Assembly (NCBI GenBank): GCA_023139105.1
Contig: JAGLOF010000052.1
Coordinates: forward strand, 13,825-77,824
DNA length: 64,000 bases
Reading direction: 5' to 3'
From: a bacterium
Lineage (GTDB): Bacteria > Zhuqueibacterota > QNDG01 > JAGLOF01
In this document: piece after piece, positions 1 to 64,000 of the stretch
Position numbering within the stretch: the stretch's first letter is position 1
How the letters are laid out: the number at the start of each line of letters is the position of its first letter
Notes under the pieces: generated by a model
Seen by the model: the letters and a program-made list of their open reading frames with translations, nothing else
Databases searched by the model: none
What the model was told of the DNA's origin: nothing
Translations under genes and position numbers: made by a program

Positions 1-436
1 CATTGCGTACTCCAATACCCTTGATTAGCAGGCGGCGACGGATTGTCTCGGTAAAGACTCGTCCGAAACCGACAAATCCCATCATGAGGAGCCAGTATGT
101 AGCTATCATGGCACGACTTGAGGTGATGGGCCTCGATAGATCCTGACTTATATCTACTGTCATGAGAAAAATAATCACCATGCCAATAGTAACTGTTTTG
201 AATGTCTTTAATACTTCATCGGTTCTAGAGCGTGTGTACCAGGTTTTATAGTGACCAAAAAAAGTAAAGAGTCCCAGCCAGAATAGATATATAAACAGTG
301 ACAGTTGTATTGTACCGCTCAATGTAGCCTGGGACGACCAACCCATGAATAATCTGATTTGGCCCCAGACAATGAAAGCGGCTTCAATTGTGAGGAAGTC
401 TGTGAGGATGTATATTGGCTTTTTTATTCCTTTCAT
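1..436 (-). CDS. Polyprenyl-phosphate glycosylphosphotransferase (initiating sugar transferase). Only the N-terminal membrane part is present; the gene runs off the left edge.
   Basis: Hand translation from minus-strand ATG 436..434 gives MKGIKKPIYILTDFLTIEAAFIVWGQIRLFMGW...GRVFTETIRRRLLIKGIGVRN. It shows hydrophobic helices followed by an RRxLIxG stretch, as in WbaP/EpsB-type transferases. The start overlaps the upstream GT4 stop as ATGA (433-436). It is absent from the ORF track because there is no stop inside the window. Confidence 0.5.
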   Translation of the reverse strand, partial: MKGIKKPIYILTDFLTIEAAFIVWGQIRLFMGWSSQATLSGTIQLSLFIYLFWLGLFTFFGHYKTWYTRSRTDEVLKTFKTVTIGMVIIFLMTVDISQDLSRPITSSRAMIATYWLLMMGFVGFGRVFTETIRRRLLIKGIGVRN

Positions 437-1590
437 AAAAGACCTTTTTCCTGCAACTGTGCTTGATATAAGAGATCAATCTGTCGTACCATCTGCCTTA
501 CATCGAATAGCCGGCGAACCCGTTTTTGTCCTGCAATTGCCATGATTTGTGCGGCATTCATATCATCCAACATGTCGATTACTGCTTGAGCCAGTGCTTC
601 AGGATTCTGCGGTGGAACTAGCCGTCCGGTCTCACTGTCTGTAATCAATTCAGGCACGCCCTCCACAGCTGTTGCTACGCATGGCAAACCGCAGTAGAGT
701 GCTTCGGTCAGTGAGCGCCCGAGACCTTCCCATCGGCTGGAGAGTACAAATAGGTCCATGACTCTCAGAAGTTGAGGCACATCTTCGCGGAAACCAAGTA
801 TGCAAATATTCTCAGATACATTGAGTTGATGTGCCCGTGCTTCAAAGTCGCAACGCAGCTCACCGTCACCCACTATGAGAAAATGAGACTCGGGATGATG
901 TCGCAGTATTTCAGGCATGGATTCTACGAGACAAAGCGGATCTTTCTGCGGAGACAATCGCCCGACAAATCCGATAATTTTGATATGTTTCGCAATATTC
1001 AAATTTTTTCGCAATGCCTCAGAATCAACAGGCTTGTCAAAGCTGGCAAATTGAATACCGCTATAGATGGTTTGGAATTTTTGTGCCGGTGCTAGCCGGA
1101 GCTTAATGGCTTTTTGCCGATTCAGCTCTGAGACTGTGATAAGCTTGTCGGTTAGCCCTGAGGCCCATCGTTCAAGATTTACAAAAAAATCATGTTTGAT
1201 TTTAGACATGAAATCATTAAATGGGAAACCGTGAATAGTATGGACAATCACCGGTGTCCCGGCTAATTTTGCTGCAAGACGGCCCAGGAAACCAGGCTTG
1301 CTGGAATGGGTATGAACAATATCATATTTTTCCCGCCGGATCAGCCGCGTCATGGCTATGAGTGCCCGGACGTCCTTGAATAGTCTGATCGGACGCACTA
1401 ACGTAGGCATTTCAATACAACGTATTCCGCTAATCGAATGCGCACGGGACAGCCAACGACCTTCGGGGCCGTATAACAGATGAATCTCGTAACGTTCACG
1501 CGGCAGGTATTCAACTGTCAGAAGCGTATTGTCCTGGGCACCGCCTATCGGCAGATTGGTGATTATGTGTAGGATTTTGGTTTTATTCAT
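433..1590 (-). CDS. Glycosyltransferase family 4
   Basis: 385 aa. N-terminal KILHIITNLPIGGAQ and C-terminal SSRWEGLGRSLTEALYCGLPCVAT (an EX7E-type GT4 signature). Confidence 0.85.
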   Translation of the reverse strand: MNKTKILHIITNLPIGGAQDNTLLTVEYLPRERYEIHLLYGPEGRWLSRAHSISGIRCIEMPTLVRPIRLFKDVRALIAMTRLIRREKYDIVHTHSSKPGFLGRLAAKLAGTPVIVHTIHGFPFNDFMSKIKHDFFVNLERWASGLTDKLITVSELNRQKAIKLRLAPAQKFQTIYSGIQFASFDKPVDSEALRKNLNIAKHIKIIGFVGRLSPQKDPLCLVESMPEILRHHPESHFLIVGDGELRCDFEARAHQLNVSENICILGFREDVPQLLRVMDLFVLSSRWEGLGRSLTEALYCGLPCVATAVEGVPELITDSETGRLVPPQNPEALAQAVIDMLDDMNAAQIMAIAGQKRVRRLFDVRQMVRQIDLLYQAQLQEKGLL

Positions 1591-2716
1591 TGTTATGACT
1601 TCTTATAGCCCTTTCGTAACACAGTAATGTGGATTTTGCAGCCCGGGCCCAGGTAAAGTATGTGGCTCGTTCCAATCCTCTTGCGATCAACCTCTGACTT
1701 TCGGATTGATTATCTATAATATTCTGCATCTTTTTTGCAAGATCGTCATGATTATTGGCTTCAAACAATATGCCCGCATCTCCTACAATTTCTGGAATTG
1801 CAGTTGTATTTGCTGCAATTACAGGCACTCCGGCTTTCATGGCTTCCAGTAGAGGGAATCCAAATCCTTCATAAAGGGAGGGCAGTACAAATAAGGATGC
1901 ATTGTTGTAGAGTGTTGCCATTGTCTCATCGCTGACATACCCGGTAAAATGTATTATGTCTTCAAGTCCCAGTTCTCTGGCCCGATCTTCTGGCACTGTA
2001 TAGTCACTATATGATTTACCACAAATGACCAGATGCTGATCCATGTAACCTGTTCTTTTCATCTGAGAGAAGGCATGAATCAGAGTTGTTAGATTTTTAT
2101 GAGGACGTTTTTCTGCAATGCATAAAATATAAGGATTTTCCAGATTCAATGCATGGTGTATTTTAGCATTTGATATTTTCCATTCAGGATGATCAAGGCC
2201 ATGATGAATGACATCTATTTTATTACTAGTAGTATTGGAGAATTGGTGTAAGTCATTTCGTGTAAAATCGGAAATTGCGATTATGCGGTTTGCTCTTTTA
2301 AGTGTATGTTTTAAAGTATGGTGTATGTATGCTGTTTTTAACAAGCTTTTCTTTGGGAAAAAATGTGGGTGACGGATGTATTTTAAATCATGGATAGTGG
2401 CGACTGTGGGTACAGTTATTCTGTACGGAAGATCAAAGTGAGGGTGATGGTAAAGATCGATATTATTAGTGCGTAAAATTCTAGAAGTAACCAGATGCTG
2501 TTTTAGTGACGGACCACGTAGCCCGACCGGAATTTTTTGAACATTGGGCCCGGAAATCATAGAAAGCGGATGGTTGCTCTCCAGGTTATCAGTCAGTAAA
2601 AGTGTCCAATAATGCCGCTGGCCTTGTTGAATTAATTCAGGAATCAGACCATTCAGGTATCGTCCGATACCGGTTAGTTGATTTTCTGAGAGATGTGCGT
2701 CTATGCAGATGTTCAT
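1583..2716 (-). CDS. Glycosyltransferase family 4
   Basis: 377 aa. PSLYEGFGFPLLEAMKAGVPVIAANT motif. Overlaps the downstream gene by 8 nt. Confidence 0.85.
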   Translation of the reverse strand: MNICIDAHLSENQLTGIGRYLNGLIPELIQQGQRHYWTLLLTDNLESNHPLSMISGPNVQKIPVGLRGPSLKQHLVTSRILRTNNIDLYHHPHFDLPYRITVPTVATIHDLKYIRHPHFFPKKSLLKTAYIHHTLKHTLKRANRIIAISDFTRNDLHQFSNTTSNKIDVIHHGLDHPEWKISNAKIHHALNLENPYILCIAEKRPHKNLTTLIHAFSQMKRTGYMDQHLVICGKSYSDYTVPEDRARELGLEDIIHFTGYVSDETMATLYNNASLFVLPSLYEGFGFPLLEAMKAGVPVIAANTTAIPEIVGDAGILFEANNHDDLAKKMQNIIDNQSESQRLIARGLERATYFTWARAAKSTLLCYERAIRSHNNE

Positions 2717-2718
2717 GC

Positions 2719-3855
2719 TTATCCTAATTGTACTTCGAATTGAGAACGATAAAATTCGGATATTTGGTGAATCATTTGGTCAATTGAGAATTTATTTTGG
2801 ATCGATTTTTGTGCGTTCATCCCTAACATTTGTGCACGCTGTTTATTTTGGGATATGTCAAATATCGCAGTGGCTAAGCTTTCAGCATCGCAGGGAGGAA
2901 CCAATAGGCCATTTTTATCGTGGGAGATGATTTCTTCCATTCCAAATATACGTGAGGCAATAACGGCCTTGCCAGCAGCCATGGCTTCAAGAATGGCATA
3001 GGGCAAGCCTTCCCAGATTGAAGGAAGTATAAAGGAGTCCATGGCATGTAAATAGCCTGGAATATCTTGTTGATATCCAAGAAAGTGGATGAAAGCATCG
3101 AGTCCAAGAGAATGGCTCTGAGCCATGAGCGGCTCTTTCTCAGGTCCGTCACCGATGATGATGCAATGAGGACACCGGTTCATTTTTTTTAATATACTCA
3201 TCGCATCGATAAAATAGTTTAGGCCTTTCTGTGGTGTTAAACGGGCCACAGTACCTACAAGCCAGTCCTGATCAGTTAGTCCCAGTTGCTTGCGAATTAG
3301 TTTACGCTGATATGCTTCCTTTGCAATTACACTGGCATCTACGCCATTATAGATATTGTGGACTTGAGTGGGTTTTGCACCAAATTGAGTGATTAATATT
3401 TGGCGGTCTGTTTCTGCAACTGTAAGCAAAGTGCTGGATAATGCTACTTTTAACCGTTGATGCCAGTATGTTAATGGGGACATATGTTTAAATGTATTGT
3501 CAGAAAGACGCAGACCATGACGGGTTTCAATGATCACGGGAATGTTTGCCAATCTGCCTAACCATCCAGGAAGCTGGCTGCCGTGAGCATGAATAATATC
3601 GAACTTATTATTTTTGATAAATTTGTAAAAGCTAAATGTAGCTCTTATATCTATCCGGGATTTTTTGGGGAAAGCATGTGCTTTGATGCCCATATCCGAG
3701 AATTGTTCAAGCAATGGGCCTTCTTCGAAACATGCAATGAATATGTCGAAAACATCTCTGTCAAGTCTTTGTGCAAGCTGCAAGACATGTTTTTCAGTGC
3801 CGGCAAGGGTTGCATGGTTAAGGATTTGTAGTATTTTAATGCGTTTATTGTTCAT
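2719..3855 (-). CDS. Glycosyltransferase family 4
   Basis: 378 aa. KILQILNHATLAGTEKHV N-terminus and LPSIWEGLPYAILEAMAAGKAVIAS motif. Confidence 0.85.
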   Translation of the reverse strand: MNNKRIKILQILNHATLAGTEKHVLQLAQRLDRDVFDIFIACFEEGPLLEQFSDMGIKAHAFPKKSRIDIRATFSFYKFIKNNKFDIIHAHGSQLPGWLGRLANIPVIIETRHGLRLSDNTFKHMSPLTYWHQRLKVALSSTLLTVAETDRQILITQFGAKPTQVHNIYNGVDASVIAKEAYQRKLIRKQLGLTDQDWLVGTVARLTPQKGLNYFIDAMSILKKMNRCPHCIIIGDGPEKEPLMAQSHSLGLDAFIHFLGYQQDIPGYLHAMDSFILPSIWEGLPYAILEAMAAGKAVIASRIFGMEEIISHDKNGLLVPPCDAESLATAIFDISQNKQRAQMLGMNAQKSIQNKFSIDQMIHQISEFYRSQFEVQLG

Positions 3856-4967
3856 GTTTGATTGTCCGTAATTAAAGATTTATAAAAACACTCTAATTCT
3901 TTTACACGAGTAGACAAGTTAAAGTGGTTAATTACTCGTTCACGGGCTGATTTTCCCATATTTATTCGTAGTGTGCTACTCTGCGATAGCTTGACAATGG
4001 CGTTTGCGATACTTTCTGGCTCCATTGTTTTCGTGAGAATGCCTTCGGTTCCTGAGCGGATTACTTCGGGTATTCCACCTACAGTTGTTGAAATAATGGG
4101 TTTAGAAAAATACATGGCTTCCAACATAGCAAGTGGAATTCCTTCACGATCCGAAGTAAATATAAGAATATCAATTGACTGGAAGAAGTTATTTATGTTA
4201 TCTATATGGCCCAAAAAAGTAATATGTTGATTCAGGTTTAGGGCATCAGCCTGAATTTGTAAATTTGTCAGAAGTGGGCCTGATCCTGCCAGTTTTAGTT
4301 GTAGGGTAGGTAATTGCTTTTGGGCCAATGAGAAGGCTAAAAACAATCTATCAATGCGTTTTGGTTGGCAGAGCCGTCCCAAAAAGCCAATGGCTATATG
4401 GTCACGATATTGTATTTCCTGAGGCAGTTCATCTGGGAATAATATCCCATTATACTGAATATGGACTTTACTTTTAGGGAAGTGGATTTGTTCAATTAAA
4501 CTTGTTCTAACCGCCTCAGATACTGCTAAAATCCCACAACTATGTTTTACTAATAATTTTTCTGACAGAATACGGAGTTTCGCCTTCCAGGTTTCAGGTT
4601 TTATCTTCCATGGTTCAATACTATGCTCAGTAGCCAGGATGATTGGTATGCCAGCAAGGATTGCAGAAAGCCGTCCCCAGAAATCGGCTTCAGTAAGATG
4701 AGTATGTACTATTTCAATTTTATTTTTCTTAAAATAGTGTATGAGCTTGAATAGACAAGTACAGTCTCTTTTGTTTTTCATGTTAATAGGATGGACCATC
4801 GCCCCTGTTGTTACAAATTGATCAAGAAGGGTTAGTGGTGATAAAAGTGGAATAACATGAATTTCAAACTGAGACTGATCTAATACTTGAATTGTATTCA
4901 GGAGTAACTTTTCTGCACCACCGACAGTCAGGTTGTTAATTACATATGCGATTCGAATTTTATTCAT
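3852..4967 (-). CDS. Glycosyltransferase family 4
   Basis: 371 aa. IAYVINNLTVGGAEK N-terminus and TSDREGIPLAMLEAMYFSKPIIST motif. ATGA overlap with the next gene at 3852-3855. Confidence 0.8.
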   Translation of the reverse strand: MNKIRIAYVINNLTVGGAEKLLLNTIQVLDQSQFEIHVIPLLSPLTLLDQFVTTGAMVHPINMKNKRDCTCLFKLIHYFKKNKIEIVHTHLTEADFWGRLSAILAGIPIILATEHSIEPWKIKPETWKAKLRILSEKLLVKHSCGILAVSEAVRTSLIEQIHFPKSKVHIQYNGILFPDELPQEIQYRDHIAIGFLGRLCQPKRIDRLFLAFSLAQKQLPTLQLKLAGSGPLLTNLQIQADALNLNQHITFLGHIDNINNFFQSIDILIFTSDREGIPLAMLEAMYFSKPIISTTVGGIPEVIRSGTEGILTKTMEPESIANAIVKLSQSSTLRINMGKSARERVINHFNLSTRVKELECFYKSLITDNQT

Positions 4968-6294
4968 TAGATTTAAGCACTATGTTATTTGGGAATCGGT
5001 TAAGGATAACGGCCAAGGCAATCAACAGGAAAAGTATGATGTTATACTCTTCGGAAAGGAATAGTGAATGTGTTAAAAAGCCAAATAAAGAAAAGAGTAC
5101 ACCTCTTACGTATTGTGTAATTGTATAAGATGTGTGGTTTGAGAATGTTTTTCTAAGTCGTTTTATTGTAGTGCTTATCAATGAAATAAATACAGTCAGG
5201 CCGATAATACCAAGCTCAGCAGCAACTTCAAGAAATGAGTTATGTGCGACCATTGGAAATAATGTACCCGCATATTGACGGCTATATGCCATGAAGTTAC
5301 CAGCACCGACACCAATCAGAGGGTGCTCAAGAAAAATATGTAATCCACCCTTTAAAAGCCGTAGCCGTTGAAGTATGGAGGAGTCAAGTTTTGTTGTGCT
5401 TAATCCCTGAATGCGCAGAAAAATTAATTCAGGAGGGATCGTAATAACAAGGATAACAAAGATTGTTATCCCAAATAGTATGCCTTTTTTGTTTCTGAAC
5501 TCAACCCAGCTTATTAGTCCTAATATCGTGATAAGTCCCATTAAGCCGCCTCGACTAAATGTGACAACAATGCAGAGAGAAAGTAGCATTAGAGATAGCA
5601 GGGCAAGGAGTTTAAGAACGTTTTTCTCCTCAATCTTGAATAGAGCATAAGAAAAGCCAACGGCAGGAAGTAGTTTTATAGCAAATGAATTTGGGTCTTG
5701 AACTAAGCTAATTAATCGCATGCCAGATGCGGCTTCGCCGGCAACGAAAGAGTAATATAGGCCAAAAGTAAACATGCAAAGACCTGAAACGACAATGAGC
5801 CAAAATAGAAGTCGTATCTGCTTTTCAGATTTTACAAGATGAATAATAAGGAAATATAAAAGTAGATATTTTCCGAATTCTAAAATTTTTGCAAGAGATC
5901 CGCCTTGGTCTTTCGCATATAATGTTGAGGAAAGAATTAATAAACCTAATATGAAGTACAGAACTGTTTGTCTATCAGTAAAATGTATGCGGTCTTGATT
6001 GATTAATGTGGAGAGCAGCCATAAACCAGTTGTTGTGACAATCAAAGGTAGAAAGAGGCCTTGAAATAGAGATGAAGCGATGCCTGAATATCCAACAATG
6101 ATTGTAGCATAGAGGCTGAATTCAGGTTTAATCATAAAAATGATGATAACAGGGGCAGCACATATTAGTAAAATACGTGCACCCCAATTAAAAATGCCTG
6201 CTAATAGTAAGATTTCAATTAATAAAGTTACTATTAAGCAAGATAGCAGAAGAGGCTTTTTTAACACGGGTTGTAGTTTGTCATAATCTAACAT
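4960..6294 (-). CDS. O-antigen polymerase/ligase family membrane protein (Wzy-like)
   Basis: 444 aa and polytopic (about 10 or more hydrophobic helices). The TFSRGGLMGLITILGL segment is typical of the O-antigen ligase/Wzy_C domain. It sits between glycosyltransferases and the flippase. Confidence 0.75.
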   Translation of the reverse strand: MLDYDKLQPVLKKPLLLSCLIVTLLIEILLLAGIFNWGARILLICAAPVIIIFMIKPEFSLYATIIVGYSGIASSLFQGLFLPLIVTTTGLWLLSTLINQDRIHFTDRQTVLYFILGLLILSSTLYAKDQGGSLAKILEFGKYLLLYFLIIHLVKSEKQIRLLFWLIVVSGLCMFTFGLYYSFVAGEAASGMRLISLVQDPNSFAIKLLPAVGFSYALFKIEEKNVLKLLALLSLMLLSLCIVVTFSRGGLMGLITILGLISWVEFRNKKGILFGITIFVILVITIPPELIFLRIQGLSTTKLDSSILQRLRLLKGGLHIFLEHPLIGVGAGNFMAYSRQYAGTLFPMVAHNSFLEVAAELGIIGLTVFISLISTTIKRLRKTFSNHTSYTITQYVRGVLFSLFGFLTHSLFLSEEYNIILFLLIALAVILNRFPNNIVLKSNE

Positions 6295-7220
6295 GGCAAA
6301 CCTTTGATTTTAAGAGTTGTTGCCCATCTGAGTTTATGCAAATCATGGAATAGCGCGGATTTTTTTTTCTTATGACGTATGAATTGAAATGAAATAGCAT
6401 AAATTCCGATTGATATGCAGCTAGTCGCTGCAACTACAAAACGATATAGTGTTGCGTATCCATATCCGTGGTGTTTTTTAAAATACATGTATAAACTCCA
6501 ACAGGATATTGTCTGAGGTGAAAAATCAGGTTCTTTGTTTATTGATCTATGTGCAAGATGAGTAACTTGTGTTTCAGCTTGGTAGTACAAATTATATCCT
6601 TCTTTTTGAATCATTCGGCACAGATCAATGTCCTCACCATAAAGAAAGAAATTTTTATCAAAACCGCCAAGCTCCTTAATTATTTTTTGTCGGCCTAATA
6701 AACAGGCTCCGCTTAATACTTTAGCAATTTGAGATTGTTCATAGTTGTAAAGGATGGGTGGTTTTATGCCTAGAAAACGATCCAGGCGTAATAGTGATAT
6801 GAGTTCATTTGTAATTGACGGATAGTCTCGAAGGCATTCTTGCTGTATAGCCCCATCTTCATTAAGGATTTTGGGGCCTAATAATGCGATTTGCTGATGT
6901 GATTCCAAAAAAATTATCATTTTGTCCAATGAATCTTTATATAGCAATGTGTCAGGATTCAAAAAAAGGACATACTTAGCATGACTGAGTTTTAGCCCTT
7001 GGTTTGAAGCTCGTCCAAATCCGGGATTGTCAGGATTAGTAATCAATTGGACATCAGTGAAAGCTTCGGCGATCACTTGTTTTGTACGGTCAGAGGAGTT
7101 GTTGTCAATGACAAATATCTTGATACAGTACTCAGTTTTCGATTCATAGATGGACCGAAGACATTGAATAATTTCTTTATCATTATTTCGTGTTACAATG
7201 ATGATTGAAAGATCCGTCAT
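6288..7220 (-). CDS. Glycosyltransferase family 2
   Basis: 310 aa. LSIIIVTRNN...VIDNNSSDRT N-terminus and an acidic FLYGEDIDLCRM motif typical of GT2 (rhamnosyltransferase-like). Confidence 0.85.
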   Translation of the reverse strand: MTDLSIIIVTRNNDKEIIQCLRSIYESKTEYCIKIFVIDNNSSDRTKQVIAEAFTDVQLITNPDNPGFGRASNQGLKLSHAKYVLFLNPDTLLYKDSLDKMIIFLESHQQIALLGPKILNEDGAIQQECLRDYPSITNELISLLRLDRFLGIKPPILYNYEQSQIAKVLSGACLLGRQKIIKELGGFDKNFFLYGEDIDLCRMIQKEGYNLYYQAETQVTHLAHRSINKEPDFSPQTISCWSLYMYFKKHHGYGYATLYRFVVAATSCISIGIYAISFQFIRHKKKKSALFHDLHKLRWATTLKIKGLPC

Positions 7221-8683
7221 GCTCTTTCCTTCAATATATGTTTTGTAATTAGTACTTTGAGTATTATTAAATCATGGCGTGGTATGCCCCCGATTAAGAC
7301 AAATACAAAAAGATATACTAAAATACTACAAATGAAAGTAATAATCCAAAACCATTGCTGTAGAACTAATAGCAACAAAGCTAAAGGAATAATTGCCAGA
7401 CATGCTGCCAAAGCGGTCTGGTTAAACCGGATGTGGTAGTTAAGTACTGACTTAACTTTATTGTAATAAAGCAAGAATGTAAGTAGCTCTGAAAGGACAG
7501 TTGAAATGCTTGCTCCCAAGAAAGAAATGCGTGGGATTAACAGTATGTTCATAGTAATGTTAAAAATTGTGCCAATAATAGCTATTTTCAATGCATCATT
7601 TTGATGATTTGCACTATATAACATTCTTAATAATGGAGCATTCATAAAAAGAAAAGGTATGGTCCAAATCAGTACTTGGACAGCGATGGCCGAATCTGCA
7701 AATTGAGAGCCAAAAATAAACATAATTATTTTAGGTGCCAATATTGTTATTATAATGGCAATTGGAAGGGCTGCAGCAAATAAATAGTTTAATCCCTTTT
7801 CTCCTGCGGCAAAAAAAGCTTGTCGGGATTCATGATAAAGACGTGATAATATTGGATAAAATGAACGGCTGAAGCCATAAGAAAGGGCCATAAAGAGTGT
7901 AATGAAATTGAACGCTACTGCATATTGTCCCGTTATAGAATCGCCAATCAGTGTTGATAGCATCACCAGATCAATACGTAGATAGATAATAGAAATAGCA
8001 CCCATTAATGCAAACGGGTAGGATTTTAACAGAAGGGTTTTTAATCTTGTGAATTTAAATATATAGTGCCACTTAAAGAAATATCGTTTTAGGATGTATT
8101 GAGTGAAAAGGCATTTAATTCCACTGATTAATACGAGACAAATAATGAGTATTTCAAGTTGGCCACCATAGAATTTGATAAATAAAGCTAAAATAACTTT
8201 AAGAATATTATAAGATACTTCCATGATTGCTATAAAATGTAGACGTTCAAAAGCGTTGAAAATTGCTTCTATGGATGTGGTGATATTCTCAAAAAATAGA
8301 GTTAAACAGAATAACAGGACAAGTTTGTTGACATCTGCTGATTTTCCCAGTAGTGGCAAGAAAATAAAAAGCAGAAGAATTGCTACTAAAGATAATCCGG
8401 TTTTAATTGTAACAGCATTCGACAGGTACTGTGATGCCTTGTTTTTATTTATTGATACTTCTCTTACAATGAGGTTGTCAAGGCCGAAACCTGAGATTAT
8501 AAACAAGATACTGATAAGGCCAACAGTAAATGAATATTTGCCAATGCCGATGTCTCCCAAATACCTGGCCATCAAAAAATAAAAAACGAATGTCAACCCT
8601 TTAGCCAGAATTTGTGAAGTTAGGAGGGATGATGTGTTTTTTATAAGGGTATAGTGGAGATTTCTTTTGCTTGATTTATCCAT
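7217..8683 (-). CDS. Polysaccharide flippase (Wzx, MOP superfamily)
   Basis: 488 aa with about 12-14 hydrophobic helices. The N-terminus LIKNTSSLLTSQILAKGLTFVFYFLMARYLG is typical of Polysacc_synt flippases. Confidence 0.8.
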   Translation of the reverse strand: MDKSSKRNLHYTLIKNTSSLLTSQILAKGLTFVFYFLMARYLGDIGIGKYSFTVGLISILFIISGFGLDNLIVREVSINKNKASQYLSNAVTIKTGLSLVAILLLFIFLPLLGKSADVNKLVLLFCLTLFFENITTSIEAIFNAFERLHFIAIMEVSYNILKVILALFIKFYGGQLEILIICLVLISGIKCLFTQYILKRYFFKWHYIFKFTRLKTLLLKSYPFALMGAISIIYLRIDLVMLSTLIGDSITGQYAVAFNFITLFMALSYGFSRSFYPILSRLYHESRQAFFAAGEKGLNYLFAAALPIAIIITILAPKIIMFIFGSQFADSAIAVQVLIWTIPFLFMNAPLLRMLYSANHQNDALKIAIIGTIFNITMNILLIPRISFLGASISTVLSELLTFLLYYNKVKSVLNYHIRFNQTALAACLAIIPLALLLLVLQQWFWIITFICSILVYLFVFVLIGGIPRHDLIILKVLITKHILKERA

Positions 8684-8700
8684 TAAATACCAAATATGGG

Positions 8701-9960
8701 TCAGGAATTCCTTTTAATAAATTTGGGAATATCATTTTTTAATGATTGTATTATTTCTAGAAAACGGGCATTGGATTCAGGATCAGAATATTTTAGTTTT
8801 TGCATGTATTCTATGAAAAATACAATCATCAAACCAAATCCAAAGCTTAATATACTTGCAATGATTACCATCAAAGCCCTTTTGGGTTTGGAGCGTTTAT
8901 ACGGTATTCGGGCTTGATCAAGTATTTGCACTGTAGGTGTATCTTTGGCTTCTTGTATTTTTGCTTGTTCATATTGTGGTAAAAGGAATTCCAATATTTT
9001 TTCTTGCAATGTAACTTCTCTAAATAGTCTGACGTATTGAAGCCCTATGCTGGGTAGTTGGTCAATAGGCATGAAGATATCTTTATTCGAAATCGAATCA
9101 TATTCAGGAGTTGCCGATAATAATGCAAAATATTTTTCTGAGATCACATTTTTTTGGTGTCGAATAGATAGCCAATCTGAATGTGCTGTTCCAACAGTCC
9201 TTTCCAATAGGCTCATTTCTATTTCTTTAGCAATTATTTGTGCTTTTAAGGCTGAAACTATCTCAATCATAGCGGAGGTCTGTTCTTGCAGTGCGATTGT
9301 ACCATGTGCCTCTTGGAATGAACGGAATTCTTCTTCAGCAAGTTTAATGGCATTAAGGTTTTGCATATACCGTTTTTCAATGAATAGTCTGGTATTGTGT
9401 GCTTTTTGCGTTTTATGCTGACGATTAACATGGTCCAGCTCTTGCATCATAAAGTCGGTTATATCTTTGGCCAGAACTCTTGCTTCATCATCATCTGATT
9501 TGTTTGCTATATATGGTGTCGCTGTTTCTACTGAAAGAGTAATCGTCCCATCTTCGTTGATGTCTATTGACATTTTTTCTGATAATGTACGGATAGCTTC
9601 TTCCATATGTTTTGAATTATATTTAGTTATCAAGTCAAATTTGTTTACTACGGATTCTCTAACAGTTTTACTGTTTAGTATTGCCAGAAATATATAACTT
9701 TCATCGGATAAGGCTCCTGGTCTCAAGCCCCCAAGACCTCCTATAGATAGATTACTTAAAATAGAAGAGACTCCCAGGCTGGCTGTTTCATCCGTTGGTG
9801 GAAGTAGTGTTGAAGTCGCTCGATAAGAACGAGGCATTAATAAACTAAAACATGCAACCAGAAAACCGATGAGCAGTGTGTTAATTATTAAAAATCGTCT
9901 CCATTTTACTATGATATGGAGATATGTGATCAGATTGGCTCTTTTTTTTGTATTTTGCAT
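8701..9960 (-). CDS. Polysaccharide co-polymerase / chain-length determinant (Wzz/GumC-like, no kinase domain)
   Basis: There is an N-terminal TM helix after WRRFL, a long coiled-coil periplasmic region and a C-terminal TM helix (MVIIASILSFGFGLMIVFFI). I placed the start at ATG 9960 (MQNTKKRA), which removes the overlap with the upstream gene. The longest ORF extends to 10005. Confidence 0.7.
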   Translation of the reverse strand: MQNTKKRANLITYLHIIVKWRRFLIINTLLIGFLVACFSLLMPRSYRATSTLLPPTDETASLGVSSILSNLSIGGLGGLRPGALSDESYIFLAILNSKTVRESVVNKFDLITKYNSKHMEEAIRTLSEKMSIDINEDGTITLSVETATPYIANKSDDDEARVLAKDITDFMMQELDHVNRQHKTQKAHNTRLFIEKRYMQNLNAIKLAEEEFRSFQEAHGTIALQEQTSAMIEIVSALKAQIIAKEIEMSLLERTVGTAHSDWLSIRHQKNVISEKYFALLSATPEYDSISNKDIFMPIDQLPSIGLQYVRLFREVTLQEKILEFLLPQYEQAKIQEAKDTPTVQILDQARIPYKRSKPKRALMVIIASILSFGFGLMIVFFIEYMQKLKYSDPESNARFLEIIQSLKNDIPKFIKRNS

Positions 9961-9982
9961 CAAAATATCCTGACTTCCATTA

Positions 9983-11269
9983 CTATTTATCAAACAGCCC
10001 GGCACTCTTGGCGGCCAGGATTAATGACGTTGCTGCAGTGACAATACGCAGGTAATTGCCGAAACGTTGATCCCAGTTTAAATGAAGGTGAACAATGTCG
10101 CCGGGTTCAACCATAACATCTGCACCTGACTCGGTTTTACCTGTACGGCTGTGATATACCTTGACACCTGTGATGTTCCCTGAACGGAAATCACCACCGG
10201 CCATGCCTGCATATTCTTTGGCTGTCAGGTTGAAGACATATGGGTAGGCACCGGGCTGACGCACAGAACCTTTCACATATACGTATTGAGAAGGCAGTAT
10301 TATACGGTCGTTGGTTTCTAATATGAACTTGAGATCGTATGTATCACCAATTTGAAAGGGATACAGGTACACATCCGTACCCTCAGTCTGCCGGATTACC
10401 AAAATTTTAGAGAGATCGGAATTCCGTTTTAACGCCCTTATGCGCTGTAGAAAAGTAAGCAGAGTCTCACCTTCGAGAATACGGTATGATCCTGAAGATT
10501 CCTGATCTGCTTCAACTTTAACCAGTTCGGCATTTAACCCAATGGGTGGTATGAAAATAATATCACCGCCTGTAACAAAGCTATCTGTATTTAAATTTCC
10601 TGTCAGCTCAAAGGCGTTAAGGTTGAAAATGCTTTTTGTGCTGTCTGTATGCCTGATCTCTATGCCGCCTTTCCAGGCACGCTCGGTAATGCCGCCGGCA
10701 AGAGTAATCATTTCCGAGATACGGTCAACTGCTCTGGCTATGTATGTACCGGGAAACTGTACTTCACCTACAACATGAACACGGAAAAAACGCAAGGCTT
10801 CCAATGACAGGCTGAGTTTGCTTCCTGCATAGACAGGTTGAGCCATATCAAGAACTTTGTTTCGGGCTTTTGTCAGTGTCAGTCCTGCAACATTAATTTC
10901 ACCAACCGATGGAATCAGCAGCTTGCCTTCAGGAGAGACCTGCAGTGGCAATTGATGCTCCAGTGCACCCCAAATATTGAAACTGAAGATGTCTCCGGGG
11001 CCGACAATGTATTTATTGGCATCCACAGCACCTTCCAGGGCTTCAACTTCTCCAAGCCGTTCCCGGAGCTTTATCTGTCTGTTACGTTGCCAGGCATTAA
11101 ATTCATCTCCGGTCATTTTATCAGCTTCAAACAGCTTTGAAAAGTCAACAGCCTTAGGCAAGCTGGATTGTTTTTCACGAACAGTCTGCGTTTCATCAAT
11201 GAGCTGGGCTATACAACTGCCGGCAGCTACTAAAAGCATCAGGCTGATTATCAGCTTTTTCAGTCTCAC
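9983..11269 (-). CDS. Polysaccharide export protein (Wza-like, Poly_export plus repeated SLBB domains)
   Basis: 428 aa with a GTG start. Signal peptide MRLKKLIISLMLLVAAGSC (possible lipobox). YIVGPGDIFSFNIWG...PEGKLLIPSVGEINVAGLT matches the Poly_export signature. GDII/GDIV repeats are SLBB-like. Confidence 0.8.
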   Translation of the reverse strand: MRLKKLIISLMLLVAAGSCIAQLIDETQTVREKQSSLPKAVDFSKLFEADKMTGDEFNAWQRNRQIKLRERLGEVEALEGAVDANKYIVGPGDIFSFNIWGALEHQLPLQVSPEGKLLIPSVGEINVAGLTLTKARNKVLDMAQPVYAGSKLSLSLEALRFFRVHVVGEVQFPGTYIARAVDRISEMITLAGGITERAWKGGIEIRHTDSTKSIFNLNAFELTGNLNTDSFVTGGDIIFIPPIGLNAELVKVEADQESSGSYRILEGETLLTFLQRIRALKRNSDLSKILVIRQTEGTDVYLYPFQIGDTYDLKFILETNDRIILPSQYVYVKGSVRQPGAYPYVFNLTAKEYAGMAGGDFRSGNITGVKVYHSRTGKTESGADVMVEPGDIVHLHLNWDQRFGNYLRIVTAATSLILAAKSAGLFDK

Positions 11270-11292
11270 TTGCAGTATTCCTCGGTTTGTCT

Positions 11293-12603
11293 TTATGCCT
11301 TAACTATTTTGTCTCTGCCTTCAGTTACATCTTTAGTTGCATTTCGTGTATCTACAACCAATTGAGCGTGTTTGACAATAAAATCATAGTCATAAATGCT
11401 GTGTGCTGTTGAGATAAAGACCACATCATATGATGCCAGGTTTTCAGGAGTCAGTTCAACCGACTCCATATCATAGCTGTATTTACGAACCTTGGGCATT
11501 ACAGGAATATGCGGATCATTATAGTCAACTTCGGCACCTCTGTCTTCAAACAGATGAATCAATTTCAATGTGGGGCTTTCACGCATATCATCAACGTCTT
11601 TTTTGTATGCGGCGCCAAGCATTAATATCCTTGCACCCTTAAGAGCTTTATTCCGTTCAGAAAGTGCCTGCATCACCTGCTCAACAACCCAGTATGGCAT
11701 GTATGTATTAATTTCACCTGCAAGTTCGATGAAACGCGTGGGCATATCATATTCCTTGGCCTTCCAGGTCAAGTAGAAGGGGTCAATGGGAATGCAATGG
11801 CCGCCAAGGCCGGGGCCGGGATAGAATGGCATAAAACCGAAAGGCTTTGTCGATGCAGCATCTATTACTTCCCATACATCAATGCCCATACGGTCCATTA
11901 TCATCTTCATCTCATTTGCCAGTGCAATATTGATGGATCTGAAAATGTTCTCCAGCAGCTTGGTGGCCTCTGCTGCCTGGCTGGAGGAGACTACGACGGT
12001 TTGTATAATAACGGCATCGTACAAAGCTTTGGCTATGCTGCGGCTTGCATCGTCATTTGCGCCTACTACCTTGGGGATAGTCCTGGTTGTAAAGTTTGGA
12101 TTGTTAGGGTCTTCACGTTCAGGGCTGAAGGCAAGGTAGAAGTCTTCTGCATATTTTAATCCTGAGGTCTCTAGAATAGGTTTCATGACCTCCATGGTTG
12201 TGCCTGGCCATGTAGAAGATTCCAAAACAACAAGCTGGTTTTTGCGCAGGTATGTTGCAATTGTTTCCGATGTGTTCTGTATATATGAAAGATCTGGCTG
12301 TTGATGTTTGTCCAGCGGAGTTGGTACTGCAACTACAATACAATCGGCCTCGGGAAGTCTGGAGAAATCCGTTGTACAGTCAAAGAGCCCTGTAGCATTC
12401 ATGGCAGAAATTCTATCATCGGAAATATGTTTAATATATGTTTTACCGGATTTTAAGGCTGTGATTTTGTGCTCGTCAATATCATAACCTATGACCTTAT
12501 AACCTTCTTCGATATATTCCAGCAACAACGGAAGACCTACATAGCCAAGGCCTATCATGCCAATTACAGCATCTTTGTTCTCAATTTTTAATTTGAGGTC
12601 CAT
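11293..12603 (-). CDS. Nucleotide-sugar dehydrogenase (UDP-N-acetyl-D-glucosamine 6-dehydrogenase, WbpA/TviB-like)
   Basis: 436 aa. GMIGLGYVGLPLLLEY Rossmann motif, GYDIDEHKITALKSGKTYIKHI, and catalytic GGHCIPIDP. Confidence 0.85.
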   Translation of the reverse strand: MDLKLKIENKDAVIGMIGLGYVGLPLLLEYIEEGYKVIGYDIDEHKITALKSGKTYIKHISDDRISAMNATGLFDCTTDFSRLPEADCIVVAVPTPLDKHQQPDLSYIQNTSETIATYLRKNQLVVLESSTWPGTTMEVMKPILETSGLKYAEDFYLAFSPEREDPNNPNFTTRTIPKVVGANDDASRSIAKALYDAVIIQTVVVSSSQAAEATKLLENIFRSINIALANEMKMIMDRMGIDVWEVIDAASTKPFGFMPFYPGPGLGGHCIPIDPFYLTWKAKEYDMPTRFIELAGEINTYMPYWVVEQVMQALSERNKALKGARILMLGAAYKKDVDDMRESPTLKLIHLFEDRGAEVDYNDPHIPVMPKVRKYSYDMESVELTPENLASYDVVFISTAHSIYDYDFIVKHAQLVVDTRNATKDVTEGRDKIVKA

Positions 12604-12616
12604 TGAGCTCTCCCTA

Positions 12617-13621
12617 TTAATGCGATTGTTTATATTGCTGACGGTAGTACTCTAAATACTCACCGCTTTTGATTTTTTTCCACCATGTCTCGTTATCCCT
12701 GTACCATGCCACGGTCTCTGCCATGGCATCTTCAAAGGTGTGGCGGGGTGCCCAATCAAGTGTCTTGATTTTAGAAGTATCAAGAGCATAACGTCTGTCA
12801 TGGCCCAGGCGGTCTTCCACATAGGTCATCAAAGATTCGGGTTTGCCCAGATCTTTGAGGATTAGCCCGGTTATTTCCAGGTTAGTCTTTTCATTGCCTG
12901 CACCAAGATTGTAGACCTCTCCATCGCCCCCACGTTCCATAACAGCTTCCACGCCTTCACAATTATCCACAACATAGAGCCAGTCACGTACATTAAGACC
13001 GTCACCATAAATAGGAAGGGACTTGTCTTCAATAGCATTTGTTGTAAAGAGTGATATTAGTTTCTCAGGATACTGATATGGACCAAAATTATTAGAGCTT
13101 CTGGGGATTACTACAGGTAGTTTATAAGTGACGTAATATGAATAAACCAGTCTGTCGGCTCCGCATTTGGATGCGGCATATGGGCTGGATGGATTCAGTG
13201 TGTCGGTTTCATTAAAGAATCCGTTTTCAGTTGAACCATATACTTCGTCAGTGGAGATCTGTACAAATCTGTCGATACTGTATTTGCGGGCGGCTTCAAG
13301 AAGTACAAAAGTGCCGAATACGTCGGTCTGTATGAAATCATCCGGGCTCCCTATGGAGCGGTCAACATGGCTCTCTGCGGCAAAGTTGACGATGATATCT
13401 ACTTCTTTAACCAGGGGATCAACAATAGATGCATCGCAGATATCACCTTTTACAAAACGGTATCTGTCATCTTTTTCAATATCACGCAAATTATCAAGAT
13501 TGCCTGCATAGGTCAGTTTGTCAAGATTGACAATTCGAATATTACTGTGTTTATTAAGCATGTACCGGATAAAATTACTGCCTATAAATCCGGCACCGCC
13601 GGTTACGAGTAGAGTGCGCAT
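12617..13621 (-). CDS. rfbB: dTDP-glucose 4,6-dehydratase
   Basis: MRTLLVTGGAGFIGSNF..., YAASKCGADRL (YxxxK), HDRRYALD. I placed the start at ATG 13621. The 19 extra residues of the longest ORF (MFSVFSVV...) are a translation of a 9-bp tandem repeat. Confidence 0.92.
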   Translation of the reverse strand: MRTLLVTGGAGFIGSNFIRYMLNKHSNIRIVNLDKLTYAGNLDNLRDIEKDDRYRFVKGDICDASIVDPLVKEVDIIVNFAAESHVDRSIGSPDDFIQTDVFGTFVLLEAARKYSIDRFVQISTDEVYGSTENGFFNETDTLNPSSPYAASKCGADRLVYSYYVTYKLPVVIPRSSNNFGPYQYPEKLISLFTTNAIEDKSLPIYGDGLNVRDWLYVVDNCEGVEAVMERGGDGEVYNLGAGNEKTNLEITGLILKDLGKPESLMTYVEDRLGHDRRYALDTSKIKTLDWAPRHTFEDAMAETVAWYRDNETWWKKIKSGEYLEYYRQQYKQSH

Positions 13622-13657
13622 GGAGTAATCCTGTTTGTAATTTGAGAGCAATGAAAC

Positions 13658-13684
13658 CACAGAAAACACAGAAAACACGGAAAA
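13658..13684. repeat. 9-bp tandem repeat: CACAGAAAA x2 plus CACGGAAAA
   Basis: Read directly from the sequence. It lies in the 167-bp spacer between the RmlC-like gene and rfbB. A second 9-mer pair (GTATTCAGT x2) is at 13714-13731. Confidence 0.9.
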
Positions 13685-13788
13685 GGGAGTTGCATTTTTT
13701 TAAGCCACTTCTGAGTATTCAGTGTATTCAGTGGTTAATTTTTTCCGATCCCGGTATCTTTAAATAATCGTAGAGCAATCTATACGAG

Positions 13789-14256
13789 TCAGCCCATCTT
13801 GATGCCCCAGTCGTAGGGTACATCGGGAGAATCAAAGTCCAGCCTGTGTTCGTCAGGAAGTTTATAATTATATGCCTCTGTAACGCAATTAACGGCAATG
13901 GCCTCTGTCTCGCTGATACATTTCCACCCATGATATACGTGATGTGGAATATGTACAAGAAGCGGTTTGTGGTCACCCAGAAAAAATTCATTAACTTCAC
14001 CGCATGTAGGCGAATCTTTTCTGTCGTCAAAGAGTACAAGCTTGAGCATGCCTTTAACTACAGTAACGTTGTCGTCTTGCAATTTATGATAGTGCCATGC
14101 CTTTATGACGCCGGGATAGGTTGTAGTCATATAAACCTGTCCGAAGCGTTCAAATTGATCATCATCCACTCGTAATATTTCCATGAGTCTACCCCGTTCG
14201 TCCGGTATAACACTCAATTTTTTTGTTGTAACGCCTTCTATCATTACAGTCTCCAT
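13789..14256 (-). CDS. RmlC-family cupin (dTDP-4-dehydrorhamnose 3,5-epimerase-like, short form)
   Basis: 155 aa. IPDERGRLMEI, KAWHYHK, DDRKDSPTCGE, IPHHVYHGW and DSPDVPYDW follow the RmlC pattern. It is shorter than canonical RmlC, so the exact activity is uncertain. Confidence 0.7.
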   Translation of the reverse strand: METVMIEGVTTKKLSVIPDERGRLMEILRVDDDQFERFGQVYMTTTYPGVIKAWHYHKLQDDNVTVVKGMLKLVLFDDRKDSPTCGEVNEFFLGDHKPLLVHIPHHVYHGWKCISETEAIAVNCVTEAYNYKLPDEHRLDFDSPDVPYDWGIKMG

Positions 14257-14303
14257 GTATAAACTTTAAGCTAGTAAAATATGTATGTAAAATCAATTAT
14301 TAA

Positions 14304-14867
14304 TTATGGATTACATGGCGCAGGCGGTGCATTTTCATCATAGTCCTGGCGTAATATGGCATATATAAGTTGATCCATGATCTGTCCGTTCTTAACAACG
14401 CTTTTTCTAAGACGCCCCTCTTTGATAAATCCTGTTTTTTTAAGAACACAACGTGTGGCTTGGTTGGACTCAAAGATATTGGCCTGAATTCTATTTAAAT
14501 TTATTGTTTCAAAGCCATATTTTAACAGTGCCCGTACAGCTTCTGTGGCTATTCCCTGTCCCCAGAAAGGCTCACCCAGCCAGAATCCAATTTCAGCTGT
14601 CATCCGGCTTACATCTCCTTGCAGGTTAAGACCAATACCGCCTATGCATTCATCTTGCATGACAATAGCAAAATAAGCTTCAACCGGTTGGTGCTCCACA
14701 AAATATAGCCAGGCTTCTGCGTTAGCCAAGGTGTATGGATTGGGAAACATATCTCTGAGCATACCGGCAACGCGAGGATTATTTGCATATTTAACCAGGG
14801 ACTGGCCATCATAATGACGGTAGCTTCTGACAATGCAATTATCAATTGAAATTGGAAGTTGAATCAT
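14304..14867 (-). CDS. GNAT family N-acetyltransferase (RimJ/RimL-like)
   Basis: IGFWLGEPFWGQGIATEAVRALLKYGFE is an acetyl-CoA binding motif. The preferred start is ATG 14867 (MIQLPISI). The longest ORF starts at TTG 14936. Confidence 0.8.
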   Translation of the reverse strand: MIQLPISIDNCIVRSYRHYDGQSLVKYANNPRVAGMLRDMFPNPYTLANAEAWLYFVEHQPVEAYFAIVMQDECIGGIGLNLQGDVSRMTAEIGFWLGEPFWGQGIATEAVRALLKYGFETINLNRIQANIFESNQATRCVLKKTGFIKEGRLRKSVVKNGQIMDQLIYAILRQDYDENAPPAPCNP

Positions 14868-15039
14868 ATACCTGTTCTTTTTCTGTTTACGAGAATGTAT
14901 AAAATAAGGAAAAAAGCGGGGAATGGCAAGGTACAAATCGTTTTGGTCGGGTCTTTCTCAAAAGTAAAAACAGTGCATTATCACTGTTATGTAAATTTAA
15001 TGAAGTCCTGACAAAAAAACAGGGATGACAAAAAATTTA

Positions 15040-15172
15040 GCAACGAACAAAACGAACAAGACGAACAACAAAAAATATAATTAGAAAACAAAAATATTCT
15101 AGGTTATTCGGTTTCACATCTTTTTTTGCAAATCCTTATATTTGGTTCTCTCTTGTTCGTTTTGTTCGTTGC
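15040..15172. repeat. Perfect 22-bp inverted repeat (GCAACGAACAAAACGAACAAGA / TCTTGTTCGTTTTGTTCGTTGC) separated by 89 bp
   Basis: Arms at 15040-15061 and 15151-15172, checked base by base. The left arm is embedded in three tandem 9-mers ACGAACAAN (15043-15069). It lies in the divergent region between locus 1 and the T9SS cargo gene. Confidence 0.95.
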
Positions 15173-15357
15173 CAATCTCTATATCTTTTTCTCTTCCAAC
15201 CAATTATGCATCATATGTATTTGTGCCATTTAATGAGATTACTGATTATGTTAAATGGTGGGTGTGGGGGGAGACAGAAAAAAATAATTTTGTTTCTTCA
15301 CTTTTCTTATTTATCTTTTTAAAATAAAACAAAAACAGGTAAACCTCAAAAACTCCC

Positions 15358-15385
15358 TTGACAAACAATCTCAAAGGTGTATAAT
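15358..15385 (+). promoter_or_regulatory. Sigma-70-type promoter: TTGACA, 16-nt spacer, TATAAT
   Basis: TTGACA at 15358-15363 and TATAAT at 15380-15385, about 65 nt upstream of ATG 15450, which is preceded by AAGGAGG. Confidence 0.5.
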
Positions 15386-15449
15386 AAAAACAGATACAAA
15401 TTTTTCACAAAACGTGCAATAATGCACAAAAATACAAAGGAGGTACAAG

Positions 15450-16823
15450 ATGAAAACGCAGAAATTAAGTTTCGCACTCTTCCTGATGTTATTTACCTCC
15501 CTTGTTGCGCAAGACGTAACAAATCTGGAGTTAAAGCAATATTATGGGAATGACGTGACAGATGGAGCTGTGGTGGGGATTGCACAAGACCCTTACACTG
15601 GCAATATTTTTTTTAATGCTGAATGGCATGTTGGTGTTATTGATCTCAATGGCAATCACTTAAATAATTTTAATGTCGGTAGCCCGACAAGCAGAGTCTT
15701 TTTTGAAGACCAGTCAGCTTATGCCATATTGTCTGATGGTACTGCCGAAACCAAAACAGACAACTTGGAGTGGACCAGCAATTTTTACGTTTCTGGTCAA
15801 CATTTTCAGACCTTCAATCCGTTTATTGCTGGTGTCAAAAACAATGACACCTTCTGGATGTGTTCAGGAACACTTAGTCGAAGCACGTCAAAAGCAGGCG
15901 GCCTGTTTGAATTTGATTCACAGTCTGCTTTGGTCGCTAGTTACACCATTATTAATGGCCAATTTCCTGCAAACCAAATCATTGTCTGCTTGTTGGATTC
16001 CATCAGGAATCAACTGTGGATTGGTACGGATCTTGGACTATTGGTGTTTGATTTTAATACCAAGACATCTGAGTGGGTCATTAAGGATGGATACTGCAAT
16101 TCATTGGCTTGGAGCTATGACAAAACTGAAATCCTCACTGTTGTGGAATATGATCAAAAATATGAAAACACCCCCACCTTTTTTAAAGTAAACCCCGATA
16201 GTCGCTCCTTCAGTATTGAAAGTGGAAATGAAGTAGGCCTTTCTTTATGTAAGTCTATTGCCGAAGATCGATTCGGTAATTACTTCTTTGCAAATGGGCG
16301 TGACGCTTACAAAGAATTACCGCCAGGTGAAGTTCCATTGGTAATTCTCTCTAATGAAAATTGGTTCAGATTAGATGATGACTTTAATGTAATTCCATAT
16401 CATCAGATGACAGATCGCACAGTTCATCCTACTGGTGGATTGTTCAGCCTTACTATTGCTGAAGATGAAAAGATTTGGGCCGGTGGTCTAAACGGGATAT
16501 ATGTACTTGATTATGGAACTAGCGCTGTTGAAGAAGTAGTTATTGATTCTCAACCAGAAGGTTTCACTCTCAGCAAAAACTATCCCAACCCATTTAATCC
16601 GCAAACCAGTATTGAGTTTTCATTACCAAAATCTCAGCACGTAAACTTGACCGTTTTTGACATTAACGGGCGTGCTGTTAAAGTATTGGTTGATGAATTT
16701 CGATCTGTAGGAATATATCAAGTTAGATGGGTTCCAGAACCTGATGTTCCGAGTGGAACATACTTATTTTATTTAATAACTGAAACCAGGACAAGTGTTG
16801 TTAAAACAATTTTTATCAAGTGA
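15450..16823 (+). CDS. Secreted protein with a T9SS (Por) C-terminal sorting domain
   Basis: 457 aa. Signal peptide MKTQKLSFALFLMLFTSLVAQ. The C-terminus NYPNPFNPQTSIEFSLP...VNLTVFDINGRAVKVLVDE...GTYLFYL is the type A T9SS CTD signature. The body has LWIGTDLGLLVFD propeller-like repeats. Confidence 0.85.
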   Translation: MKTQKLSFALFLMLFTSLVAQDVTNLELKQYYGNDVTDGAVVGIAQDPYTGNIFFNAEWHVGVIDLNGNHLNNFNVGSPTSRVFFEDQSAYAILSDGTAETKTDNLEWTSNFYVSGQHFQTFNPFIAGVKNNDTFWMCSGTLSRSTSKAGGLFEFDSQSALVASYTIINGQFPANQIIVCLLDSIRNQLWIGTDLGLLVFDFNTKTSEWVIKDGYCNSLAWSYDKTEILTVVEYDQKYENTPTFFKVNPDSRSFSIESGNEVGLSLCKSIAEDRFGNYFFANGRDAYKELPPGEVPLVILSNENWFRLDDDFNVIPYHQMTDRTVHPTGGLFSLTIAEDEKIWAGGLNGIYVLDYGTSAVEEVVIDSQPEGFTLSKNYPNPFNPQTSIEFSLPKSQHVNLTVFDINGRAVKVLVDEFRSVGIYQVRWVPEPDVPSGTYLFYLITETRTSVVKTIFIK

Positions 16824-16843
16824 CATTCAAGACACTTGACATT

Positions 16844-16881
16844 CAACACCGGGTACGTGCCTAGGCACGTACCCGGTGTTG
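16844..16881. terminator. Perfect 38-nt palindrome (CAACACCGGGTACGTGCCT|AGGCACGTACCCGGTGTTG); putative bidirectional terminator or protein-binding site
   Basis: 19+19 nt perfect dyad centred on CCTAGG, 21 nt after the stop of the T9SS cargo gene. No U-tract follows, so the terminator function is not assured. Confidence 0.45.
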
Positions 16882-16906
16882 GATGTGTACAAATGCTCCT
16901 TATTTA

Positions 16907-17029
16907 CTCGTTCCTACGCTCCGCGTGGGAATGCTCTATACTGACGCTCCAGCGTCTTGTTAAAACTCAGGAAAATGACGCAGAGCGTCAGGACATGCGT
17001 TCCGTTCCCACGCAGAGCATGGGAACGAG
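16907..17029. repeat. Two inverted copies of a GC-rich hairpin-containing REP/MITE-like repeat
   Basis: Copy A is at 16907-16956 and copy B, inverted, at 16977-17029. They share CTCGTTCC-YAYGCTCYGCGTGGGAA...CTGACGCTCYRGCGTC. Each contains small hairpins, for example GTTCCCA-N9-TGGGAAC at 17004-17026 and GACGC-AGA-GCGTC at 16977-16989. Confidence 0.75.
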
Positions 17030-17049
17030 AAGAAAGGTTGAAATCAGAA

Positions 17050-17072
17050 CCCTCACAATAATAGTGTGAGGG
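17050..17072 (-). terminator. Hairpin terminator for the Mrp operon
   Basis: CCCTCACA-7 nt-TGTGAGGG, 17 nt downstream of the minus-strand stop at 17089. On the minus strand it is followed by a moderately U-rich tail. Confidence 0.5.
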
Positions 17073-17088
17073 CTCTGGCAAGATAAGA

Positions 17089-17904
17089 TTACGATTTGAT
17101 AAGAGATGCCAGCTGAGTGGCTATCTCTTCGAAAGCTCTGGCTGTGGCACTTTCCGGTCTGTGAAGAACAGCCGGCTGGCCTATGTCCCCTCCGATACGG
17201 GTCTCGATCTCCATTGGGATGCGGCCCAGGAATGTGGCACCGGTTTCCAGGGCCAGTTTTTCACCACCGCCGCTGTCAAATATATCAATGCTTTTATCAC
17301 AGTGTGGGCATATCAGTCCGGACATGTTCTCAACAACGGCAATGCGTGGGATTTCCAGTTTTTTTGCCATTGTTACTGCACGGCGGCAGTCTGCCAGAGA
17401 TACGTCTTGAGGGGTTGTAACAACTACAGCGGTCTGGGGTTTCATACGTTGTGCCGCTGTAAGTACTTCATCACCTGTGCCGGGTGGAAGGTCAGCCAGA
17501 AGGTGGTCAAGTTCTCCCCATAGTACATCTCCCAGGAATTGTGTAATCACAGTGGAACGCAGCGGGCCGCGCCATATCAGTGCTGTGTCCGGTGGCATCA
17601 AGCTGGCCATAGATACAATTGACACACCATTTTTTTCCTGGGGGTAGAAGCGTTTTCCATCTTCATGTATCTTGGGTGAACCGGTGAGACCCGTCATTTG
17701 AGGGATATTGGGGCCGGTAATGTCTGCGTCCATGAGACCGACTTTGTGGTTCCGGTTTTTCATGGCATAGGCCAAATTGACGGCGACAGTTGATTTACCA
17801 ACGCCGCCTTTACCACTAAAAATTACTATTCGATGTTTAATATGCTTGAGATTTTCCTCAATGCGTTGATCCTGTTGCGCTTGTTGTTCCTGCTGTGTTG
17901 ACAT
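17089..17904 (-). CDS. Mrp/NBP35 (ApbC) family Fe-S cluster carrier ATPase
   Basis: 271 aa. Deviant Walker A SGKGGVGKST and the CPHC motif (GLICPHCDK). Confidence 0.9.
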   Translation of the reverse strand: MSTQQEQQAQQDQRIEENLKHIKHRIVIFSGKGGVGKSTVAVNLAYAMKNRNHKVGLMDADITGPNIPQMTGLTGSPKIHEDGKRFYPQEKNGVSIVSMASLMPPDTALIWRGPLRSTVITQFLGDVLWGELDHLLADLPPGTGDEVLTAAQRMKPQTAVVVTTPQDVSLADCRRAVTMAKKLEIPRIAVVENMSGLICPHCDKSIDIFDSGGGEKLALETGATFLGRIPMEIETRIGGDIGQPAVLHRPESATARAFEEIATQLASLIKS

Positions 17905-17919
17905 AGTTTTTATCCTTAG

Positions 17920-17968
17920 CTATTTATCATTTGTCATTTGTCATTTGTTGTTTGTCATTTGCTATTTG
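17920..17968. repeat. Seven tandem heptamers (consensus TCATTTG; CAAATGA on the mRNA strand)
   Basis: CTATTTA TCATTTG TCATTTG TCATTTG TTGTTTG TCATTTG CTATTTG. The array fills almost the whole 65-nt spacer between the IscU-like stop and the mrp start. Confidence 0.9.
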
Positions 17969-17969
17969 G

Positions 17970-18353
17970 TTAAAGCTTGTCCAGTGTTTTGTTGAGTGTA
18001 TGTACTGCCAGAATTGCACAGTGTAAGTGGCTGGCCGGAAGACCATTACAGGCATTGATTACAGCCTGGGGTGTAATGCTGCGGGCTTTAAAGATTGTGC
18101 ACCTTTTTGCCAGTTGTGTAACAGCACTTCCTGCAGCAAATGTGGCACCGCAGCCGTCTGTCATGAAAGAAATTTTATCTATTACATTGCCTTCCAGTTT
18201 AATCCATATTGACATACGGTCTCCGCATGGTCCGCGCAACAATGATACTGCATCATAGACCAGCATCTCACCCAGGTTCAATGGTTCCCTGGCCATGGAC
18301 AAAGCCTTGTCTGACCAAGCTTCAGTAATGTTGTTATATGTTGTCATCTTCAC
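17970..18353 (-). CDS. IscU/NifU N-terminal-domain Fe-S scaffold-like protein
   Basis: 127 aa. The three scaffold cysteines are in the expected contexts: GPCGDRM, TDGCGAT and ASHLHCAILA. Confidence 0.8.
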   Translation of the reverse strand: MKMTTYNNITEAWSDKALSMAREPLNLGEMLVYDAVSLLRGPCGDRMSIWIKLEGNVIDKISFMTDGCGATFAAGSAVTQLAKRCTIFKARSITPQAVINACNGLPASHLHCAILAVHTLNKTLDKL

Positions 18354-18699
18354 CTTTTACAGGTGGGCGGTCCAAACAATACCTACGTCGTCCACATGGG
18401 TGTTCCGGTTGATAATCAACAGTACCGCCGCCTATGGCAATGGCTTTACCATGAATGAGTGCATCAGCGGTATTTTTGCGGGCTCGGGCGACTATTCGTC
18501 CGAAAGTGGCTCTGGATACGTTCATTGCCTCTGCTGCTTTTTCATGGCTGAGGTTTTCCCAATCTGCCAGGCGTAATGCCTCAAGTTCATCTTCGGCCAG
18601 GGCCACTTGCTGAAGCTGGTGCATAGGTAGTCCCTGGGGTTTGAAGAGTGTGGCCTGTGGGCGATTACTGATCCAGCGGCATTTTGTGGGTCTGGGCAT
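18334..18699 (-). CDS. DUF134 (UPF0251) family putative DNA-binding protein
   Basis: 121 aa. MPRPTKCRWI...FKPQGLP...LEALRLADWENLSHEKAAEAMNVSRATFGRIVARARKNTADAL is the characteristic DUF134 pattern with a sigma-70 region-4-like HTH. It overlaps the next gene by 20 nt. Confidence 0.8.
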   Translation of the reverse strand: MPRPTKCRWISNRPQATLFKPQGLPMHQLQQVALAEDELEALRLADWENLSHEKAAEAMNVSRATFGRIVARARKNTADALIHGKAIAIGGGTVDYQPEHPCGRRRYCLDRPPVKGEDDNI

Positions 18700-18925
18700 A
18701 TTGCTTCCGTAATTAATTATTGATTAAATTTTTAAACAACCTTGTCTGAACATCCGTTCTGGATCTTAGAAATACTCCTTCTTAAATCACCGCCTCAAAT
18801 AATTTATTTGAAGAAGTTTGTTTTTAATGGGCATATGCTCATTAAGAGCTTACAAAAAACTTTGTTATATGTCAATGGCTTTTTTTATTATGTGTTGTTG
18901 CGGCATTAAAATCAGCCTTTTGAGG

Positions 18926-18954
18926 TTGACAAATTCAAGTATTATCAATATATT
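18926..18954 (+). promoter_or_regulatory. Sigma-70-type promoter: TTGACA, 17-nt spacer, TATATT
   Basis: TTGACA at 18926-18931 and TATATT at 18949-18954, upstream of the folK start region. Confidence 0.4.
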
Positions 18955-19000
18955 GTTAGCTACTTCATCAAGCAGGAAGTCGCATAGGAGAATTGAATAT

Positions 19001-19528
19001 TTGGGCCCCGTATTTATTGGCCTTGGCTCCAACATAGGAGACAGGTATAAGAATTTATCTGATGCCATTATTGCATTGGATTCTTTTCCTGGTAATGAGC
19101 TATGCAATATATCATCGGTCTATGAGACAGAGCCGTGGGGGTTGAAGGATCAGGCCGGTTTTTTAAACATGGTATGTGAGCTTCAAACTACTCTGTCTGC
19201 AGTAGAATTACTTGCTGCCTGTCTTTCAATTGAGCGCAGCCTCGGAAGAGAACGGCATATTAAATGGGGGCCGCGTTCCATTGACATTGATATATTGTTA
19301 ATGGGGTATGATATTATAAATAATAGAAACTTGCAGGTGCCACATCCACACCTTTCCGAAAGACGATTTGTATTGAGACCGCTTGTGGAATTAGCACCTG
19401 ATTATGTAGTACCGGGGTTGGACAGGAGTTTAATAGTGTTGCTGGATTGTTGCACAGACACTTGTGCAGTCACTGAGTTTAAAGCAGGGGATGATCTATG
19501 GCCGAGACCGCCGATGCAAAAGATGTAA
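19001..19528 (+). CDS. folK: 2-amino-4-hydroxy-6-hydroxymethyldihydropteridine diphosphokinase (HPPK)
   Basis: VFIGLGSNIGDR...VYETEPWG...GPRSIDIDIL...HPHLSERRFVL. The probable start is TTG 19001, 10 nt after AGGAG (18986-18990). The longest ORF (from 18818) adds 61 non-conserved residues. Confidence 0.85.
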   Translation: MGPVFIGLGSNIGDRYKNLSDAIIALDSFPGNELCNISSVYETEPWGLKDQAGFLNMVCELQTTLSAVELLAACLSIERSLGRERHIKWGPRSIDIDILLMGYDIINNRNLQVPHPHLSERRFVLRPLVELAPDYVVPGLDRSLIVLLDCCTDTCAVTEFKAGDDLWPRPPMQKM

Positions 19529-20154
19529 CTTATTTTGCTGTTGAGGGCGTCATTGGCGCCGGGAAAACCAGTCTTGCACGCTTGCTCTGTGAGCGTTTGA
19601 ATGCACGTTTTATCGGAGAGAAACCGGAAGATAATCCTTATTTGGACGACTTTTACAGAGATCCGCAGCGTTATGCCTTTCAAACTCAGCTGTTTTTTTT
19701 GACAAGTCGATACAAGCAGTTGCTGGAGCTGCCGCAGCAGGATCTGTTTCATCCGTATTTGATAGCCGATTATGTTTTTGCCAAGGATAAAATCTTTGCA
19801 TTTATGAACCTGGAAGAGCGTGATCTGTTACTTTATGACCGTATTGCAACCTTGATGGAATCTGAGTTGCCAAAGCCTGATCTGGTGGTCTATCTACAGT
19901 CTACAACAGACCGTTTGATGTTAAATATAAAAAAGCGGAATCGAAAATATGAGCGGCATATGGCCGGTGACTATATCAGCCGGCTCAATGAAGCTTATAA
20001 TGAATTTTTCTTTCGTTATACAGATACACCTTTACTGGTAATTAATACATCTGAAATTGATTTTGTACAAAATGAAGAAGATCTGGATGATTTGATGTAT
20101 CAGATTATTCATCCCCCTGTGGGAACACGTTATTATGTTCCTTTGAAACATTAG
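19498..20154 (+). CDS. Deoxynucleoside kinase
   Basis: 218 aa. YFAVEGVIGAGKTSLARLL P-loop, DFYRDPQRYAFQTQLFFLTSRY and an ERH-type motif. Overlaps folK by 31 nt. Confidence 0.85.
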   Translation: MAETADAKDVTYFAVEGVIGAGKTSLARLLCERLNARFIGEKPEDNPYLDDFYRDPQRYAFQTQLFFLTSRYKQLLELPQQDLFHPYLIADYVFAKDKIFAFMNLEERDLLLYDRIATLMESELPKPDLVVYLQSTTDRLMLNIKKRNRKYERHMAGDYISRLNEAYNEFFFRYTDTPLLVINTSEIDFVQNEEDLDDLMYQIIHPPVGTRYYVPLKH

Positions 20155-20163
20155 AGGTATTGT

Positions 20164-20340
20164 ATGTTTAGAATATTTATTCTTGCGATGTTAGGTTATA
20201 TGGGATTTAAATTTTTTAAAAATTTAACTGTTAAATCACCTGATTCGTCTGTTAAGGGTGAGAATGCACATAAACCTCTTGATTTAAGTGAGCAAGATGT
20301 TGCTGATGCCCAGTATGAAGATATGGGTGATAATAAGTAA
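20164..20340 (+). CDS. Small membrane protein (58 aa) with an acidic C-terminal tail
   Basis: Hand translation: MFRIFILAMLGYMGFKFFKNLTVKSPDSSVKGENAHKPLDLSEQDVADAQYEDMGDNK. GAGG lies 6 nt upstream. It is below the ORF-track length cut-off. It resembles small DUF4834-type proteins of FCB bacteria; this is from memory and unverified. Confidence 0.4.
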   Translation: MFRIFILAMLGYMGFKFFKNLTVKSPDSSVKGENAHKPLDLSEQDVADAQYEDMGDNK

Positions 20341-20398
20341 TCGCATGGATCCTGATAATCAGGGTATTCGTTGTAAAAACAATTGATATAGATGCCGC

Positions 20399-20824
20399 AT
20401 GTTGCGGTATTATAAAGATGGAGGTGTTGTGCCCCGAAAAATAATATCTACAAAAAAGGCCCCTGCTGCATTGGGCCCTTACAGCCAGGCAGTTCATATT
20501 GCACCCGGTCGGTTGATGTTTACTGCCGGTCAGGTGCCGCTTGATCCCAGGACGGGTGAAGTCGTCGGTGATTCCATAGAAGATCAGACCAGGCAAGTTC
20601 TTGAGAATCTGAAGGCCATTGTAGAGGCTGCCGGTGTAACGATGGAACAGGTGATTAAAACTACTGTTTTTATGAATGATTTAAATGATTTTACCCGGAT
20701 GAATATCATCTACGAAAGTTATTTTGGTGCTCAACCGCCTGCTCGTTCTACTGTTGAGGTTGCGCGGCTTCCTAAGGATGTAATGGTAGAAATTGAAGCT
20801 GTTGTTCAAGTGCCGGAGCAGTAA
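20399..20824 (+). CDS. ridA: RidA/YjgF family enamine-imine deaminase
   Basis: KKAPAALGPYSQAV...GQVPLDP...ARSTVEVARLPKDVMVEIEAV. The true start may be GTG 20429, just after GGAGG. Confidence 0.88.
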   Translation: MLRYYKDGGVVPRKIISTKKAPAALGPYSQAVHIAPGRLMFTAGQVPLDPRTGEVVGDSIEDQTRQVLENLKAIVEAAGVTMEQVIKTTVFMNDLNDFTRMNIIYESYFGAQPPARSTVEVARLPKDVMVEIEAVVQVPEQ

Positions 20825-20841
20825 ATATTGAATGGTAAATA

Positions 20842-21336
20842 TTGAAGTATTTTAGTACTAAAATGTTATCGCTTTGTATTCTTGTCGTGTTAGCGAGTAA
20901 CAATTGCATGGCTCAGAGCAATCAAGACACTGTAAGGGTTTCATTCCCCACTGTCAGAAAAGTAGTCTTCAGATCATCTCTGTTGCCGGGATGGGGGCAG
21001 TGGACAAATGGTGCCAAGTGGAAGGCGGCATTGGTAGTAGCGGGTGAGGCGGTTTTATTTGGTGTAGCCGTTGCGCAAAATCAGAGAGCACAAAGTGCTC
21101 TTGGAGATTTTAATGCCGCACAAGATGATATGTCAAGGAAAAATTTTGAGAGTGCAATGCTATTCTACCGTAATGAGCGTAGTCGGTTTTTATGGTATGC
21201 TGCAGGTCTATGGCTTTTAAATGTTCTTGATGCATTTGTTGACGCCAAGTTGAGACCATTTGATGTCGGGCCTGACTTGTCTGCAGGATTTGGTGGTTCC
21301 GCCGGGCTCTCATTTTCTTTAAGCTGTAACTGGTAG
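20842..21336 (+). CDS. DUF5683 domain-containing protein
   Basis: 164 aa with a TTG start and a signal peptide. The SSLLPGWGQWTNGAKWKAALV motif is typical of DUF5683. Confidence 0.65.
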   Translation: MKYFSTKMLSLCILVVLASNNCMAQSNQDTVRVSFPTVRKVVFRSSLLPGWGQWTNGAKWKAALVVAGEAVLFGVAVAQNQRAQSALGDFNAAQDDMSRKNFESAMLFYRNERSRFLWYAAGLWLLNVLDAFVDAKLRPFDVGPDLSAGFGGSAGLSFSLSCNW

Positions 21337-21363
21337 TGAGTAAGAGAGGCGCAGGTAATTGGT

Positions 21364-21498
21364 ATGACTACAGCCTTGGTTGTCGGAATTGCAAAAGAGT
21401 ACTATGACATTGGCCGTAAGGGGCACTCAGCCAGTGTTAAAGACATTGTCGCTAATGTAGCGGGCATTTTGCTCGGGGGATATGTATTGTCATGGTGA
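21364..21498 (+). CDS. Possible 44-aa ORF or gene remnant (YfiM/DUF2279-like C-terminal motif)
   Basis: MTTALVVGIAKEYYDIGRKGHSASVKDIVANVAGILLGGYVLSW. It is in the same frame as the DUF5683 gene but separated from it by the tandem stops TAG-TGA. The RBS is weak. Confidence 0.25.
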   Translation: MTTALVVGIAKEYYDIGRKGHSASVKDIVANVAGILLGGYVLSW

Positions 21499-22556
21499 CG
21501 TCTTCCGATTTTTCGTTTTATGAATCTGTGGGTGCGGTTCATCTGCATTCACTGCATTCTGACGGTGCTCTGGCTATTCCGGAAATTGCTGAGATTGCCG
21601 GAACCAAGGGTCTTGATTTTCTTATGTTTTCAGATCATAATACTCTTGAACCAAAACGCCACGGTCTTGAGGGATGGTATGGCCGCATTCTGGTATTGAT
21701 CGGATATGAGATAAATGATGAGGATGACAAAAATCACTATCTTGCATTCCGGCTCAATGAGGAAGTGCCGGGCCGCAAAGCTGTTGAATATGTTGCTCAG
21801 GTAAAAGGCGCAGGTGGCATTGGTATTATTGCACATCCCGCTGAAAAACGTAATTATTTTGAGGCTTATCCTCCGTATCCGTGGACTGCTTGGGATGCTG
21901 AAGGATATGATGGAATTGAAATATGGAATCAGCTGTCAGAATGGATGGAAGGGCTGACATGGCGTAATGCATTATGGAGGATTTGGCACCCTCTGCGTTC
22001 TATTCGTTTTCCGGTTCCTGAGATCATGCAGAGATGGGACAGGTTGAATCGTGAACGGAGAGTAATTGGTGTAGGCGGCATTGATGTTCATGCTTTTACA
22101 ATCAAATTAATGGGATTTATTCCGGTTAAGATTTATCCGTATAAAGTGCAGTTTAAATCCATAAGAACACATGTGTTTACTCCGGAAGAGCCCGGAGCTG
22201 ATGCCGGTTTTCATCAATCTGAAGCCGCTCTCTATCAAGGACTTGTTTCCGGACACTGTTTTGTCTCCAATTATTCCTTGGGAGATGCGCGAGGTTTTCG
22301 TTTTTACGGCGAAATAAATGATGAGATTGTCGTAATGGGCAGCAGACGTGTTTTTGATGGCACGTTGTCCCTTACAGTAACAGCGCCACAGCAGGGTCAC
22401 ATCTGTCTGTTGAGAGACGGAACCGTAATTGAGGAGGCTGTGGGGCAGTCGCTTCAATGCAAGGTAAACATGCCTGGCGTGTACAGAGTTGAAATCTGTC
22501 GAAAAGGCAGAGGATGGATTTATTCAAATCCAATAGTTTTAACAGGAGTTTTGTAG
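21492..22556 (+). CDS. PHP-domain metallohydrolase (CehA/McbA-like)
   Basis: 354 aa. GAVHLHSLHSDG...LMFSDHN...IIAHP...GGIDVHA match the PHP metal-binding motifs. Confidence 0.75.
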   Translation: MVTSSDFSFYESVGAVHLHSLHSDGALAIPEIAEIAGTKGLDFLMFSDHNTLEPKRHGLEGWYGRILVLIGYEINDEDDKNHYLAFRLNEEVPGRKAVEYVAQVKGAGGIGIIAHPAEKRNYFEAYPPYPWTAWDAEGYDGIEIWNQLSEWMEGLTWRNALWRIWHPLRSIRFPVPEIMQRWDRLNRERRVIGVGGIDVHAFTIKLMGFIPVKIYPYKVQFKSIRTHVFTPEEPGADAGFHQSEAALYQGLVSGHCFVSNYSLGDARGFRFYGEINDEIVVMGSRRVFDGTLSLTVTAPQQGHICLLRDGTVIEEAVGQSLQCKVNMPGVYRVEICRKGRGWIYSNPIVLTGVL

Positions 22557-22558
22557 AA

Positions 22559-23953
22559 ATGTGTGACAAACCTAAAGAATATTGTGGTATTATTGGTATA
22601 TTTAATCATCCCGAAGCTGCTGAAATGGCCTATCTCGGGCTTTACACACTTCAGCATCGCGGTCAGGAAGGTGCGGGAATTATCTCTTCAGATGGTAAGC
22701 GGGTCTATCGTCATGTTGGAATGGGATTGGTGAACGATGTGTTTTCATCGCCAAAAATTATACAGAAGTTAAAGGGCAATATGGCCATCGGCCATAATAG
22801 GTACTCTACAACAGGATCTAATGACATCTCTAATGTCCAACCCTTGCTTGTGAATATTCAAGATGGACCATTAGCATTGGGACATAATGGAAATCTTGTT
22901 AATTCAGGTTCTATCAGGCAGATGCTTCAGGATGAGGGCGCGCTATTTCAGAGTACTACTGATAGTGAATTGATTGTGCATTTGATTGCCCGATCCAAAA
23001 AAGATAATATAATTGATAAAATTAAAGATGCTTTGACACAGATACGCGGTGCGTTTTCATTGACGATAATGACAAAGGATCAATTGATAGTCGCTCGTGA
23101 TCCCAATGGTGTGAGGCCACTGGCTCTGGGTATGTTAGACCAAAGTCCTGTAGTTGCTTCAGAGACCTGTGCTTTTGACTTGATCGGTGCTGAATATGTT
23201 CGTGATGTAGAACCCGGTGAACTACTCGTCATCAATAAAAACGGAATTAAATCTCAGCAATTCGCCAAGGTAACCCGCTGTTCACACTGTATTTTCGAAT
23301 ATATATATTTTTCAAGGCCTGACAGCAGAATATTCGGACAGAATGTAGATAAGACGCGACGAAAACTTGGCCGCCGTCTGGCGCAGGAATACCCTGCCAA
23401 TGCAGATATTGTCATCAGCGTTCCGGATTCCAGTAATACGGCCGCTCTGGGTTATTCGGAAGAATCTGGAATCAAATTTGAACTGGGTCTTATTCGGAAT
23501 CACTATGTCGGGCGTACATTTATTCAGCCTCAGCAGGCTATCCGGCATTTTAATGTCAAAGTAAAATTTAATCCGGTTGCAGGAGTTTTAAAGGGCAAGA
23601 GTGTTGTTGTGGTAGAAGATTCCATTGTACGGGGAACTACACTTCAGGTGCTGGCACAGATTATCCGAAAAGCCGGCGCTAAAGAGGTGCATATCCGTGT
23701 TTCCAGCCCGCCAATCATGCATCCCTGTTATTATGGTATGGACTTTCCAACCAGGAATGAGTTAATTGCCAACCGTATGAGAGTCGATGAGATCGCAAAA
23801 CATCTGGGAGTTGACAGCTTGGAGTATCTATCACTTGAAGGCCTGAATAGTGCTGTGCCTGAAAAGGGAGTAGGTTATTGTGCAGCATGTTTCAGCGGTG
23901 ATTACCCGGTGAAATTTGAACGGAGCATGTCCAAGGAGCAGCTGGAGTGCTGA
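22559..23953 (+). CDS. purF: Amidophosphoribosyltransferase
   Basis: MCDKPKEYCGIIGIF (N-terminal nucleophile Cys after a short propeptide), GHNRYSTTG, VVVEDSIVRGTT (PRPP motif) and C-terminal Fe-S cysteines (CYYG..., YCAACFSG). Confidence 0.95.
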   Translation: MCDKPKEYCGIIGIFNHPEAAEMAYLGLYTLQHRGQEGAGIISSDGKRVYRHVGMGLVNDVFSSPKIIQKLKGNMAIGHNRYSTTGSNDISNVQPLLVNIQDGPLALGHNGNLVNSGSIRQMLQDEGALFQSTTDSELIVHLIARSKKDNIIDKIKDALTQIRGAFSLTIMTKDQLIVARDPNGVRPLALGMLDQSPVVASETCAFDLIGAEYVRDVEPGELLVINKNGIKSQQFAKVTRCSHCIFEYIYFSRPDSRIFGQNVDKTRRKLGRRLAQEYPANADIVISVPDSSNTAALGYSEESGIKFELGLIRNHYVGRTFIQPQQAIRHFNVKVKFNPVAGVLKGKSVVVVEDSIVRGTTLQVLAQIIRKAGAKEVHIRVSSPPIMHPCYYGMDFPTRNELIANRMRVDEIAKHLGVDSLEYLSLEGLNSAVPEKGVGYCAACFSGDYPVKFERSMSKEQLEC

Positions 23954-23970
23954 TATCATGAGGATATGGG

Positions 23971-24900
23971 ATGAGGTATTTTGTACGTTTATTTGATTGG
24001 CTCTTTCTGCTTCGGCCTACATTATTTTATCCAATATGGACATATTATCTAGCAGGTCATTGGAGTGCTAAAGCTTTTGGTCACGGTGAAAATGGTTTTC
24101 ATCGTTCAATGGGGCTTTTCGGATCTATTGCTGCCCTCTCTCTGGTAGTCGGAAGCATATACATATTAAATCAGATTCGTGACCGTGAGACGGACAGGAT
24201 TAACCATAAACTATTTTTATTGTCAGAAGGGCATATTCCTGTTGGCGGTGCCTATATTGAAGCAGGCCTGCTTGCTGTCATTGGCCTGCTCTGGGGGTTC
24301 TGGATTGATCAGCATGTGGGTTTTGTGCTCCTGGCATTATTGGCTATCTCGGGTTACGGTTATAATTATCCGCCATTTTGCTGGAAAGACAGGGCCATTA
24401 TGGGTCTTGTGACAAATGCTGTGTCAGGGTATGTTTTATATAGCCTGGGTTGGGCTACAGCCGGTGGCCATCCTGTGCTGCCCATGAGGGGGCTGGCATA
24501 CATGCTTGCCGGAGCATGTGTCTATCTTAACACTACACTCCCTGATCTTAAGGGTGATGCAGCTTCAGGAAAGATTACATTTGGTGTTAAATATGGTGTA
24601 AAGGCTACTGCCCGCTGGGCGTTGATTCTTGAAATTGCCACAGTAATTGTGGCAGGATATTTTAAAGAATGGATTTTATTTATTCCTGCATTAGTGGTTT
24701 TACCTTTGTATGTATGGGGGGCAACACGTTCAACTGTGGATGAAATAATGCGTGCTACCAAGTATTCGGTGCTGGCACTGGCTATTGGTGTCTGTGTTGT
24801 ATTTCCACTCTATCTTATCCCGGTGTTTGTTGTTTTTTTTATGACGCGTTGGTATTACAAAGCGCGTTTCAATTTTGACTATCCGAATTTTAAAAGTTAA
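23971..24900 (+). CDS. UbiA-superfamily aromatic/glycerol prenyltransferase (candidate DGGGP-synthase-like enzyme)
   Basis: 309 aa with about 8-9 TM helices. First Asp-rich motif NQIRDRETDRIN (NxxxDxxxD). Second motif LPDLKGDAASGK. Confidence 0.75.
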   Translation: MRYFVRLFDWLFLLRPTLFYPIWTYYLAGHWSAKAFGHGENGFHRSMGLFGSIAALSLVVGSIYILNQIRDRETDRINHKLFLLSEGHIPVGGAYIEAGLLAVIGLLWGFWIDQHVGFVLLALLAISGYGYNYPPFCWKDRAIMGLVTNAVSGYVLYSLGWATAGGHPVLPMRGLAYMLAGACVYLNTTLPDLKGDAASGKITFGVKYGVKATARWALILEIATVIVAGYFKEWILFIPALVVLPLYVWGATRSTVDEIMRATKYSVLALAIGVCVVFPLYLIPVFVVFFMTRWYYKARFNFDYPNFKS

Positions 24901-24909
24901 TGAAGGCCT

Positions 24910-25092
24910 ATGACATCGACAATTGAATATATCCGTAGCCGTTGTGATTTTTGCGGTACTTGTGTGGGCGTCTGCCCAGCTGATGCTATTGAACTGGATG
25001 AGGCGGATTTACGTATTGTGCAGGCAGAGTGTCTACTTTGTATGGCCTGTGTCAATGTTTGTCCTCTGGGAGCATTGGAGGAGAAATTATGA
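24910..25092 (+). CDS. 2x[4Fe-4S] ferredoxin
   Basis: 60 aa with two CxxCxxCxxxCP motifs: CDFCGTCVGVCP and CLLCMACVNVCP. The stop overlaps the start of the next gene as ATGA (25089-25092). Confidence 0.9.
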   Translation: MTSTIEYIRSRCDFCGTCVGVCPADAIELDEADLRIVQAECLLCMACVNVCPLGALEEKL

Positions 25093-26264
25093 ACAGGCAC
25101 TATGACATTATTATTGTGGGAGCGGGCCCTGCAGGCGCATGGACAGCCAGGACAGCGGCAGAGTGCGGTGCTGCTGTTTTGTTATTAGAGAAAGACCGTG
25201 AAGTCGGCGTACCTGTGCGCTGTGCTGAGGGTGTGTCTGAAAAAGGCATGAAACTGATTTTCCCCAGTATACCCGATCGCTGGATTGCTCAAATCATCAC
25301 CGGCGGTCGTCTGGTCGCGCCTGATGGGACTGCTGTTGACGCCTATCCCGGAGAACGGGGTTTCGTGCTGCATCGCAAATTATTTGATTGGGATCTTGCT
25401 GCTATGGCTGTTGATAGTGGTGCTGTTCTTCTGTGCAAAGCCAATGTAAAGGCACTTATTAAAGAAAATGGCAAAATTGCTGGTGTTCAAGCTGAAGTGC
25501 TGGGTGAGAAGCGTAGCTTTTTTGCACCTCTGGTAATTGGTGCCGATGGCACAGAATCCCGAATAGGACGCTGGGCCGGTATTCAAACGGCAGTACCGTA
25601 TGAGGATATGGATACATGTGTTCAGGCAACAATGGCAGGCCTGGATTTTGACTGCACTAAAGTAGAATTTTATGTTGGTGATAATATTGCACCCGGAGGA
25701 TATGCCTGGGTATTCCCAAAGGGGCCGGATACAGCTAATGTAGGCCTTGGTATTGGTGGAGCCTATGCTGCTGAAAAGAGACCTGTTGAGTATCTTTATG
25801 ATTTTATGGACAGACGTTTTCCCGGCAAATCAGCCGTGACAATGGTTGCAGGCGGCGTGGCTACTGCCAAGCCGCTAAAGACACTTGTAGCCGATGGTTT
25901 GATGCTTGTAGGTGATGCAGGGCGTCAGGCTAATCCATTGACAGGTGGTGGTATTGTAAATGCGCTGATAGCCGCAGAACATGCAGGCAAGTTGGCTGCC
26001 AAAGCCGTGTCTGATGGTGATGTCTCTGTCAGAGCATTGATGCCTTATCAAAAAGCATGGCACAAAGGTGAAGGTAAGATTAATCGTCTCTCTTTTAAAT
26101 TGAAAGAAGCTGTCTACCGTTTTTCAGATGATGATTTTAACCGTACAGCTCAGATGCTTTTGAAGATTCCCGAATCTAAACGTACAGCTTTTCAGATATT
26201 CAAGACAGCTCTATTTAATGAACCCCGGTTGCTTATTGATGCAGCTAAAATATTTATTACATAA
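25089..26264 (+). CDS. Geranylgeranyl reductase family flavoprotein
   Basis: YDIIIVGAGPAGAWTA...LLLEKDREVGVPVRCAEGVS...IGADGTESRI...APGGYAWVFPKGPDTANVGLGI is the geranylgeranyl reductase family pattern. The start is at ATG 25089, not 25029. Confidence 0.88.
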   Translation: MNRHYDIIIVGAGPAGAWTARTAAECGAAVLLLEKDREVGVPVRCAEGVSEKGMKLIFPSIPDRWIAQIITGGRLVAPDGTAVDAYPGERGFVLHRKLFDWDLAAMAVDSGAVLLCKANVKALIKENGKIAGVQAEVLGEKRSFFAPLVIGADGTESRIGRWAGIQTAVPYEDMDTCVQATMAGLDFDCTKVEFYVGDNIAPGGYAWVFPKGPDTANVGLGIGGAYAAEKRPVEYLYDFMDRRFPGKSAVTMVAGGVATAKPLKTLVADGLMLVGDAGRQANPLTGGGIVNALIAAEHAGKLAAKAVSDGDVSVRALMPYQKAWHKGEGKINRLSFKLKEAVYRFSDDDFNRTAQMLLKIPESKRTAFQIFKTALFNEPRLLIDAAKIFIT

Positions 26265-26280
26265 TCATCAGGATTATTAA

Positions 26281-26844
26281 ATGCGTGTATGGACTGTACC
26301 CAATGTCTTGTCTGTCTTGAGACTTGTACTTTTATATCCGATTTTTTATTATTTGATTCATCAGCGTCCATGGATTGCTGTTGCATTTATGTTCGCCGGT
26401 GTGATGTCTGATATGCTGGATGGTTATATTGCCCGGCGTTTCAATCAGCAATCTGATTTAGGCCGCATTTTAGATCCGCTTATTGACAAGATTAATGTGA
26501 TTGCTGTAGCAGGATACCTGACTTTATCTGCACATTATAATTTTCCTCTCTGGATGTTCATATTTCTGATATTAAGGGAGTTGATTGTTATTGTCGGAGG
26601 CATGGCAGTAATGCGTGGGCAGAAGATAGTAATGGAGTCAACGGTTCCGGGAAAGAGGTCTGCCTTTTTTACCGGTCTGAGCCTGCCGCTCTATGCTGTC
26701 AATCTACAGCCATGGGCATTGATTGTTCTGCTTTTTGGGTTAATTTTAACCATATATTCAACAAGTATTTACTATCAACGTTATCGCAAACATTTACGCC
26801 AGGCTGCTCCTGCGGGTAATATAGATCAAGAAGGAGCTCTGTGA
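26281..26844 (+). CDS. CDP-alcohol phosphatidyltransferase
   Basis: 187 aa. SDMLDGYIARRFNQQSDLGRILDPLIDK matches D-x2-DG-x2-AR-x8-G-x3-D-x3-D. Confidence 0.88.
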   Translation: MRVWTVPNVLSVLRLVLLYPIFYYLIHQRPWIAVAFMFAGVMSDMLDGYIARRFNQQSDLGRILDPLIDKINVIAVAGYLTLSAHYNFPLWMFIFLILRELIVIVGGMAVMRGQKIVMESTVPGKRSAFFTGLSLPLYAVNLQPWALIVLLFGLILTIYSTSIYYQRYRKHLRQAAPAGNIDQEGAL

Positions 26845-27761
26845 TGAGCAGTTTATGGAGAGATGGTCTGGGAAAGACTCGCAAGGGACTTGTTGGCAGG
26901 ATTACAGGTCTTTTTAAGAATACAACAGTGCTGGATGATGATATTCTGGATGATTTGGAAGAGTTGTTAATAGAGAGCGATATTGGTGTTGATACGGCCA
27001 TGGTGTTGATTGAAGGGCTGCGCAAGAGGATCTCCGGCCTATCCGGAGACATGTCTCAGAAGATTAAAGAGGCATTAAGGCTGGAGATTGAGGCGATGCT
27101 GCCTGATTCTACGGAGGGAAAAGACTTGCGGCAGCACCACCCGCATGTGATACTTGTTGTAGGTGTAAACGGATCGGGAAAAACCACAACCCTGGGTAAA
27201 CTGGCCGGTAGATATCATAAGGCCGGTAAGAAAGTTATGTTGGTGGGTGCAGATACATTTCGTGCGGCAGCGGCAGAGCAGCTTCAGGTTTGGGCTGACC
27301 GATCCGGTTCCATGATTATCCGGCAGGCATACGGTTCTGATCCTGCGTCTGTTGCCTATGATGGTATGGATGCAGCCATTGCCCGTGATGTAGATGTAGT
27401 TCTGATTGACACTGCCGGACGCCTTCAGAACAAGGTCAATTTAATGGAGGAGCTTCGGAAGATACGCAGGACGATTCACAAAAGAATGCCGGATGCTCCT
27501 CATGATGTATTATTGGTATTAGACGCCAATACAGGGCAGAACGGTCTTGCTCAAGCTAAAATTTTTACCGAGGCAGTTGATGTAACAGAGATAGCCTTGA
27601 CCAAACTTGATGGTACTGCAAGAGGCGGTATTGTTCTGGCTGTACAGCGTGAGACAGGCATTCCTGTGCGTTGGGCAGGATTGGGAGAGGGCATGGAAGA
27701 TCTGCTTCCTTTTGATGCAGCTGAATTTGTAGAAGGACTATTTTCGGACAATAATTCATGA
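26841..27761 (+). CDS. ftsY: Signal recognition particle receptor FtsY
   Basis: GVNGSGKTTTLGKLA, DTAGR and TKLDGTARGG. The start is GTG 26841 or ATG 26844 (AGGAG lies 7 nt upstream of the latter). Confidence 0.95.
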   Translation: MMSSLWRDGLGKTRKGLVGRITGLFKNTTVLDDDILDDLEELLIESDIGVDTAMVLIEGLRKRISGLSGDMSQKIKEALRLEIEAMLPDSTEGKDLRQHHPHVILVVGVNGSGKTTTLGKLAGRYHKAGKKVMLVGADTFRAAAAEQLQVWADRSGSMIIRQAYGSDPASVAYDGMDAAIARDVDVVLIDTAGRLQNKVNLMEELRKIRRTIHKRMPDAPHDVLLVLDANTGQNGLAQAKIFTEAVDVTEIALTKLDGTARGGIVLAVQRETGIPVRWAGLGEGMEDLLPFDAAEFVEGLFSDNNS

Positions 27762-29068
27762 TTGATACTCCAAAATTTAAAAAAGTCACATTGGTAACAT
27801 TGGGTTGCCCGAAGAATGAGGTTGATTCGGAATTTCTTGCAGGCGAACTTTCCAGGCAGGGATTAATATTGGTAGATGATGCAGAATCTGCCGATCTCAT
27901 AATAATAAATACCTGTGGTTTCATAGAAGCTGCCAAGCGTGAATCAATTGATGCCATTCTTTCGGCAACGACCATGAAAGAGGAATATCCTGACAAACGT
28001 GTTATCGTATGGGGCTGTCTCTCAGAGCGCTATAAAAATGAAATAAAAAATGAAATTCCTGAAGTAGATGCTTATTTTGGGGTAGAATCATTTCAAGATA
28101 TAGGAAAGTGGCTATGCGGTCAACGTTATCGTGTACCTTCTGATGTGCATAAAGGCCGTATTCTCTCCACACCCACCCATGTAGCTTATCTTAAAATAGC
28201 TGATGGTTGTGATCATAAATGTTCTTTCTGTGCAATTCCCGGCATCAAAGGGGCATTTCACAGCCGCTCCATGGAGAGTCTGCTGGAAGAGGCTCAGATT
28301 CTGGTAGCCGCAGGAGTAAAAGAGCTTATTTTGATAGCTCAGGACACTTCAAGATATGGTGTTGATCTTGAAGGTGATATAACACTGGTGTCATTGCTGA
28401 GACAATTAATTCAGATATGTGGGCTGGAGTGGATTCGCATCATGTATGTTCATCCTCTGCATCTTACCGAAGAACTGATAGACATTATTGCAGATGAACC
28501 GAAAATTGTAAAATATATTGATATGCCTCTACAGCATATATCAGATAATGTACTTTGCCTTATGAAACGCGGGCATGATGGCAAGAGGGTAGACCAGCTA
28601 CTCAAACGTATGAAGAGACGAATACCTGATCTAGTGTTGAGAACGGCTTTCATAGTGGGTTTTCCAGGTGAGTCTGAAGCAGATTTTGAAGAGTTGTTAG
28701 ATTTTGTCGAAACTGTCAGATTTGATCGTATGGGAGCTTTTATCTACTCTAAAGAAGAGGGTACATCGGCATCACTATTGGCTGATGAAATCCCGATTGA
28801 AACGGCACAATACAGATTTGATAGCTTAATGGCCGTGCAACTGGAGATTTCTGAAGCTCATAATGAAAAGTACATAGGTTCTATTATATCTGTAATTGTT
28901 GATGGCTATGATGATATCGAAGAGCTTCATTACGGTAGATCTCAGGGTGACGGGCTGGACATTGATCAATTGGTATGGATCAATGGAAAACCTCCTATAG
29001 GTCAGATTGTTTTTGTACTAATTGAATCGTCATCAACATATGATTTATATGGAAGCTGGAGAATCTGA
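27758..29068 (+). CDS. rimO: Ribosomal protein S12 methylthiotransferase
   Basis: LVTLGCPKNEVDSE, the radical SAM motif CDHKCSFCAIP and a C-terminal TRAM-like domain. ATGA overlap with ftsY. Confidence 0.88.
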   Translation: MIDTPKFKKVTLVTLGCPKNEVDSEFLAGELSRQGLILVDDAESADLIIINTCGFIEAAKRESIDAILSATTMKEEYPDKRVIVWGCLSERYKNEIKNEIPEVDAYFGVESFQDIGKWLCGQRYRVPSDVHKGRILSTPTHVAYLKIADGCDHKCSFCAIPGIKGAFHSRSMESLLEEAQILVAAGVKELILIAQDTSRYGVDLEGDITLVSLLRQLIQICGLEWIRIMYVHPLHLTEELIDIIADEPKIVKYIDMPLQHISDNVLCLMKRGHDGKRVDQLLKRMKRRIPDLVLRTAFIVGFPGESEADFEELLDFVETVRFDRMGAFIYSKEEGTSASLLADEIPIETAQYRFDSLMAVQLEISEAHNEKYIGSIISVIVDGYDDIEELHYGRSQGDGLDIDQLVWINGKPPIGQIVFVLIESSSTYDLYGSWRI

Positions 29069-29088
29069 AAGATTTATAGGAGGCGATC

Positions 29089-30375
29089 ATGCGCAGAAGT
29101 AAAATTTTATATTCAAGTATAATTTTAATTTTTCTACTTACGGGTATTGCTGGCTCGGTATTGGCACAACTTCCTGAGACAAGCCGTACAAATTTTGAAA
29201 AATTACCCAATTTTATTTATGATAACTTTTTCTCTGTAGGTACGCCAGGCAAAACCAAGGTTGATTTTATCTATCAGATAAAGCATGATGCATTACAGTT
29301 TTTAATGAAAGACTCTATTTATTGTGCTTCCTATGAATTTGCAATTCAAATAAAATCTGATAAAAAAGAGGTTATGGATACTAAAATTTTCTCGAGGCAT
29401 ATTAGTGTCAAGCATTATGACGAGACTTTATCCAGAAAAGATTTTGACTCGGCAGAGCAAAATTTTATGTTGCCCCCGGGAAATTATAACATCTCTATTG
29501 CATTAACAGATGACGGTACAAAGAAGACGGCTCGTCGAAATTTTAAATTAAAAGTGCCGGGCCTGGAAAGAAATGAAATTGATGTAAGCAGCATTATCTT
29601 TGGTTTTACATCTGAATCCGATGGCGACAAAGAAGCGGTGTGGTATCCTGTTGTTGATAATGTCGTTCCTGAAGATCACAGGCAAATTACTATGCGTTTT
29701 ACTGTCTATAATCGTAGTAATTTAAATAGAATGCCGGTACGGTATGAGCTTAAAAGCCTTAAAAAGAGCAATAAAGATAAACGGGAAAATGAACTGTCTG
29801 TTGAAATAGCTGATTCAATAAACTATGTTGAGCTACCTATTGATCTTTACGATTTGTCGCCCGGTAGTTATGAGATAAAGATTGAATTAGCAGATGGGAA
29901 ATTTAAGATAAAGCGCAAGTCAACAATTGTGCTTCATCTTGATGGGCTTCCTGTTTATGCAGCAGATCTTGATGATGCAATAAATTCATTGGTGCATATT
30001 GCGGATGGCAAAGAACTGAAAAAGATTAAAAAGGCTAAAGGCGATGAAAAGTCAACGCTATTTTTTCAATTTTGGGAAGCCAATGATCCTTCGCCGGGGA
30101 CTCCGGCAAACGAACTCATGGATGAATACTATAGAAGAGTCGCTTATACTATGCGGCAATTTGGTCGTTACAACCCCGGTTGGCGTACTGACCGTGGCCG
30201 TATATATATATTATTAGGCCCTCCAGATGATGTTAATCGTCGCCATTTTGAGCCTAATGTTGATCCATATGAAGTGTGGTTCTACAGTCAATATAATCGT
30301 ACTTTTCTCTTTGTAGATGAGAACGGATACGGAGAATACCGGTTAAAGACGCCGAATTGGGATATTTTTCATTGA
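29089..30375 (+). CDS. GWxTD domain-containing protein
   Basis: 428 aa with a signal peptide. The C-terminal PGWRTDRGRIYILLGPPDDV...YEVWFY is the GWxTD signature. Confidence 0.8.
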   Translation: MRRSKILYSSIILIFLLTGIAGSVLAQLPETSRTNFEKLPNFIYDNFFSVGTPGKTKVDFIYQIKHDALQFLMKDSIYCASYEFAIQIKSDKKEVMDTKIFSRHISVKHYDETLSRKDFDSAEQNFMLPPGNYNISIALTDDGTKKTARRNFKLKVPGLERNEIDVSSIIFGFTSESDGDKEAVWYPVVDNVVPEDHRQITMRFTVYNRSNLNRMPVRYELKSLKKSNKDKRENELSVEIADSINYVELPIDLYDLSPGSYEIKIELADGKFKIKRKSTIVLHLDGLPVYAADLDDAINSLVHIADGKELKKIKKAKGDEKSTLFFQFWEANDPSPGTPANELMDEYYRRVAYTMRQFGRYNPGWRTDRGRIYILLGPPDDVNRRHFEPNVDPYEVWFYSQYNRTFLFVDENGYGEYRLKTPNWDIFH

Positions 30376-30397
30376 AAATAGATGGCTGGGGGGCATA

Positions 30398-31024
30398 TTG
30401 TTGAACAATTTTAATCTGGCCGTGTTAGCATCCGGACGCGGTTCTAATTTTGAAGCCCTTGTTAAAGCTGCTAAGAATGGTGAGCTTGACGTTACATTTT
30501 GTCTGTTAATAGTCAGCAATGCGGATGCAGGTGTGCTTGATATTGCGGCAAGGCATAATATCCCTACAGCGGTTATCTGTAGGCTTGATTTTTCATCCCG
30601 AGAAGATTTTGTGGCTGCGATGGAAGATGCCCTGGAGGCTTCGGGCGCAGGATGGTTAGCACTGGCCGGTTATATGAAAAAAATTCCACCGGAGATTATT
30701 GCGCAGTTTTCACAGCGTATTTTCAATATTCATCCTGGCCTTCTTCCGGCATTTGGCGGCAAAGGTATGTATGGCCGTAAGGTGCATCAGGCTGTGTTGG
30801 ATGCTGGGTGCAAGCTTAGTGGTGTAACTATTCATATGGTAGACGGTCACTACGATCATGGCCCCATTGTTGCCCAACAGGCAGTAGTTGTTCTGCCCGG
30901 TGATGATGCGGAGATGCTGGCTGCCAGAGTGTTGAAGGCGGAGCATAGGCTATATGCCCGGGTATTACAGGCCGCTGCCAAGGGCAGGCTGCATATTGAA
31001 GATAATAAGGCCTGGATTGATTGA
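30398..31024 (+). CDS. purN: Phosphoribosylglycinamide formyltransferase
   Basis: LAVLASGRGSNFEAL, NIHPGLLPAFGG, GVTIHMVDGHYDHGPI. TTG start. Confidence 0.92.
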   Translation: MLNNFNLAVLASGRGSNFEALVKAAKNGELDVTFCLLIVSNADAGVLDIAARHNIPTAVICRLDFSSREDFVAAMEDALEASGAGWLALAGYMKKIPPEIIAQFSQRIFNIHPGLLPAFGGKGMYGRKVHQAVLDAGCKLSGVTIHMVDGHYDHGPIVAQQAVVVLPGDDAEMLAARVLKAEHRLYARVLQAAAKGRLHIEDNKAWID

Positions 31025-31151
31025 GGCATTTTTTTTGCCTTATAATAAAAATTTATATCATATGGTTGTATGTGGTTGGGATTCGGTCGATTATGAAGTA
31101 TTTGTGCCGATATTCGTCCACTGTAATCGGTATATTCAGCAGGAGGAGTAA

Positions 31152-32828
31152 TTGCAGGTTAAACGTGCATTAATAAGTGTTTCGGATAAAACGGGAATTG
31201 TAGAATTTGCCAGAGCCTTGACAGGGCACAATGTGGAAATTATTTCAACAGGCGGTACGGCAAAGCTTTTATCAGAACATAATATACCTGTGACTCCGGT
31301 TGATGAGATTACAGATGTTCCGGAGATGATGAATGGCCGTGTAAAGACTCTGCATCCCAGGATTCATGGCGCAATTCTGGGACTAAGAGACAATCCTGAT
31401 CATGTCTCTGATGCTCGTGCCCAGAATATTGAATGGATAGATATGGTTGTAGTTAACCTATATCCATTTGAACAGACAGTTGCAAGGCAGGGCATAGCAA
31501 TTGAAGAAGCTGTAGAGCAGATAGATATTGGCGGTCCCTCCATGTTGAGAAGTGCTGCTAAAAATTATCGTTATGTAGCCATAGTTACGGATCCGGCTGA
31601 TTATCAAGATATCATCACTGAAATAGATGGAGACGGACTGTCTCTGGCCTTTCGGCAGAGACTGGCAGTTAAGGCGTTCCGGCGTACAGCCAATTATGAT
31701 GCGGCAATTGATACATACCTGTCTACTGTATTTACAGATGAGCCTGTACGTCACCTTTGCTTCACCCGGGGCCGATCATTGCGTTATGGTGAGAACGGCC
31801 ACCAATCAGCGATCTTCTATAAAGATGAGCAATCTCAAGAGCCTTCTGTAGCCACTGCTGAAATTTTGCAGGGCAAGGCTCTGTCTTATAATAATTATGT
31901 GGACGCAGATGCGGCACTGGATGTTGTAAAAGATTTGGGTGATGACCCCGGTGTGGCTGTTATCAAACATACAAATCCATGCGGACTGGCCACAGCAGGA
32001 ACAATTCGTGAGGCTTTGGAAGCGGCATGGGCTGGAGATCCTGTTTCTGCATTTGGTTCTGTCATTGCGACTAACAAACCTGTAGATGCTCCATTTGCTT
32101 CATTTTTAAAAGGCAGGGATGAGATACATATCGGTTATGTCATTGAAAATGGCAAATTACTGCCCAGGGAGATGGTATCAAAGTTTGTGGAAGTCATTGT
32201 AGCTCCCGATTTTACACCGGAAGCGTTGCAAATTTTAGCCCGTGCAAAAACTTTACGTCTACTTAAGGTCGGGAGTCTGCAAGCCGGCAGTGTTGAGCCT
32301 GTAACTTATAAAAAAATTGTAGGCGGACTTCTGGAGATGGATCGTGATCAGACAATGCAAAAAGACTTTATTGTAGCTACAGAACAGGGATTTGATGAAG
32401 ATCAGAAACACCTGGCTTATTTTGCCATGACTGCGGCAAAACATTCAAAGTCAAATGCAATTATATTGGCCAGAGCATTTGCTCCCGGCTGCTATCAGGT
32501 AATGGGTATGGGGGCCGGACAGCCTAACCGTATAGATTCAATGCGCAAACTGGCCGTGACTAAGGCAGTTGAGAACCTTGAAATTGAATATAATGCCGGT
32601 AAATTTAATATTCCCATGGCGCAATATGTCCGGGAATCCATGGCAGCCATGGTTCTGGCGTCAGACGCATTTTTCCCTTTTGATGACACTGTCAGGGCTG
32701 CCGCAGAGGCAGGAATCAAATATATTGTTCAACCCGGCGGATCCAAGCGTGATGATGATTCTATTGCCGCCTGCAATGAATTGAATGTAGCCATGGCCAT
32801 GACGGGTTTACGGCATTTCAAACACTAG
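31152..32828 (+). CDS. purH: Bifunctional AICAR transformylase / IMP cyclohydrolase
   Basis: RALISVSDKTG, GRVKTLHP, IDIGGPSMLRSAAKN, KHTNPCG. TTG start 5 nt after AGGAGG (31141-31146). Confidence 0.95.
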   Translation: MQVKRALISVSDKTGIVEFARALTGHNVEIISTGGTAKLLSEHNIPVTPVDEITDVPEMMNGRVKTLHPRIHGAILGLRDNPDHVSDARAQNIEWIDMVVVNLYPFEQTVARQGIAIEEAVEQIDIGGPSMLRSAAKNYRYVAIVTDPADYQDIITEIDGDGLSLAFRQRLAVKAFRRTANYDAAIDTYLSTVFTDEPVRHLCFTRGRSLRYGENGHQSAIFYKDEQSQEPSVATAEILQGKALSYNNYVDADAALDVVKDLGDDPGVAVIKHTNPCGLATAGTIREALEAAWAGDPVSAFGSVIATNKPVDAPFASFLKGRDEIHIGYVIENGKLLPREMVSKFVEVIVAPDFTPEALQILARAKTLRLLKVGSLQAGSVEPVTYKKIVGGLLEMDRDQTMQKDFIVATEQGFDEDQKHLAYFAMTAAKHSKSNAIILARAFAPGCYQVMGMGAGQPNRIDSMRKLAVTKAVENLEIEYNAGKFNIPMAQYVRESMAAMVLASDAFFPFDDTVRAAAEAGIKYIVQPGGSKRDDDSIAACNELNVAMAMTGLRHFKH

Positions 32829-32839
32829 AGGTTATATCA

Positions 32840-33871
32840 ATGGGTTTTAATTTATTTAATTTTCTCTCTCAGGACATTGCTATTGATCTGGGTACTGCCA
32901 ATACCTTGATTCATGTTAAAGGCAAGGGGCTTTTATTGAATGAAGCTTCTGTAATAGCTGTACGTCAGGCAGATCATCAAATAGTTGCCGTGGGTAATGC
33001 TGCACGTACAATGTGGGGTAAGACGCCAGAGGGTATACTCACTGTTCGTCCTATGAAAGATGGCGTGATAGCAGATTTTGAGCTGGCAGAATTGATGATA
33101 AAACGATTTATCAAGCAGCTACAGCTCAGGCAGTGGATGCATCCGCGAATGGCTATTTCAATCCCCTCGGGTATTACTGAGGTGGAACGGCGTGCAGTAA
33201 GAGATTCAGGAGAGCATGCGGGTGCAAGACAGGTTTATCTTGTTGAAGAGCCCATGGCCGCCGCAATTGGTGTTGGTTTGCCTGTGGATGAGCCTATTGG
33301 TTCTATGGTAGTTGATATTGGTGGAGGAACCACAGAGATAGGAGTGACAGCCCTCTCGGGTCTCGTCACTAAAATTTCCATCCGCATTGGCGGTGATGAG
33401 ATGAATGACGCTGTGGTACAACATTTTAAAAAACGTCATAGTCTGCTTTTGGGAGATTTGCAAGCTGAACAGATTAAGATGGATATTGGATCTGCCTATC
33501 CCTACAAGAGTGATAAGACAATGTCTGTCAGGGGCAGAGATCTGATTTCTGGTATTCCGCAGACTGTCGAAGCTACAGCCAAAGAGATTCAGGAGGCACT
33601 GGAGGAACCTGTGCTGGCAATTGTTGAGGCTGTACGGCTGGCATTAGAGAAAACACCACCGGAGCTATCGGCAGATATATTGGAGCGAGGAATAATAATG
33701 ACGGGTGGTGGTTCATTGCTCAGGGGGATTGATGTTCGTCTTCGTCAGGAGACGCAAGTTCCTGTTAGTCTGGCTGAAGATCCGTTAACGGCTGTTGTTC
33801 GTGGTGTCGGATTGGTGCTTGATGATATCGATCGTTATCAAAAAATATTAAATTTACGGCTGAGGCGTTGA
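32840..33871 (+). CDS. mreB: Rod shape-determining protein MreB
   Basis: DIAIDLGTANTLI, MVVDIGGGTTEI, IIMTGGGSLLRGID. Confidence 0.97.
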   Translation: MGFNLFNFLSQDIAIDLGTANTLIHVKGKGLLLNEASVIAVRQADHQIVAVGNAARTMWGKTPEGILTVRPMKDGVIADFELAELMIKRFIKQLQLRQWMHPRMAISIPSGITEVERRAVRDSGEHAGARQVYLVEEPMAAAIGVGLPVDEPIGSMVVDIGGGTTEIGVTALSGLVTKISIRIGGDEMNDAVVQHFKKRHSLLLGDLQAEQIKMDIGSAYPYKSDKTMSVRGRDLISGIPQTVEATAKEIQEALEEPVLAIVEAVRLALEKTPPELSADILERGIIMTGGGSLLRGIDVRLRQETQVPVSLAEDPLTAVVRGVGLVLDDIDRYQKILNLRLRR

Positions 33872-34683
33872 AAAGAAGAATTGATTTTTCATCGGGATCA
33901 ATATGGCGCGATACTGCTGTTTTATTTATTACAGCAGGCATCGCCCTTTTCCTTATGAGCCAGAATAATTCATCGTGGTTAATGCCGTTTAAGAGAGTGA
34001 CGCCTGAAATTTTCAGCCATCTCGAAGCACCTGCACGGGACATTCTGAAGGCAGGTAAGTTGCGTGATGAAAATTACAGGCTTGCCAGAGCTCTGGCCGA
34101 TTCTGCCCTTGTCGGGCAATGGGCCTGCGAGGCATTGCTGGAGAATCAGAGATTACGAGTTTTGTTGGATTTAAAAGAGAGGGCACTGCCTGAGCTTATT
34201 GCAGCTGAGATCATTGGGCGGGCTGTACCCGGTCGTCCGGGACGTGTACATCTAATGACCAATTCGAGACTAAAAATCAGTTCTAATTGTGCAATAATCA
34301 CTGATGTCGGGCTTGCAGGACGTGTAACTGGAAGGGCCGGCAACTATATTATAGGCCAGCTTCTGACAGATCCGGCTATACGCATTGGTGCGCGTATTCA
34401 GCGCAGCAGAGTGCAGGGCATTGTACGCTGGGCTTACGGGAATGTCTGCATCATGGAAGGTGTCTCTTCCGGTTCTGATATAATCGTCGGTGACAGAATC
34501 GTTACGTCGGGACAGAGTGAGATTTATCCTGGTGGTATACTTATCGGATATGTGTTGAATGTAGAGTCAAAGCGGAAGGGATTATTCAAAACAGTTAGTT
34601 TGAGGACTGCAATTGATTTTAACTGTCTTGAGACTGTGATGATATTATTGGATAGTAAAGATTCCAAAGGGCCCATTGAATGA
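33868..34683 (+). CDS. mreC: Rod shape-determining protein MreC
   Basis: 271 aa. N-terminal TM helix, a coiled coil (ENQRLRVLLDLKE) and beta-rich domains with VTSG...YPGGILIG. Located between mreB and mreD. Confidence 0.85.
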   Translation: MKRRIDFSSGSIWRDTAVLFITAGIALFLMSQNNSSWLMPFKRVTPEIFSHLEAPARDILKAGKLRDENYRLARALADSALVGQWACEALLENQRLRVLLDLKERALPELIAAEIIGRAVPGRPGRVHLMTNSRLKISSNCAIITDVGLAGRVTGRAGNYIIGQLLTDPAIRIGARIQRSRVQGIVRWAYGNVCIMEGVSSGSDIIVGDRIVTSGQSEIYPGGILIGYVLNVESKRKGLFKTVSLRTAIDFNCLETVMILLDSKDSKGPIE

Positions 34684-35168
34684 TGCAATGGATAGTAAAA
34701 TTTCTAATTTTATTTATATTGATATGGATAGAAAGGCTTATACCCTCCCATTTGTCGAATACGGGTTTTATTCCCGATCTGGTATTGATTGCATTAATTG
34801 CATGGCTGCCGCGTCAGACAAGGGCGCATGGTATGGTCGCAGGTTTTGTCGGTGGATTATTACAGGATTTAAGTTCTCCCGGACTCCTGGGCATAACGGC
34901 ACTCGCCAAAGTACTGGCCTGTGCTGCTGCCGGTTCACTTCCCAAAGGGCGTTTCAGACATCAAACCATATGGATTATTCTTGCCATAGTAGTAGCAGGT
35001 GCTGTTCAGCAATTGGTATTCACTATAGTACTGCGAGGTTATGGAGCTTCAGGGGCATTAATACCACTTTTGCGTTATGGCCTGCCACAATACTTTGTGA
35101 CTATCTTCTATGCAGGGCTGGTAGGAATATTTATCGATTACCGGAGCGGTAGCGGAGTAGGAAATTGA
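34680..35168 (+). CDS. mreD: Rod shape-determining protein MreD
   Basis: 162 aa polytopic membrane protein (LILFILIWIERL..., GMVAGFVGGLLQDL). ATGA overlap with mreC. The alternative-frame ORF 34676..35152 is rejected. Confidence 0.8.
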   Translation: MMQWIVKFLILFILIWIERLIPSHLSNTGFIPDLVLIALIAWLPRQTRAHGMVAGFVGGLLQDLSSPGLLGITALAKVLACAAAGSLPKGRFRHQTIWIILAIVVAGAVQQLVFTIVLRGYGASGALIPLLRYGLPQYFVTIFYAGLVGIFIDYRSGSGVGN

Positions 35169-36937
35169 TAGATCTACATGTCATTCAAGCAATACGCGCT
35201 AGATGGATCCGTTCCGGGTTATTATTTTTCACCATTTTAATAATTATTCGTTTCTTCTATCTGCAAATATTATCCATAGAAAATTTCACAAGATACTCTG
35301 AAGCAAATTCTGTTCGCCGTATTCCGCTTACTGCTGCCCGGGGGCAATTACTGGATGCAAATGGAGTGATTCTTGTTGATAATCGCCCCAGCTATTCTCT
35401 GTTTGCAATTCCACAAAAATTCTTAAATGATACTATTGCTGTACAGTTGTTAATGCAGCTGACCGGGATGCGGAAAAAGGAAGTTTATAATCGTCTTGCT
35501 GCCAGGGAGATACGACCTTTTCATCCTGTTCGTATTCTGCGGGATATAGATTTTGAAACTCTTACGCATGTTGAAGAGAATAGGGAGAGTCTACCCGGCC
35601 TGTATGTTCAGGTAGAGCCTGTAAGGGCATATTCTGATACTATACGCGCTTCACATATTTTAGGTTATGTTGGTGAAGCAAATAAAAAAGATCTGGAAAG
35701 TTCAGAACTTCATTCTTTGCAAATGGGTGATCTCGTGGGTAAAAGTGGAGTCGAGAAGGCTTATGATGATGTGCTGCGAGGTACCCGGGGGTACCGCCTC
35801 TCGCTGGTAGATGCTATTGGGCGGGAAGTTGCCGATTACTCCAACAAGGAAGATATTCTGCCGGTTCCGGGTAAAAACTTGCAGTTAACACTGCTGATCG
35901 ATCTTCAAATGAGAGCAGAACAATTATTACATGACCTCCGTGGCAGCATTGTAGTTGTTGATCCTCAGACAGGGGGGATATTGGCTATGGTCAGTGCTCC
36001 TGATTTTCCGTTGACAGTTTTTGCCAGGCATTTGGCACCAGAAGTATGGAACGGGCTTATCAATGATGAAGATTCCCCTCTGCTAAATCGAGCTCTTCAG
36101 GCACAGCTTCCACCGGGTTCGGTTTACAAGCTTGTATCTTCTTTTGCAGGTTTCGATCAAGGTGTGATCAATTCTGTTGACACCTTATATTGTTCAGGCG
36201 GTTTTCGTATTGGTCGCCGTAGATTCCCATGCTGGAAGGAAGAGGGGCATGGTTCGATGACATTTATCACTGCCATTGCCCAATCATGTAACAGCTATTT
36301 TTATAATCTTTCTCAACAACTGGACATATCTGATTGGCAGAAGTGGGGACATTTATTAGGATTTGGGAGGATAGCGGATATTGATGTTGCTCAAGAGTTA
36401 CCCGGTCTTTTGCCGGATAAAAATTATATGGATAAAAAATATGGTATAGGCGGATGGACATCGGGGCAGATGGCAAACCTGATCATTGGACAAGGAGATC
36501 TTTTAGTAACACCAATACAAGTTGCACAGCTTGCAATGATTATTGCTAACAAGGGCCGACGTGAGAGAATGCATATAACCGGGGCTGTAGAAAATGGCAT
36601 AGGTGAACTGCAAGCCTATCAATGGGATTCACAGCAGATTGATCTGCCAAAATCTTCAATTGATTTGATAATTGAAGGAATGAAAGAGGCTGTGCAGGGA
36701 AAACATGGCAGTGCCACTCTTGCGCGTTGCCCGGGAATTATCGTTTGCGGTAAGACCGGTTCGGCGCAAAATCCACATGGCGATTCTCATGCCTGGTTTG
36801 TGGGATTTGCTCCCATGGTGAATCCCCGGATAGCAGTAGCAGTTGTAATTGAAAATGGTGGCTCCGGTGGAGCTGTGGCAGCTCCGGTTGCCGGTGCTCT
36901 TTTCAGATCTTTCTTCAAGGGGGCTGGCAATGAGTGA
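35165..36937 (+). CDS. mrdA: Penicillin-binding protein 2 (elongasome transpeptidase)
   Basis: 590 aa. RGQLLDANG, SxxK as PPGSVYKL, SCN, and KTGSAQ (the KTG motif). Confidence 0.92.
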   Translation: MIDLHVIQAIRARWIRSGLLFFTILIIIRFFYLQILSIENFTRYSEANSVRRIPLTAARGQLLDANGVILVDNRPSYSLFAIPQKFLNDTIAVQLLMQLTGMRKKEVYNRLAAREIRPFHPVRILRDIDFETLTHVEENRESLPGLYVQVEPVRAYSDTIRASHILGYVGEANKKDLESSELHSLQMGDLVGKSGVEKAYDDVLRGTRGYRLSLVDAIGREVADYSNKEDILPVPGKNLQLTLLIDLQMRAEQLLHDLRGSIVVVDPQTGGILAMVSAPDFPLTVFARHLAPEVWNGLINDEDSPLLNRALQAQLPPGSVYKLVSSFAGFDQGVINSVDTLYCSGGFRIGRRRFPCWKEEGHGSMTFITAIAQSCNSYFYNLSQQLDISDWQKWGHLLGFGRIADIDVAQELPGLLPDKNYMDKKYGIGGWTSGQMANLIIGQGDLLVTPIQVAQLAMIIANKGRRERMHITGAVENGIGELQAYQWDSQQIDLPKSSIDLIIEGMKEAVQGKHGSATLARCPGIIVCGKTGSAQNPHGDSHAWFVGFAPMVNPRIAVAVVIENGGSGGAVAAPVAGALFRSFFKGAGNE

Positions 36938-38135
36938 TGGCTCCGCCAGATCTTTTGATAGACAATTACTTGCCGGATTGGCATTACTGTTGATTGTAGG
37001 GCTCGTTGCTCTTTCATCTGCGACATATTTATTAAAGTCCGGTGATGGCCTTTCTGTAATCAACCGACAATTATTGTGGATAGGGGTTGGAGTTGCTGGC
37101 GCAATATTTTTTTCCCTGACACCCTTGAATATTATTAGAAGGTTGACCTTGCCAGGTTATCTTCTGTCATTATTCCTGTTGGTGTTTGTGCTTATTGCCG
37201 GACATGGACCTGCCGGACGCTGGTTGGTATTTGCAGGAATCAGCTTTCAACCGGCAGAAGCGGCAAAGATTGCATCACTGTTAATGTTGACCAGCTGGCT
37301 GGCTTCCCGGGAACATCGTATTGGCAATGGTGGTACATTGACAGGTGCCGCTTTAATAATTTTGCTGCCTTTTCTGTTGATCTCCATGCAGCCTGACCTG
37401 GGAACAGCGTTGGTTTTTATTGTATTGGGTCTGGGAATGTTTTTCTGGATCGGTGTACCCGGCCATTGGTTTCTCTTCGGATTGATACCGATAATTGGCG
37501 GAGCACTTGGTTTTTATCAGGTGTTGTTTTTCTTGTTATTGTTGATTATTTTAGTAACAGCTCTGTGGAAAAGAAAGTATCGGCGAAAATTAATCTTGAT
37601 TTTTTGTGTTTTTGCTGCCTCCGGCTGGATAGTGCCGCATCTTTGGGATTCTATGCCGCAATATCAAAAGGCTCGAATTACCAGTTTTGTCGGTTTGAAT
37701 GCTGATGTTCGTGGTGCTGCATATCAAGTTATTCAGTCAAAAATTGCCATTGGCTCAGGTGGTCTTGCGGGCAAGGGTTTTGGAAAGGGAACGCAAACAC
37801 AATTACGTTTTCTGCCGGAACATCATACTGATTTTATATTATCGGCCTTTGCGGAAGAGTTTGGTTTTATTGGGATTATTTTGGTCATTGGCCTATGGAT
37901 GTTTGTACTATGGCGTTGCATCAGACAGGCGGAACATCAAGATTTATTATGGAATCGGTTCCTGATTATGGGTGTCAGCATTATCTGGGGCTTTCAGTGG
38001 ATGGTTAATCTCTGCATGGTAGTAGGCTGGGCACCAGTGACAGGTTTGCCGATGCCGTTTTTCAGTTATGGAGGATCGGCCATGGTGGTAAATCTATGCA
38101 TGGCCGGCTTGGCTGTCAGGCGATATGACAGATGA
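36930..38135 (+). CDS. rodA: Peptidoglycan glycosyltransferase RodA (SEDS family)
   Basis: FQPAEAAKI, QPDLGTAL, LPEHHTDFILSAFAEEFGFIG, PFFSYGGS. The start is at ATG 36930 (MSDGSARSF), overlapping the mrdA stop by 8 nt. Confidence 0.92.
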   Translation: MSDGSARSFDRQLLAGLALLLIVGLVALSSATYLLKSGDGLSVINRQLLWIGVGVAGAIFFSLTPLNIIRRLTLPGYLLSLFLLVFVLIAGHGPAGRWLVFAGISFQPAEAAKIASLLMLTSWLASREHRIGNGGTLTGAALIILLPFLLISMQPDLGTALVFIVLGLGMFFWIGVPGHWFLFGLIPIIGGALGFYQVLFFLLLLIILVTALWKRKYRRKLILIFCVFAASGWIVPHLWDSMPQYQKARITSFVGLNADVRGAAYQVIQSKIAIGSGGLAGKGFGKGTQTQLRFLPEHHTDFILSAFAEEFGFIGIILVIGLWMFVLWRCIRQAEHQDLLWNRFLIMGVSIIWGFQWMVNLCMVVGWAPVTGLPMPFFSYGGSAMVVNLCMAGLAVRRYDR

Positions 38136-38286
38136 TGGCTGTGTTACCGGCAGAGACTTCCGGAACACTTATAAAGTATAGATGTTGTATTTGTAAAGAT
38201 TCTTGTGATTTTAGTTGTTCAATTGTTATTATTTAGGGCCTTTGAAAAGGAAGCATACATTTTTTTTAGATAAAGGAGCAAGTCTA

Positions 38287-39099
38287 ATGTTACCGGTTTT
38301 ATTTAAATTAGGTCGTTTTGAAATTCATGCATATGGATTGCTTTTAGCCATTAGCTTTTTACTTGGTATTTATTGGGCCATGTCCAGGGCTGATCGTCGT
38401 GGTGTTGATCGCAATATGGTGATGGATTTGTCACTCATTGTTGTTTTATGCGCCATATTCGGATCACGGTTGTTATATGTTGTAACTCATCTCTTTGAGT
38501 TTAAGGGGCGCTGGCTCGATACGATTAATCCCTTTCAAAGTACAGGACAGATAGGAATTGCCGGACTTTCAATGCTTGGTGGTGTGGTGCTGTCTGTTAT
38601 TGCTATCTTGATTTTTTGTCATGTCAAAAAATTAAGTCTTTTGAAATTGGGGGACATTCTCTCACCCGCTTTCGGACTGGGGATTTTTCTTACACGCATC
38701 GGTTGTTTCTTAAATGGTTGTTGTTTTGGACAGGAATGTGGTCTGCCCTGGGCTGTAAAATTTCCATTAACAAGCCCGGCAGGATCAATTTTTCAGGGCA
38801 TTGCAATACATCCGACTCAGCTATATGCATCTTTGTATGGTCTTTTAATTACAGTGATTCTCTTCTCCCTGGATAAAAAAGAACGATTTGACGGTTTTAT
38901 CATGTCAGTCTTTTTCATTTTATATGGAGTTTCACGTTTTCTTGTAGAATTTATTCGTTATGCCGAACCCTCAACTATGGCACCTGGCGGTATTGCATTG
39001 ACTCTTAATCAGGTTATATCGTTAGTTATGGTTGTAAGTGGAATGGTGCTCTTTATTATTTTACAGAGACGTTCTTCATCTACACCTGAAAGTACTTGA
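38287..39099 (+). CDS. lgt: Prolipoprotein diacylglyceryl transferase
   Basis: IHAYGLLLAISFLLG, GSRLLYV, RIGCFLNGCCFG, HPTQLY, RFLVEFIR. ATG 38287 is preceded by AAGGAG. Confidence 0.93.
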   Translation: MLPVLFKLGRFEIHAYGLLLAISFLLGIYWAMSRADRRGVDRNMVMDLSLIVVLCAIFGSRLLYVVTHLFEFKGRWLDTINPFQSTGQIGIAGLSMLGGVVLSVIAILIFCHVKKLSLLKLGDILSPAFGLGIFLTRIGCFLNGCCFGQECGLPWAVKFPLTSPAGSIFQGIAIHPTQLYASLYGLLITVILFSLDKKERFDGFIMSVFFILYGVSRFLVEFIRYAEPSTMAPGGIALTLNQVISLVMVVSGMVLFIILQRRSSSTPEST

Positions 39100-39162
39100 T
39101 TTTTTTAGAGTTTTTTAATAAATTTAAAGGTTCATAAGAACAGTAAATGAAAGGAATGGGTT

Positions 39163-39957
39163 ATGAAGCGTCTTACCTCTATAACAGGCATCATTCTGTT
39201 AGTATGTATATTGTTCTCAATATTAGGGTTGACAGGATGTGGTTCATCTTCAAAGGCAGTTCAGGGAGAATCACAGACAGAAAGCGGGGAGGATATTGAT
39301 GCTTTACTGGGATTAACCAACTACGATGACGTTCCCCGGGGGGAACCCGTTGAGACCAAGACTGAAGAAACTATTGGCGAGGATGATGTTTTAAGATTGC
39401 TGGGTGTTGAGCAAGGGGCCAAGGAAGTTGAAAAAACTCCGGCTACGACAATAGCGCAGCCAGTGAAACAGGTAGATGAGATGAACAATGTGTCAAAGGC
39501 AGAGACTCAGCCGCCTGCAACATCCAAAACTATTGAAGAAGTTCCAGCTGTACGGAAAAGTGCAGCAAATCGGAATGTTCCGTTTCAGACATTATACGGA
39601 CAGGCCAAGTCCAAATATGATTCTCGAAATTATCGTCTGGCAATTCAAGAATTTGAAACGCTTCTGGTTACAAATATGAACCATTCGCTTTCAGATAACT
39701 GTCAGTATTGGATAGGTGAATCTTATTATGGATTAGGCAAATTTGAGCAATCTGTTGTAGCTTTTGAAAAGGTCTTTACTTTTGCCAGGTCTAACAAAGA
39801 TGCTGATGCACAATTGAAGATAGGACTTTGTTATCTTAAGTTAAATAATAAAGTTCGTGCAAGAGAAGAATTGCAAAAACTTATAGACAATTATCCTACA
39901 TATAATAAAGTTAGCTATGCTCGTCGGCTCATGTCACAGCTTGATGGCGGGCAGTAA
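39163..39957 (+). CDS. TPR lipoprotein, CpoB/YbgF-like
   Basis: Lipobox LGLTGC, a long low-complexity linker, and a C-terminal TPR block with CQYWIGESYYGLGKF and NKDADAQLKIGLCYLKL, as in the CpoB C-terminal domain. Confidence 0.7.
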   Translation: MKRLTSITGIILLVCILFSILGLTGCGSSSKAVQGESQTESGEDIDALLGLTNYDDVPRGEPVETKTEETIGEDDVLRLLGVEQGAKEVEKTPATTIAQPVKQVDEMNNVSKAETQPPATSKTIEEVPAVRKSAANRNVPFQTLYGQAKSKYDSRNYRLAIQEFETLLVTNMNHSLSDNCQYWIGESYYGLGKFEQSVVAFEKVFTFARSNKDADAQLKIGLCYLKLNNKVRAREELQKLIDNYPTYNKVSYARRLMSQLDGGQ

Positions 39958-40054
39958 GCTAGACTCAAAGCCAGTTGTGGCGCAACGATCCCTGTAGGCT
40001 GATTCCTTTCCGGATGTCATGCAGGAGAAACCTGAAATTTATTGAGGATTGTCG

Positions 40055-41461
40055 ATGAATGATCGATTAAATATCCTGTTTGTTGCGCCAGAAGTGGCGC
40101 CTTTTGCCAGAGCTGGAGACATGGGTTATGTTACTGGGGGACTGCCAAAAGCATTAAAGGAAATGGGGCATGATGTCCGCATAATTACGCCACAGTACCG
40201 TGTTACCAATGAAAGGCGGTATGTATTAAGAGAGGTAATCCGCCTTCATGATATTCAGGTCGAGCTGGCCGGTGAACCGGTAAAATTTCATGTCAAGTCA
40301 GCTTTTCTTCCTCATACCAAGGTTCAAGTTTATTTTTTAAATTACCGTCCTTTCTATTTCCGACAAGGTCTTTACACAGATATTGAGACAGATGAGTTTT
40401 ACAGTGACAATGAGCAGCGTTATGAACTTCTGGCATTGGGTGCGCTTGAAACACTTAAAAGGCTGCGTTGGCAACCTGATATTGTTCACTGTCACGGCTG
40501 GGCCTCTTCCTGGGTGCCTTATCATCTTAAAACACATTTATGTGAAGATGATTTTTTTAAGAGTGTTTCTACATTGTATACATTGTATGACGGGCTTCAT
40601 ACGGGTCCTTTGTCTGCCCCTGTAACCGAAAAAAATATTGACAATATGTTGCAGCTCGGTCTGAATTTTTGCGATGGTGCCAACATCGCTGTCTCACCGG
40701 CCAGGCCATCATTGGTAGAATCTCTTCCATCTTCCATTTTTGATGATGAAGAGCGATATTCACAAATTATTAATGGTTTTGACGGCTGTCGTTGGAACCC
40801 TGAGTCCGATCCGTATTTGAAGAGTCGTTATTCTGAAGAGAATTTTGATGGTAAATCAGATTCGAAGAGGAGATTGCTTACTTCTTTCAAATTAGATATT
40901 TCTGATGTCGATGCCCAGACAATATTGGTGATCTGGGCCAATACTGTTAATGAATTGAAGGCAAAATCCGATGAAATACTGAGTATCGCCAAGCAGGGCT
41001 GGATTGTGTTGCTCTTCGTACCGGAGTGTGGAGATCCCGAGGTTCTCAAGGAGTTTGAGAAACATTCTGATGTTGTAATTCGCTTTCCCGATGAACCGGA
41101 TGAGGCTGCTTTTCACCGTTTATTAGCCGGTTCTGATGTTTTGTGGTTGATATCTTCATCTGCTGTTGAGCAGCACCTGCATCAAGTTGGCCCACGGTAT
41201 GGAACAGTAACTTTGCTTGATGATGATGTTGAGAATATGATTATCAAACCACAAGTCGATGATTTTAAAGCTCCTGCATGTACTGTCGTCAACGTCAATA
41301 AAATTGTCAATCATCTGGATACACTTAAAACACTATACGCTGATCGGCAAGCCTGGAATGCTGTTGCGCAAGAATCGATGAACTTGAAATATAGCTGGGT
41401 GGATGTTGCTGTGAACTACGTTGAATTATACAAAAAATGTATCTCTACCAGGAAAGAGTAG
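40055..41461 (+). CDS. Glycogen/starch synthase-like GT5 protein with a divergent C-terminal half
   Basis: ILFVAPEVAPFARAGDMGYVTGGLPKALKEMGHDVRIITPQY is a clear GlgA N-terminus, but the K-T-G-G-L motif reads R-A-G-D-M and the usual SRFEPCGL and TGGLxDT motifs are not recognisable. ATG 40055 lies 6 nt after GAGGA. Confidence 0.7.
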   Translation: MNDRLNILFVAPEVAPFARAGDMGYVTGGLPKALKEMGHDVRIITPQYRVTNERRYVLREVIRLHDIQVELAGEPVKFHVKSAFLPHTKVQVYFLNYRPFYFRQGLYTDIETDEFYSDNEQRYELLALGALETLKRLRWQPDIVHCHGWASSWVPYHLKTHLCEDDFFKSVSTLYTLYDGLHTGPLSAPVTEKNIDNMLQLGLNFCDGANIAVSPARPSLVESLPSSIFDDEERYSQIINGFDGCRWNPESDPYLKSRYSEENFDGKSDSKRRLLTSFKLDISDVDAQTILVIWANTVNELKAKSDEILSIAKQGWIVLLFVPECGDPEVLKEFEKHSDVVIRFPDEPDEAAFHRLLAGSDVLWLISSSAVEQHLHQVGPRYGTVTLLDDDVENMIIKPQVDDFKAPACTVVNVNKIVNHLDTLKTLYADRQAWNAVAQESMNLKYSWVDVAVNYVELYKKCISTRKE

Positions 41462-41473
41462 CGGATTACTGAT

Positions 41474-42172
41474 ATGCAAATACAAGGTATGAAGACCTCA
41501 CTTCACTATATTGGTGTGCGCCATGATGTTGCTTTATTAACTGTGATAGGTTATGTTGATACAACTACCTGCAAGGAGCTGGCACATCAGGTTCGCGAAC
41601 TCATGGATCAAAATTATTTGCAGATTGTAGTTGACCTTGGTGGTGTAGGGTATATTTCCAGCGCCGGTTGGGGTGTTTTTGTCGGTGAGATTAAGAATAT
41701 CAGAGAACGTGGGGGCGACCTTAAAATTGTCCAAATGACAGCAGAAGTTATTGAAGTATTTGAGATGTTGGAATTCAATCGTATACTTAATCATTATGAA
41801 ACAATAGAAGAAGCCTTAAATGAATTTGATATCATTAGAGGTCTTGATATATGTGTATCCAAACCAGCTGCTGAGGGTAGGGTTTCACCTATTGTTGAGC
41901 AGTATCCAACTTCAATAGGAACGCGCAAACGAGGAAGGTCAAGGGATGCTGTCGTTTCTGCAAGGATTGAAAAGTCTGAACTGCCTATTGTTGAGAAGAT
42001 AAAACAGATTGTAGTTGAGGCACCACCTGATGGTGCTATGTCCATTCGTGCTAAGTTGAGGACAGACACATATGGACATGTTAATGTCAGCTGGTTTACA
42101 GTACGGAAAATACTTAAAGACCTTAACCTGGAGACAAAGGTCAAACGATTTCGTTTCTATCGTTCCAGGTAG
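41474..42172 (+). CDS. STAS-domain (anti-sigma-factor antagonist-like) protein with a basic C-terminal extension
   Basis: Residues about 10-115: VVDLGGVGYISSAGWGVFVGEIKNIRERGGDLKIV...FEMLEFNRIL (SpoIIAA/STAS). The C-terminal 110 aa are basic, with a helix-turn-helix-like VSWFTVRKILKDLNL. Confidence 0.7.
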   Translation: MQIQGMKTSLHYIGVRHDVALLTVIGYVDTTTCKELAHQVRELMDQNYLQIVVDLGGVGYISSAGWGVFVGEIKNIRERGGDLKIVQMTAEVIEVFEMLEFNRILNHYETIEEALNEFDIIRGLDICVSKPAAEGRVSPIVEQYPTSIGTRKRGRSRDAVVSARIEKSELPIVEKIKQIVVEAPPDGAMSIRAKLRTDTYGHVNVSWFTVRKILKDLNLETKVKRFRFYRSR

Positions 42173-42221
42173 ATATAAAAGTTTTTTTGCAGTTGTTTTT
42201 TGAGAGTAAGCCATTATCGCG

Positions 42222-42246
42222 GCATCCGCTGGGCGGATGCTTTTTT
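42222..42246 (+). terminator. Rho-independent terminator
   Basis: GCATCCGC-TGG-GCGGATGC followed by TTTTTT, 50 nt after the STAS gene stop. Confidence 0.8.
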
Positions 42247-42343
42247 CATGTAAGGATGGTATGCTATTTGCATTTAAAGTGGATCTGTAACAACGGACAT
42301 ATTTAGTCTCAAGAAAAACGTATAATATGCAGGGATTTATAAA

Positions 42344-43039
42344 ATGACCTTATTAAAGAAAAAACAATTACTTATCAAGCTATTTTGTCTAGTGATAATT
42401 TTGATTTCAGGCGCACTGTATGGTCAGAATGAACCTACTTATCAATGGAGCAAATCCGTCAGGTCATTGACTGTTTTTAAGCCAGGTGATGCGGTTCGTA
42501 TTCAGATTCTGGAACTTTACAGACAAGAGCGGCGAGATTTGTTTTTATCCGGTGATTATCCTATTAATCCGGAAGGCTATATTGTGATGCCGCTTATCGG
42601 TGAAGTCAAGGTTAAGGGCTATACTATTTTTGAAGTTATGCAAAACCTTAGAGACCGACTTGCAGAGCACTTACAGAATCCATATGTTTATGTAAGACCT
42701 CTTATTCGTATAGTTGTGCAAGGGGCATTTTTAAAACCAGGTGCTTATCATGTAGATCCTGCTTCCTCACTATGGAGTGTGATTGAGCTGGCTGGCGGGC
42801 CTGGCAAAAGGTGCGATATGACCAAGATGCATGTAAATAGAGGTGGTAAAATAGTTATTCCAGAAGTGCTCAAGGCATTTGAAAAGGGGATTTCTCTTGA
42901 AGAAGTTGGTATCGAAAGTGGTGATCAGATAATTGGAGTTGATCGTGGAGGTATAAGTATTACCTTCTTAATGACTGTTGTGAATGTATTCACCACAGTT
43001 GTTCTTCTCTATCTCAGGTTGAAAGACAGTCAATGGTAA
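42344..43039 (+). CDS. Polysaccharide export protein (Wza-like, short form)
   Basis: 231 aa. Signal/anchor sequence, PGDAVRIQIL...NPEGYIVMPLIGEVKVKGYTIFEV (Poly_export), an SLBB-like GDQIIGV and a C-terminal TM helix. Confidence 0.8.
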   Translation: MTLLKKKQLLIKLFCLVIILISGALYGQNEPTYQWSKSVRSLTVFKPGDAVRIQILELYRQERRDLFLSGDYPINPEGYIVMPLIGEVKVKGYTIFEVMQNLRDRLAEHLQNPYVYVRPLIRIVVQGAFLKPGAYHVDPASSLWSVIELAGGPGKRCDMTKMHVNRGGKIVIPEVLKAFEKGISLEEVGIESGDQIIGVDRGGISITFLMTVVNVFTTVVLLYLRLKDSQW

Positions 43040-43079
43040 TGTCGCGTTGAAAATTTATTGATAGTAATTAGGGAAAATA

Positions 43080-45377
43080 ATGGAAGAGTTTTTTGACGAT
43101 CAGGGACAAAGTAGTGATACTATAGATTTCGGGCGTTATATTAAAGCAATATTTAAACGTTGGTGGGTTGTTGGCTTAATCACATGCGCTACCGCTATGC
43201 CTTGGATATTGAAAATAAAAGGTGAGGCTCCTGTTTATAAAGCCGAAACATGGATTAGTTTTGAGAGAGTTGCCGGTGTTCCGAACAGTTTAATACAGAG
43301 CAGGAAGTTACAGTTAACAAGTAGGACTTTTGCAGAAGAAGTGACGGCTCAACTAGGTTTAACACTTACACTGATTCAAGAAGATGGCTGGCCGATAATT
43401 TCCAGACAGGATGCATTTGTAGACTTTTCAACAAATCATGAGCCGGTTACGGGTAGTTATGAATTACGTTTCTACCCGACAGGTTTTTGTGCTTTATATC
43501 ATAATTCTGTTTATATTGACAGCCTCAAAATTGATACCATTATTGAGTCGGCGATGACGGTTAACGGATTGACGTTTAAGTTGAATCCTGATATTGGTGT
43601 TAAGAGGGCGAAAATTCGGTTTGAAATTCAAGGTTTCCGGTCTGCTGTCAGTAATCTCCGTTCCAGTGAGAAGGTTACTTTCAACCGGGATGGCGATGTT
43701 ATGCAGATTGCTCTACATGGGCCTGATCCTATTATTGCAGCAAAAACAGTGAATATGCTGTCAGAGATTTTTATTCAAAAAAGTGTCAGAATGAGTAGTG
43801 ACAGATCAAAAAGTCGTCTGGAGTACCTTAAGGAGCAATTACGGGTTATTGATACGGATTTGTCCAGAATTGATGTACAATTAAAATCATTCAGTATTGA
43901 TCATCTAATGGGCCTGGACGGTGAAAAACGTAAAGCTATGAATCAGCTGCAGGCCTTTGAGGCTGATACCGCGATGATTGGGATGTATATTAGAGATCTT
44001 CGACAACTGTTAAGTAAATTTGATTTTGATGCGGAAGAATTTGATACTGAGGCTTTGGGGCATTTTATTTTTCGTCAGATATCAGTTTTGGATGCTTTTA
44101 GCGGTGATCAGGAGATGGCTCTGGCTCGTCGCCTGTTGGATGACTATGATGAACAATCTGAAGCCATGGAAGATATACCGGAGAAAAATCCTGATGTAAT
44201 CGAATTGAAAGAAAAGATTCAGCAGGTGGAATCTCAGGTACTCGATTTAGCCCACAGGCGTATTTCAGAATTGCAAATTGAACGGATTAAAGTTAATGGC
44301 GAAATTCAAAAGCGCCTCTCAATACTTAAATCTCTACCCACAGAGTACATGGCACAGTTAGACCTGGTTAGAAAACAGAAAGTTAAAGCAGAAGTTCATT
44401 CCCGTCTCTTGCGAGAGGTTCAGGAAGCGCAAATAAGCTCTGATCTGGCTTCTGAGAATGTATCTGTTCTTGACAAGGCGATCCCGATGTTCCGGCCTAT
44501 CAGTGGAGATAAAAAGAAGAAGGCTGGTATGGGACTTATAGCAGCCTTATTTCTTGGTATTTTAACAGCAGTCCTGATAGAAGTTGTTGATAAGAGAATT
44601 AAAACTCAGGAAGATGTTAAGCGACATTTGAAATTGTCACTTTTAGGAACAATCCCTAAAGTTAAATTTGATGATACATATGATATGGCTGATTCTGAAA
44701 AAGCCAAGAGTATCAGTTCACAAATTGTAACTCATGATTATTCTCCTACTCCGGTTGGAGAGGCGTACAGGTCACTAAGAACCAGTCTACTTTTCAATAA
44801 GAGTATAGGTGATTTACATTCATTGGCTATTGGTAGTGTTATGCCGGGTGAGGGTAAATCTTTTACTGCTGCAAATCTTGCAATTACACTGGCCCAGCAG
44901 AAGAGTCATACGCTTTTAGTTGATGCAGATCTACGGCGTGGAGTTTTACACAATAGTTTTAACTGTCCCAAAAAACCGGGATTAACTAATTATCTCACCG
45001 GTGTGGTTCCGTTGGAAAATATATTGAATGAGACATATGTTCCAAATTTATCATTGATTACATGCGGTTCCCTGCTTCCGAATCCTTCCGAATTATTGGG
45101 TTCTGCTAGGATGAAAAGATTTATTGAGACTTTGAAGGACCAATACGATTTTATAATTTTTGATACGCCGCCGTTAATGGCTGCTACTGATTCAATCATT
45201 CTTTCTACATTGGTTGATGGATTTGCAATGCTTGTCAGATCCGGAATGACCAACAGGAATGATGTGAAGAAAAAATTAGAGTTGTTTAATAACTTGCAAT
45301 CCAACGTCTTAGGGGTGATCTTAAACTGCGCAGGGGCCGATGTGGCCCATGAGGGTTACAGCTATTATCGATATTAA
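43080..45377 (+). CDS. Polysaccharide co-polymerase / tyrosine autokinase (Wzc/EpsG-like)
   Basis: 765 aa. Wzz-like N-terminal half with two TM helices and coiled coils. Kinase half with Walker A GEGKSFTAANLA, A' LLVDADLRRG and B FIIFDTPPL. Tyr-rich tail EGYSYYRY. Confidence 0.9.
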   Translation: MEEFFDDQGQSSDTIDFGRYIKAIFKRWWVVGLITCATAMPWILKIKGEAPVYKAETWISFERVAGVPNSLIQSRKLQLTSRTFAEEVTAQLGLTLTLIQEDGWPIISRQDAFVDFSTNHEPVTGSYELRFYPTGFCALYHNSVYIDSLKIDTIIESAMTVNGLTFKLNPDIGVKRAKIRFEIQGFRSAVSNLRSSEKVTFNRDGDVMQIALHGPDPIIAAKTVNMLSEIFIQKSVRMSSDRSKSRLEYLKEQLRVIDTDLSRIDVQLKSFSIDHLMGLDGEKRKAMNQLQAFEADTAMIGMYIRDLRQLLSKFDFDAEEFDTEALGHFIFRQISVLDAFSGDQEMALARRLLDDYDEQSEAMEDIPEKNPDVIELKEKIQQVESQVLDLAHRRISELQIERIKVNGEIQKRLSILKSLPTEYMAQLDLVRKQKVKAEVHSRLLREVQEAQISSDLASENVSVLDKAIPMFRPISGDKKKKAGMGLIAALFLGILTAVLIEVVDKRIKTQEDVKRHLKLSLLGTIPKVKFDDTYDMADSEKAKSISSQIVTHDYSPTPVGEAYRSLRTSLLFNKSIGDLHSLAIGSVMPGEGKSFTAANLAITLAQQKSHTLLVDADLRRGVLHNSFNCPKKPGLTNYLTGVVPLENILNETYVPNLSLITCGSLLPNPSELLGSARMKRFIETLKDQYDFIIFDTPPLMAATDSIILSTLVDGFAMLVRSGMTNRNDVKKKLELFNNLQSNVLGVILNCAGADVAHEGYSYYRY

Positions 45378-45380
45378 AGG

Positions 45381-46340
45381 ATGATGATGCGATATCTAGT
45401 GACCGGGGGTGCTGGATTTATCGGCTCCCATCTCTGTGAGCGCTTAATCGAAGAAGGTCATGACGTTGTTTGCTTAGATAATTTTAATGACTATTATGAT
45501 CCGAAGGTTAAACGCCAAAACATTGCGGGCTTGAAAGATCATGTCCGTTTCCGGCTTGTTGAGGGAGATATCCTTGATGAGCCGTCTGTACATTCTCTTT
45601 TTGAATCCTGTCTGTTCGATGTTGTAATACATCTTGCGGCCAGGGCCGGAGTACGTCCCTCTATTGAACAGCCAATGCTCTACCAGAAGGTGAATATTGA
45701 GGGTACAATGCAGCTTCTGGAAGCGGCTGTAAATAACGGCGTAGGACGTTTTGTAATGGCGTCTTCATCATCAATTTACGGTAATAATGAGAAAGTACCA
45801 TTTTCAGAAGATGACTCAGTTGATCATCCTATCTCTCCTTATGCGGCCACCAAAAAGGCTTGTGAACTCATCGGTTATACATATCACAAGTTATATGACT
45901 TGCCTGTAAGCTGTTTACGGTTTTTTACTGTATACGGTCCCCGTCAACGCCCTGATATGGCCATTCATAAATTTACACGCCTCATTACAGATGGTAAGAC
46001 TATTCCTGTATTTGGCGATGGCAGCAGCAGGCGTGATTACACTTATATTGATGATATTATTCAGGGGATTTGTCAGACCATTGAGCGTTGTAAGTCCTAT
46101 CATATATATAATTTGGGCGAAGCGCAGACTATTTCTCTACTCGATCTTATCCGTCTTATTGAAGAACACCTGGGAATGAAGGCTGTGATAGACTGGCAGA
46201 ATGATCAGCCCGGAGATGTTCGCATAACCTATGCAGATATTGGCAGAGCTGTTTCAGAACTTGGTTATAATCCACACACAAAAATAAGAGATGGTATTCC
46301 ACGTTTTATTGAATGGTTCAGGGCTACTCAGGGAGAATGA
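45381..46340 (+). CDS. NAD-dependent nucleotide-sugar epimerase (UDP-glucuronate 4-epimerase-like)
   Basis: YLVTGGAGFIGSHL, LDNFNDYYDPKVK, SSSSIYG, YAATKKACE (YxxxK). Confidence 0.85.
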   Translation: MMMRYLVTGGAGFIGSHLCERLIEEGHDVVCLDNFNDYYDPKVKRQNIAGLKDHVRFRLVEGDILDEPSVHSLFESCLFDVVIHLAARAGVRPSIEQPMLYQKVNIEGTMQLLEAAVNNGVGRFVMASSSSIYGNNEKVPFSEDDSVDHPISPYAATKKACELIGYTYHKLYDLPVSCLRFFTVYGPRQRPDMAIHKFTRLITDGKTIPVFGDGSSRRDYTYIDDIIQGICQTIERCKSYHIYNLGEAQTISLLDLIRLIEEHLGMKAVIDWQNDQPGDVRITYADIGRAVSELGYNPHTKIRDGIPRFIEWFRATQGE

Positions 46341-46346
46341 TGTTTT

Positions 46347-47792
46347 ATGGTTCGTGAAAAAGAAATATTTCTCATCCGTTTAATGAAGATTAGCGATGCG
46401 TTTATAATTGCGATATCATTTGTAGTAGCATACTTCATTACTCTCCTTTGTCGTGATTTATTTGATCTGGGCCCCTTGGCTTATTCGGAAACGGGTACTA
46501 CCGGATTTTTTTTAAAACATATCTGGCTGGTGTTAATGACTATACCGGCTTGGATTACGCTTATGTCTCTGGATTGTGTTTATTCCGAATTCAGGACCAA
46601 ATTATTTATTGAAATAGTGTGGCGAATAATTCGTACCGGCTTATTATCCATTCTCTTTCTGGGTAGTGGAGTATTTTTATTAAAACTTACTCAGGCAAGC
46701 CGTCTTTATGTTGGTATATTTGCAGCTACTGCACTTTTCTTTCTTGCAATAGAAAAGGCTATCTGGCGATGGTTATTGGATTATTCATTTCGCCAGGGTT
46801 ATAACCTGGTGCATCTTTTAATTGTTGGTACCGGAAAGAGAGCGCAAGATTTTGTAGATGTTGTGCGTGCTCATTCTAACTGGGGGCTTGAGATTGTAGG
46901 TTTGATAGATGATGATCCCAAGTTACTTGGAAAGAAAATTGGAAATTATGATGTAATCGGCAGAATTAGTGATATTCCACGCATAATCCGTGAACATGTT
47001 ATTGATCAAGTTGTTTTTGTTGTCCCACGCCTCTGGTTGAACAGGATTGAGGATGCAATATACTACTGCGAAAGAGAAGGCATTACTACATCTGTTTCAG
47101 TTGATCTTTATAAACCTAAACTGGCCAAACTTCATCAATCAGACTTTGCCGGTGTACCTTTGATAGTATATCAGACCTCAATGGCAAAAGAGTGGCAGCT
47201 CTATTTAAAACGTATACTTGATGTAACAATTGCTTTATGTGCTATATTATTCCTTTCTCCGTTATTATTATGCATGGCCATATTGATCCCCTTAACTTCT
47301 AAAGGACCACTTCTCTTCAGGCAGGTACGTTCAGGTCTCAATGGGCGTAAATTTACTTTATATAAATTCCGTTCCATGTTCCTGGGTTCGGAGATGAAGT
47401 TGAAGGGACTTGCAAAACAGAATGAGATGGATGGACCTGTATTTAAGATGAAATCTGATCCAAGAATTACTTCACTTGGTCGTTTTATGAGAAGACTTTC
47501 TATTGATGAGCTGCCGCAGTTATTTAATGTTCTTAAGGGTGATATGAGCCTTGTGGGACCGCGACCTCCTATTCCGACTGAAGTTGAGATGTACGAGAGC
47601 TGGCAGCGCCGGCGTCTGTCTATGAAACCGGGTCTGACATGTATCTGGCAGGTATCAGGACGTAATAATATTAATTTTGAAACCTGGATGGAGATGGATC
47701 TCCAGTACATTGATAGTTTTTCTCTATGGTTGGATTTGAAAATCCTTGTACGTACTTTTTTTGTTGTTCTTACTGGATATGGTGCTCAATAG
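46347..47792 (+). CDS. Polyprenyl-phosphate glycosylphosphotransferase (initiating sugar transferase, large WbaP/EpsB type)
   Basis: 481 aa. N-terminal TM bundle, central LLIVGTGKRAQ nucleotide-binding-like domain, and C-terminal Bac_transf domain (KRILDVTIALCAILFLSPLL..., FRSM, DELPQLFNVLKGDMSLVGPRPP). Confidence 0.9.
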   Translation: MVREKEIFLIRLMKISDAFIIAISFVVAYFITLLCRDLFDLGPLAYSETGTTGFFLKHIWLVLMTIPAWITLMSLDCVYSEFRTKLFIEIVWRIIRTGLLSILFLGSGVFLLKLTQASRLYVGIFAATALFFLAIEKAIWRWLLDYSFRQGYNLVHLLIVGTGKRAQDFVDVVRAHSNWGLEIVGLIDDDPKLLGKKIGNYDVIGRISDIPRIIREHVIDQVVFVVPRLWLNRIEDAIYYCEREGITTSVSVDLYKPKLAKLHQSDFAGVPLIVYQTSMAKEWQLYLKRILDVTIALCAILFLSPLLLCMAILIPLTSKGPLLFRQVRSGLNGRKFTLYKFRSMFLGSEMKLKGLAKQNEMDGPVFKMKSDPRITSLGRFMRRLSIDELPQLFNVLKGDMSLVGPRPPIPTEVEMYESWQRRRLSMKPGLTCIWQVSGRNNINFETWMEMDLQYIDSFSLWLDLKILVRTFFVVLTGYGAQ

Positions 47793-47826
47793 TTTTATAC
47801 AGAATTAGAGAGAGAATACTGCCTTT

Positions 47827-49002
47827 ATGAAAATTTTAATGATCGCGCCGCAGCCGATTTTTGAACCACGTGGGACTCCCCTTTCTGTGGTTGGTCGGCT
47901 TAAATCACTTTCAGATATGGGCCATGAGGTGGATCTGCTCACCTATCCCATCGGTGAGGATGTTCAGTTCCCCGGACTGCACTTGATGCGTACACTGCCG
48001 GTGCCTGGGATACGAAAGATTAAAATCGGCCCTTCCATTAAGAAGATTCCCCTGGATTTTTTGCTCATTAACAAGACTTTCGGCCGTCTTGTGGCTGGTA
48101 AATATGACTTAATTCATACCCATGAGGAAGCCGGTTTCTGGGGCACGCTGTTTTCACGCTGGTTCGGTATTCCGCATCTCTACGACATGCACTCCAGCCT
48201 GCCGCAGCAGCTTTCCAATTTTAAGTTCAGCAATTCAAAGCTACTCAAAAAAACCTTCGATGTGCTGGAAAATTGGGTGCTGAAGAAGAGTGAGTCCATC
48301 ATCACCATCTGCCCGGACCTTCGGGATCATGTGCTCACGGTGGTGCCTGAAAAGGGCTCTGAACTCATCGAAAATGTGGTGGATTACGGCATGGTGTTTG
48401 GCGAGGAGGATCGTTCCGAGGCCATTCGCCAAGAGCTGAATCTTGACGGCAAGACCGTGGCGCTTTACACCGGTACCTTCGAAACCTATCAGGGGCTGGA
48501 CATGTTGATTCAGTCTGCCCGTCTGGCTCTGGCCGAAGATGAGAAACTGATCTTCGTCCTTGTCGGCGGCCACGGGGACCAGGTCGACTACTATAAAAAA
48601 ATGGCTGAAGAGGCGGGCGTCCTGGACCGGATGATCTTTGTCGGACAGGTCCGTCCCAACGAAGTGAACAGTTATATCCGTGTTGCGGATATCTTGCTTT
48701 CACCCCGTACCCGCGGCACCAACACACCACTGAAAATTTACGCGTACTTTCGTTCGGGTGTGCCCATGGTGGCCACTCGCCTCTGGACGCACACGCAGGT
48801 CATGGACGATTCCGTTGCCATGCTGGTGGAGCCCGATCCACAGTCTTACGCCGAAGGCATCTTGACATTGATTGGTGATTCGCAACTTCGAAATAAAATC
48901 AGTAAAGCCGCAGTCGCACTGGCCGAATCTCAGTTTAGTTACGTGGCCTACAAAGCGAAATTCACCCGCGCCCTGAACCGCGCTGTGGGCAAAGAGGTTT
49001 AG
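47827..49002 (+). CDS. Glycosyltransferase family 4
   Basis: 391 aa. KILMIAPQPIFEPRGTPLSV N-terminus. The C-terminal half has the GT4 fold pattern (LYTGTFETYQGLD..., SPRTRGTNTPLKIYAYFRSGVPMVAT). Confidence 0.8.
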   Translation: MKILMIAPQPIFEPRGTPLSVVGRLKSLSDMGHEVDLLTYPIGEDVQFPGLHLMRTLPVPGIRKIKIGPSIKKIPLDFLLINKTFGRLVAGKYDLIHTHEEAGFWGTLFSRWFGIPHLYDMHSSLPQQLSNFKFSNSKLLKKTFDVLENWVLKKSESIITICPDLRDHVLTVVPEKGSELIENVVDYGMVFGEEDRSEAIRQELNLDGKTVALYTGTFETYQGLDMLIQSARLALAEDEKLIFVLVGGHGDQVDYYKKMAEEAGVLDRMIFVGQVRPNEVNSYIRVADILLSPRTRGTNTPLKIYAYFRSGVPMVATRLWTHTQVMDDSVAMLVEPDPQSYAEGILTLIGDSQLRNKISKAAVALAESQFSYVAYKAKFTRALNRAVGKEV

Positions 49003-49004
49003 CC

Positions 49005-50900
49005 ATGTGCGGCATTTGCGGAATTATCTATAAAGATCCCCAGCGGCGGCCTGATGCGGCCATGCTGGAGCGGATGAACGCCACCATCACCCATCGCGGA
49101 CCTGATGAGGACGGTCTCATCGTCACCGGTCAGGCGGGGCTGGCTATGCGTCGTCTCTCCATCATAGATCTCTCCACAGGCCAGCAGCCCATAGCCAATG
49201 AGGACAATACTGTCCATATCGTCTTCAACGGCGAGATCTATAACTTTGCGACCGTGAAAAGCGACCTCGAAGGCCTGGGCCATCACTTCAAGACCAAGGC
49301 CGACACGGAAGTTATTCTCCACGGCGCCGAAGCCTGGGGCAGGGATGTTGCCAAGCGGCTCAACGGCATGTTCGCTTTTGCCGTATGGGATGCAGGAACC
49401 CGCCGGTTACTACTCGGCCGCGACCGCCTGGGAATCAAGCCGCTTTATGTTTATGAAGATGACGAGAAACTGGTATTCGGCTCGGAGATTAAGGCTATTT
49501 TGGAGGCAGATGACCTCTCGCTCAGTCTGGATATTGAAGCTCTGAATAATTTTTTGACTTTTGAATATATACCCGCGCCGCGATCCATTTTTAAGGAGAT
49601 CCGAAAGCTGGAGCCGGGGCATACCCTGGTCATGGAAAATGGCCGAACCGTCACCGTCCCTTACTGGACATTGGAACCCACCGACGGCGTTATGTCCGAA
49701 GCAGAGGCCCGTGAGGAACTTTCGGCCACGCTGCAAGACGCGGTAAAGCTGCGTCTGCTCTCAGATGTACCTCTGGGGGCATTCCTCTCAGGCGGTATCG
49801 ACTCCTCTGTGATGGTGGCACTGATGGCCGGGTTGACCGACAGGCCGGTGAAGACATTCACTATCGGCTTCAAGGAAAGCTCATACAATGAATTAAAATA
49901 TGCCAAGGCCGTCTCTGAGATGTACGGCACAGAGCATCATGAATATATTTTAGAAGCCAATGCCCTGGATTTGACTGAAAAGCTCATGCGTCAGTTGGAT
50001 GAGCCCTTCGGTGATTTTTCGGTTTTTCCCACTTATATGGTTTCGCAGATTGCCAGGGAGAACGTCACTGTCGCGCTTTCCGGTGACGGCGGCGACGAAC
50101 TCTTTGCCGGATACGATACGTACAAGGCCCATAAATTTGATCGGGCAATTTACCACTGGCTGCCCAAGGTCGTGAAGCGTCACGGATTCGGCGCGCTGGC
50201 CCGCCGCCTTCCGCCCACGGCGCAGAAGAAGGGGCTGGTCAACAGCTTCAAACGTTTCATTCAAGGTTCGGAGCTGCCCAAGGAACTGCTACACACGCGT
50301 TGGATGACTTTTCTGGCAGAATCGGAACGTCAGCGGCTCTTTTCGGCTGGCACGCTGGAGGCTCTGTCCGGCACGGACAGCTTCGACTTCATCCGTCGCC
50401 ACGCCGCCTCTGTAGAAGGCTTGAATGATATTACACGCACAGGTTATGTGGACGTCAAAACCTATTTGACAGACAACATCTTAGTCAAGGTAGACCGTAT
50501 GTCCATGGTACCGTCACTGGAGGCCCGCGTACCATTTCTTGACCATCGTGTAGTAGAACTTGCGTTCCGTATGCCGCCAGCTTTAAAGATGCGCGGCTAT
50601 GACACAAAGTACATCCTCAAGAAGACCTTCTGGGATAAGCTGCCGATCGAGGTGCAGCGTCGTGGGAAACAGGGTTTTTCCATCCCCATCAAGGAGTGGC
50701 TCAAAGATGAGTTGAAACCCATGGCCACAGCCCTCTTCGATGAACGTCGGCTGAGGGAACAGGGATTGTTCGATCCGGCCTTTGTCGGGCAACTCATGGA
50801 TGAGCACTGCCGTAACGTGGATAATCACAGCCATAAGCTCTGGGCACTGATGGTTTTTCAGCAGTGGATGGATAATTACGGACATCATCTGACTAAGTAA
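49005..50900 (+). CDS. Asparagine synthase family (glutamine-hydrolysing) amidotransferase
   Basis: 631 aa. MCGICGII N-terminal nucleophile, GEIYNF, and SGGIDSS (the PP-loop). Confidence 0.9.
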   Translation: MCGICGIIYKDPQRRPDAAMLERMNATITHRGPDEDGLIVTGQAGLAMRRLSIIDLSTGQQPIANEDNTVHIVFNGEIYNFATVKSDLEGLGHHFKTKADTEVILHGAEAWGRDVAKRLNGMFAFAVWDAGTRRLLLGRDRLGIKPLYVYEDDEKLVFGSEIKAILEADDLSLSLDIEALNNFLTFEYIPAPRSIFKEIRKLEPGHTLVMENGRTVTVPYWTLEPTDGVMSEAEAREELSATLQDAVKLRLLSDVPLGAFLSGGIDSSVMVALMAGLTDRPVKTFTIGFKESSYNELKYAKAVSEMYGTEHHEYILEANALDLTEKLMRQLDEPFGDFSVFPTYMVSQIARENVTVALSGDGGDELFAGYDTYKAHKFDRAIYHWLPKVVKRHGFGALARRLPPTAQKKGLVNSFKRFIQGSELPKELLHTRWMTFLAESERQRLFSAGTLEALSGTDSFDFIRRHAASVEGLNDITRTGYVDVKTYLTDNILVKVDRMSMVPSLEARVPFLDHRVVELAFRMPPALKMRGYDTKYILKKTFWDKLPIEVQRRGKQGFSIPIKEWLKDELKPMATALFDERRLREQGLFDPAFVGQLMDEHCRNVDNHSHKLWALMVFQQWMDNYGHHLTK

Positions 50901-50933
50901 AAAGGCAAAAGTTAAAAGGCAAAAGTTAAAAGT
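50900..50933. repeat. 14-bp tandem repeat AAAAGGCAAAAGTT, about 2.4 copies, opening a roughly 110-bp purine-rich repeat tract
   Basis: Copies at 50900-50913 and 50914-50927, then a partial copy. It is followed by TAAGAACAAN x2 (50962-50981) and CACGGAA(A)T x2 (50993-51010). Confidence 0.9.
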
Positions 50934-51087
50934 ATAGAGCAAAGGGAAAAGCAAGAGCAAGTAAGAACAATTAAGAACAAGAGCTAATAGATCACGGAAT
51001 ACACGGAAATAATACAAAAACGATTGATCCGTTGTGTAAAACTATGCTAAGTGTATACTGTGTTTATTGGCTAATTTTTTTAAAAGC

Positions 51088-51171
51088 TGTCATTTCGAAC
51101 CCCGTTTTTTGGGGTGAGAAATCTTGTAGTTAAAGGTTTGTTATAAGATTTTCCCTACGGTCGAAATGACA
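51088..51171. repeat. Nested inverted-repeat element: 11-bp outer arms TGTCATTTCGA / TCGAAATGACA enclosing two hairpins
   Basis: The outer arms at 51088-51098 and 51161-51171 are perfect. The inner hairpins are ACCCC-GTTTTTT-GGGGT (51099-51115) and GAAATCTT...AAGATTTTC (51118-51153, one bulge). Confidence 0.8.
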
Positions 51172-51263
51172 AGAAAACAAGGATTTATCGTGTAATGAAT
51201 TTCAACTATATAAAAATTTTTTCACAATGTGTTAATTGAGCTTGAAAATAGATAGGATAATAC

Positions 51264-52049
51264 ATGACTAAGAGAGACAATACTTTACTTAAAGAGGCCA
51301 TCGGCCAATACTGGAATGAACATATCCACGATCTGGAAATCGTCAAGCATGATATCGGTACGCTGGGTTTTTTCGAGGATCTGGACGAGTACCGCTTTGA
51401 CAAGTTGCGCTATCTGCCGGAGTTGGTGGATTTCTCCTCATTCAAGGGCAAGACTGTGTTGGAGATTGGCTGCGGCGCGGGTATCGACCTGGCACGGTTT
51501 GCGGCTGGTGGGGCTATCGTGACCGGAATTGATCTCTCGCAGACTGCTATCGACCTGGCTCGGAAAAACTTTGAACTACGCGGCCTTAAAGGCACTTTCG
51601 TCGTCGCCGACGGAGAGGCTCTGGAGTATGCAGACGGCAGCTTCGATGTGGTCTACGTACACGGTGTGTTGCAGTACACGGCCGACGCCCGGCAGATGGC
51701 CCGTGAGGCCCATCGCGTGCTGAAGCCCGGCGGTCAGTTCATCGGTATGGTCTACAACAGGCAGGGCTGGCTCAATATAATGTCCAAGTTTTTTAAAGTA
51801 GAATTGGAGCATGAGGATGCACCAGTTCTGGATAAATATACAATCGGTGAGTTCAAGACAATTCTTACTGATTTTGATGATGTTAAGATTGTGCCTGAAC
51901 GTTTTCCTGTGAAATCACGGTTGCAGGGCGGGCTGAAAGGACTGCTCTTCAATACCTTTTTCGTCGGCACGTTCAACTTGATTCCCCGTCCGCTGGTGCG
52001 TCGCTGGGGATGGCATCTCATGGCCTTTGCCAATAAGGCAGTGAGGTAG
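51264..52049 (+). CDS. Class I SAM-dependent methyltransferase
   Basis: 261 aa. VLEIGCGAGIDLARFA (motif I), VYVHGVLQY, LKPGGQF. Confidence 0.85.
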   Translation: MTKRDNTLLKEAIGQYWNEHIHDLEIVKHDIGTLGFFEDLDEYRFDKLRYLPELVDFSSFKGKTVLEIGCGAGIDLARFAAGGAIVTGIDLSQTAIDLARKNFELRGLKGTFVVADGEALEYADGSFDVVYVHGVLQYTADARQMAREAHRVLKPGGQFIGMVYNRQGWLNIMSKFFKVELEHEDAPVLDKYTIGEFKTILTDFDDVKIVPERFPVKSRLQGGLKGLLFNTFFVGTFNLIPRPLVRRWGWHLMAFANKAVR

Positions 52050-52055
52050 AATGAT

Positions 52056-53687
52056 ATGAAGAGAGATTTGAAAGCACTGCAAAATACGGTTTTTGATGTG
52101 GTCATTGTTGGCGGTGGCATCTACGGCTGCGCCGCAGCGTGGGACGCGTCATTGCGCGGCATGAAAGTGGCACTTATCGAAAAAGGCGACTTTGGCGGTG
52201 CCACATCGTCCAATAGTTTGAAGACCATTCACGGCGGGCTGCGCTATCTGCAGACACTGGATCTCAAGCGTTTTCGGGAATCAGTGCGTGAGCGTAAAAT
52301 TCTCATGAAAATAGCCCCGCATCTTGTCCATCCACTGCCTGTGGCTATGCCCACTTATGGTCATTTCATGAAAGGGCCTGAGGTGATGTTTGCCGGTTTG
52401 ATGGCCAATGATGTGCTCAGTTGTGACCGCAACATCGGCATGGATACGCAGAAGCATCTGCCCAACGGCAAGGTGATCTCCCGTGAAGAATGTCTCAAAC
52501 GCGTACCGGGCATCGATCCCGCCAGAGTCAATGGTGCCGCTACATGGACCGATGCCATGGTCTACAGCTCCGAAAGGCTGACACTGGCCTATGTGCAGTC
52601 TGCGGTCTCACGTGGAGCCATCGCGGCAAATTATGTGCAGGCTCTCGGCATTATTGAAGAAAACGGCAGGGCCGCCGGTGTGAAGGTGAAAGACAGTCTC
52701 ACCGGTGAGGAATTTGAAATCAAGGCCCGCTCGGTGCTGAATACATCCGGTGCCTGGGTGGAGCAATTGGCCGATCAAAAGGATTTGTTCAAACTCTCCA
52801 CGGCTATGAATATTATCGTCAAACGTCACTTACTAAAAGGCAATGCAGCGGGCATCACGGCGCCTTACGAGTATACGCTGCCCGGCGGCGGAACCAATAA
52901 GGGGCGGCATGTGCTCTTTGTCTCTCCGTGGCGGGAGTATACCATCATAGGCACCTATCATAGGCCCTATATCGGTGATCCCGATAAAATGACGGTGACG
53001 CGTGAAGAAGTCGAAGCTTTCTTAAAAGAGGTCAACGCCGGGTATCCCGGTGATCCCATTAGTATTGATGAGGTGACATTTGTCCACAAGGGCTTCCTGC
53101 CCATGGACGGCGTGAATCCGGAAACCGGTGAAGTGAACCTCTGTAAACATTATAAATTTGCTCATGCCGGCAGCGGTACTGAAGGACTGATAACGCTGGC
53201 TGGCGTGAAATATACCACGGCACGTGACGTGGCCATGAAGGCCATCGATCGTGTAGCGCACACTATCAGTGGGTCATGGAAATCATGTGCTACTGCCAGT
53301 ACCAGGCTTTACGGCGGAGAAATTGATTCATTTGAATCCTTTGCCTCGGATGTGAAGAGTAAGGCACCGGCAGGCTCGGCAGAACATCTGGCTAAATGTT
53401 ATGGCACTGCAGCATATTCGCTTCTGTCCTATCCGTCGGATCTGTTGGATATCGTCCCCGGATCAGCAGAAGTACTGAAAGCAGAAATTGTACATTCGGT
53501 TCGTCAGGAGATGGCCGTGACATTGGCCGATATCATCCTCCGGCGTACGGATCTGGGCTCCGGCGAGTATCCCGGCGATGAGACGCTGAAGGCTGTTGCG
53601 AAAATTATGGGCAGTGAGCTGGACTGGAATAAATCGCGTATCGCCAAAGAGATCGAGTCCACGCGGTCTCGCTATTTCGGGATTTAG
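52056..53687 (+). CDS. FAD-dependent oxidoreductase of the glycerol-3-phosphate dehydrogenase/oxidase (GlpD/GlpO) family
   Basis: 543 aa. FDVVIVGGGIYGCAAAWDASLRGMKVALIEKGDFGGATSSNSLKTIHGGLRYL is close to the GlpD N-terminal consensus. Confidence 0.8.
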   Translation: MKRDLKALQNTVFDVVIVGGGIYGCAAAWDASLRGMKVALIEKGDFGGATSSNSLKTIHGGLRYLQTLDLKRFRESVRERKILMKIAPHLVHPLPVAMPTYGHFMKGPEVMFAGLMANDVLSCDRNIGMDTQKHLPNGKVISREECLKRVPGIDPARVNGAATWTDAMVYSSERLTLAYVQSAVSRGAIAANYVQALGIIEENGRAAGVKVKDSLTGEEFEIKARSVLNTSGAWVEQLADQKDLFKLSTAMNIIVKRHLLKGNAAGITAPYEYTLPGGGTNKGRHVLFVSPWREYTIIGTYHRPYIGDPDKMTVTREEVEAFLKEVNAGYPGDPISIDEVTFVHKGFLPMDGVNPETGEVNLCKHYKFAHAGSGTEGLITLAGVKYTTARDVAMKAIDRVAHTISGSWKSCATASTRLYGGEIDSFESFASDVKSKAPAGSAEHLAKCYGTAAYSLLSYPSDLLDIVPGSAEVLKAEIVHSVRQEMAVTLADIILRRTDLGSGEYPGDETLKAVAKIMGSELDWNKSRIAKEIESTRSRYFGI

Positions 53688-53690
53688 CGG

Positions 53691-54671
53691 GTGCGGAGTC
53701 CATGGCAACATCGCAAGGCACTGGGCCGGCTGGCGCAGATTACCTGGAATTACGGCCTGCTCCGTCGTGAGGCTGTAAATTATGCACCCTATCGTCTGTG
53801 GGTGGAGCCGACGAGCCGATGCAACCTGGCCTGCACCATGTGTCCCAACAAGGATTTCCCTGAATCGGACCTTGGTTTCATGGATATGGCACTCTATCGG
53901 CAGATCATCGATGAGGCCAAAGACTTCGTCCACGACATCAACCTGCACCACCGGGGCGAGTCCACGCTTCATCCGGAGTTGCCGGAGATGATTGGCTACG
54001 CCGATGCCGCCGGCATGAAGGTGAAGCTCCACACCAACGGCACCACGCTGACGGAAGCGCTGTCGGAAAAGCTGCTTTCATCGGGACTGCGCCTGATCTC
54101 ATTTTCTTTCGATGGGTACACGGCACAGACCTATGAGTCCATCCGTGTGCGTGCCAATTTTGAACGGACGCTGGGTAATATTCATCGCTTTCTGGAGATG
54201 CGCCGTGAGCGGGGCGTGGCCAGGCTGCGTGCGGTGATGGAAGTCATCGACTTTGATGCTGTGCGTCAGGATTCAGCGGCCAGGGAGGCTTTCGTCCACG
54301 GATTAAAGTCAAGAGGCCTTGACCGGCTCATCATTAAACCGCCTCACAACTGGGCGGGAAATGTGTCTTTGGAGACCGGGGAGACGGTGTCGTTTTCGCC
54401 GTGTACATTTCCATGGCACGCATTGGTGATCTGCTGGGACGGCAAGACGGGGAGCTGTCCCCATGACTTTTTCGCCAAGATTGAGTACGGCAATGTAAAA
54501 GATCAGTCGTTGAAAGAATTGTTTAATAGTGAGGGTATCCGGCAACTTCGTCGCCAGATGCTATCAAAAAATATAAATCAGATCGACTCGCCCTGCCGGG
54601 AGTGTGACTCTATCAGGCGCAAACGCCTTTTGGGTATTCCGGTATCGAGTCTTAAATATTTGAGAGATTAG
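53691..54671 (+). CDS. Radical SAM enzyme with a C-terminal SPASM/twitch-type Cys-rich domain
   Basis: 326 aa with a GTG start. EPTSRCNLACTMCPN (CxxxCxxC). The C-terminal cysteines are CTFPWHALVICWDGKTGSCPHD and SPCRECDS. Confidence 0.85.
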   Translation: MRSPWQHRKALGRLAQITWNYGLLRREAVNYAPYRLWVEPTSRCNLACTMCPNKDFPESDLGFMDMALYRQIIDEAKDFVHDINLHHRGESTLHPELPEMIGYADAAGMKVKLHTNGTTLTEALSEKLLSSGLRLISFSFDGYTAQTYESIRVRANFERTLGNIHRFLEMRRERGVARLRAVMEVIDFDAVRQDSAAREAFVHGLKSRGLDRLIIKPPHNWAGNVSLETGETVSFSPCTFPWHALVICWDGKTGSCPHDFFAKIEYGNVKDQSLKELFNSEGIRQLRRQMLSKNINQIDSPCRECDSIRRKRLLGIPVSSLKYLRD

Positions 54672-54674
54672 TCT

Positions 54675-55664
54675 ATGAGTAAAAAAGTATTCGTCACCGG
54701 CGCCACCGGATTCACCGGCGGCCATCTGGCCCGGCATTTAAAGGCAAAAGGTAATGATGTGATCGCCCTGGCGCGTGAGGGGAAAGACACCTCGGCGTTA
54801 GAGGCAGCTGGCATCGCCATCGCTCGCGGTGATCTGCTGAACGCGGACTCCCTGGCCCGGGCCGTGAAGGGTGTGGAGATTGTCTATCACATCGCAGCTG
54901 TTTACCGAGAGGAGAATATTCCCCGGCAGACCTTTTTCGATGTCAACGTAGAAGGCACGCGTCATTTACTCAAAGCTGCCAAGGCTGCGGGTGTACAGCG
55001 TTTCGTCCATTGTTCCACTGTCGGCGTACAGGGCGAGATCAGCAATCCGCCTGCTACGGAAGAGCATCCTTTCAAGCCGGGTGACTACTATCAGGAATCC
55101 AAGTTGCAGGGCGAATTGCTGGCGTTGGACTTTTTTAAAAAAGAAAATATGTCAGGTGCTGTATTCCGTCCGGTTGGTATTTACGGCCCCGGTGATACGC
55201 GCTTCCTGAAGCTGTTCAAATTTATCGGTTCAGGGAAATTCCGCATGTTCGGTTCCGGTGAGAAACTCTACCATCTGACCTATATCGATGACCTTGTCGA
55301 AGGTATACGGCTCATGGGCGAGACGCCCTCCATTGAGGGTGAGGTCATCACCCTGGCCGGCGGGCGTTACACCACCTTGAACGAATTGGCTCAGACCATC
55401 GCCGATGTGCTGGAGGTGAAGCTATCGGGCATGCACATTCCAGTGTGGCCGGTGCTCATCGCCGGGGCTGTCTGCGAGACGGTCTGCCGTCCCTTCAAGA
55501 TCGACCCGCCCATCTATCGGCGGCGTGTCGACTTTTTTACCAAGGACAGGGCATTTGTCATCGACAAGGCAAAGAGGTTGTTGAATTATAATCCGCAGGT
55601 GGATTTGAAAGAAGGTCTGTCAAAAACGGCGGATTGGTATAAATCTGAGGATTTGATTTCGTGA
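54675..55664 (+). CDS. NAD(P)-dependent SDR epimerase/dehydratase/reductase
   Basis: VFVTGATGFTGGHL, HCSTVGV, YYQESK (YxxxK). Confidence 0.85.
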   Translation: MSKKVFVTGATGFTGGHLARHLKAKGNDVIALAREGKDTSALEAAGIAIARGDLLNADSLARAVKGVEIVYHIAAVYREENIPRQTFFDVNVEGTRHLLKAAKAAGVQRFVHCSTVGVQGEISNPPATEEHPFKPGDYYQESKLQGELLALDFFKKENMSGAVFRPVGIYGPGDTRFLKLFKFIGSGKFRMFGSGEKLYHLTYIDDLVEGIRLMGETPSIEGEVITLAGGRYTTLNELAQTIADVLEVKLSGMHIPVWPVLIAGAVCETVCRPFKIDPPIYRRRVDFFTKDRAFVIDKAKRLLNYNPQVDLKEGLSKTADWYKSEDLIS

Positions 55665-57442
55665 AGCGTCGCGAAGCCAAAGAAGAGACCATCGAGATTC
55701 AGAAAACGGTCGGCGGGTCCGGCGGCAAGCTGGGCAAATACATGGACCTGATTCTGGGCCGGCGTAGCCTGTTGGGCCTCATGAAATTTGAGATGGTCAT
55801 AGGTGTTCTGGGCGATATGCCCGGCGCTGTCGGAATATTGCTTCGCAGCAAAGTCTATCGTAACATGTTGGGTAAAGTGGGCCGCAATGTGACCTTTGGC
55901 AAGGGCGTGACGATCCGCCATCCGCATAAGATTTTCATCGGTGATGACGTGATTATCGATGACGGTGTGCTGCTGGACGCCAAGGGGCAGGACAACCGCG
56001 GCATCTGGCTGGGCGACGGCGTGTTCGTTGGAAAAAGCACTATTCTGAACTGTAAGAACGGCGATATTATTCTGGAGGACAGGGTCAACCTCTCCAGTTA
56101 TGTGCATATTTTTTCGGCCAGCCTGGTCCGAGTCGGCGAGGCCGAACTTGTCGCATCCTTTGTTTATCTGGTGGGCGGCACACACAAGTTTGATGATCCC
56201 AATGTGCCTGTGCTTGATCAAGGACGTGAGTCCCGGGGCATACGCATAGGGCCGGGAGGCTGGCTGGGTGCTCATGTCACTGTGTTCGACGGTGTGGATA
56301 TCGGTGCCCATGCGATCATCGCGGCCAACTCTCCGGTGAGCCGACGTATTCCCAAGTTCGCAGTGGCCGGAGGCAGTCCTATCGAAATTATAAATCGTAG
56401 AAAAGGTGAATTACCGGAAGTCGAGACACCGCCGGTGTGCATCGCCCTGATCTGTTATAATTGTAAAGATCGGCTGAAGGCTTCTTTGGATTCGGTCATG
56501 GCATTGAGCTATCCGGCAGTAGCTGAAGTTATGGTAGTCGACAATGCGTCTACGGACGACACAGCGGCGTGGGTCGAGGAAAACTATCCGGAAGTGCGGT
56601 TTGTTCGCATGGCTGAGAACAATGGCCCCAACCCTGCACGCAATTGCGCTGTGGCCGAATCGACCACTGAGCTTGTGCTCCTGCTGGACGGCGACATCGT
56701 TTTAAAAGAAAATATGCTTGATGAGTTGACGTCGGCATGGAACAAGTTTGAGGATGCAGGTGTATTGTGGCCGCAGATCCGGGGTCTGGAAGACCATTCG
56801 GTATTGCAGTATAACGGCACCCATGTGCAGTTCATAGGCGCAGGGATTATGCATCAGGGCGGATGGGAAAAACCGGAGGTAGTCGAAGCAGGACCGGGCG
56901 GCGCACTGTTGGTGAGTAAGGAGAAGACTCAGCATATCGGCGGTTTTGATGAAGACTTCCTCTTCGGCTGGGAAGATGGTGATTACAGTTTCCGCATGAC
57001 GGCGGCGGGTTTCACCTGCGCCATCGTGCCCCGTGCCCATGTCTACCATCCCCAGGAGAAGAAGGGCTTCCGCTGGGTGGATTATCAGGTGCGCAACCGT
57101 TGGTGGTTCGTTTTAAAGAATTATCACTGGTGGACGCTCATCGTCCTGATGCCGGCTTTTTTGCTCTATCAACTGGCGATTACATTTTTCTTCGCCCTGA
57201 AAGGCCAGTTGGGCGCGTGCCTCCGAGGCGGGTGGTGGGTGATCACTTCGTTGCCGTCGATCTTGAAAAAACGGAAAAGGGTTCAGGCGGTCAAGGTTCG
57301 CCGCGACCGGTCGTTGCTCTCGGGCAGAGGATCAGATATGCTGGGACAGGCGGGAGCGTCGGCAATTGTCCGCCTGGGTATGAAGATAATGAATGGGTTT
57401 TTTAGTCTGTACTGGTTTATTGCCAGATGGCTGGTGAGATAA
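55661..57442 (+). CDS. Fusion protein: left-handed beta-helix (hexapeptide) acyltransferase, GT2 glycosyltransferase and a C-terminal membrane anchor
   Basis: 593 aa. Residues about 60-240 carry hexapeptide repeats (GRNVTFGKGVTIRHP..., IGDDVIIDDGVLL, GAHVTVFDGVDIGAHAIIAA). Residues about 255-480 are GT2 (CIALICYNCKD..., VVDNASTDDT, LLLDGD, FGWEDGDYSFRM). Two or three TM helices follow. Confidence 0.85.
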   Translation: MKRREAKEETIEIQKTVGGSGGKLGKYMDLILGRRSLLGLMKFEMVIGVLGDMPGAVGILLRSKVYRNMLGKVGRNVTFGKGVTIRHPHKIFIGDDVIIDDGVLLDAKGQDNRGIWLGDGVFVGKSTILNCKNGDIILEDRVNLSSYVHIFSASLVRVGEAELVASFVYLVGGTHKFDDPNVPVLDQGRESRGIRIGPGGWLGAHVTVFDGVDIGAHAIIAANSPVSRRIPKFAVAGGSPIEIINRRKGELPEVETPPVCIALICYNCKDRLKASLDSVMALSYPAVAEVMVVDNASTDDTAAWVEENYPEVRFVRMAENNGPNPARNCAVAESTTELVLLLDGDIVLKENMLDELTSAWNKFEDAGVLWPQIRGLEDHSVLQYNGTHVQFIGAGIMHQGGWEKPEVVEAGPGGALLVSKEKTQHIGGFDEDFLFGWEDGDYSFRMTAAGFTCAIVPRAHVYHPQEKKGFRWVDYQVRNRWWFVLKNYHWWTLIVLMPAFLLYQLAITFFFALKGQLGACLRGGWWVITSLPSILKKRKRVQAVKVRRDRSLLSGRGSDMLGQAGASAIVRLGMKIMNGFFSLYWFIARWLVR

Positions 57443-57444
57443 GT

Positions 57445-58605
57445 ATGGCAGAGAATAAAGACAAAAAAATAAATATTGCCGCTCTGATTTCCAGCATGAA
57501 CATAGGTGGATATGAAGTAAAGCTGGATTTGTTGGCAAGGCATCTGGATCGTGAACGTTTTAAGTTAACGGTGATACTGGTGTATCCGGATTACAAGGCA
57601 GAGGCGCGTCATCGGGATGTCATGGAAGCGCATCGCCAATTTTTTCAGTGGGATGGTGTAGAAACAGTGGCCTTGCCCATGAAGGGTAGGTTTGATATCC
57701 GACTTGTCGGACAAATCGCCCAGGTTCTAAAAGATTATTCTGTGGATGTCCTCTACTTTATGGCTATGGGAGCCGGGACTTTTTTGGGACCCTTGGCCGG
57801 ACGTCGCGGCGGGGTGAAACGGATCATTCGTGCATCGGATACCATCGTCAAGGGCATGTATCCGGCCCCATTGAAAATGTTGGATCGATACTTTCTTCAT
57901 AAAGTTGATTGTGTTCAGGTGCCTTCGGATTTTTTGAGAAGACTAATGATGCGGGAGTTGAAAATTCCTGAACATAGTTTTTCAGTTGTGCCTAACGGGA
58001 TTGATTTAAATAAATTTGGGCAGATTACTGATACGGCATCAATCAGAGAAGAACTACAATTGTCTCCGGATTCAAAATGTGTTGGAATTATAGCAAATCT
58101 CAATGAGGTAAAAGATCATCGAGTTTTGATATCGGCTGTTCCTGATGTGCTAAAAAAATGTCCAAATACGTATTTTTTAATTATTGGTGAAGGACCGCTC
58201 AGGGAACCCTTGGAACAGATGAGCTCTGATTTAGGGATTGCGGATAATGTTAAGTTTCTGGGTTTTCGTTCCGATATTGAGAAGATTACATCATTACTTA
58301 ACATTGGCCTTTCATGTTCAAAAGTTGAGACATTGGGAATATCCCTTATGGAAATGATGGCAGCCGGAATACCAATTATTGCACCTCCGGTAGGTGGTAT
58401 ACCTGAGTTTTTAACAGATCAGGAAACGGGTATTTTTGTTAAACAGGGAGATTCAAAACAACTTTCGGAAGCAATTATACTGTTGTTGAGCAATACTGTT
58501 CTTGCAGGCCGGTATGGAGATAATGCCAGAAAGTTGATGTTTAGCAAGTATTCAGGTAGTAATATGGTTGCAAAAATAGAAGAAGTGTTTGAAATTAATG
58601 AATAG
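57445..58605 (+). CDS. Glycosyltransferase family 4
   Basis: NIAALISSMNIGGYE N-terminus and CSKVETLGISLMEMMAAGIPIIAPPVGGIPE motif. ATG 57445 lies 3 nt after the upstream stop. The longest ORF starts at 57427. Confidence 0.85.
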   Translation: MAENKDKKINIAALISSMNIGGYEVKLDLLARHLDRERFKLTVILVYPDYKAEARHRDVMEAHRQFFQWDGVETVALPMKGRFDIRLVGQIAQVLKDYSVDVLYFMAMGAGTFLGPLAGRRGGVKRIIRASDTIVKGMYPAPLKMLDRYFLHKVDCVQVPSDFLRRLMMRELKIPEHSFSVVPNGIDLNKFGQITDTASIREELQLSPDSKCVGIIANLNEVKDHRVLISAVPDVLKKCPNTYFLIIGEGPLREPLEQMSSDLGIADNVKFLGFRSDIEKITSLLNIGLSCSKVETLGISLMEMMAAGIPIIAPPVGGIPEFLTDQETGIFVKQGDSKQLSEAIILLLSNTVLAGRYGDNARKLMFSKYSGSNMVAKIEEVFEINE

Positions 58606-60100
58606 CACTAATAAAAATATTAAAGTAGCTTCAAGTGAAAAGATTGTTGGAAATACTTTTTTCAGTACGCTCTCTGAATTAAGCTTGCTGATGACATCGG
58701 TTTTTTTTATTATGGCGGCTCGTTATTTGGGTGTTGTGGAGTATGGAAAATTCAGTACTGCAATAGGTTTTGTGAGTCTTTTTACAATATTGGTTCTATT
58801 TGGTTTTACTTATTCTATTACTAAAATTATAGTTCGGCATCATGAAAAGGCCGGCATATATGTAGGGCATGCTTTATATATTCAATTGTTATTTGCGATT
58901 TTCTGTTTTGGTCTATGTATGGGGGCTGCATATCTTTTAAAAGGGCGTTATTCAGACGAAATTCGCCTGCTTATGGCTTTGGTTTTTTGTGCTGAAACTC
59001 TTCGCTGTTTGGGGCTGGTGTTGCGTGCTTCTGTTAAGGCACTGGGACATTTTCATTATGATACACTTGCTGTGAATGCCGAGCGCCTGTTTTTGTTATT
59101 AGTTGGTATTCCGGTGCTGATATTGAAAAGGGATATATTTTTTGTAGCCGCTATACTTGCTCTGTCCAGATTGATCAGTGTATTAATTTTAATGTACACA
59201 CTTAAACGTGCTGGTCATCGTATTTTAATAAGACCACAATTGAACATTGGTATTGAATTGATCCGTGGATCGACTATCTATGTTGTTCAATCGGCATTTT
59301 GGCGTGTATATGACCATATTGATGTTGTCATGTTATCATTAATGGGGTCTTTTGCTCAAGTCGGCTTGTATAAGGCAGGACGTCAGATTTTAGAGGGACT
59401 TTGGTTTATTCCCAATATACTCACAGAAGTAACCTATCCTGAGATGGCTGCGCGACATCTGGTCTCGAGTGAACGTGTTTTTACGCTTTTTGATAAAGTG
59501 TTCAAATATATGTTGATTATGGGTGTGATGGTTACTATTGGAACTATAATTATTGCTAAACCGCTTGTGAATCTTATCTATGGCGATGGTTATGAGAAGA
59601 CAACAATCATTCTTATACTGTTGGGTATAACTATTATACCGTCATATTTACGTTATATGTTTGGTAATACACTTGTTGCCATTGACTTACAAAAAAGGGA
59701 GATGGCAATATCTGTCAGCCGTAGTGGATTTAATGCGATAGCTAATCTGGCATTGATTCCTTTTTGGGGAGTTATCGGTGCAACAATTGCTACTGTAGCA
59801 ACTGATTACTTTGCTATAATTTTTTATGTGCGGGTTTTAATAGAGAAAAAATTATTGCGAAAATCGCAATGGCAGTTTATTTATAAACCCTTTGTTGCAG
59901 CTGCAGCTTGCGTCCCTATATACTTGGGGATACAGGGATTGCATGGATTTACGCAATTTGTCATTATTATTCCAGCATACATATTATTTATATTTTTACT
60001 TCGTGTATTTAATATGCATGAGTTAAATCTTTTCCAGCAGATAACAATCTCAAGGCTGCCGTGGCTGAGATTAGTGCAAATTCAGAAAAAGGCGGATTAA
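58598..60100 (+). CDS. Polysaccharide flippase (Wzx-like, MOP superfamily)
   Basis: About 500 aa with about 12-14 TM helices. The N-terminus GNTFFSTLSELSLLMTSVFFIMAARYLG is typical of Polysacc_synt proteins. The start is ATG 58598 or TTG 58589. Confidence 0.78.
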   Translation: MNSTNKNIKVASSEKIVGNTFFSTLSELSLLMTSVFFIMAARYLGVVEYGKFSTAIGFVSLFTILVLFGFTYSITKIIVRHHEKAGIYVGHALYIQLLFAIFCFGLCMGAAYLLKGRYSDEIRLLMALVFCAETLRCLGLVLRASVKALGHFHYDTLAVNAERLFLLLVGIPVLILKRDIFFVAAILALSRLISVLILMYTLKRAGHRILIRPQLNIGIELIRGSTIYVVQSAFWRVYDHIDVVMLSLMGSFAQVGLYKAGRQILEGLWFIPNILTEVTYPEMAARHLVSSERVFTLFDKVFKYMLIMGVMVTIGTIIIAKPLVNLIYGDGYEKTTIILILLGITIIPSYLRYMFGNTLVAIDLQKREMAISVSRSGFNAIANLALIPFWGVIGATIATVATDYFAIIFYVRVLIEKKLLRKSQWQFIYKPFVAAAACVPIYLGIQGLHGFTQFVIIIPAYILFIFLLRVFNMHELNLFQQITISRLPWLRLVQIQKKAD

Positions 60101-60233
60101 GAATAGGATATATGCAGGGATGGTTTGTTAATTGAGATACAATTATTTGAATAATGGCGACATCATCCTTTGGCGGGTTGAGGAGAATTTAATTTTAGTT
60201 TCCATTTCTAATAGTTTGAGGAGATTATAAAAA

Positions 60234-61019
60234 ATGAGTGGATGGAGAACAAGGTGGACATTGGGTGAATTGAGTGATTTTATTGCTCACAATCATCATA
60301 AAGAGGTTTTGAAATTTCCGTGGGCATACCCTAAAGCCATAATCACCAAGTTTTTGCCAGGTTTATATAAGAAGCCTGTCAACTTTACGTTGGTAGATGG
60401 CAGTATTTGTCAGATTCATGAGTTCATGTCGTTGTATATTTATAAAGAAATTTTTGTGGAAAAGTGTTACGATGTAGAGCTTCCGGATGTGGAGGAACCT
60501 GTAATTATTGATGTAGGATCAAATACGGGGTTATTCACATTGCGGGCAAAACAATTATGGCCAAAAGCTCAGGTGTTTTGCTTTGAGCCATTCCCGCCAA
60601 ATTATGAAAAGTTGCAGCAAACTATAGAGATTAATCATTTAGAAAATATTCAACATTTTCAAAAAGGAGTGGGCGGAAGAGATCGGACTGCATCTCTAAA
60701 TATCCATTCCAATAATATAGGTGGTCATAGCATATACGATATCTCCTACACTGATAAAGCAATAGATATTGAGATCATAGATTTTAAATCTGTATTGGAG
60801 ATGACTCCTGAAAAAAAATGTGATTTATTGAAATTGGATTGTGAAGGTGCAGAAATTGAAATAATAGAATCGATTGATGCTAGTATGGCCCTACGGATTC
60901 CGCGAATTCTATTTGAATCTGTTGAAGGTCCGGATTTTGATCGTGTAATGGTTCATTTAACTGAATTAGGATATGTAACCGAAAATAGAGGTGAGGTTTG
61001 GTTTAGTGTTCTTAAGTAA
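60234..61019 (+). CDS. FkbM family methyltransferase
   Basis: 261 aa. IIDVGSNTGLFTLRAKQLWPKAQVFCFEPFPPNYEKL and LLKLDCEGAEIEII. Confidence 0.85.
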   Translation: MSGWRTRWTLGELSDFIAHNHHKEVLKFPWAYPKAIITKFLPGLYKKPVNFTLVDGSICQIHEFMSLYIYKEIFVEKCYDVELPDVEEPVIIDVGSNTGLFTLRAKQLWPKAQVFCFEPFPPNYEKLQQTIEINHLENIQHFQKGVGGRDRTASLNIHSNNIGGHSIYDISYTDKAIDIEIIDFKSVLEMTPEKKCDLLKLDCEGAEIEIIESIDASMALRIPRILFESVEGPDFDRVMVHLTELGYVTENRGEVWFSVLK

Positions 61020-61107
61020 TGATAAGATGAGCTGCTGCCGTGTTTAAGGTCAATTTAAATTTGCTCGATAAAATAAGCGGTGTCAAGATGTATGAAAGAG
61101 GTTTAGA

Positions 61108-61335
61108 GTGCAAGAAAAATTAAAAGGTCAATTGAGACAATTTTTTATTGAAAATCAGGATCATACACCGGCAGATGATGAAAATCTTTTTGATTCCGGT
61201 CTGCTGGATTCATTCGGAATAGTTGAGTTTCTCACTTATATCGAGACTGAAACAGGTAATGAGTTGGATATTGAGGAGATAACAGAGGAAAATTTCTCAA
61301 CAATTAATTCCATAGCTGAATTGCTTGTTAAGTAA
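61108..61335 (+). CDS. Acyl/peptidyl carrier protein
   Basis: 75 aa with a GTG start. The LLDSFGIVEF phosphopantetheine-attachment Ser context (DSxG/L) sits in an acidic helical protein. Confidence 0.75.
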   Translation: MQEKLKGQLRQFFIENQDHTPADDENLFDSGLLDSFGIVEFLTYIETETGNELDIEEITEENFSTINSIAELLVK

Positions 61336-61353
61336 AATACAGGGAATGATTAG

Positions 61354-62928
61354 ATGACTCCGGAGATAATTCCACATTTACTTGAGAGTTGCTGCCAATC
61401 TGTGCCGGACAAGATATGTCTGAAGGAGAAGGATCAGACTCTTACTTTCAGCCAATTGCGCATGCGCGCCATGGGAATAGCAGGCGCGTTACTGCAAATG
61501 GGTGTCACGTCCGGTGATCACATTGGCGTAGTAATGGATAAGTCAATGGATCAGGTTGTGGCTCTCATGGGAGTATATTATGCAGGCGCAGTGCTTGTGC
61601 TAATTAATCCAATACTGTCATCTGAACAGATCATCTATATTTTAAATGATTGTGAAATTAAAACAGTTGTTGGTACTAATCTACGTTTAAAGAAGCTTGA
61701 GCAAGTTTTTTCTGCTTGTAAAGTTGAACGAATTCTGATCTTTGATGCTGATGGAGATAATAGTTACGGTGCAGTGAGGGCGTTTGATGGGAATTATGAA
61801 TCATTACCGGTTATAGAGACCCTGCCGTCCGGAATATCTGATGATACTGCTCATATAATCTATACATCAGGGTCTACGGGTATGCCCAAGGGCATTGTGA
61901 TCTCGCATCGTAATGTCATTGAAGGAGCTGGAATTGTCAGTCAATATACGGGGCTTCGGAAAGATGACCGCATGATGGGAACATTGCCATTTAATTTTGA
62001 TTATGGATTTAATCAATTCTTTAATATGCTTCATATGCAGGCTACTCTGGTGCTTCACCGGTTTTTTATGCCGAATGATCTATTGAAGGTTCTTGATAAG
62101 GAGAAGATAACGGTATTTGCCGGCATGACGCCGATATGGGCAAAATTATTTAATCCGAAGTTGACAAAAGTTACCTCGGAATACGATCTTTCTCATATCA
62201 GGGTCATTACAAATACCGGTGGTAAGGTACCTGTTACCATTGTCAGAAAACTAGAAGCACTGTTCACAAATGCTCAAATTTATCTTATGTATGGATTGAC
62301 AGAGGCTTTCCGTTCAACATATCTGCATCCCGATGAAATCCAACAGAGACCGGAATCCATTGGCAAGGCTGTGCCTAATGTGGATGTAATGGTGATCAAT
62401 GATGACGGCAGAGAGTGCGAGCCGGATGAAGAGGGTGAATTGATTCACAGGGGTGCACTTATTTCAAAAGGTTATTGGAATAATCCTGAAAAAACCGCTG
62501 AAGTATTCAGGCCGAATCCATTGTTAAGCAATACAAATCTGCATCTGGAAACGGTTGTTTATTCCGGTGATATAGTGCGCAGAGATGAGCAGGGGTATTT
62601 ATATTATGTTGGCCGGAAAGACCATATGATCAAGACCAAGGGATATAGGGTCAGTCCTTCCGAGGTAGAAGAATTATTGTCACAAATTGATGGTATAAAT
62701 CAATGTGTTGCAGTCGGTTATGAAGGTGAGGATGATAATTGTCTACGCGTGTTTGTTCAGATGACCGGGGGCGACTTAACACCGGTTAAAATATTGAAGT
62801 ATTGCCGGGCAAATGGCCCTTTCTATCTTGTCCCTGATGACGTGGTAGTTCTGGAGCAATTTCCCCTTACACCCAACGGAAAGATTGATAGGAATAAAAT
62901 ATTGATGGAGTACAAAGCTCATGAATAA
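61354..62928 (+). CDS. AMP-forming adenylating enzyme (acyl/aminoacyl-carrier-protein ligase)
   Basis: 524 aa. IIYTSGSTGMPKGIVISHRN (A3 core), YGLTEA, YSGDIVRRDEQGYLYYVGRKDHMIKTKGYRVSPSEVE, and NGKIDR. Confidence 0.9.
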   Translation: MTPEIIPHLLESCCQSVPDKICLKEKDQTLTFSQLRMRAMGIAGALLQMGVTSGDHIGVVMDKSMDQVVALMGVYYAGAVLVLINPILSSEQIIYILNDCEIKTVVGTNLRLKKLEQVFSACKVERILIFDADGDNSYGAVRAFDGNYESLPVIETLPSGISDDTAHIIYTSGSTGMPKGIVISHRNVIEGAGIVSQYTGLRKDDRMMGTLPFNFDYGFNQFFNMLHMQATLVLHRFFMPNDLLKVLDKEKITVFAGMTPIWAKLFNPKLTKVTSEYDLSHIRVITNTGGKVPVTIVRKLEALFTNAQIYLMYGLTEAFRSTYLHPDEIQQRPESIGKAVPNVDVMVINDDGRECEPDEEGELIHRGALISKGYWNNPEKTAEVFRPNPLLSNTNLHLETVVYSGDIVRRDEQGYLYYVGRKDHMIKTKGYRVSPSEVEELLSQIDGINQCVAVGYEGEDDNCLRVFVQMTGGDLTPVKILKYCRANGPFYLVPDDVVVLEQFPLTPNGKIDRNKILMEYKAHE

Positions 62929-64000
62929 TTCGGGAAATATTTATGAGAATCCGGCGTTTAACAACATAGCACTGGGAGATTACGCCGATAGATTCAAGAC
63001 GCCTCTATATCTCTATCATGCTGGTTCTACCTTGCAGAGAATCAGAGAATTAAGAGTGCGCCTGAATCCGTCAATTCAATTGTATTATGCTGTGAAAGCA
63101 AATCCCAATCCTCATTTATTAGCGTTGTTAAAGAACAGTGTAGATGGTTTTGATATCAGTTCGGGAGGGGAATTACAGCGGGCTCTGGATGTAGGGTGTA
63201 ATCCCGAGCACTTCAGTTTTGCTGGTCCTGGTAAGAGTAATGAAGAACTTGAGCTTGCTATTAAATCCGGAACCGGCTCCATAAGTATCGAATCGATCAA
63301 TGAACTGAATCGCATTGAATTGATAGCCACTGATCTTAGATTGAAGGCCAATGTATCTGTACGTATCAATCCGGAACGTCTGTTCAGGGCATTTGCTATT
63401 AAAATGGGCGGCAAATCATCTCAGTTTGGAGTAAATGAAGAAGATTTATCATTGTTTTTCAAGGCATTTGAAAAGACATCCAGCTGTATTTTAACGGGGC
63501 TGCATGTTTATGCCGGTACGCAGTGTCTGGATGCCGATACAATCATTGAAAATGTGAAAAATACTCTGGAGATTGCCAGGAGAATTATCATTGAATTTAA
63601 ATACCCGCTTAAAAAAATCAATCTGGGCGGCGGATTTGGAATTCCATATTATGATGGCCAGGAAGCTCTGGATGGCAATGCACTGGCTTCTGATTTATCA
63701 GAGATAATGAAGGAATTTATTGATGATGTTGGCCTTCCGGATTTACACGCCATCTTGGAACTTGGACGTTATATAATGGCTCCTGCCGGGATTTACATGG
63801 CAAGAATTGTGGATAAAAAAGAATCGAGAGGGCGTATTTACTGTGTTCTTGATGGTGGCATGCATCATCACCTTGCTGCTAGTGGTAATTTCGGCCAGGT
63901 TATTAGAAAAAATTTTAAAGTCAGTAATGTGTCAACGCCCTCTGGTAAGATGGAAAAAGTAACATTGGTCGGGCCTCTTTGCACTTCTATTGATGTGATG
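62921..64000 (+). CDS. PLP-dependent decarboxylase, Orn/DAP/Arg decarboxylase family (fold type III). The C-terminus lies beyond the right edge.
   Basis: Hand translation from ATG 62921 (8-nt overlap with the ligase): MNNSGNIYENPAF...TPLYLYHAGSTL...LYYAVKANPNPHLL...SSGGELQRAL...KMGGKSSQFGV...GLHVYAGTQ...INLGGGFGIPY...ILELGRYIMAPAG...VLDGGMHHHL. It is not in the ORF track because it has no stop inside the window. Confidence 0.85.
   Translation, partial: MNNSGNIYENPAFNNIALGDYADRFKTPLYLYHAGSTLQRIRELRVRLNPSIQLYYAVKANPNPHLLALLKNSVDGFDISSGGELQRALDVGCNPEHFSFAGPGKSNEELELAIKSGTGSISIESINELNRIELIATDLRLKANVSVRINPERLFRAFAIKMGGKSSQFGVNEEDLSLFFKAFEKTSSCILTGLHVYAGTQCLDADTIIENVKNTLEIARRIIIEFKYPLKKINLGGGFGIPYYDGQEALDGNALASDLSEIMKEFIDDVGLPDLHAILELGRYIMAPAGIYMARIVDKKESRGRIYCVLDGGMHHHLAASGNFGQVIRKNFKVSNVSTPSGKMEKVTLVGPLCTSIDVM

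Follow-up and report, generated by a model that had tools for sequence, protein, structure and literature searches.

Organization of the locus

The window analyzed here, a 64,000-nt stretch of DNA from an uncultured bacterium of the FCB group, contains four consecutive genes on the forward strand. The first (23971..24900) encodes a 309-aa membrane protein of the prenyltransferase fold (PF01040), which belongs to an uncharacterised UbiA subfamily referred to below as UbiA-X. It is followed by genes for a 60-aa 2x[4Fe-4S] ferredoxin (24910..25092), a 391-aa FAD-dependent geranylgeranyl reductase (GGR; 25089..26264) and a 187-aa CDP-alcohol phosphatidyltransferase (26281..26844). UbiA-X and the ferredoxin (Fdx) are separated by 9 nt, the ferredoxin stop and GGR start share an ATGA overlap, and 16 nt separate GGR from the transferase gene. 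The gene order, strand and junctions all agree with a preliminary description of this DNA. The GGR start is the ATG at 25089; the mechanical ORF begins upstream of it, at GTG 25029. Public annotation of this stretch lacks the 60-aa ferredoxin.

Further 4-nt overlaps occur downstream, between the transferase gene and FtsY and between FtsY and RimO. As such overlaps also join unrelated genes, an overlap alone is no proof of shared function. Upstream, on the same strand, lies a gene for a 354-aa PHP-superfamily (CehA/McbA-like) metallohydrolase (21492..22556), with purF standing between it and UbiA-X. No gene for GGGPS, DGGGP synthase (DGGGPS), G1P dehydrogenase or CarS was found in the window or in the ~10 kb past its end.

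Ferredoxin and geranylgeranyl reductase

GGR contains the GGR_cat domain (PF22578, 87.5 bits) and scores 199.6 bits on TIGR02032, above the cutoff of 158.8. Its closest solved relative is the DGGGPL reductase of Thermoplasma (PDB 3oz2, E 2.9e-62), and its motifs include GxGxxG, the cysteine of VRCAEG, PxxYxWxFP and LxGD. Scores on the BchP/ChlP model (108 versus a cutoff of 343) and on MenJ (48.5 versus 700) are far lower. The preliminary description had called the reductase archaeal-type on the strength of the signature VPVRCAEGVS plus GGYAWVFPKG; both elements are present, and the assignment is borne out.

The ferredoxin has Fer4 dicluster domains with two CxxCxxCxxxCP motifs. Its pairing with the reductase, also proposed earlier, is real and conserved: in 16 metagenomic loci, Fdx::GGR is a single fused ORF. 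Judged from sequence, the ferredoxin–GGR pair is archaeal-type. In Methanosarcina acetivorans, GGR is described as requiring a ferredoxin encoded beside it, which acts as its specific in vivo reductant (PMC10821996; Isobe et al. 2014). The window likewise places GGR beside a small ferredoxin; the two genes are coupled in translation, the pairing is conserved, and some relatives carry it as a fusion. The host here is a bacterium, however, and the likeness between the two ferredoxins is one of gene arrangement. The window ferredoxin is the presumed electron donor to GGR.

The UbiA-family protein

UbiA-X matches the UbiA domain (PF01040) with 77 bits, and every curated equivalog model falls far under its cutoff. 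ChlG/BchG head the curated-model matches of this protein (44 and 40 bits, against a ChlG cutoff of 313), and DPPR synthase gives 30 bits. MenA gives 29 bits against 264. On the DGGGPS models UbiA-X reaches 22–24 bits against cutoffs of 278–296, compared to 251 for a bona fide bacterial DGGGPS. For one member of the family, encoded at metagenomic locus L077, the best matches are haloarchaeal-type 'prenyltransferase' models.

In the tree, UbiA-X proteins form a clade with 88% bootstrap support, which joins AfUbiA of Archaeoglobus fulgidus (PDB 4TQ3) at 100%; DGGGPS proteins form their own clade, also at 100%. AfUbiA is the nearest solved relative of UbiA-X by profile and fold as well, at ~20% identity. 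Profile E values against solved structures are 1e-20 for AfUbiA, 2e-14 for ChlG, 1e-11 for MjDGGGPS and 2e-9 for DPPR synthase; the same search gave no match to UbiA, MenA, UBIAD1 or haem O synthases. Nor does UbiA-X fall in a quinone or haem prenyltransferase clade, a placement that would have counted against the preliminary description. The AF2 model (pLDDT 90.9) has AfUbiA and MjDGGGPS as its nearest folds, with TM scores of about 0.6–0.66. Taken together, the sequence comparisons indicate that UbiA-X is a separate, uncharacterised and widespread UbiA clade, sister to AfUbiA. A text search of the AfUbiA structure paper found no natural substrate for that protein, and hence this kinship gives UbiA-X no function.

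Residues N67/D71/D75, K80, Y131, K139 and D192/D196 are invariant in UbiA-X. With MjDGGGPS (PDB 6M31) the family shares the UbiA fold, nine or so transmembrane helices and the NxxxDxxxD, DxxxD and Y...K motifs. Identity is only ~19–24%, however, and the RP(x)SG that follows motif 1 in MjDGGGPS is replaced by KLF(L)xxxG. UbiA-X also has extra conserved motifs of its own, N-terminal DxxFxxRP...W and C-terminal YYKxRFxFxYP.

The CDP-alcohol transferase

The last of the four genes encodes a CDP-alcohol transferase (PF01066, 114.5 bits) with the motif Dx2DGx2ARx8Gx3Dx3D. It scores 81 bits on the pgsA model TIGR00560, under the cutoff of 109, and only 26–41 bits on archaeal headgroup synthase models. 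The protein is best classified as a divergent bacterial PgsA-like enzyme and not as archaeal-type. Among 67 loci compared (defined below), the gene is present in 38, seven of them without Fdx-GGR, and is missing from nine that have Fdx-GGR. The head-group step envisaged in the preliminary description is not supported: the transferase is of bacterial type, stands in a housekeeping row (FtsY, RimO) and is only loosely tied to Fdx-GGR. We regard its functional tie to the other three genes as weak and its membership of the module as tentative.

Genomic context in other bacteria

To survey conservation we used 67 informative GTDB species-representative loci, from genomes of KSB1, Zhuqueibacterota, Marinimicrobia and Calditrichia with enough downstream sequence. 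Fdx-GGR directly follows the UbiA homologue in 47, the GGR start mostly lying 175–350 nt past the UbiA end; UbiA-X lacks an adjoining Fdx-GGR in the other 20. In the window's subclade these genes are embedded in an extended row of syntenic housekeeping genes (RidA, DUF5683, PHP, purF ... FtsY, RimO, GWxTD), so that some of the adjacency may be due to inheritance of the gene order and not to function.

Other arrangements link UbiA-X more directly to ether-lipid genes. In at least 16 loci it adjoins a genuine DGGGPS, in clusters of the form UbiA-X-(...)-DGGGPS-Fdx-GGR-GGGPS. At L077, UbiA-X is followed by two small ORFs, DGGGPS (NF009521, 251 bits; E 1e-43 to MjDGGGPS), Fdx, GGR and GGGPS (TIGR01769, 163.7 versus a cutoff of 161.55). 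Thirteen complete and two end-cut metagenomic loci show the order [LpxD]-deacetylase-UbiA-X-(pyruvyl transferase)-PHP hydrolase-DGGGPS-Fdx-GGR-GGGPS, and the LpxD-anchored clusters stand directly after bamA-skp-lpxD. Two loci, L108 and L109, have a compact UbiA-X-DGGGPS-Fdx-GGR-GGGPS arrangement with no glycan genes. In a WOR-3 genome, UbiA-X and GGR are ~2 kb apart. Because UbiA-X and canonical DGGGPS share one operon-like cluster, UbiA-X appears to be an extra enzyme, distinct from the one that forms the second ether bond. The preliminary description had proposed a tie of the UbiA gene to the isoprenoid ether-lipid pathway, and these linkages to GGGPS, DGGGPS and GGR in other bacteria support that proposal; the DGGGP synthase role it had suggested for the protein is not borne out, and UbiA-X was rejected as a DGGGPS orthologue.

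The PHP metallohydrolase (NF038032, 74 bits across the whole model) recurs with UbiA-X in both UbiA-X subclades. It lies upstream of UbiA-X in most genome loci, and in Calditrichaceae it is immediately upstream, with an ATGA overlap. A homologue of 552 aa adjoins UbiA-X in the clusters with ether-lipid genes (hhalign 97.7%, E 2e-12, 302 columns). Additional UbiA-X neighbours include GT4/GT2 glycosyltransferases, a polysaccharide deacetylase, pyruvyl transferase, TPR proteins and DUF6798, giving a hint of an envelope-glycan role.

Archaeal-type lipids have been proposed for the FCB group by Villanueva et al. 2020, with GGGPS, DGGGPS and GGR in Ca. Cloacimonetes and a bacterial PgsA-type enzyme for head groups (PMC7852524). 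The window belongs to the same superphylum. Its GGR is of the same type, sharing 44% identity along the entire protein with that of the Cloacimonetes MAG NIOZ-UU1, where a ferredoxin 45% identical to ours lies upstream of GGR. CarS and G1P dehydrogenase are likewise not seen nearby. In contrast, that pathway is defined by GGGPS and canonical DGGGPS, both absent from the window, whose UbiA protein is of a different clade. PMC7852524 makes no mention of a ferredoxin, a second UbiA-family protein or a PHP hydrolase. Its supplement does report GGGPS and DGGGPS homologues for KSB1 and Calditrichaeota genomes, using a blastp cutoff of E < 1e-10 and a minimum coverage of 70%. UbiA-X fails these thresholds, with E values of 3e-9 to 5e-4 (1 Mb database) over about 55–60% of the query. 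It follows that the homologues reported there are of the canonical type and coexist with UbiA-X in those phyla.

Role of the locus

One alternative, which we think unlikely, is that UbiA-X uses a non-glycerol acceptor, making a polyprenyl-linked or prenylated envelope component or a cofactor, and that its ether-lipid link is one of neighbourhood only. Its product might be a polyprenyl-phosphate sugar carrier (as for DPPR synthase) or carry a quinone- or pigment-like head, or UbiA-X might act in isoprenoid elongation; GGR would then saturate the side chain of that product. ChlG/BchG with ChlP/BchP, and MenA with MenJ, follow the same logic of a UbiA-family transferase plus a GGR-family flavoenzyme that saturates the prenyl chain, and both the ranking of curated models and the haloarchaeal-type matches at L077 are in line with it. 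Yet all of these model scores are far under cutoff, there are no photosynthesis or quinone genes nearby, and the quinone and haem enzymes gave no sequence-level match. The recurrent glycan-type neighbours and the position after bamA-skp-lpxD speak for this reading. The decaprenyl-phosphate phosphoribosyltransferase Rv3806c (PDB 8J8J) likewise has the UbiA fold, and it acts on a lipid phosphate ahead of a phosphatase in its pathway; by analogy, the PHP hydrolase could dephosphorylate a phospho-sugar lipid. The profile match to Rv3806c covers only the N-terminal half of UbiA-X (E 2e-9), however. Rv3806c binds PRPP through a K/R cluster (PMC10994848), whereas UbiA-X retains the second Asp-rich motif, and the invariance of both such motifs fits the two-Mg2+ prenyltransferase mode. 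Moreover, in L108 and L109 UbiA-X stays with DGGGPS-Fdx-GGR-GGGPS although glycan genes are lacking.

It is also rather improbable that the locus is no functional module at all, with gene order inherited in a compact genome, Fdx-GGR serving a distant pathway, UbiA-X a housekeeping protein and the last gene an ordinary pgsA. The synteny from PHP and purF to GWxTD in several phyla, the overlaps joining FtsY and RimO, the retention of UbiA-X-FtsY without Fdx-GGR in Calditrichaceae and the partly independent occurrence of the CDP-alcohol transferase are what such a view would predict. But UbiA-X lies near GGR in three distinct gene orders (KSB1 type, WOR-3 and LpxD-anchored, the last with DGGGPS and GGGPS), and common descent of gene order alone is hard to uphold. 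We give least credence to UbiA-X itself forming the second ether bond, in a self-contained four-gene operon making ether lipids of an archaeal-like or mixed kind: DGGGPS is among its nearest characterised relatives by profile and fold, KSB1-type UbiA-X occupies the slot before Fdx-GGR held by DGGGPS in cluster-type loci, and no canonical DGGGPS was found nearby in the window's subclade, but its separate, strongly supported clade, its low DGGGPS scores, the canonical enzyme alongside it in other loci, which argues for different functions, and the DGGGPS homologues reported for KSB1 and Calditrichaeota all speak against it.

The explanation we favor, with roughly an even chance of being right, is that the locus is a fragment of a bacterial 'archaeal-type' isoprenoid lipid pathway, made up of the unit that saturates the chains and a second membrane enzyme not assigned before. 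The ferredoxin would pass low-potential electrons to the FAD of GGR, which would saturate geranylgeranyl chains of membrane lipids by hydrogenating their double bonds. UbiA-X retains the two Asp-rich Mg2+/diphosphate motifs known from intramembrane prenyltransferases. Its most likely reaction is prenyl transfer onto a lipid acceptor, with a prenyl diphosphate (probably GGPP) as donor, and it would work together with the PHP-type metallohydrolase and in addition to, not in place of, canonical GGGPS and DGGGPS, whose genes presumably lie in another part of this genome. The PgsA-like transferase may put a head group on CDP-activated lipids of either kind, or could simply be a housekeeping pgsA.

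The domain assignments, the placement in the tree, the conserved gene neighbourhood, the Fdx::GGR fusions and the clustering of UbiA-X with true DGGGPS and GGGPS genes support the association of the locus with this pathway, though not a specific DGGGPS role for its UbiA protein. UbiA-X is an unrecognised extra component, predicted to be an enzyme, that in other bacteria shares a cluster with true archaeal-type ether-lipid genes.

Gene row and genomic setting

Four genes follow one another on the + strand of the window. The first encodes a UbiA-family protein (23971–24900; 309 aa; Pfam UbiA, 77 bits) and the second a ferredoxin with two Pfam 4Fe-4S motifs (Fdx; 24910–25092; 60 aa). The third encodes a geranylgeranyl reductase (GGR; ATG at 25089 to 26264; 391 aa), with GGR_cat (87.5 bits) and an FAD-binding N-terminus in Pfam and a mechanical ORF beginning at a GTG at 25029. 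The fourth encodes a CDP-alcohol phosphatidyltransferase (CDP-OH transferase; 26281–26844; 187 aa; Pfam CDP-OH_P_transf, 114.5 bits). Along the row, 9 nt separate the first two genes, an ATGA stop/start overlap joins the second to the third, and 16 nt lie before the fourth, in agreement with the preliminary description. Tight packing runs on past the four genes, with FtsY (26841–27761) overlapping the CDP-OH transferase gene by 4 nt, RimO (27758–29068) overlapping FtsY by 4 nt, and purF ending 17 nt 5' of the UbiA start; hence overlap alone says little about shared function. A promoter and terminator scan gave counts near shuffle expectation and did not inform the operon limits.

Identical DNA, from an uncultured bacterium, is present in NCBI assembly GCA_030635125.1 (contig DAOVZL010000001.1). 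The window carries hallmarks of the FCB group (a T9SS sorting domain, DUF5683 and a GWxTD protein), and the rest of its content is housekeeping (purF/purN/purH, MreBCD-PBP2-RodA-Lgt) plus polysaccharide genes. The latter form two separate exopolysaccharide/O-antigen-like clusters, at 433–14936 (– strand) and 42344–63000 (+ strand), the second ending in genes for a carrier protein, an AMP-ligase, an Orn/DAP decarboxylase and a PIG-L deacetylase. Inside this second cluster, G+C is 0.52–0.54 at 48000–58000, compared to ∼0.40–0.45 on either side, over genes for an asparagine synthase, a methyltransferase, a DAO-type oxidoreductase, a radical SAM/SPASM protein, an epimerase and a GT2; this stretch may have been acquired horizontally. 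Over 15000–64000 the GC skew stays strongly positive all along and genes lie nearly all on the + strand, which fits a leading-strand segment far from an origin/terminus switch.

The archaeal ether-lipid prenyltransferases GGGPS (PcrB) and DGGGPS, G1P dehydrogenase and CarS are not encoded in the 64-kb window, nor is GGGPS in its flanks. The check comprised Pfam and NCBIfam scans of ORFs, together with phmmer and tblastn searches whose queries were a PcrB verified in the PDB and authentic GGGPS and DGGGPS sequences from bacteria.

An archaeal-type reductase with its own ferredoxin

GGR scores above the cutoff of the curated subfamily model TIGR02032 (199.6 versus 158.8 bits) and that of PF22578 (87.5 versus 27), and its best PDB match is the Thermoplasma DGGGPL reductase 3oz2 (E = 2.9e-62). 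The scores lie below the equivalog cutoffs of NF041160 (225.8 versus 780), NF041080 (169.8 versus 580), BchP-ChlP (108 versus 343) and MenJ (48.5 versus 700). The nearest proteins are archaeal digeranylgeranylglycerophospholipid reductases, as the motifs noted earlier had suggested, with BchP/ChlP and MenJ much further away. GGR is closest to the archaeal lipid type, yet the equivalog of no curated set. Its translation contains VGAGPAG (GxGxxG, FAD), VPVRCAEG (catalytic Cys), PGGYAWVFP (the PxxYxWxFP cavity motif) and LVGDAG (LxGD), the motif list being that of PMC10821996.

Fdx has two CxxCxxCxxxCP motifs. Fdx and GGR are adjacent in 47 of 67 genomes and form one continuous ORF in 16 metagenomic loci, an example being the 476-aa Fer4 + GGR_cat protein at 6555–7985 of the fetched locus L132. 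These single ORFs give Rosetta-stone support to the partnership and, with the ATGA overlap and the conserved adjacency, bear out the proposal that GGR is paired with a dedicated small two-cluster ferredoxin. The Methanosarcina acetivorans precedent given in the preliminary description is right in substance: according to a review, that GGR requires a ferredoxin encoded beside its gene (PMC10821996).

Similar proteins occur in NIOZ-UU1, the Cloacimonetes MAG of Villanueva et al. (PMC7852524), who put forward archaeal-type lipids for bacteria of the FCB group. The supplement of that study includes the NIOZ-UU1 GGR, the ferredoxin upstream of it and a polyprenyl synthase contig. The NIOZ-UU1 GGR is 44% identical end to end to that of the window, and the 70-aa dicluster ferredoxin is 45% identical to the window Fdx; the article does not discuss this ferredoxin. 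According to its Table S5, only a hicB/hicA toxin-antitoxin pair lies between ferredoxin and GGR (NODE_12935, 4981–6962).

Public gene calls on identical DNA omit the 60-aa Fdx (window 24910–25092; fetched locus L085, 7913–8102), leaving a gap between UbiA and GGR. Automated annotation of such genomes thus probably under-reports Fdx as the partner of GGR.

UbiA-X forms a separate clade

The window UbiA protein and its relatives constitute a clade of their own, here termed UbiA-X. Membership in the UbiA superfamily is clear from PF01040 (77.3 bits versus a gathering threshold of 34.2) and from the fold. An AF2 model (pLDDT 90.9) aligned with AfUbiA, MjDGGGPS, UBIAD1 and ApUbiA at Foldseek TM scores of 0.57–0.71, a search that confirmed the superfamily and did not tell acceptors apart. 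Residues N67, D71, D75, Y131, K139, D192 and D196 (Asp-rich motifs 1 and 3 and the Y...K motif) are invariant in UbiA-X; as these motifs are common to the whole superfamily, they do not discriminate DGGGPS.

Curated equivalog models all fall far below cutoff for the window protein, the highest scores coming from ChlG (44 bits) and BchG (40 bits). For DGGGPS, the models NF009521, NF009512, NF009522 and NF009523 were considered; three curated DGGGPS models gave 22.6, 24.1 and 35.1 bits, versus cutoffs of 296, 278 and 269, while a genuine bacterial DGGGPS from the comparison locus L077 scored 251, 99 and 252 on the same three. The MenA model gave 29 bits (cutoff 264), and no UbiA or CyoE model was among the matches listed. 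Against solved structures, the UbiA-X family profile matched AfUbiA (1e-20), ChlG (2e-14), MjDGGGPS (1e-11) and DPPR synthase (2e-9), with no match to the quinone and haem enzymes (ApUbiA, UBIAD1, haem O synthase chains) at E up to 10. The MenA score and the profile results argue against the quinone-type prenyltransferase considered earlier as an alternative, and against a haem-type one. A text search of the AfUbiA paper found no natural substrate for that enzyme.

In a neighbor-joining tree (100 bootstraps; a small tree with partial PDB sequences), all 16 UbiA-X proteins fell in one clade (88%), sister to AfUbiA (100%), the window protein lying inside a KSB1/Zhuqueibacterota/Marinimicrobia/Calditrichia subclade (100%). 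MjDGGGPS and four bacterial sequences formed a DGGGPS clade (100%), with all UbiA-X outside it. The decisive evidence comes from L077, where UbiA-X and a second, genuine DGGGPS occur in one locus; the window protein is 24% identical to this DGGGPS over 192 residues. On the basis of the low model scores, the tree position and this co-occurrence, we conclude that UbiA-X is most probably not a DGGGP synthase (EC 2.5.1.42), and the DGGGPS-type step first assigned to it is not supported. A UbiA gene next to GGR should not be annotated as DGGGPS by default.

UbiA-X relatives in a collection of 5.8 billion proteins bear generic names only. An exhaustive profile search yielded ∼394 UbiA-X clusters at 50% identity (E up to 1e-30), and a broader protein search that started from aligned remote members brought in only further UbiA-X proteins, again generically named. 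One relative, P0088 ("Candidatus Cloacimonas sp. 4484_209"), was expected to be a Cloacimonetes DGGGPS beside GGGPS and actually belongs to UbiA-X; its neighbors are glycosyltransferase, deacetylase and TPR genes, and PcrB is absent from among them.

The CDP-OH transferase contains the family motif (PF01066, 114.5 bits) and is PgsA-like, below curated cutoffs (TIGR00560 (PgsA), 81.2 versus 109.1; ClsA model, 82 versus 240). An archaeal head-group synthase (archaetidylserine or archaetidylinositol-phosphate synthase) was rejected, with 41 versus 180, 36 versus 240 and 26 versus 200 bits.

Conserved gene order and a hydrolase partner

Scanning one genome per GTDB species, we obtained 176 relatives of the window UbiA in KSB1, Calditrichota, Marinimicrobia/Fidelibacterota, Zhuqueibacterota and unclassified MAGs. 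The 80 loci fetched show a recognisable synteny, PHP-like protein-purF-UbiA-Fdx-GGR-CDP-OH transferase-FtsY-RimO-GWxTD, and 67 of them have enough downstream sequence for counting. Fdx-GGR comes directly after UbiA in 47 of these and is absent from 20 (11 of the Calditrichaceae type, UbiA-FtsY, and 7 with UbiA-transferase-FtsY), so the adjacency is common, not universal. The CDP-OH transferase, present in 38/67, varies partly independently of it. GGR lies ∼2 kb from UbiA-X in a WOR-3 genome. Loci from WOR-3 and a group resembling "Cloacimonas sp. 4484_209" (L081–L084, L088–L091) always have a ∼320-aa TPR protein after UbiA-X, often flanked by GT4, polysaccharide deacetylase, GT2, PEMT-like methyltransferase or DUF6798, a context unlike that of the window.

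The gene at 21492–22556 encodes a 354-aa PHP-superfamily (CehA/McbA-like) metallohydrolase, which matches the NCBIfam CehA/McbA domain over its whole length (74 bits) and has no Pfam match. This protein is conserved upstream of UbiA-X and has a homologue inside the DGGGPS/GGGPS clusters described below, a 552-aa protein that matches the same model at 101–111 bits and has an extra N-terminal region of ∼170 aa. Since pairwise BLAST between the two proteins was not significant (E = 0.13), homology had to be established by profile-profile comparison, which aligned the families over 302 columns (97.7% probability, E = 2e-12). The PHP gene overlaps the UbiA-X start in Calditrichaceae, and purF lies between the two in the window. 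Conservation of the UbiA-X/PHP pair extends over KSB1, Zhuqueibacterota, Marinimicrobia, Calditrichota, WOR-3, Stahlbacteria and Poribacteria-like lineages.

Clusters containing genuine ether-lipid genes

In L077, the second UbiA gene, 0.8 kb downstream of UbiA-X, is a clear DGGGPS (NF009521, 251 bits; NF009523, 252 bits; E = 1e-43 to MjDGGGPS, full length). Fdx and GGR come next, and then a GGGPS (PF01884, 102 bits; TIGR01769, 163.7 versus a cutoff of 161.55), with an overlap between the GGR stop and the GGGPS start. Relatives of this DGGGPS are named geranylgeranylglycerol-phosphate geranylgeranyltransferase in Candidatus Poribacteria, whose genomes have DGGGPS and GGGPS behind bamA-skp-lpxD, at a distance of 1.5 kb from each other.

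Scanning metagenomes with aligned GGGPS sequences, we obtained 80 loci, the cluster loci among them carrying no taxonomy. Thirteen have, on one strand, [LpxD]-polysaccharide deacetylase-UbiA-X-(pyruvyl-transferase-like)-552-aa protein-DGGGPS-Fdx-GGR-GGGPS; two more have UbiA-X cut by the locus end. L108 and L109 present a compact form, LpxD-UbiA-X-DGGGPS-Fdx-GGR-GGGPS. The window order, UbiA-X-Fdx-GGR, looks like this cluster minus DGGGPS and GGGPS. When a fused DGGGPS+GGGPS protein was used as query, only DGGGPS-type proteins (mostly Poribacteria) appeared among the 120 matches listed, with no GGGPS and no KSB1-type DGGGPS.

The archaeal-type lipid genes of Poribacteria and related metagenomic contigs have their insertion point immediately behind bamA-skp(ompH)-lpxD (L095/L096, 8627–13081; L108, 3444–8726; L132, 81–8741). 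The usual genes after lpxD in typical Gram-negative bacteria are fabZ-lpxA-lpxB. A ∼48-aa stretch upstream of the Poribacteria DGGGPS, overlapping its start (L097/L098, 5318–5461; L095, 9855–10004), matches the UbiA-X C-terminus (54% identity, 50 bits) and may be the remnant of a deleted UbiA-X gene.

Relation to the published bacterial pathway

Villanueva et al. (PMC7852524) demonstrated that Cloacimonetes genes confer GGGP and DGGGP synthase activity, and reported GGGPS and DGGGPS homologues in KSB1 and Calditrichaeota genomes. To pass their filter, a protein needed a blastp E below 1e-10, coverage of at least 70% and annotation as DGGGPS. UbiA-X matches a DGGGPS query at E = 3e-9 to 5e-4 over ∼55–60% of the query, even against 1 Mb, and would fail this filter; by inference, canonical DGGGPS coexists with UbiA-X in KSB1 and Calditrichaeota. 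In full-text literature searches, neither the second UbiA nor the PHP partner, the Fdx::GGR fusion or the compact cluster was found described. The published pathway (GGGPS, DGGGPS, GGR) comes without a G1P source, CarS or lipid evidence from cultures. The description of Fidelibacter multiformis covers FAME fatty acids only, and FAME would miss ether isoprenoids.

Discussion

The locus combines the known bacterial gene set for archaeal-type lipids with an unrecognised UbiA-family enzyme and its hydrolase partner. The archaeal-type GGR has a dedicated, sometimes fused Fdx, and UbiA-X is physically linked to GGR, DGGGPS, GGGPS and the PHP hydrolase. Of the archaeal-style lipid module originally proposed, the genes and their layout stand and the isoprenoid-lipid reading is supported in part; the DGGGPS role of UbiA is not.

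In the scheme that we propose, Fdx would reduce GGR, which would saturate geranylgeranyl chains, and UbiA-X would add a further step, a Mg2+-dependent prenyl transfer to some lipid acceptor. UbiA-X retains the second Asp motif, unlike the PRPP mode of Rv3806c, so a prenyl-diphosphate donor fits better. The PHP hydrolase would process the substrate or product, GGGPS and DGGGPS would be encoded elsewhere in the same genome, and the PgsA-like enzyme may work for both kinds of lipid or have a purely housekeeping role. We give the saturation, extra-transfer, processing and GGGPS/DGGGPS-elsewhere steps, taken together, an even chance of being right.

UbiA-X might instead use an acceptor other than glycerol, one connected with envelope glycans or with a cofactor; we consider this unlikely. 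Synteny without shared function, for which tight packing into housekeeping genes leaves room, appears improbable. Least probable is that UbiA-X serves as the DGGGPS of the window's own lineage, which encodes no other in the window, given the separate enzyme in L077.

Returning to an additional prenyl transfer, we propose only tentatively, and with some doubt, that UbiA-X and the PHP metallohydrolase perform a novel step of bacterial isoprenoid ether-lipid synthesis. Possible candidates are a third prenylation, a route compensating for the missing G1P dehydrogenase or CarS, or a prenyl transfer to a bacterial glycerolipid or to the sn-1-glycerol head of phosphatidylglycerol, with hydrolysis then releasing the product.

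GGR with its own, sometimes fused, Fdx is a defined two-component system for expression, and the compact UbiA-X-DGGGPS-Fdx-GGR-GGGPS clusters could be cloned whole. Whether and how bacteria produce archaeal-type lipids matters for the "lipid divide" and for tracing where isoprenoid ether biomarkers in sediments come from. Because an extra, widespread UbiA-family enzyme and a PHP hydrolase travel with the ether-lipid genes, the real bacterial product may differ from plain archaeol. If the UbiA-X/PHP pair does perform a novel step, its carriers would make a lipid class predicted by neither the archaeal nor the bacterial textbook pathway.
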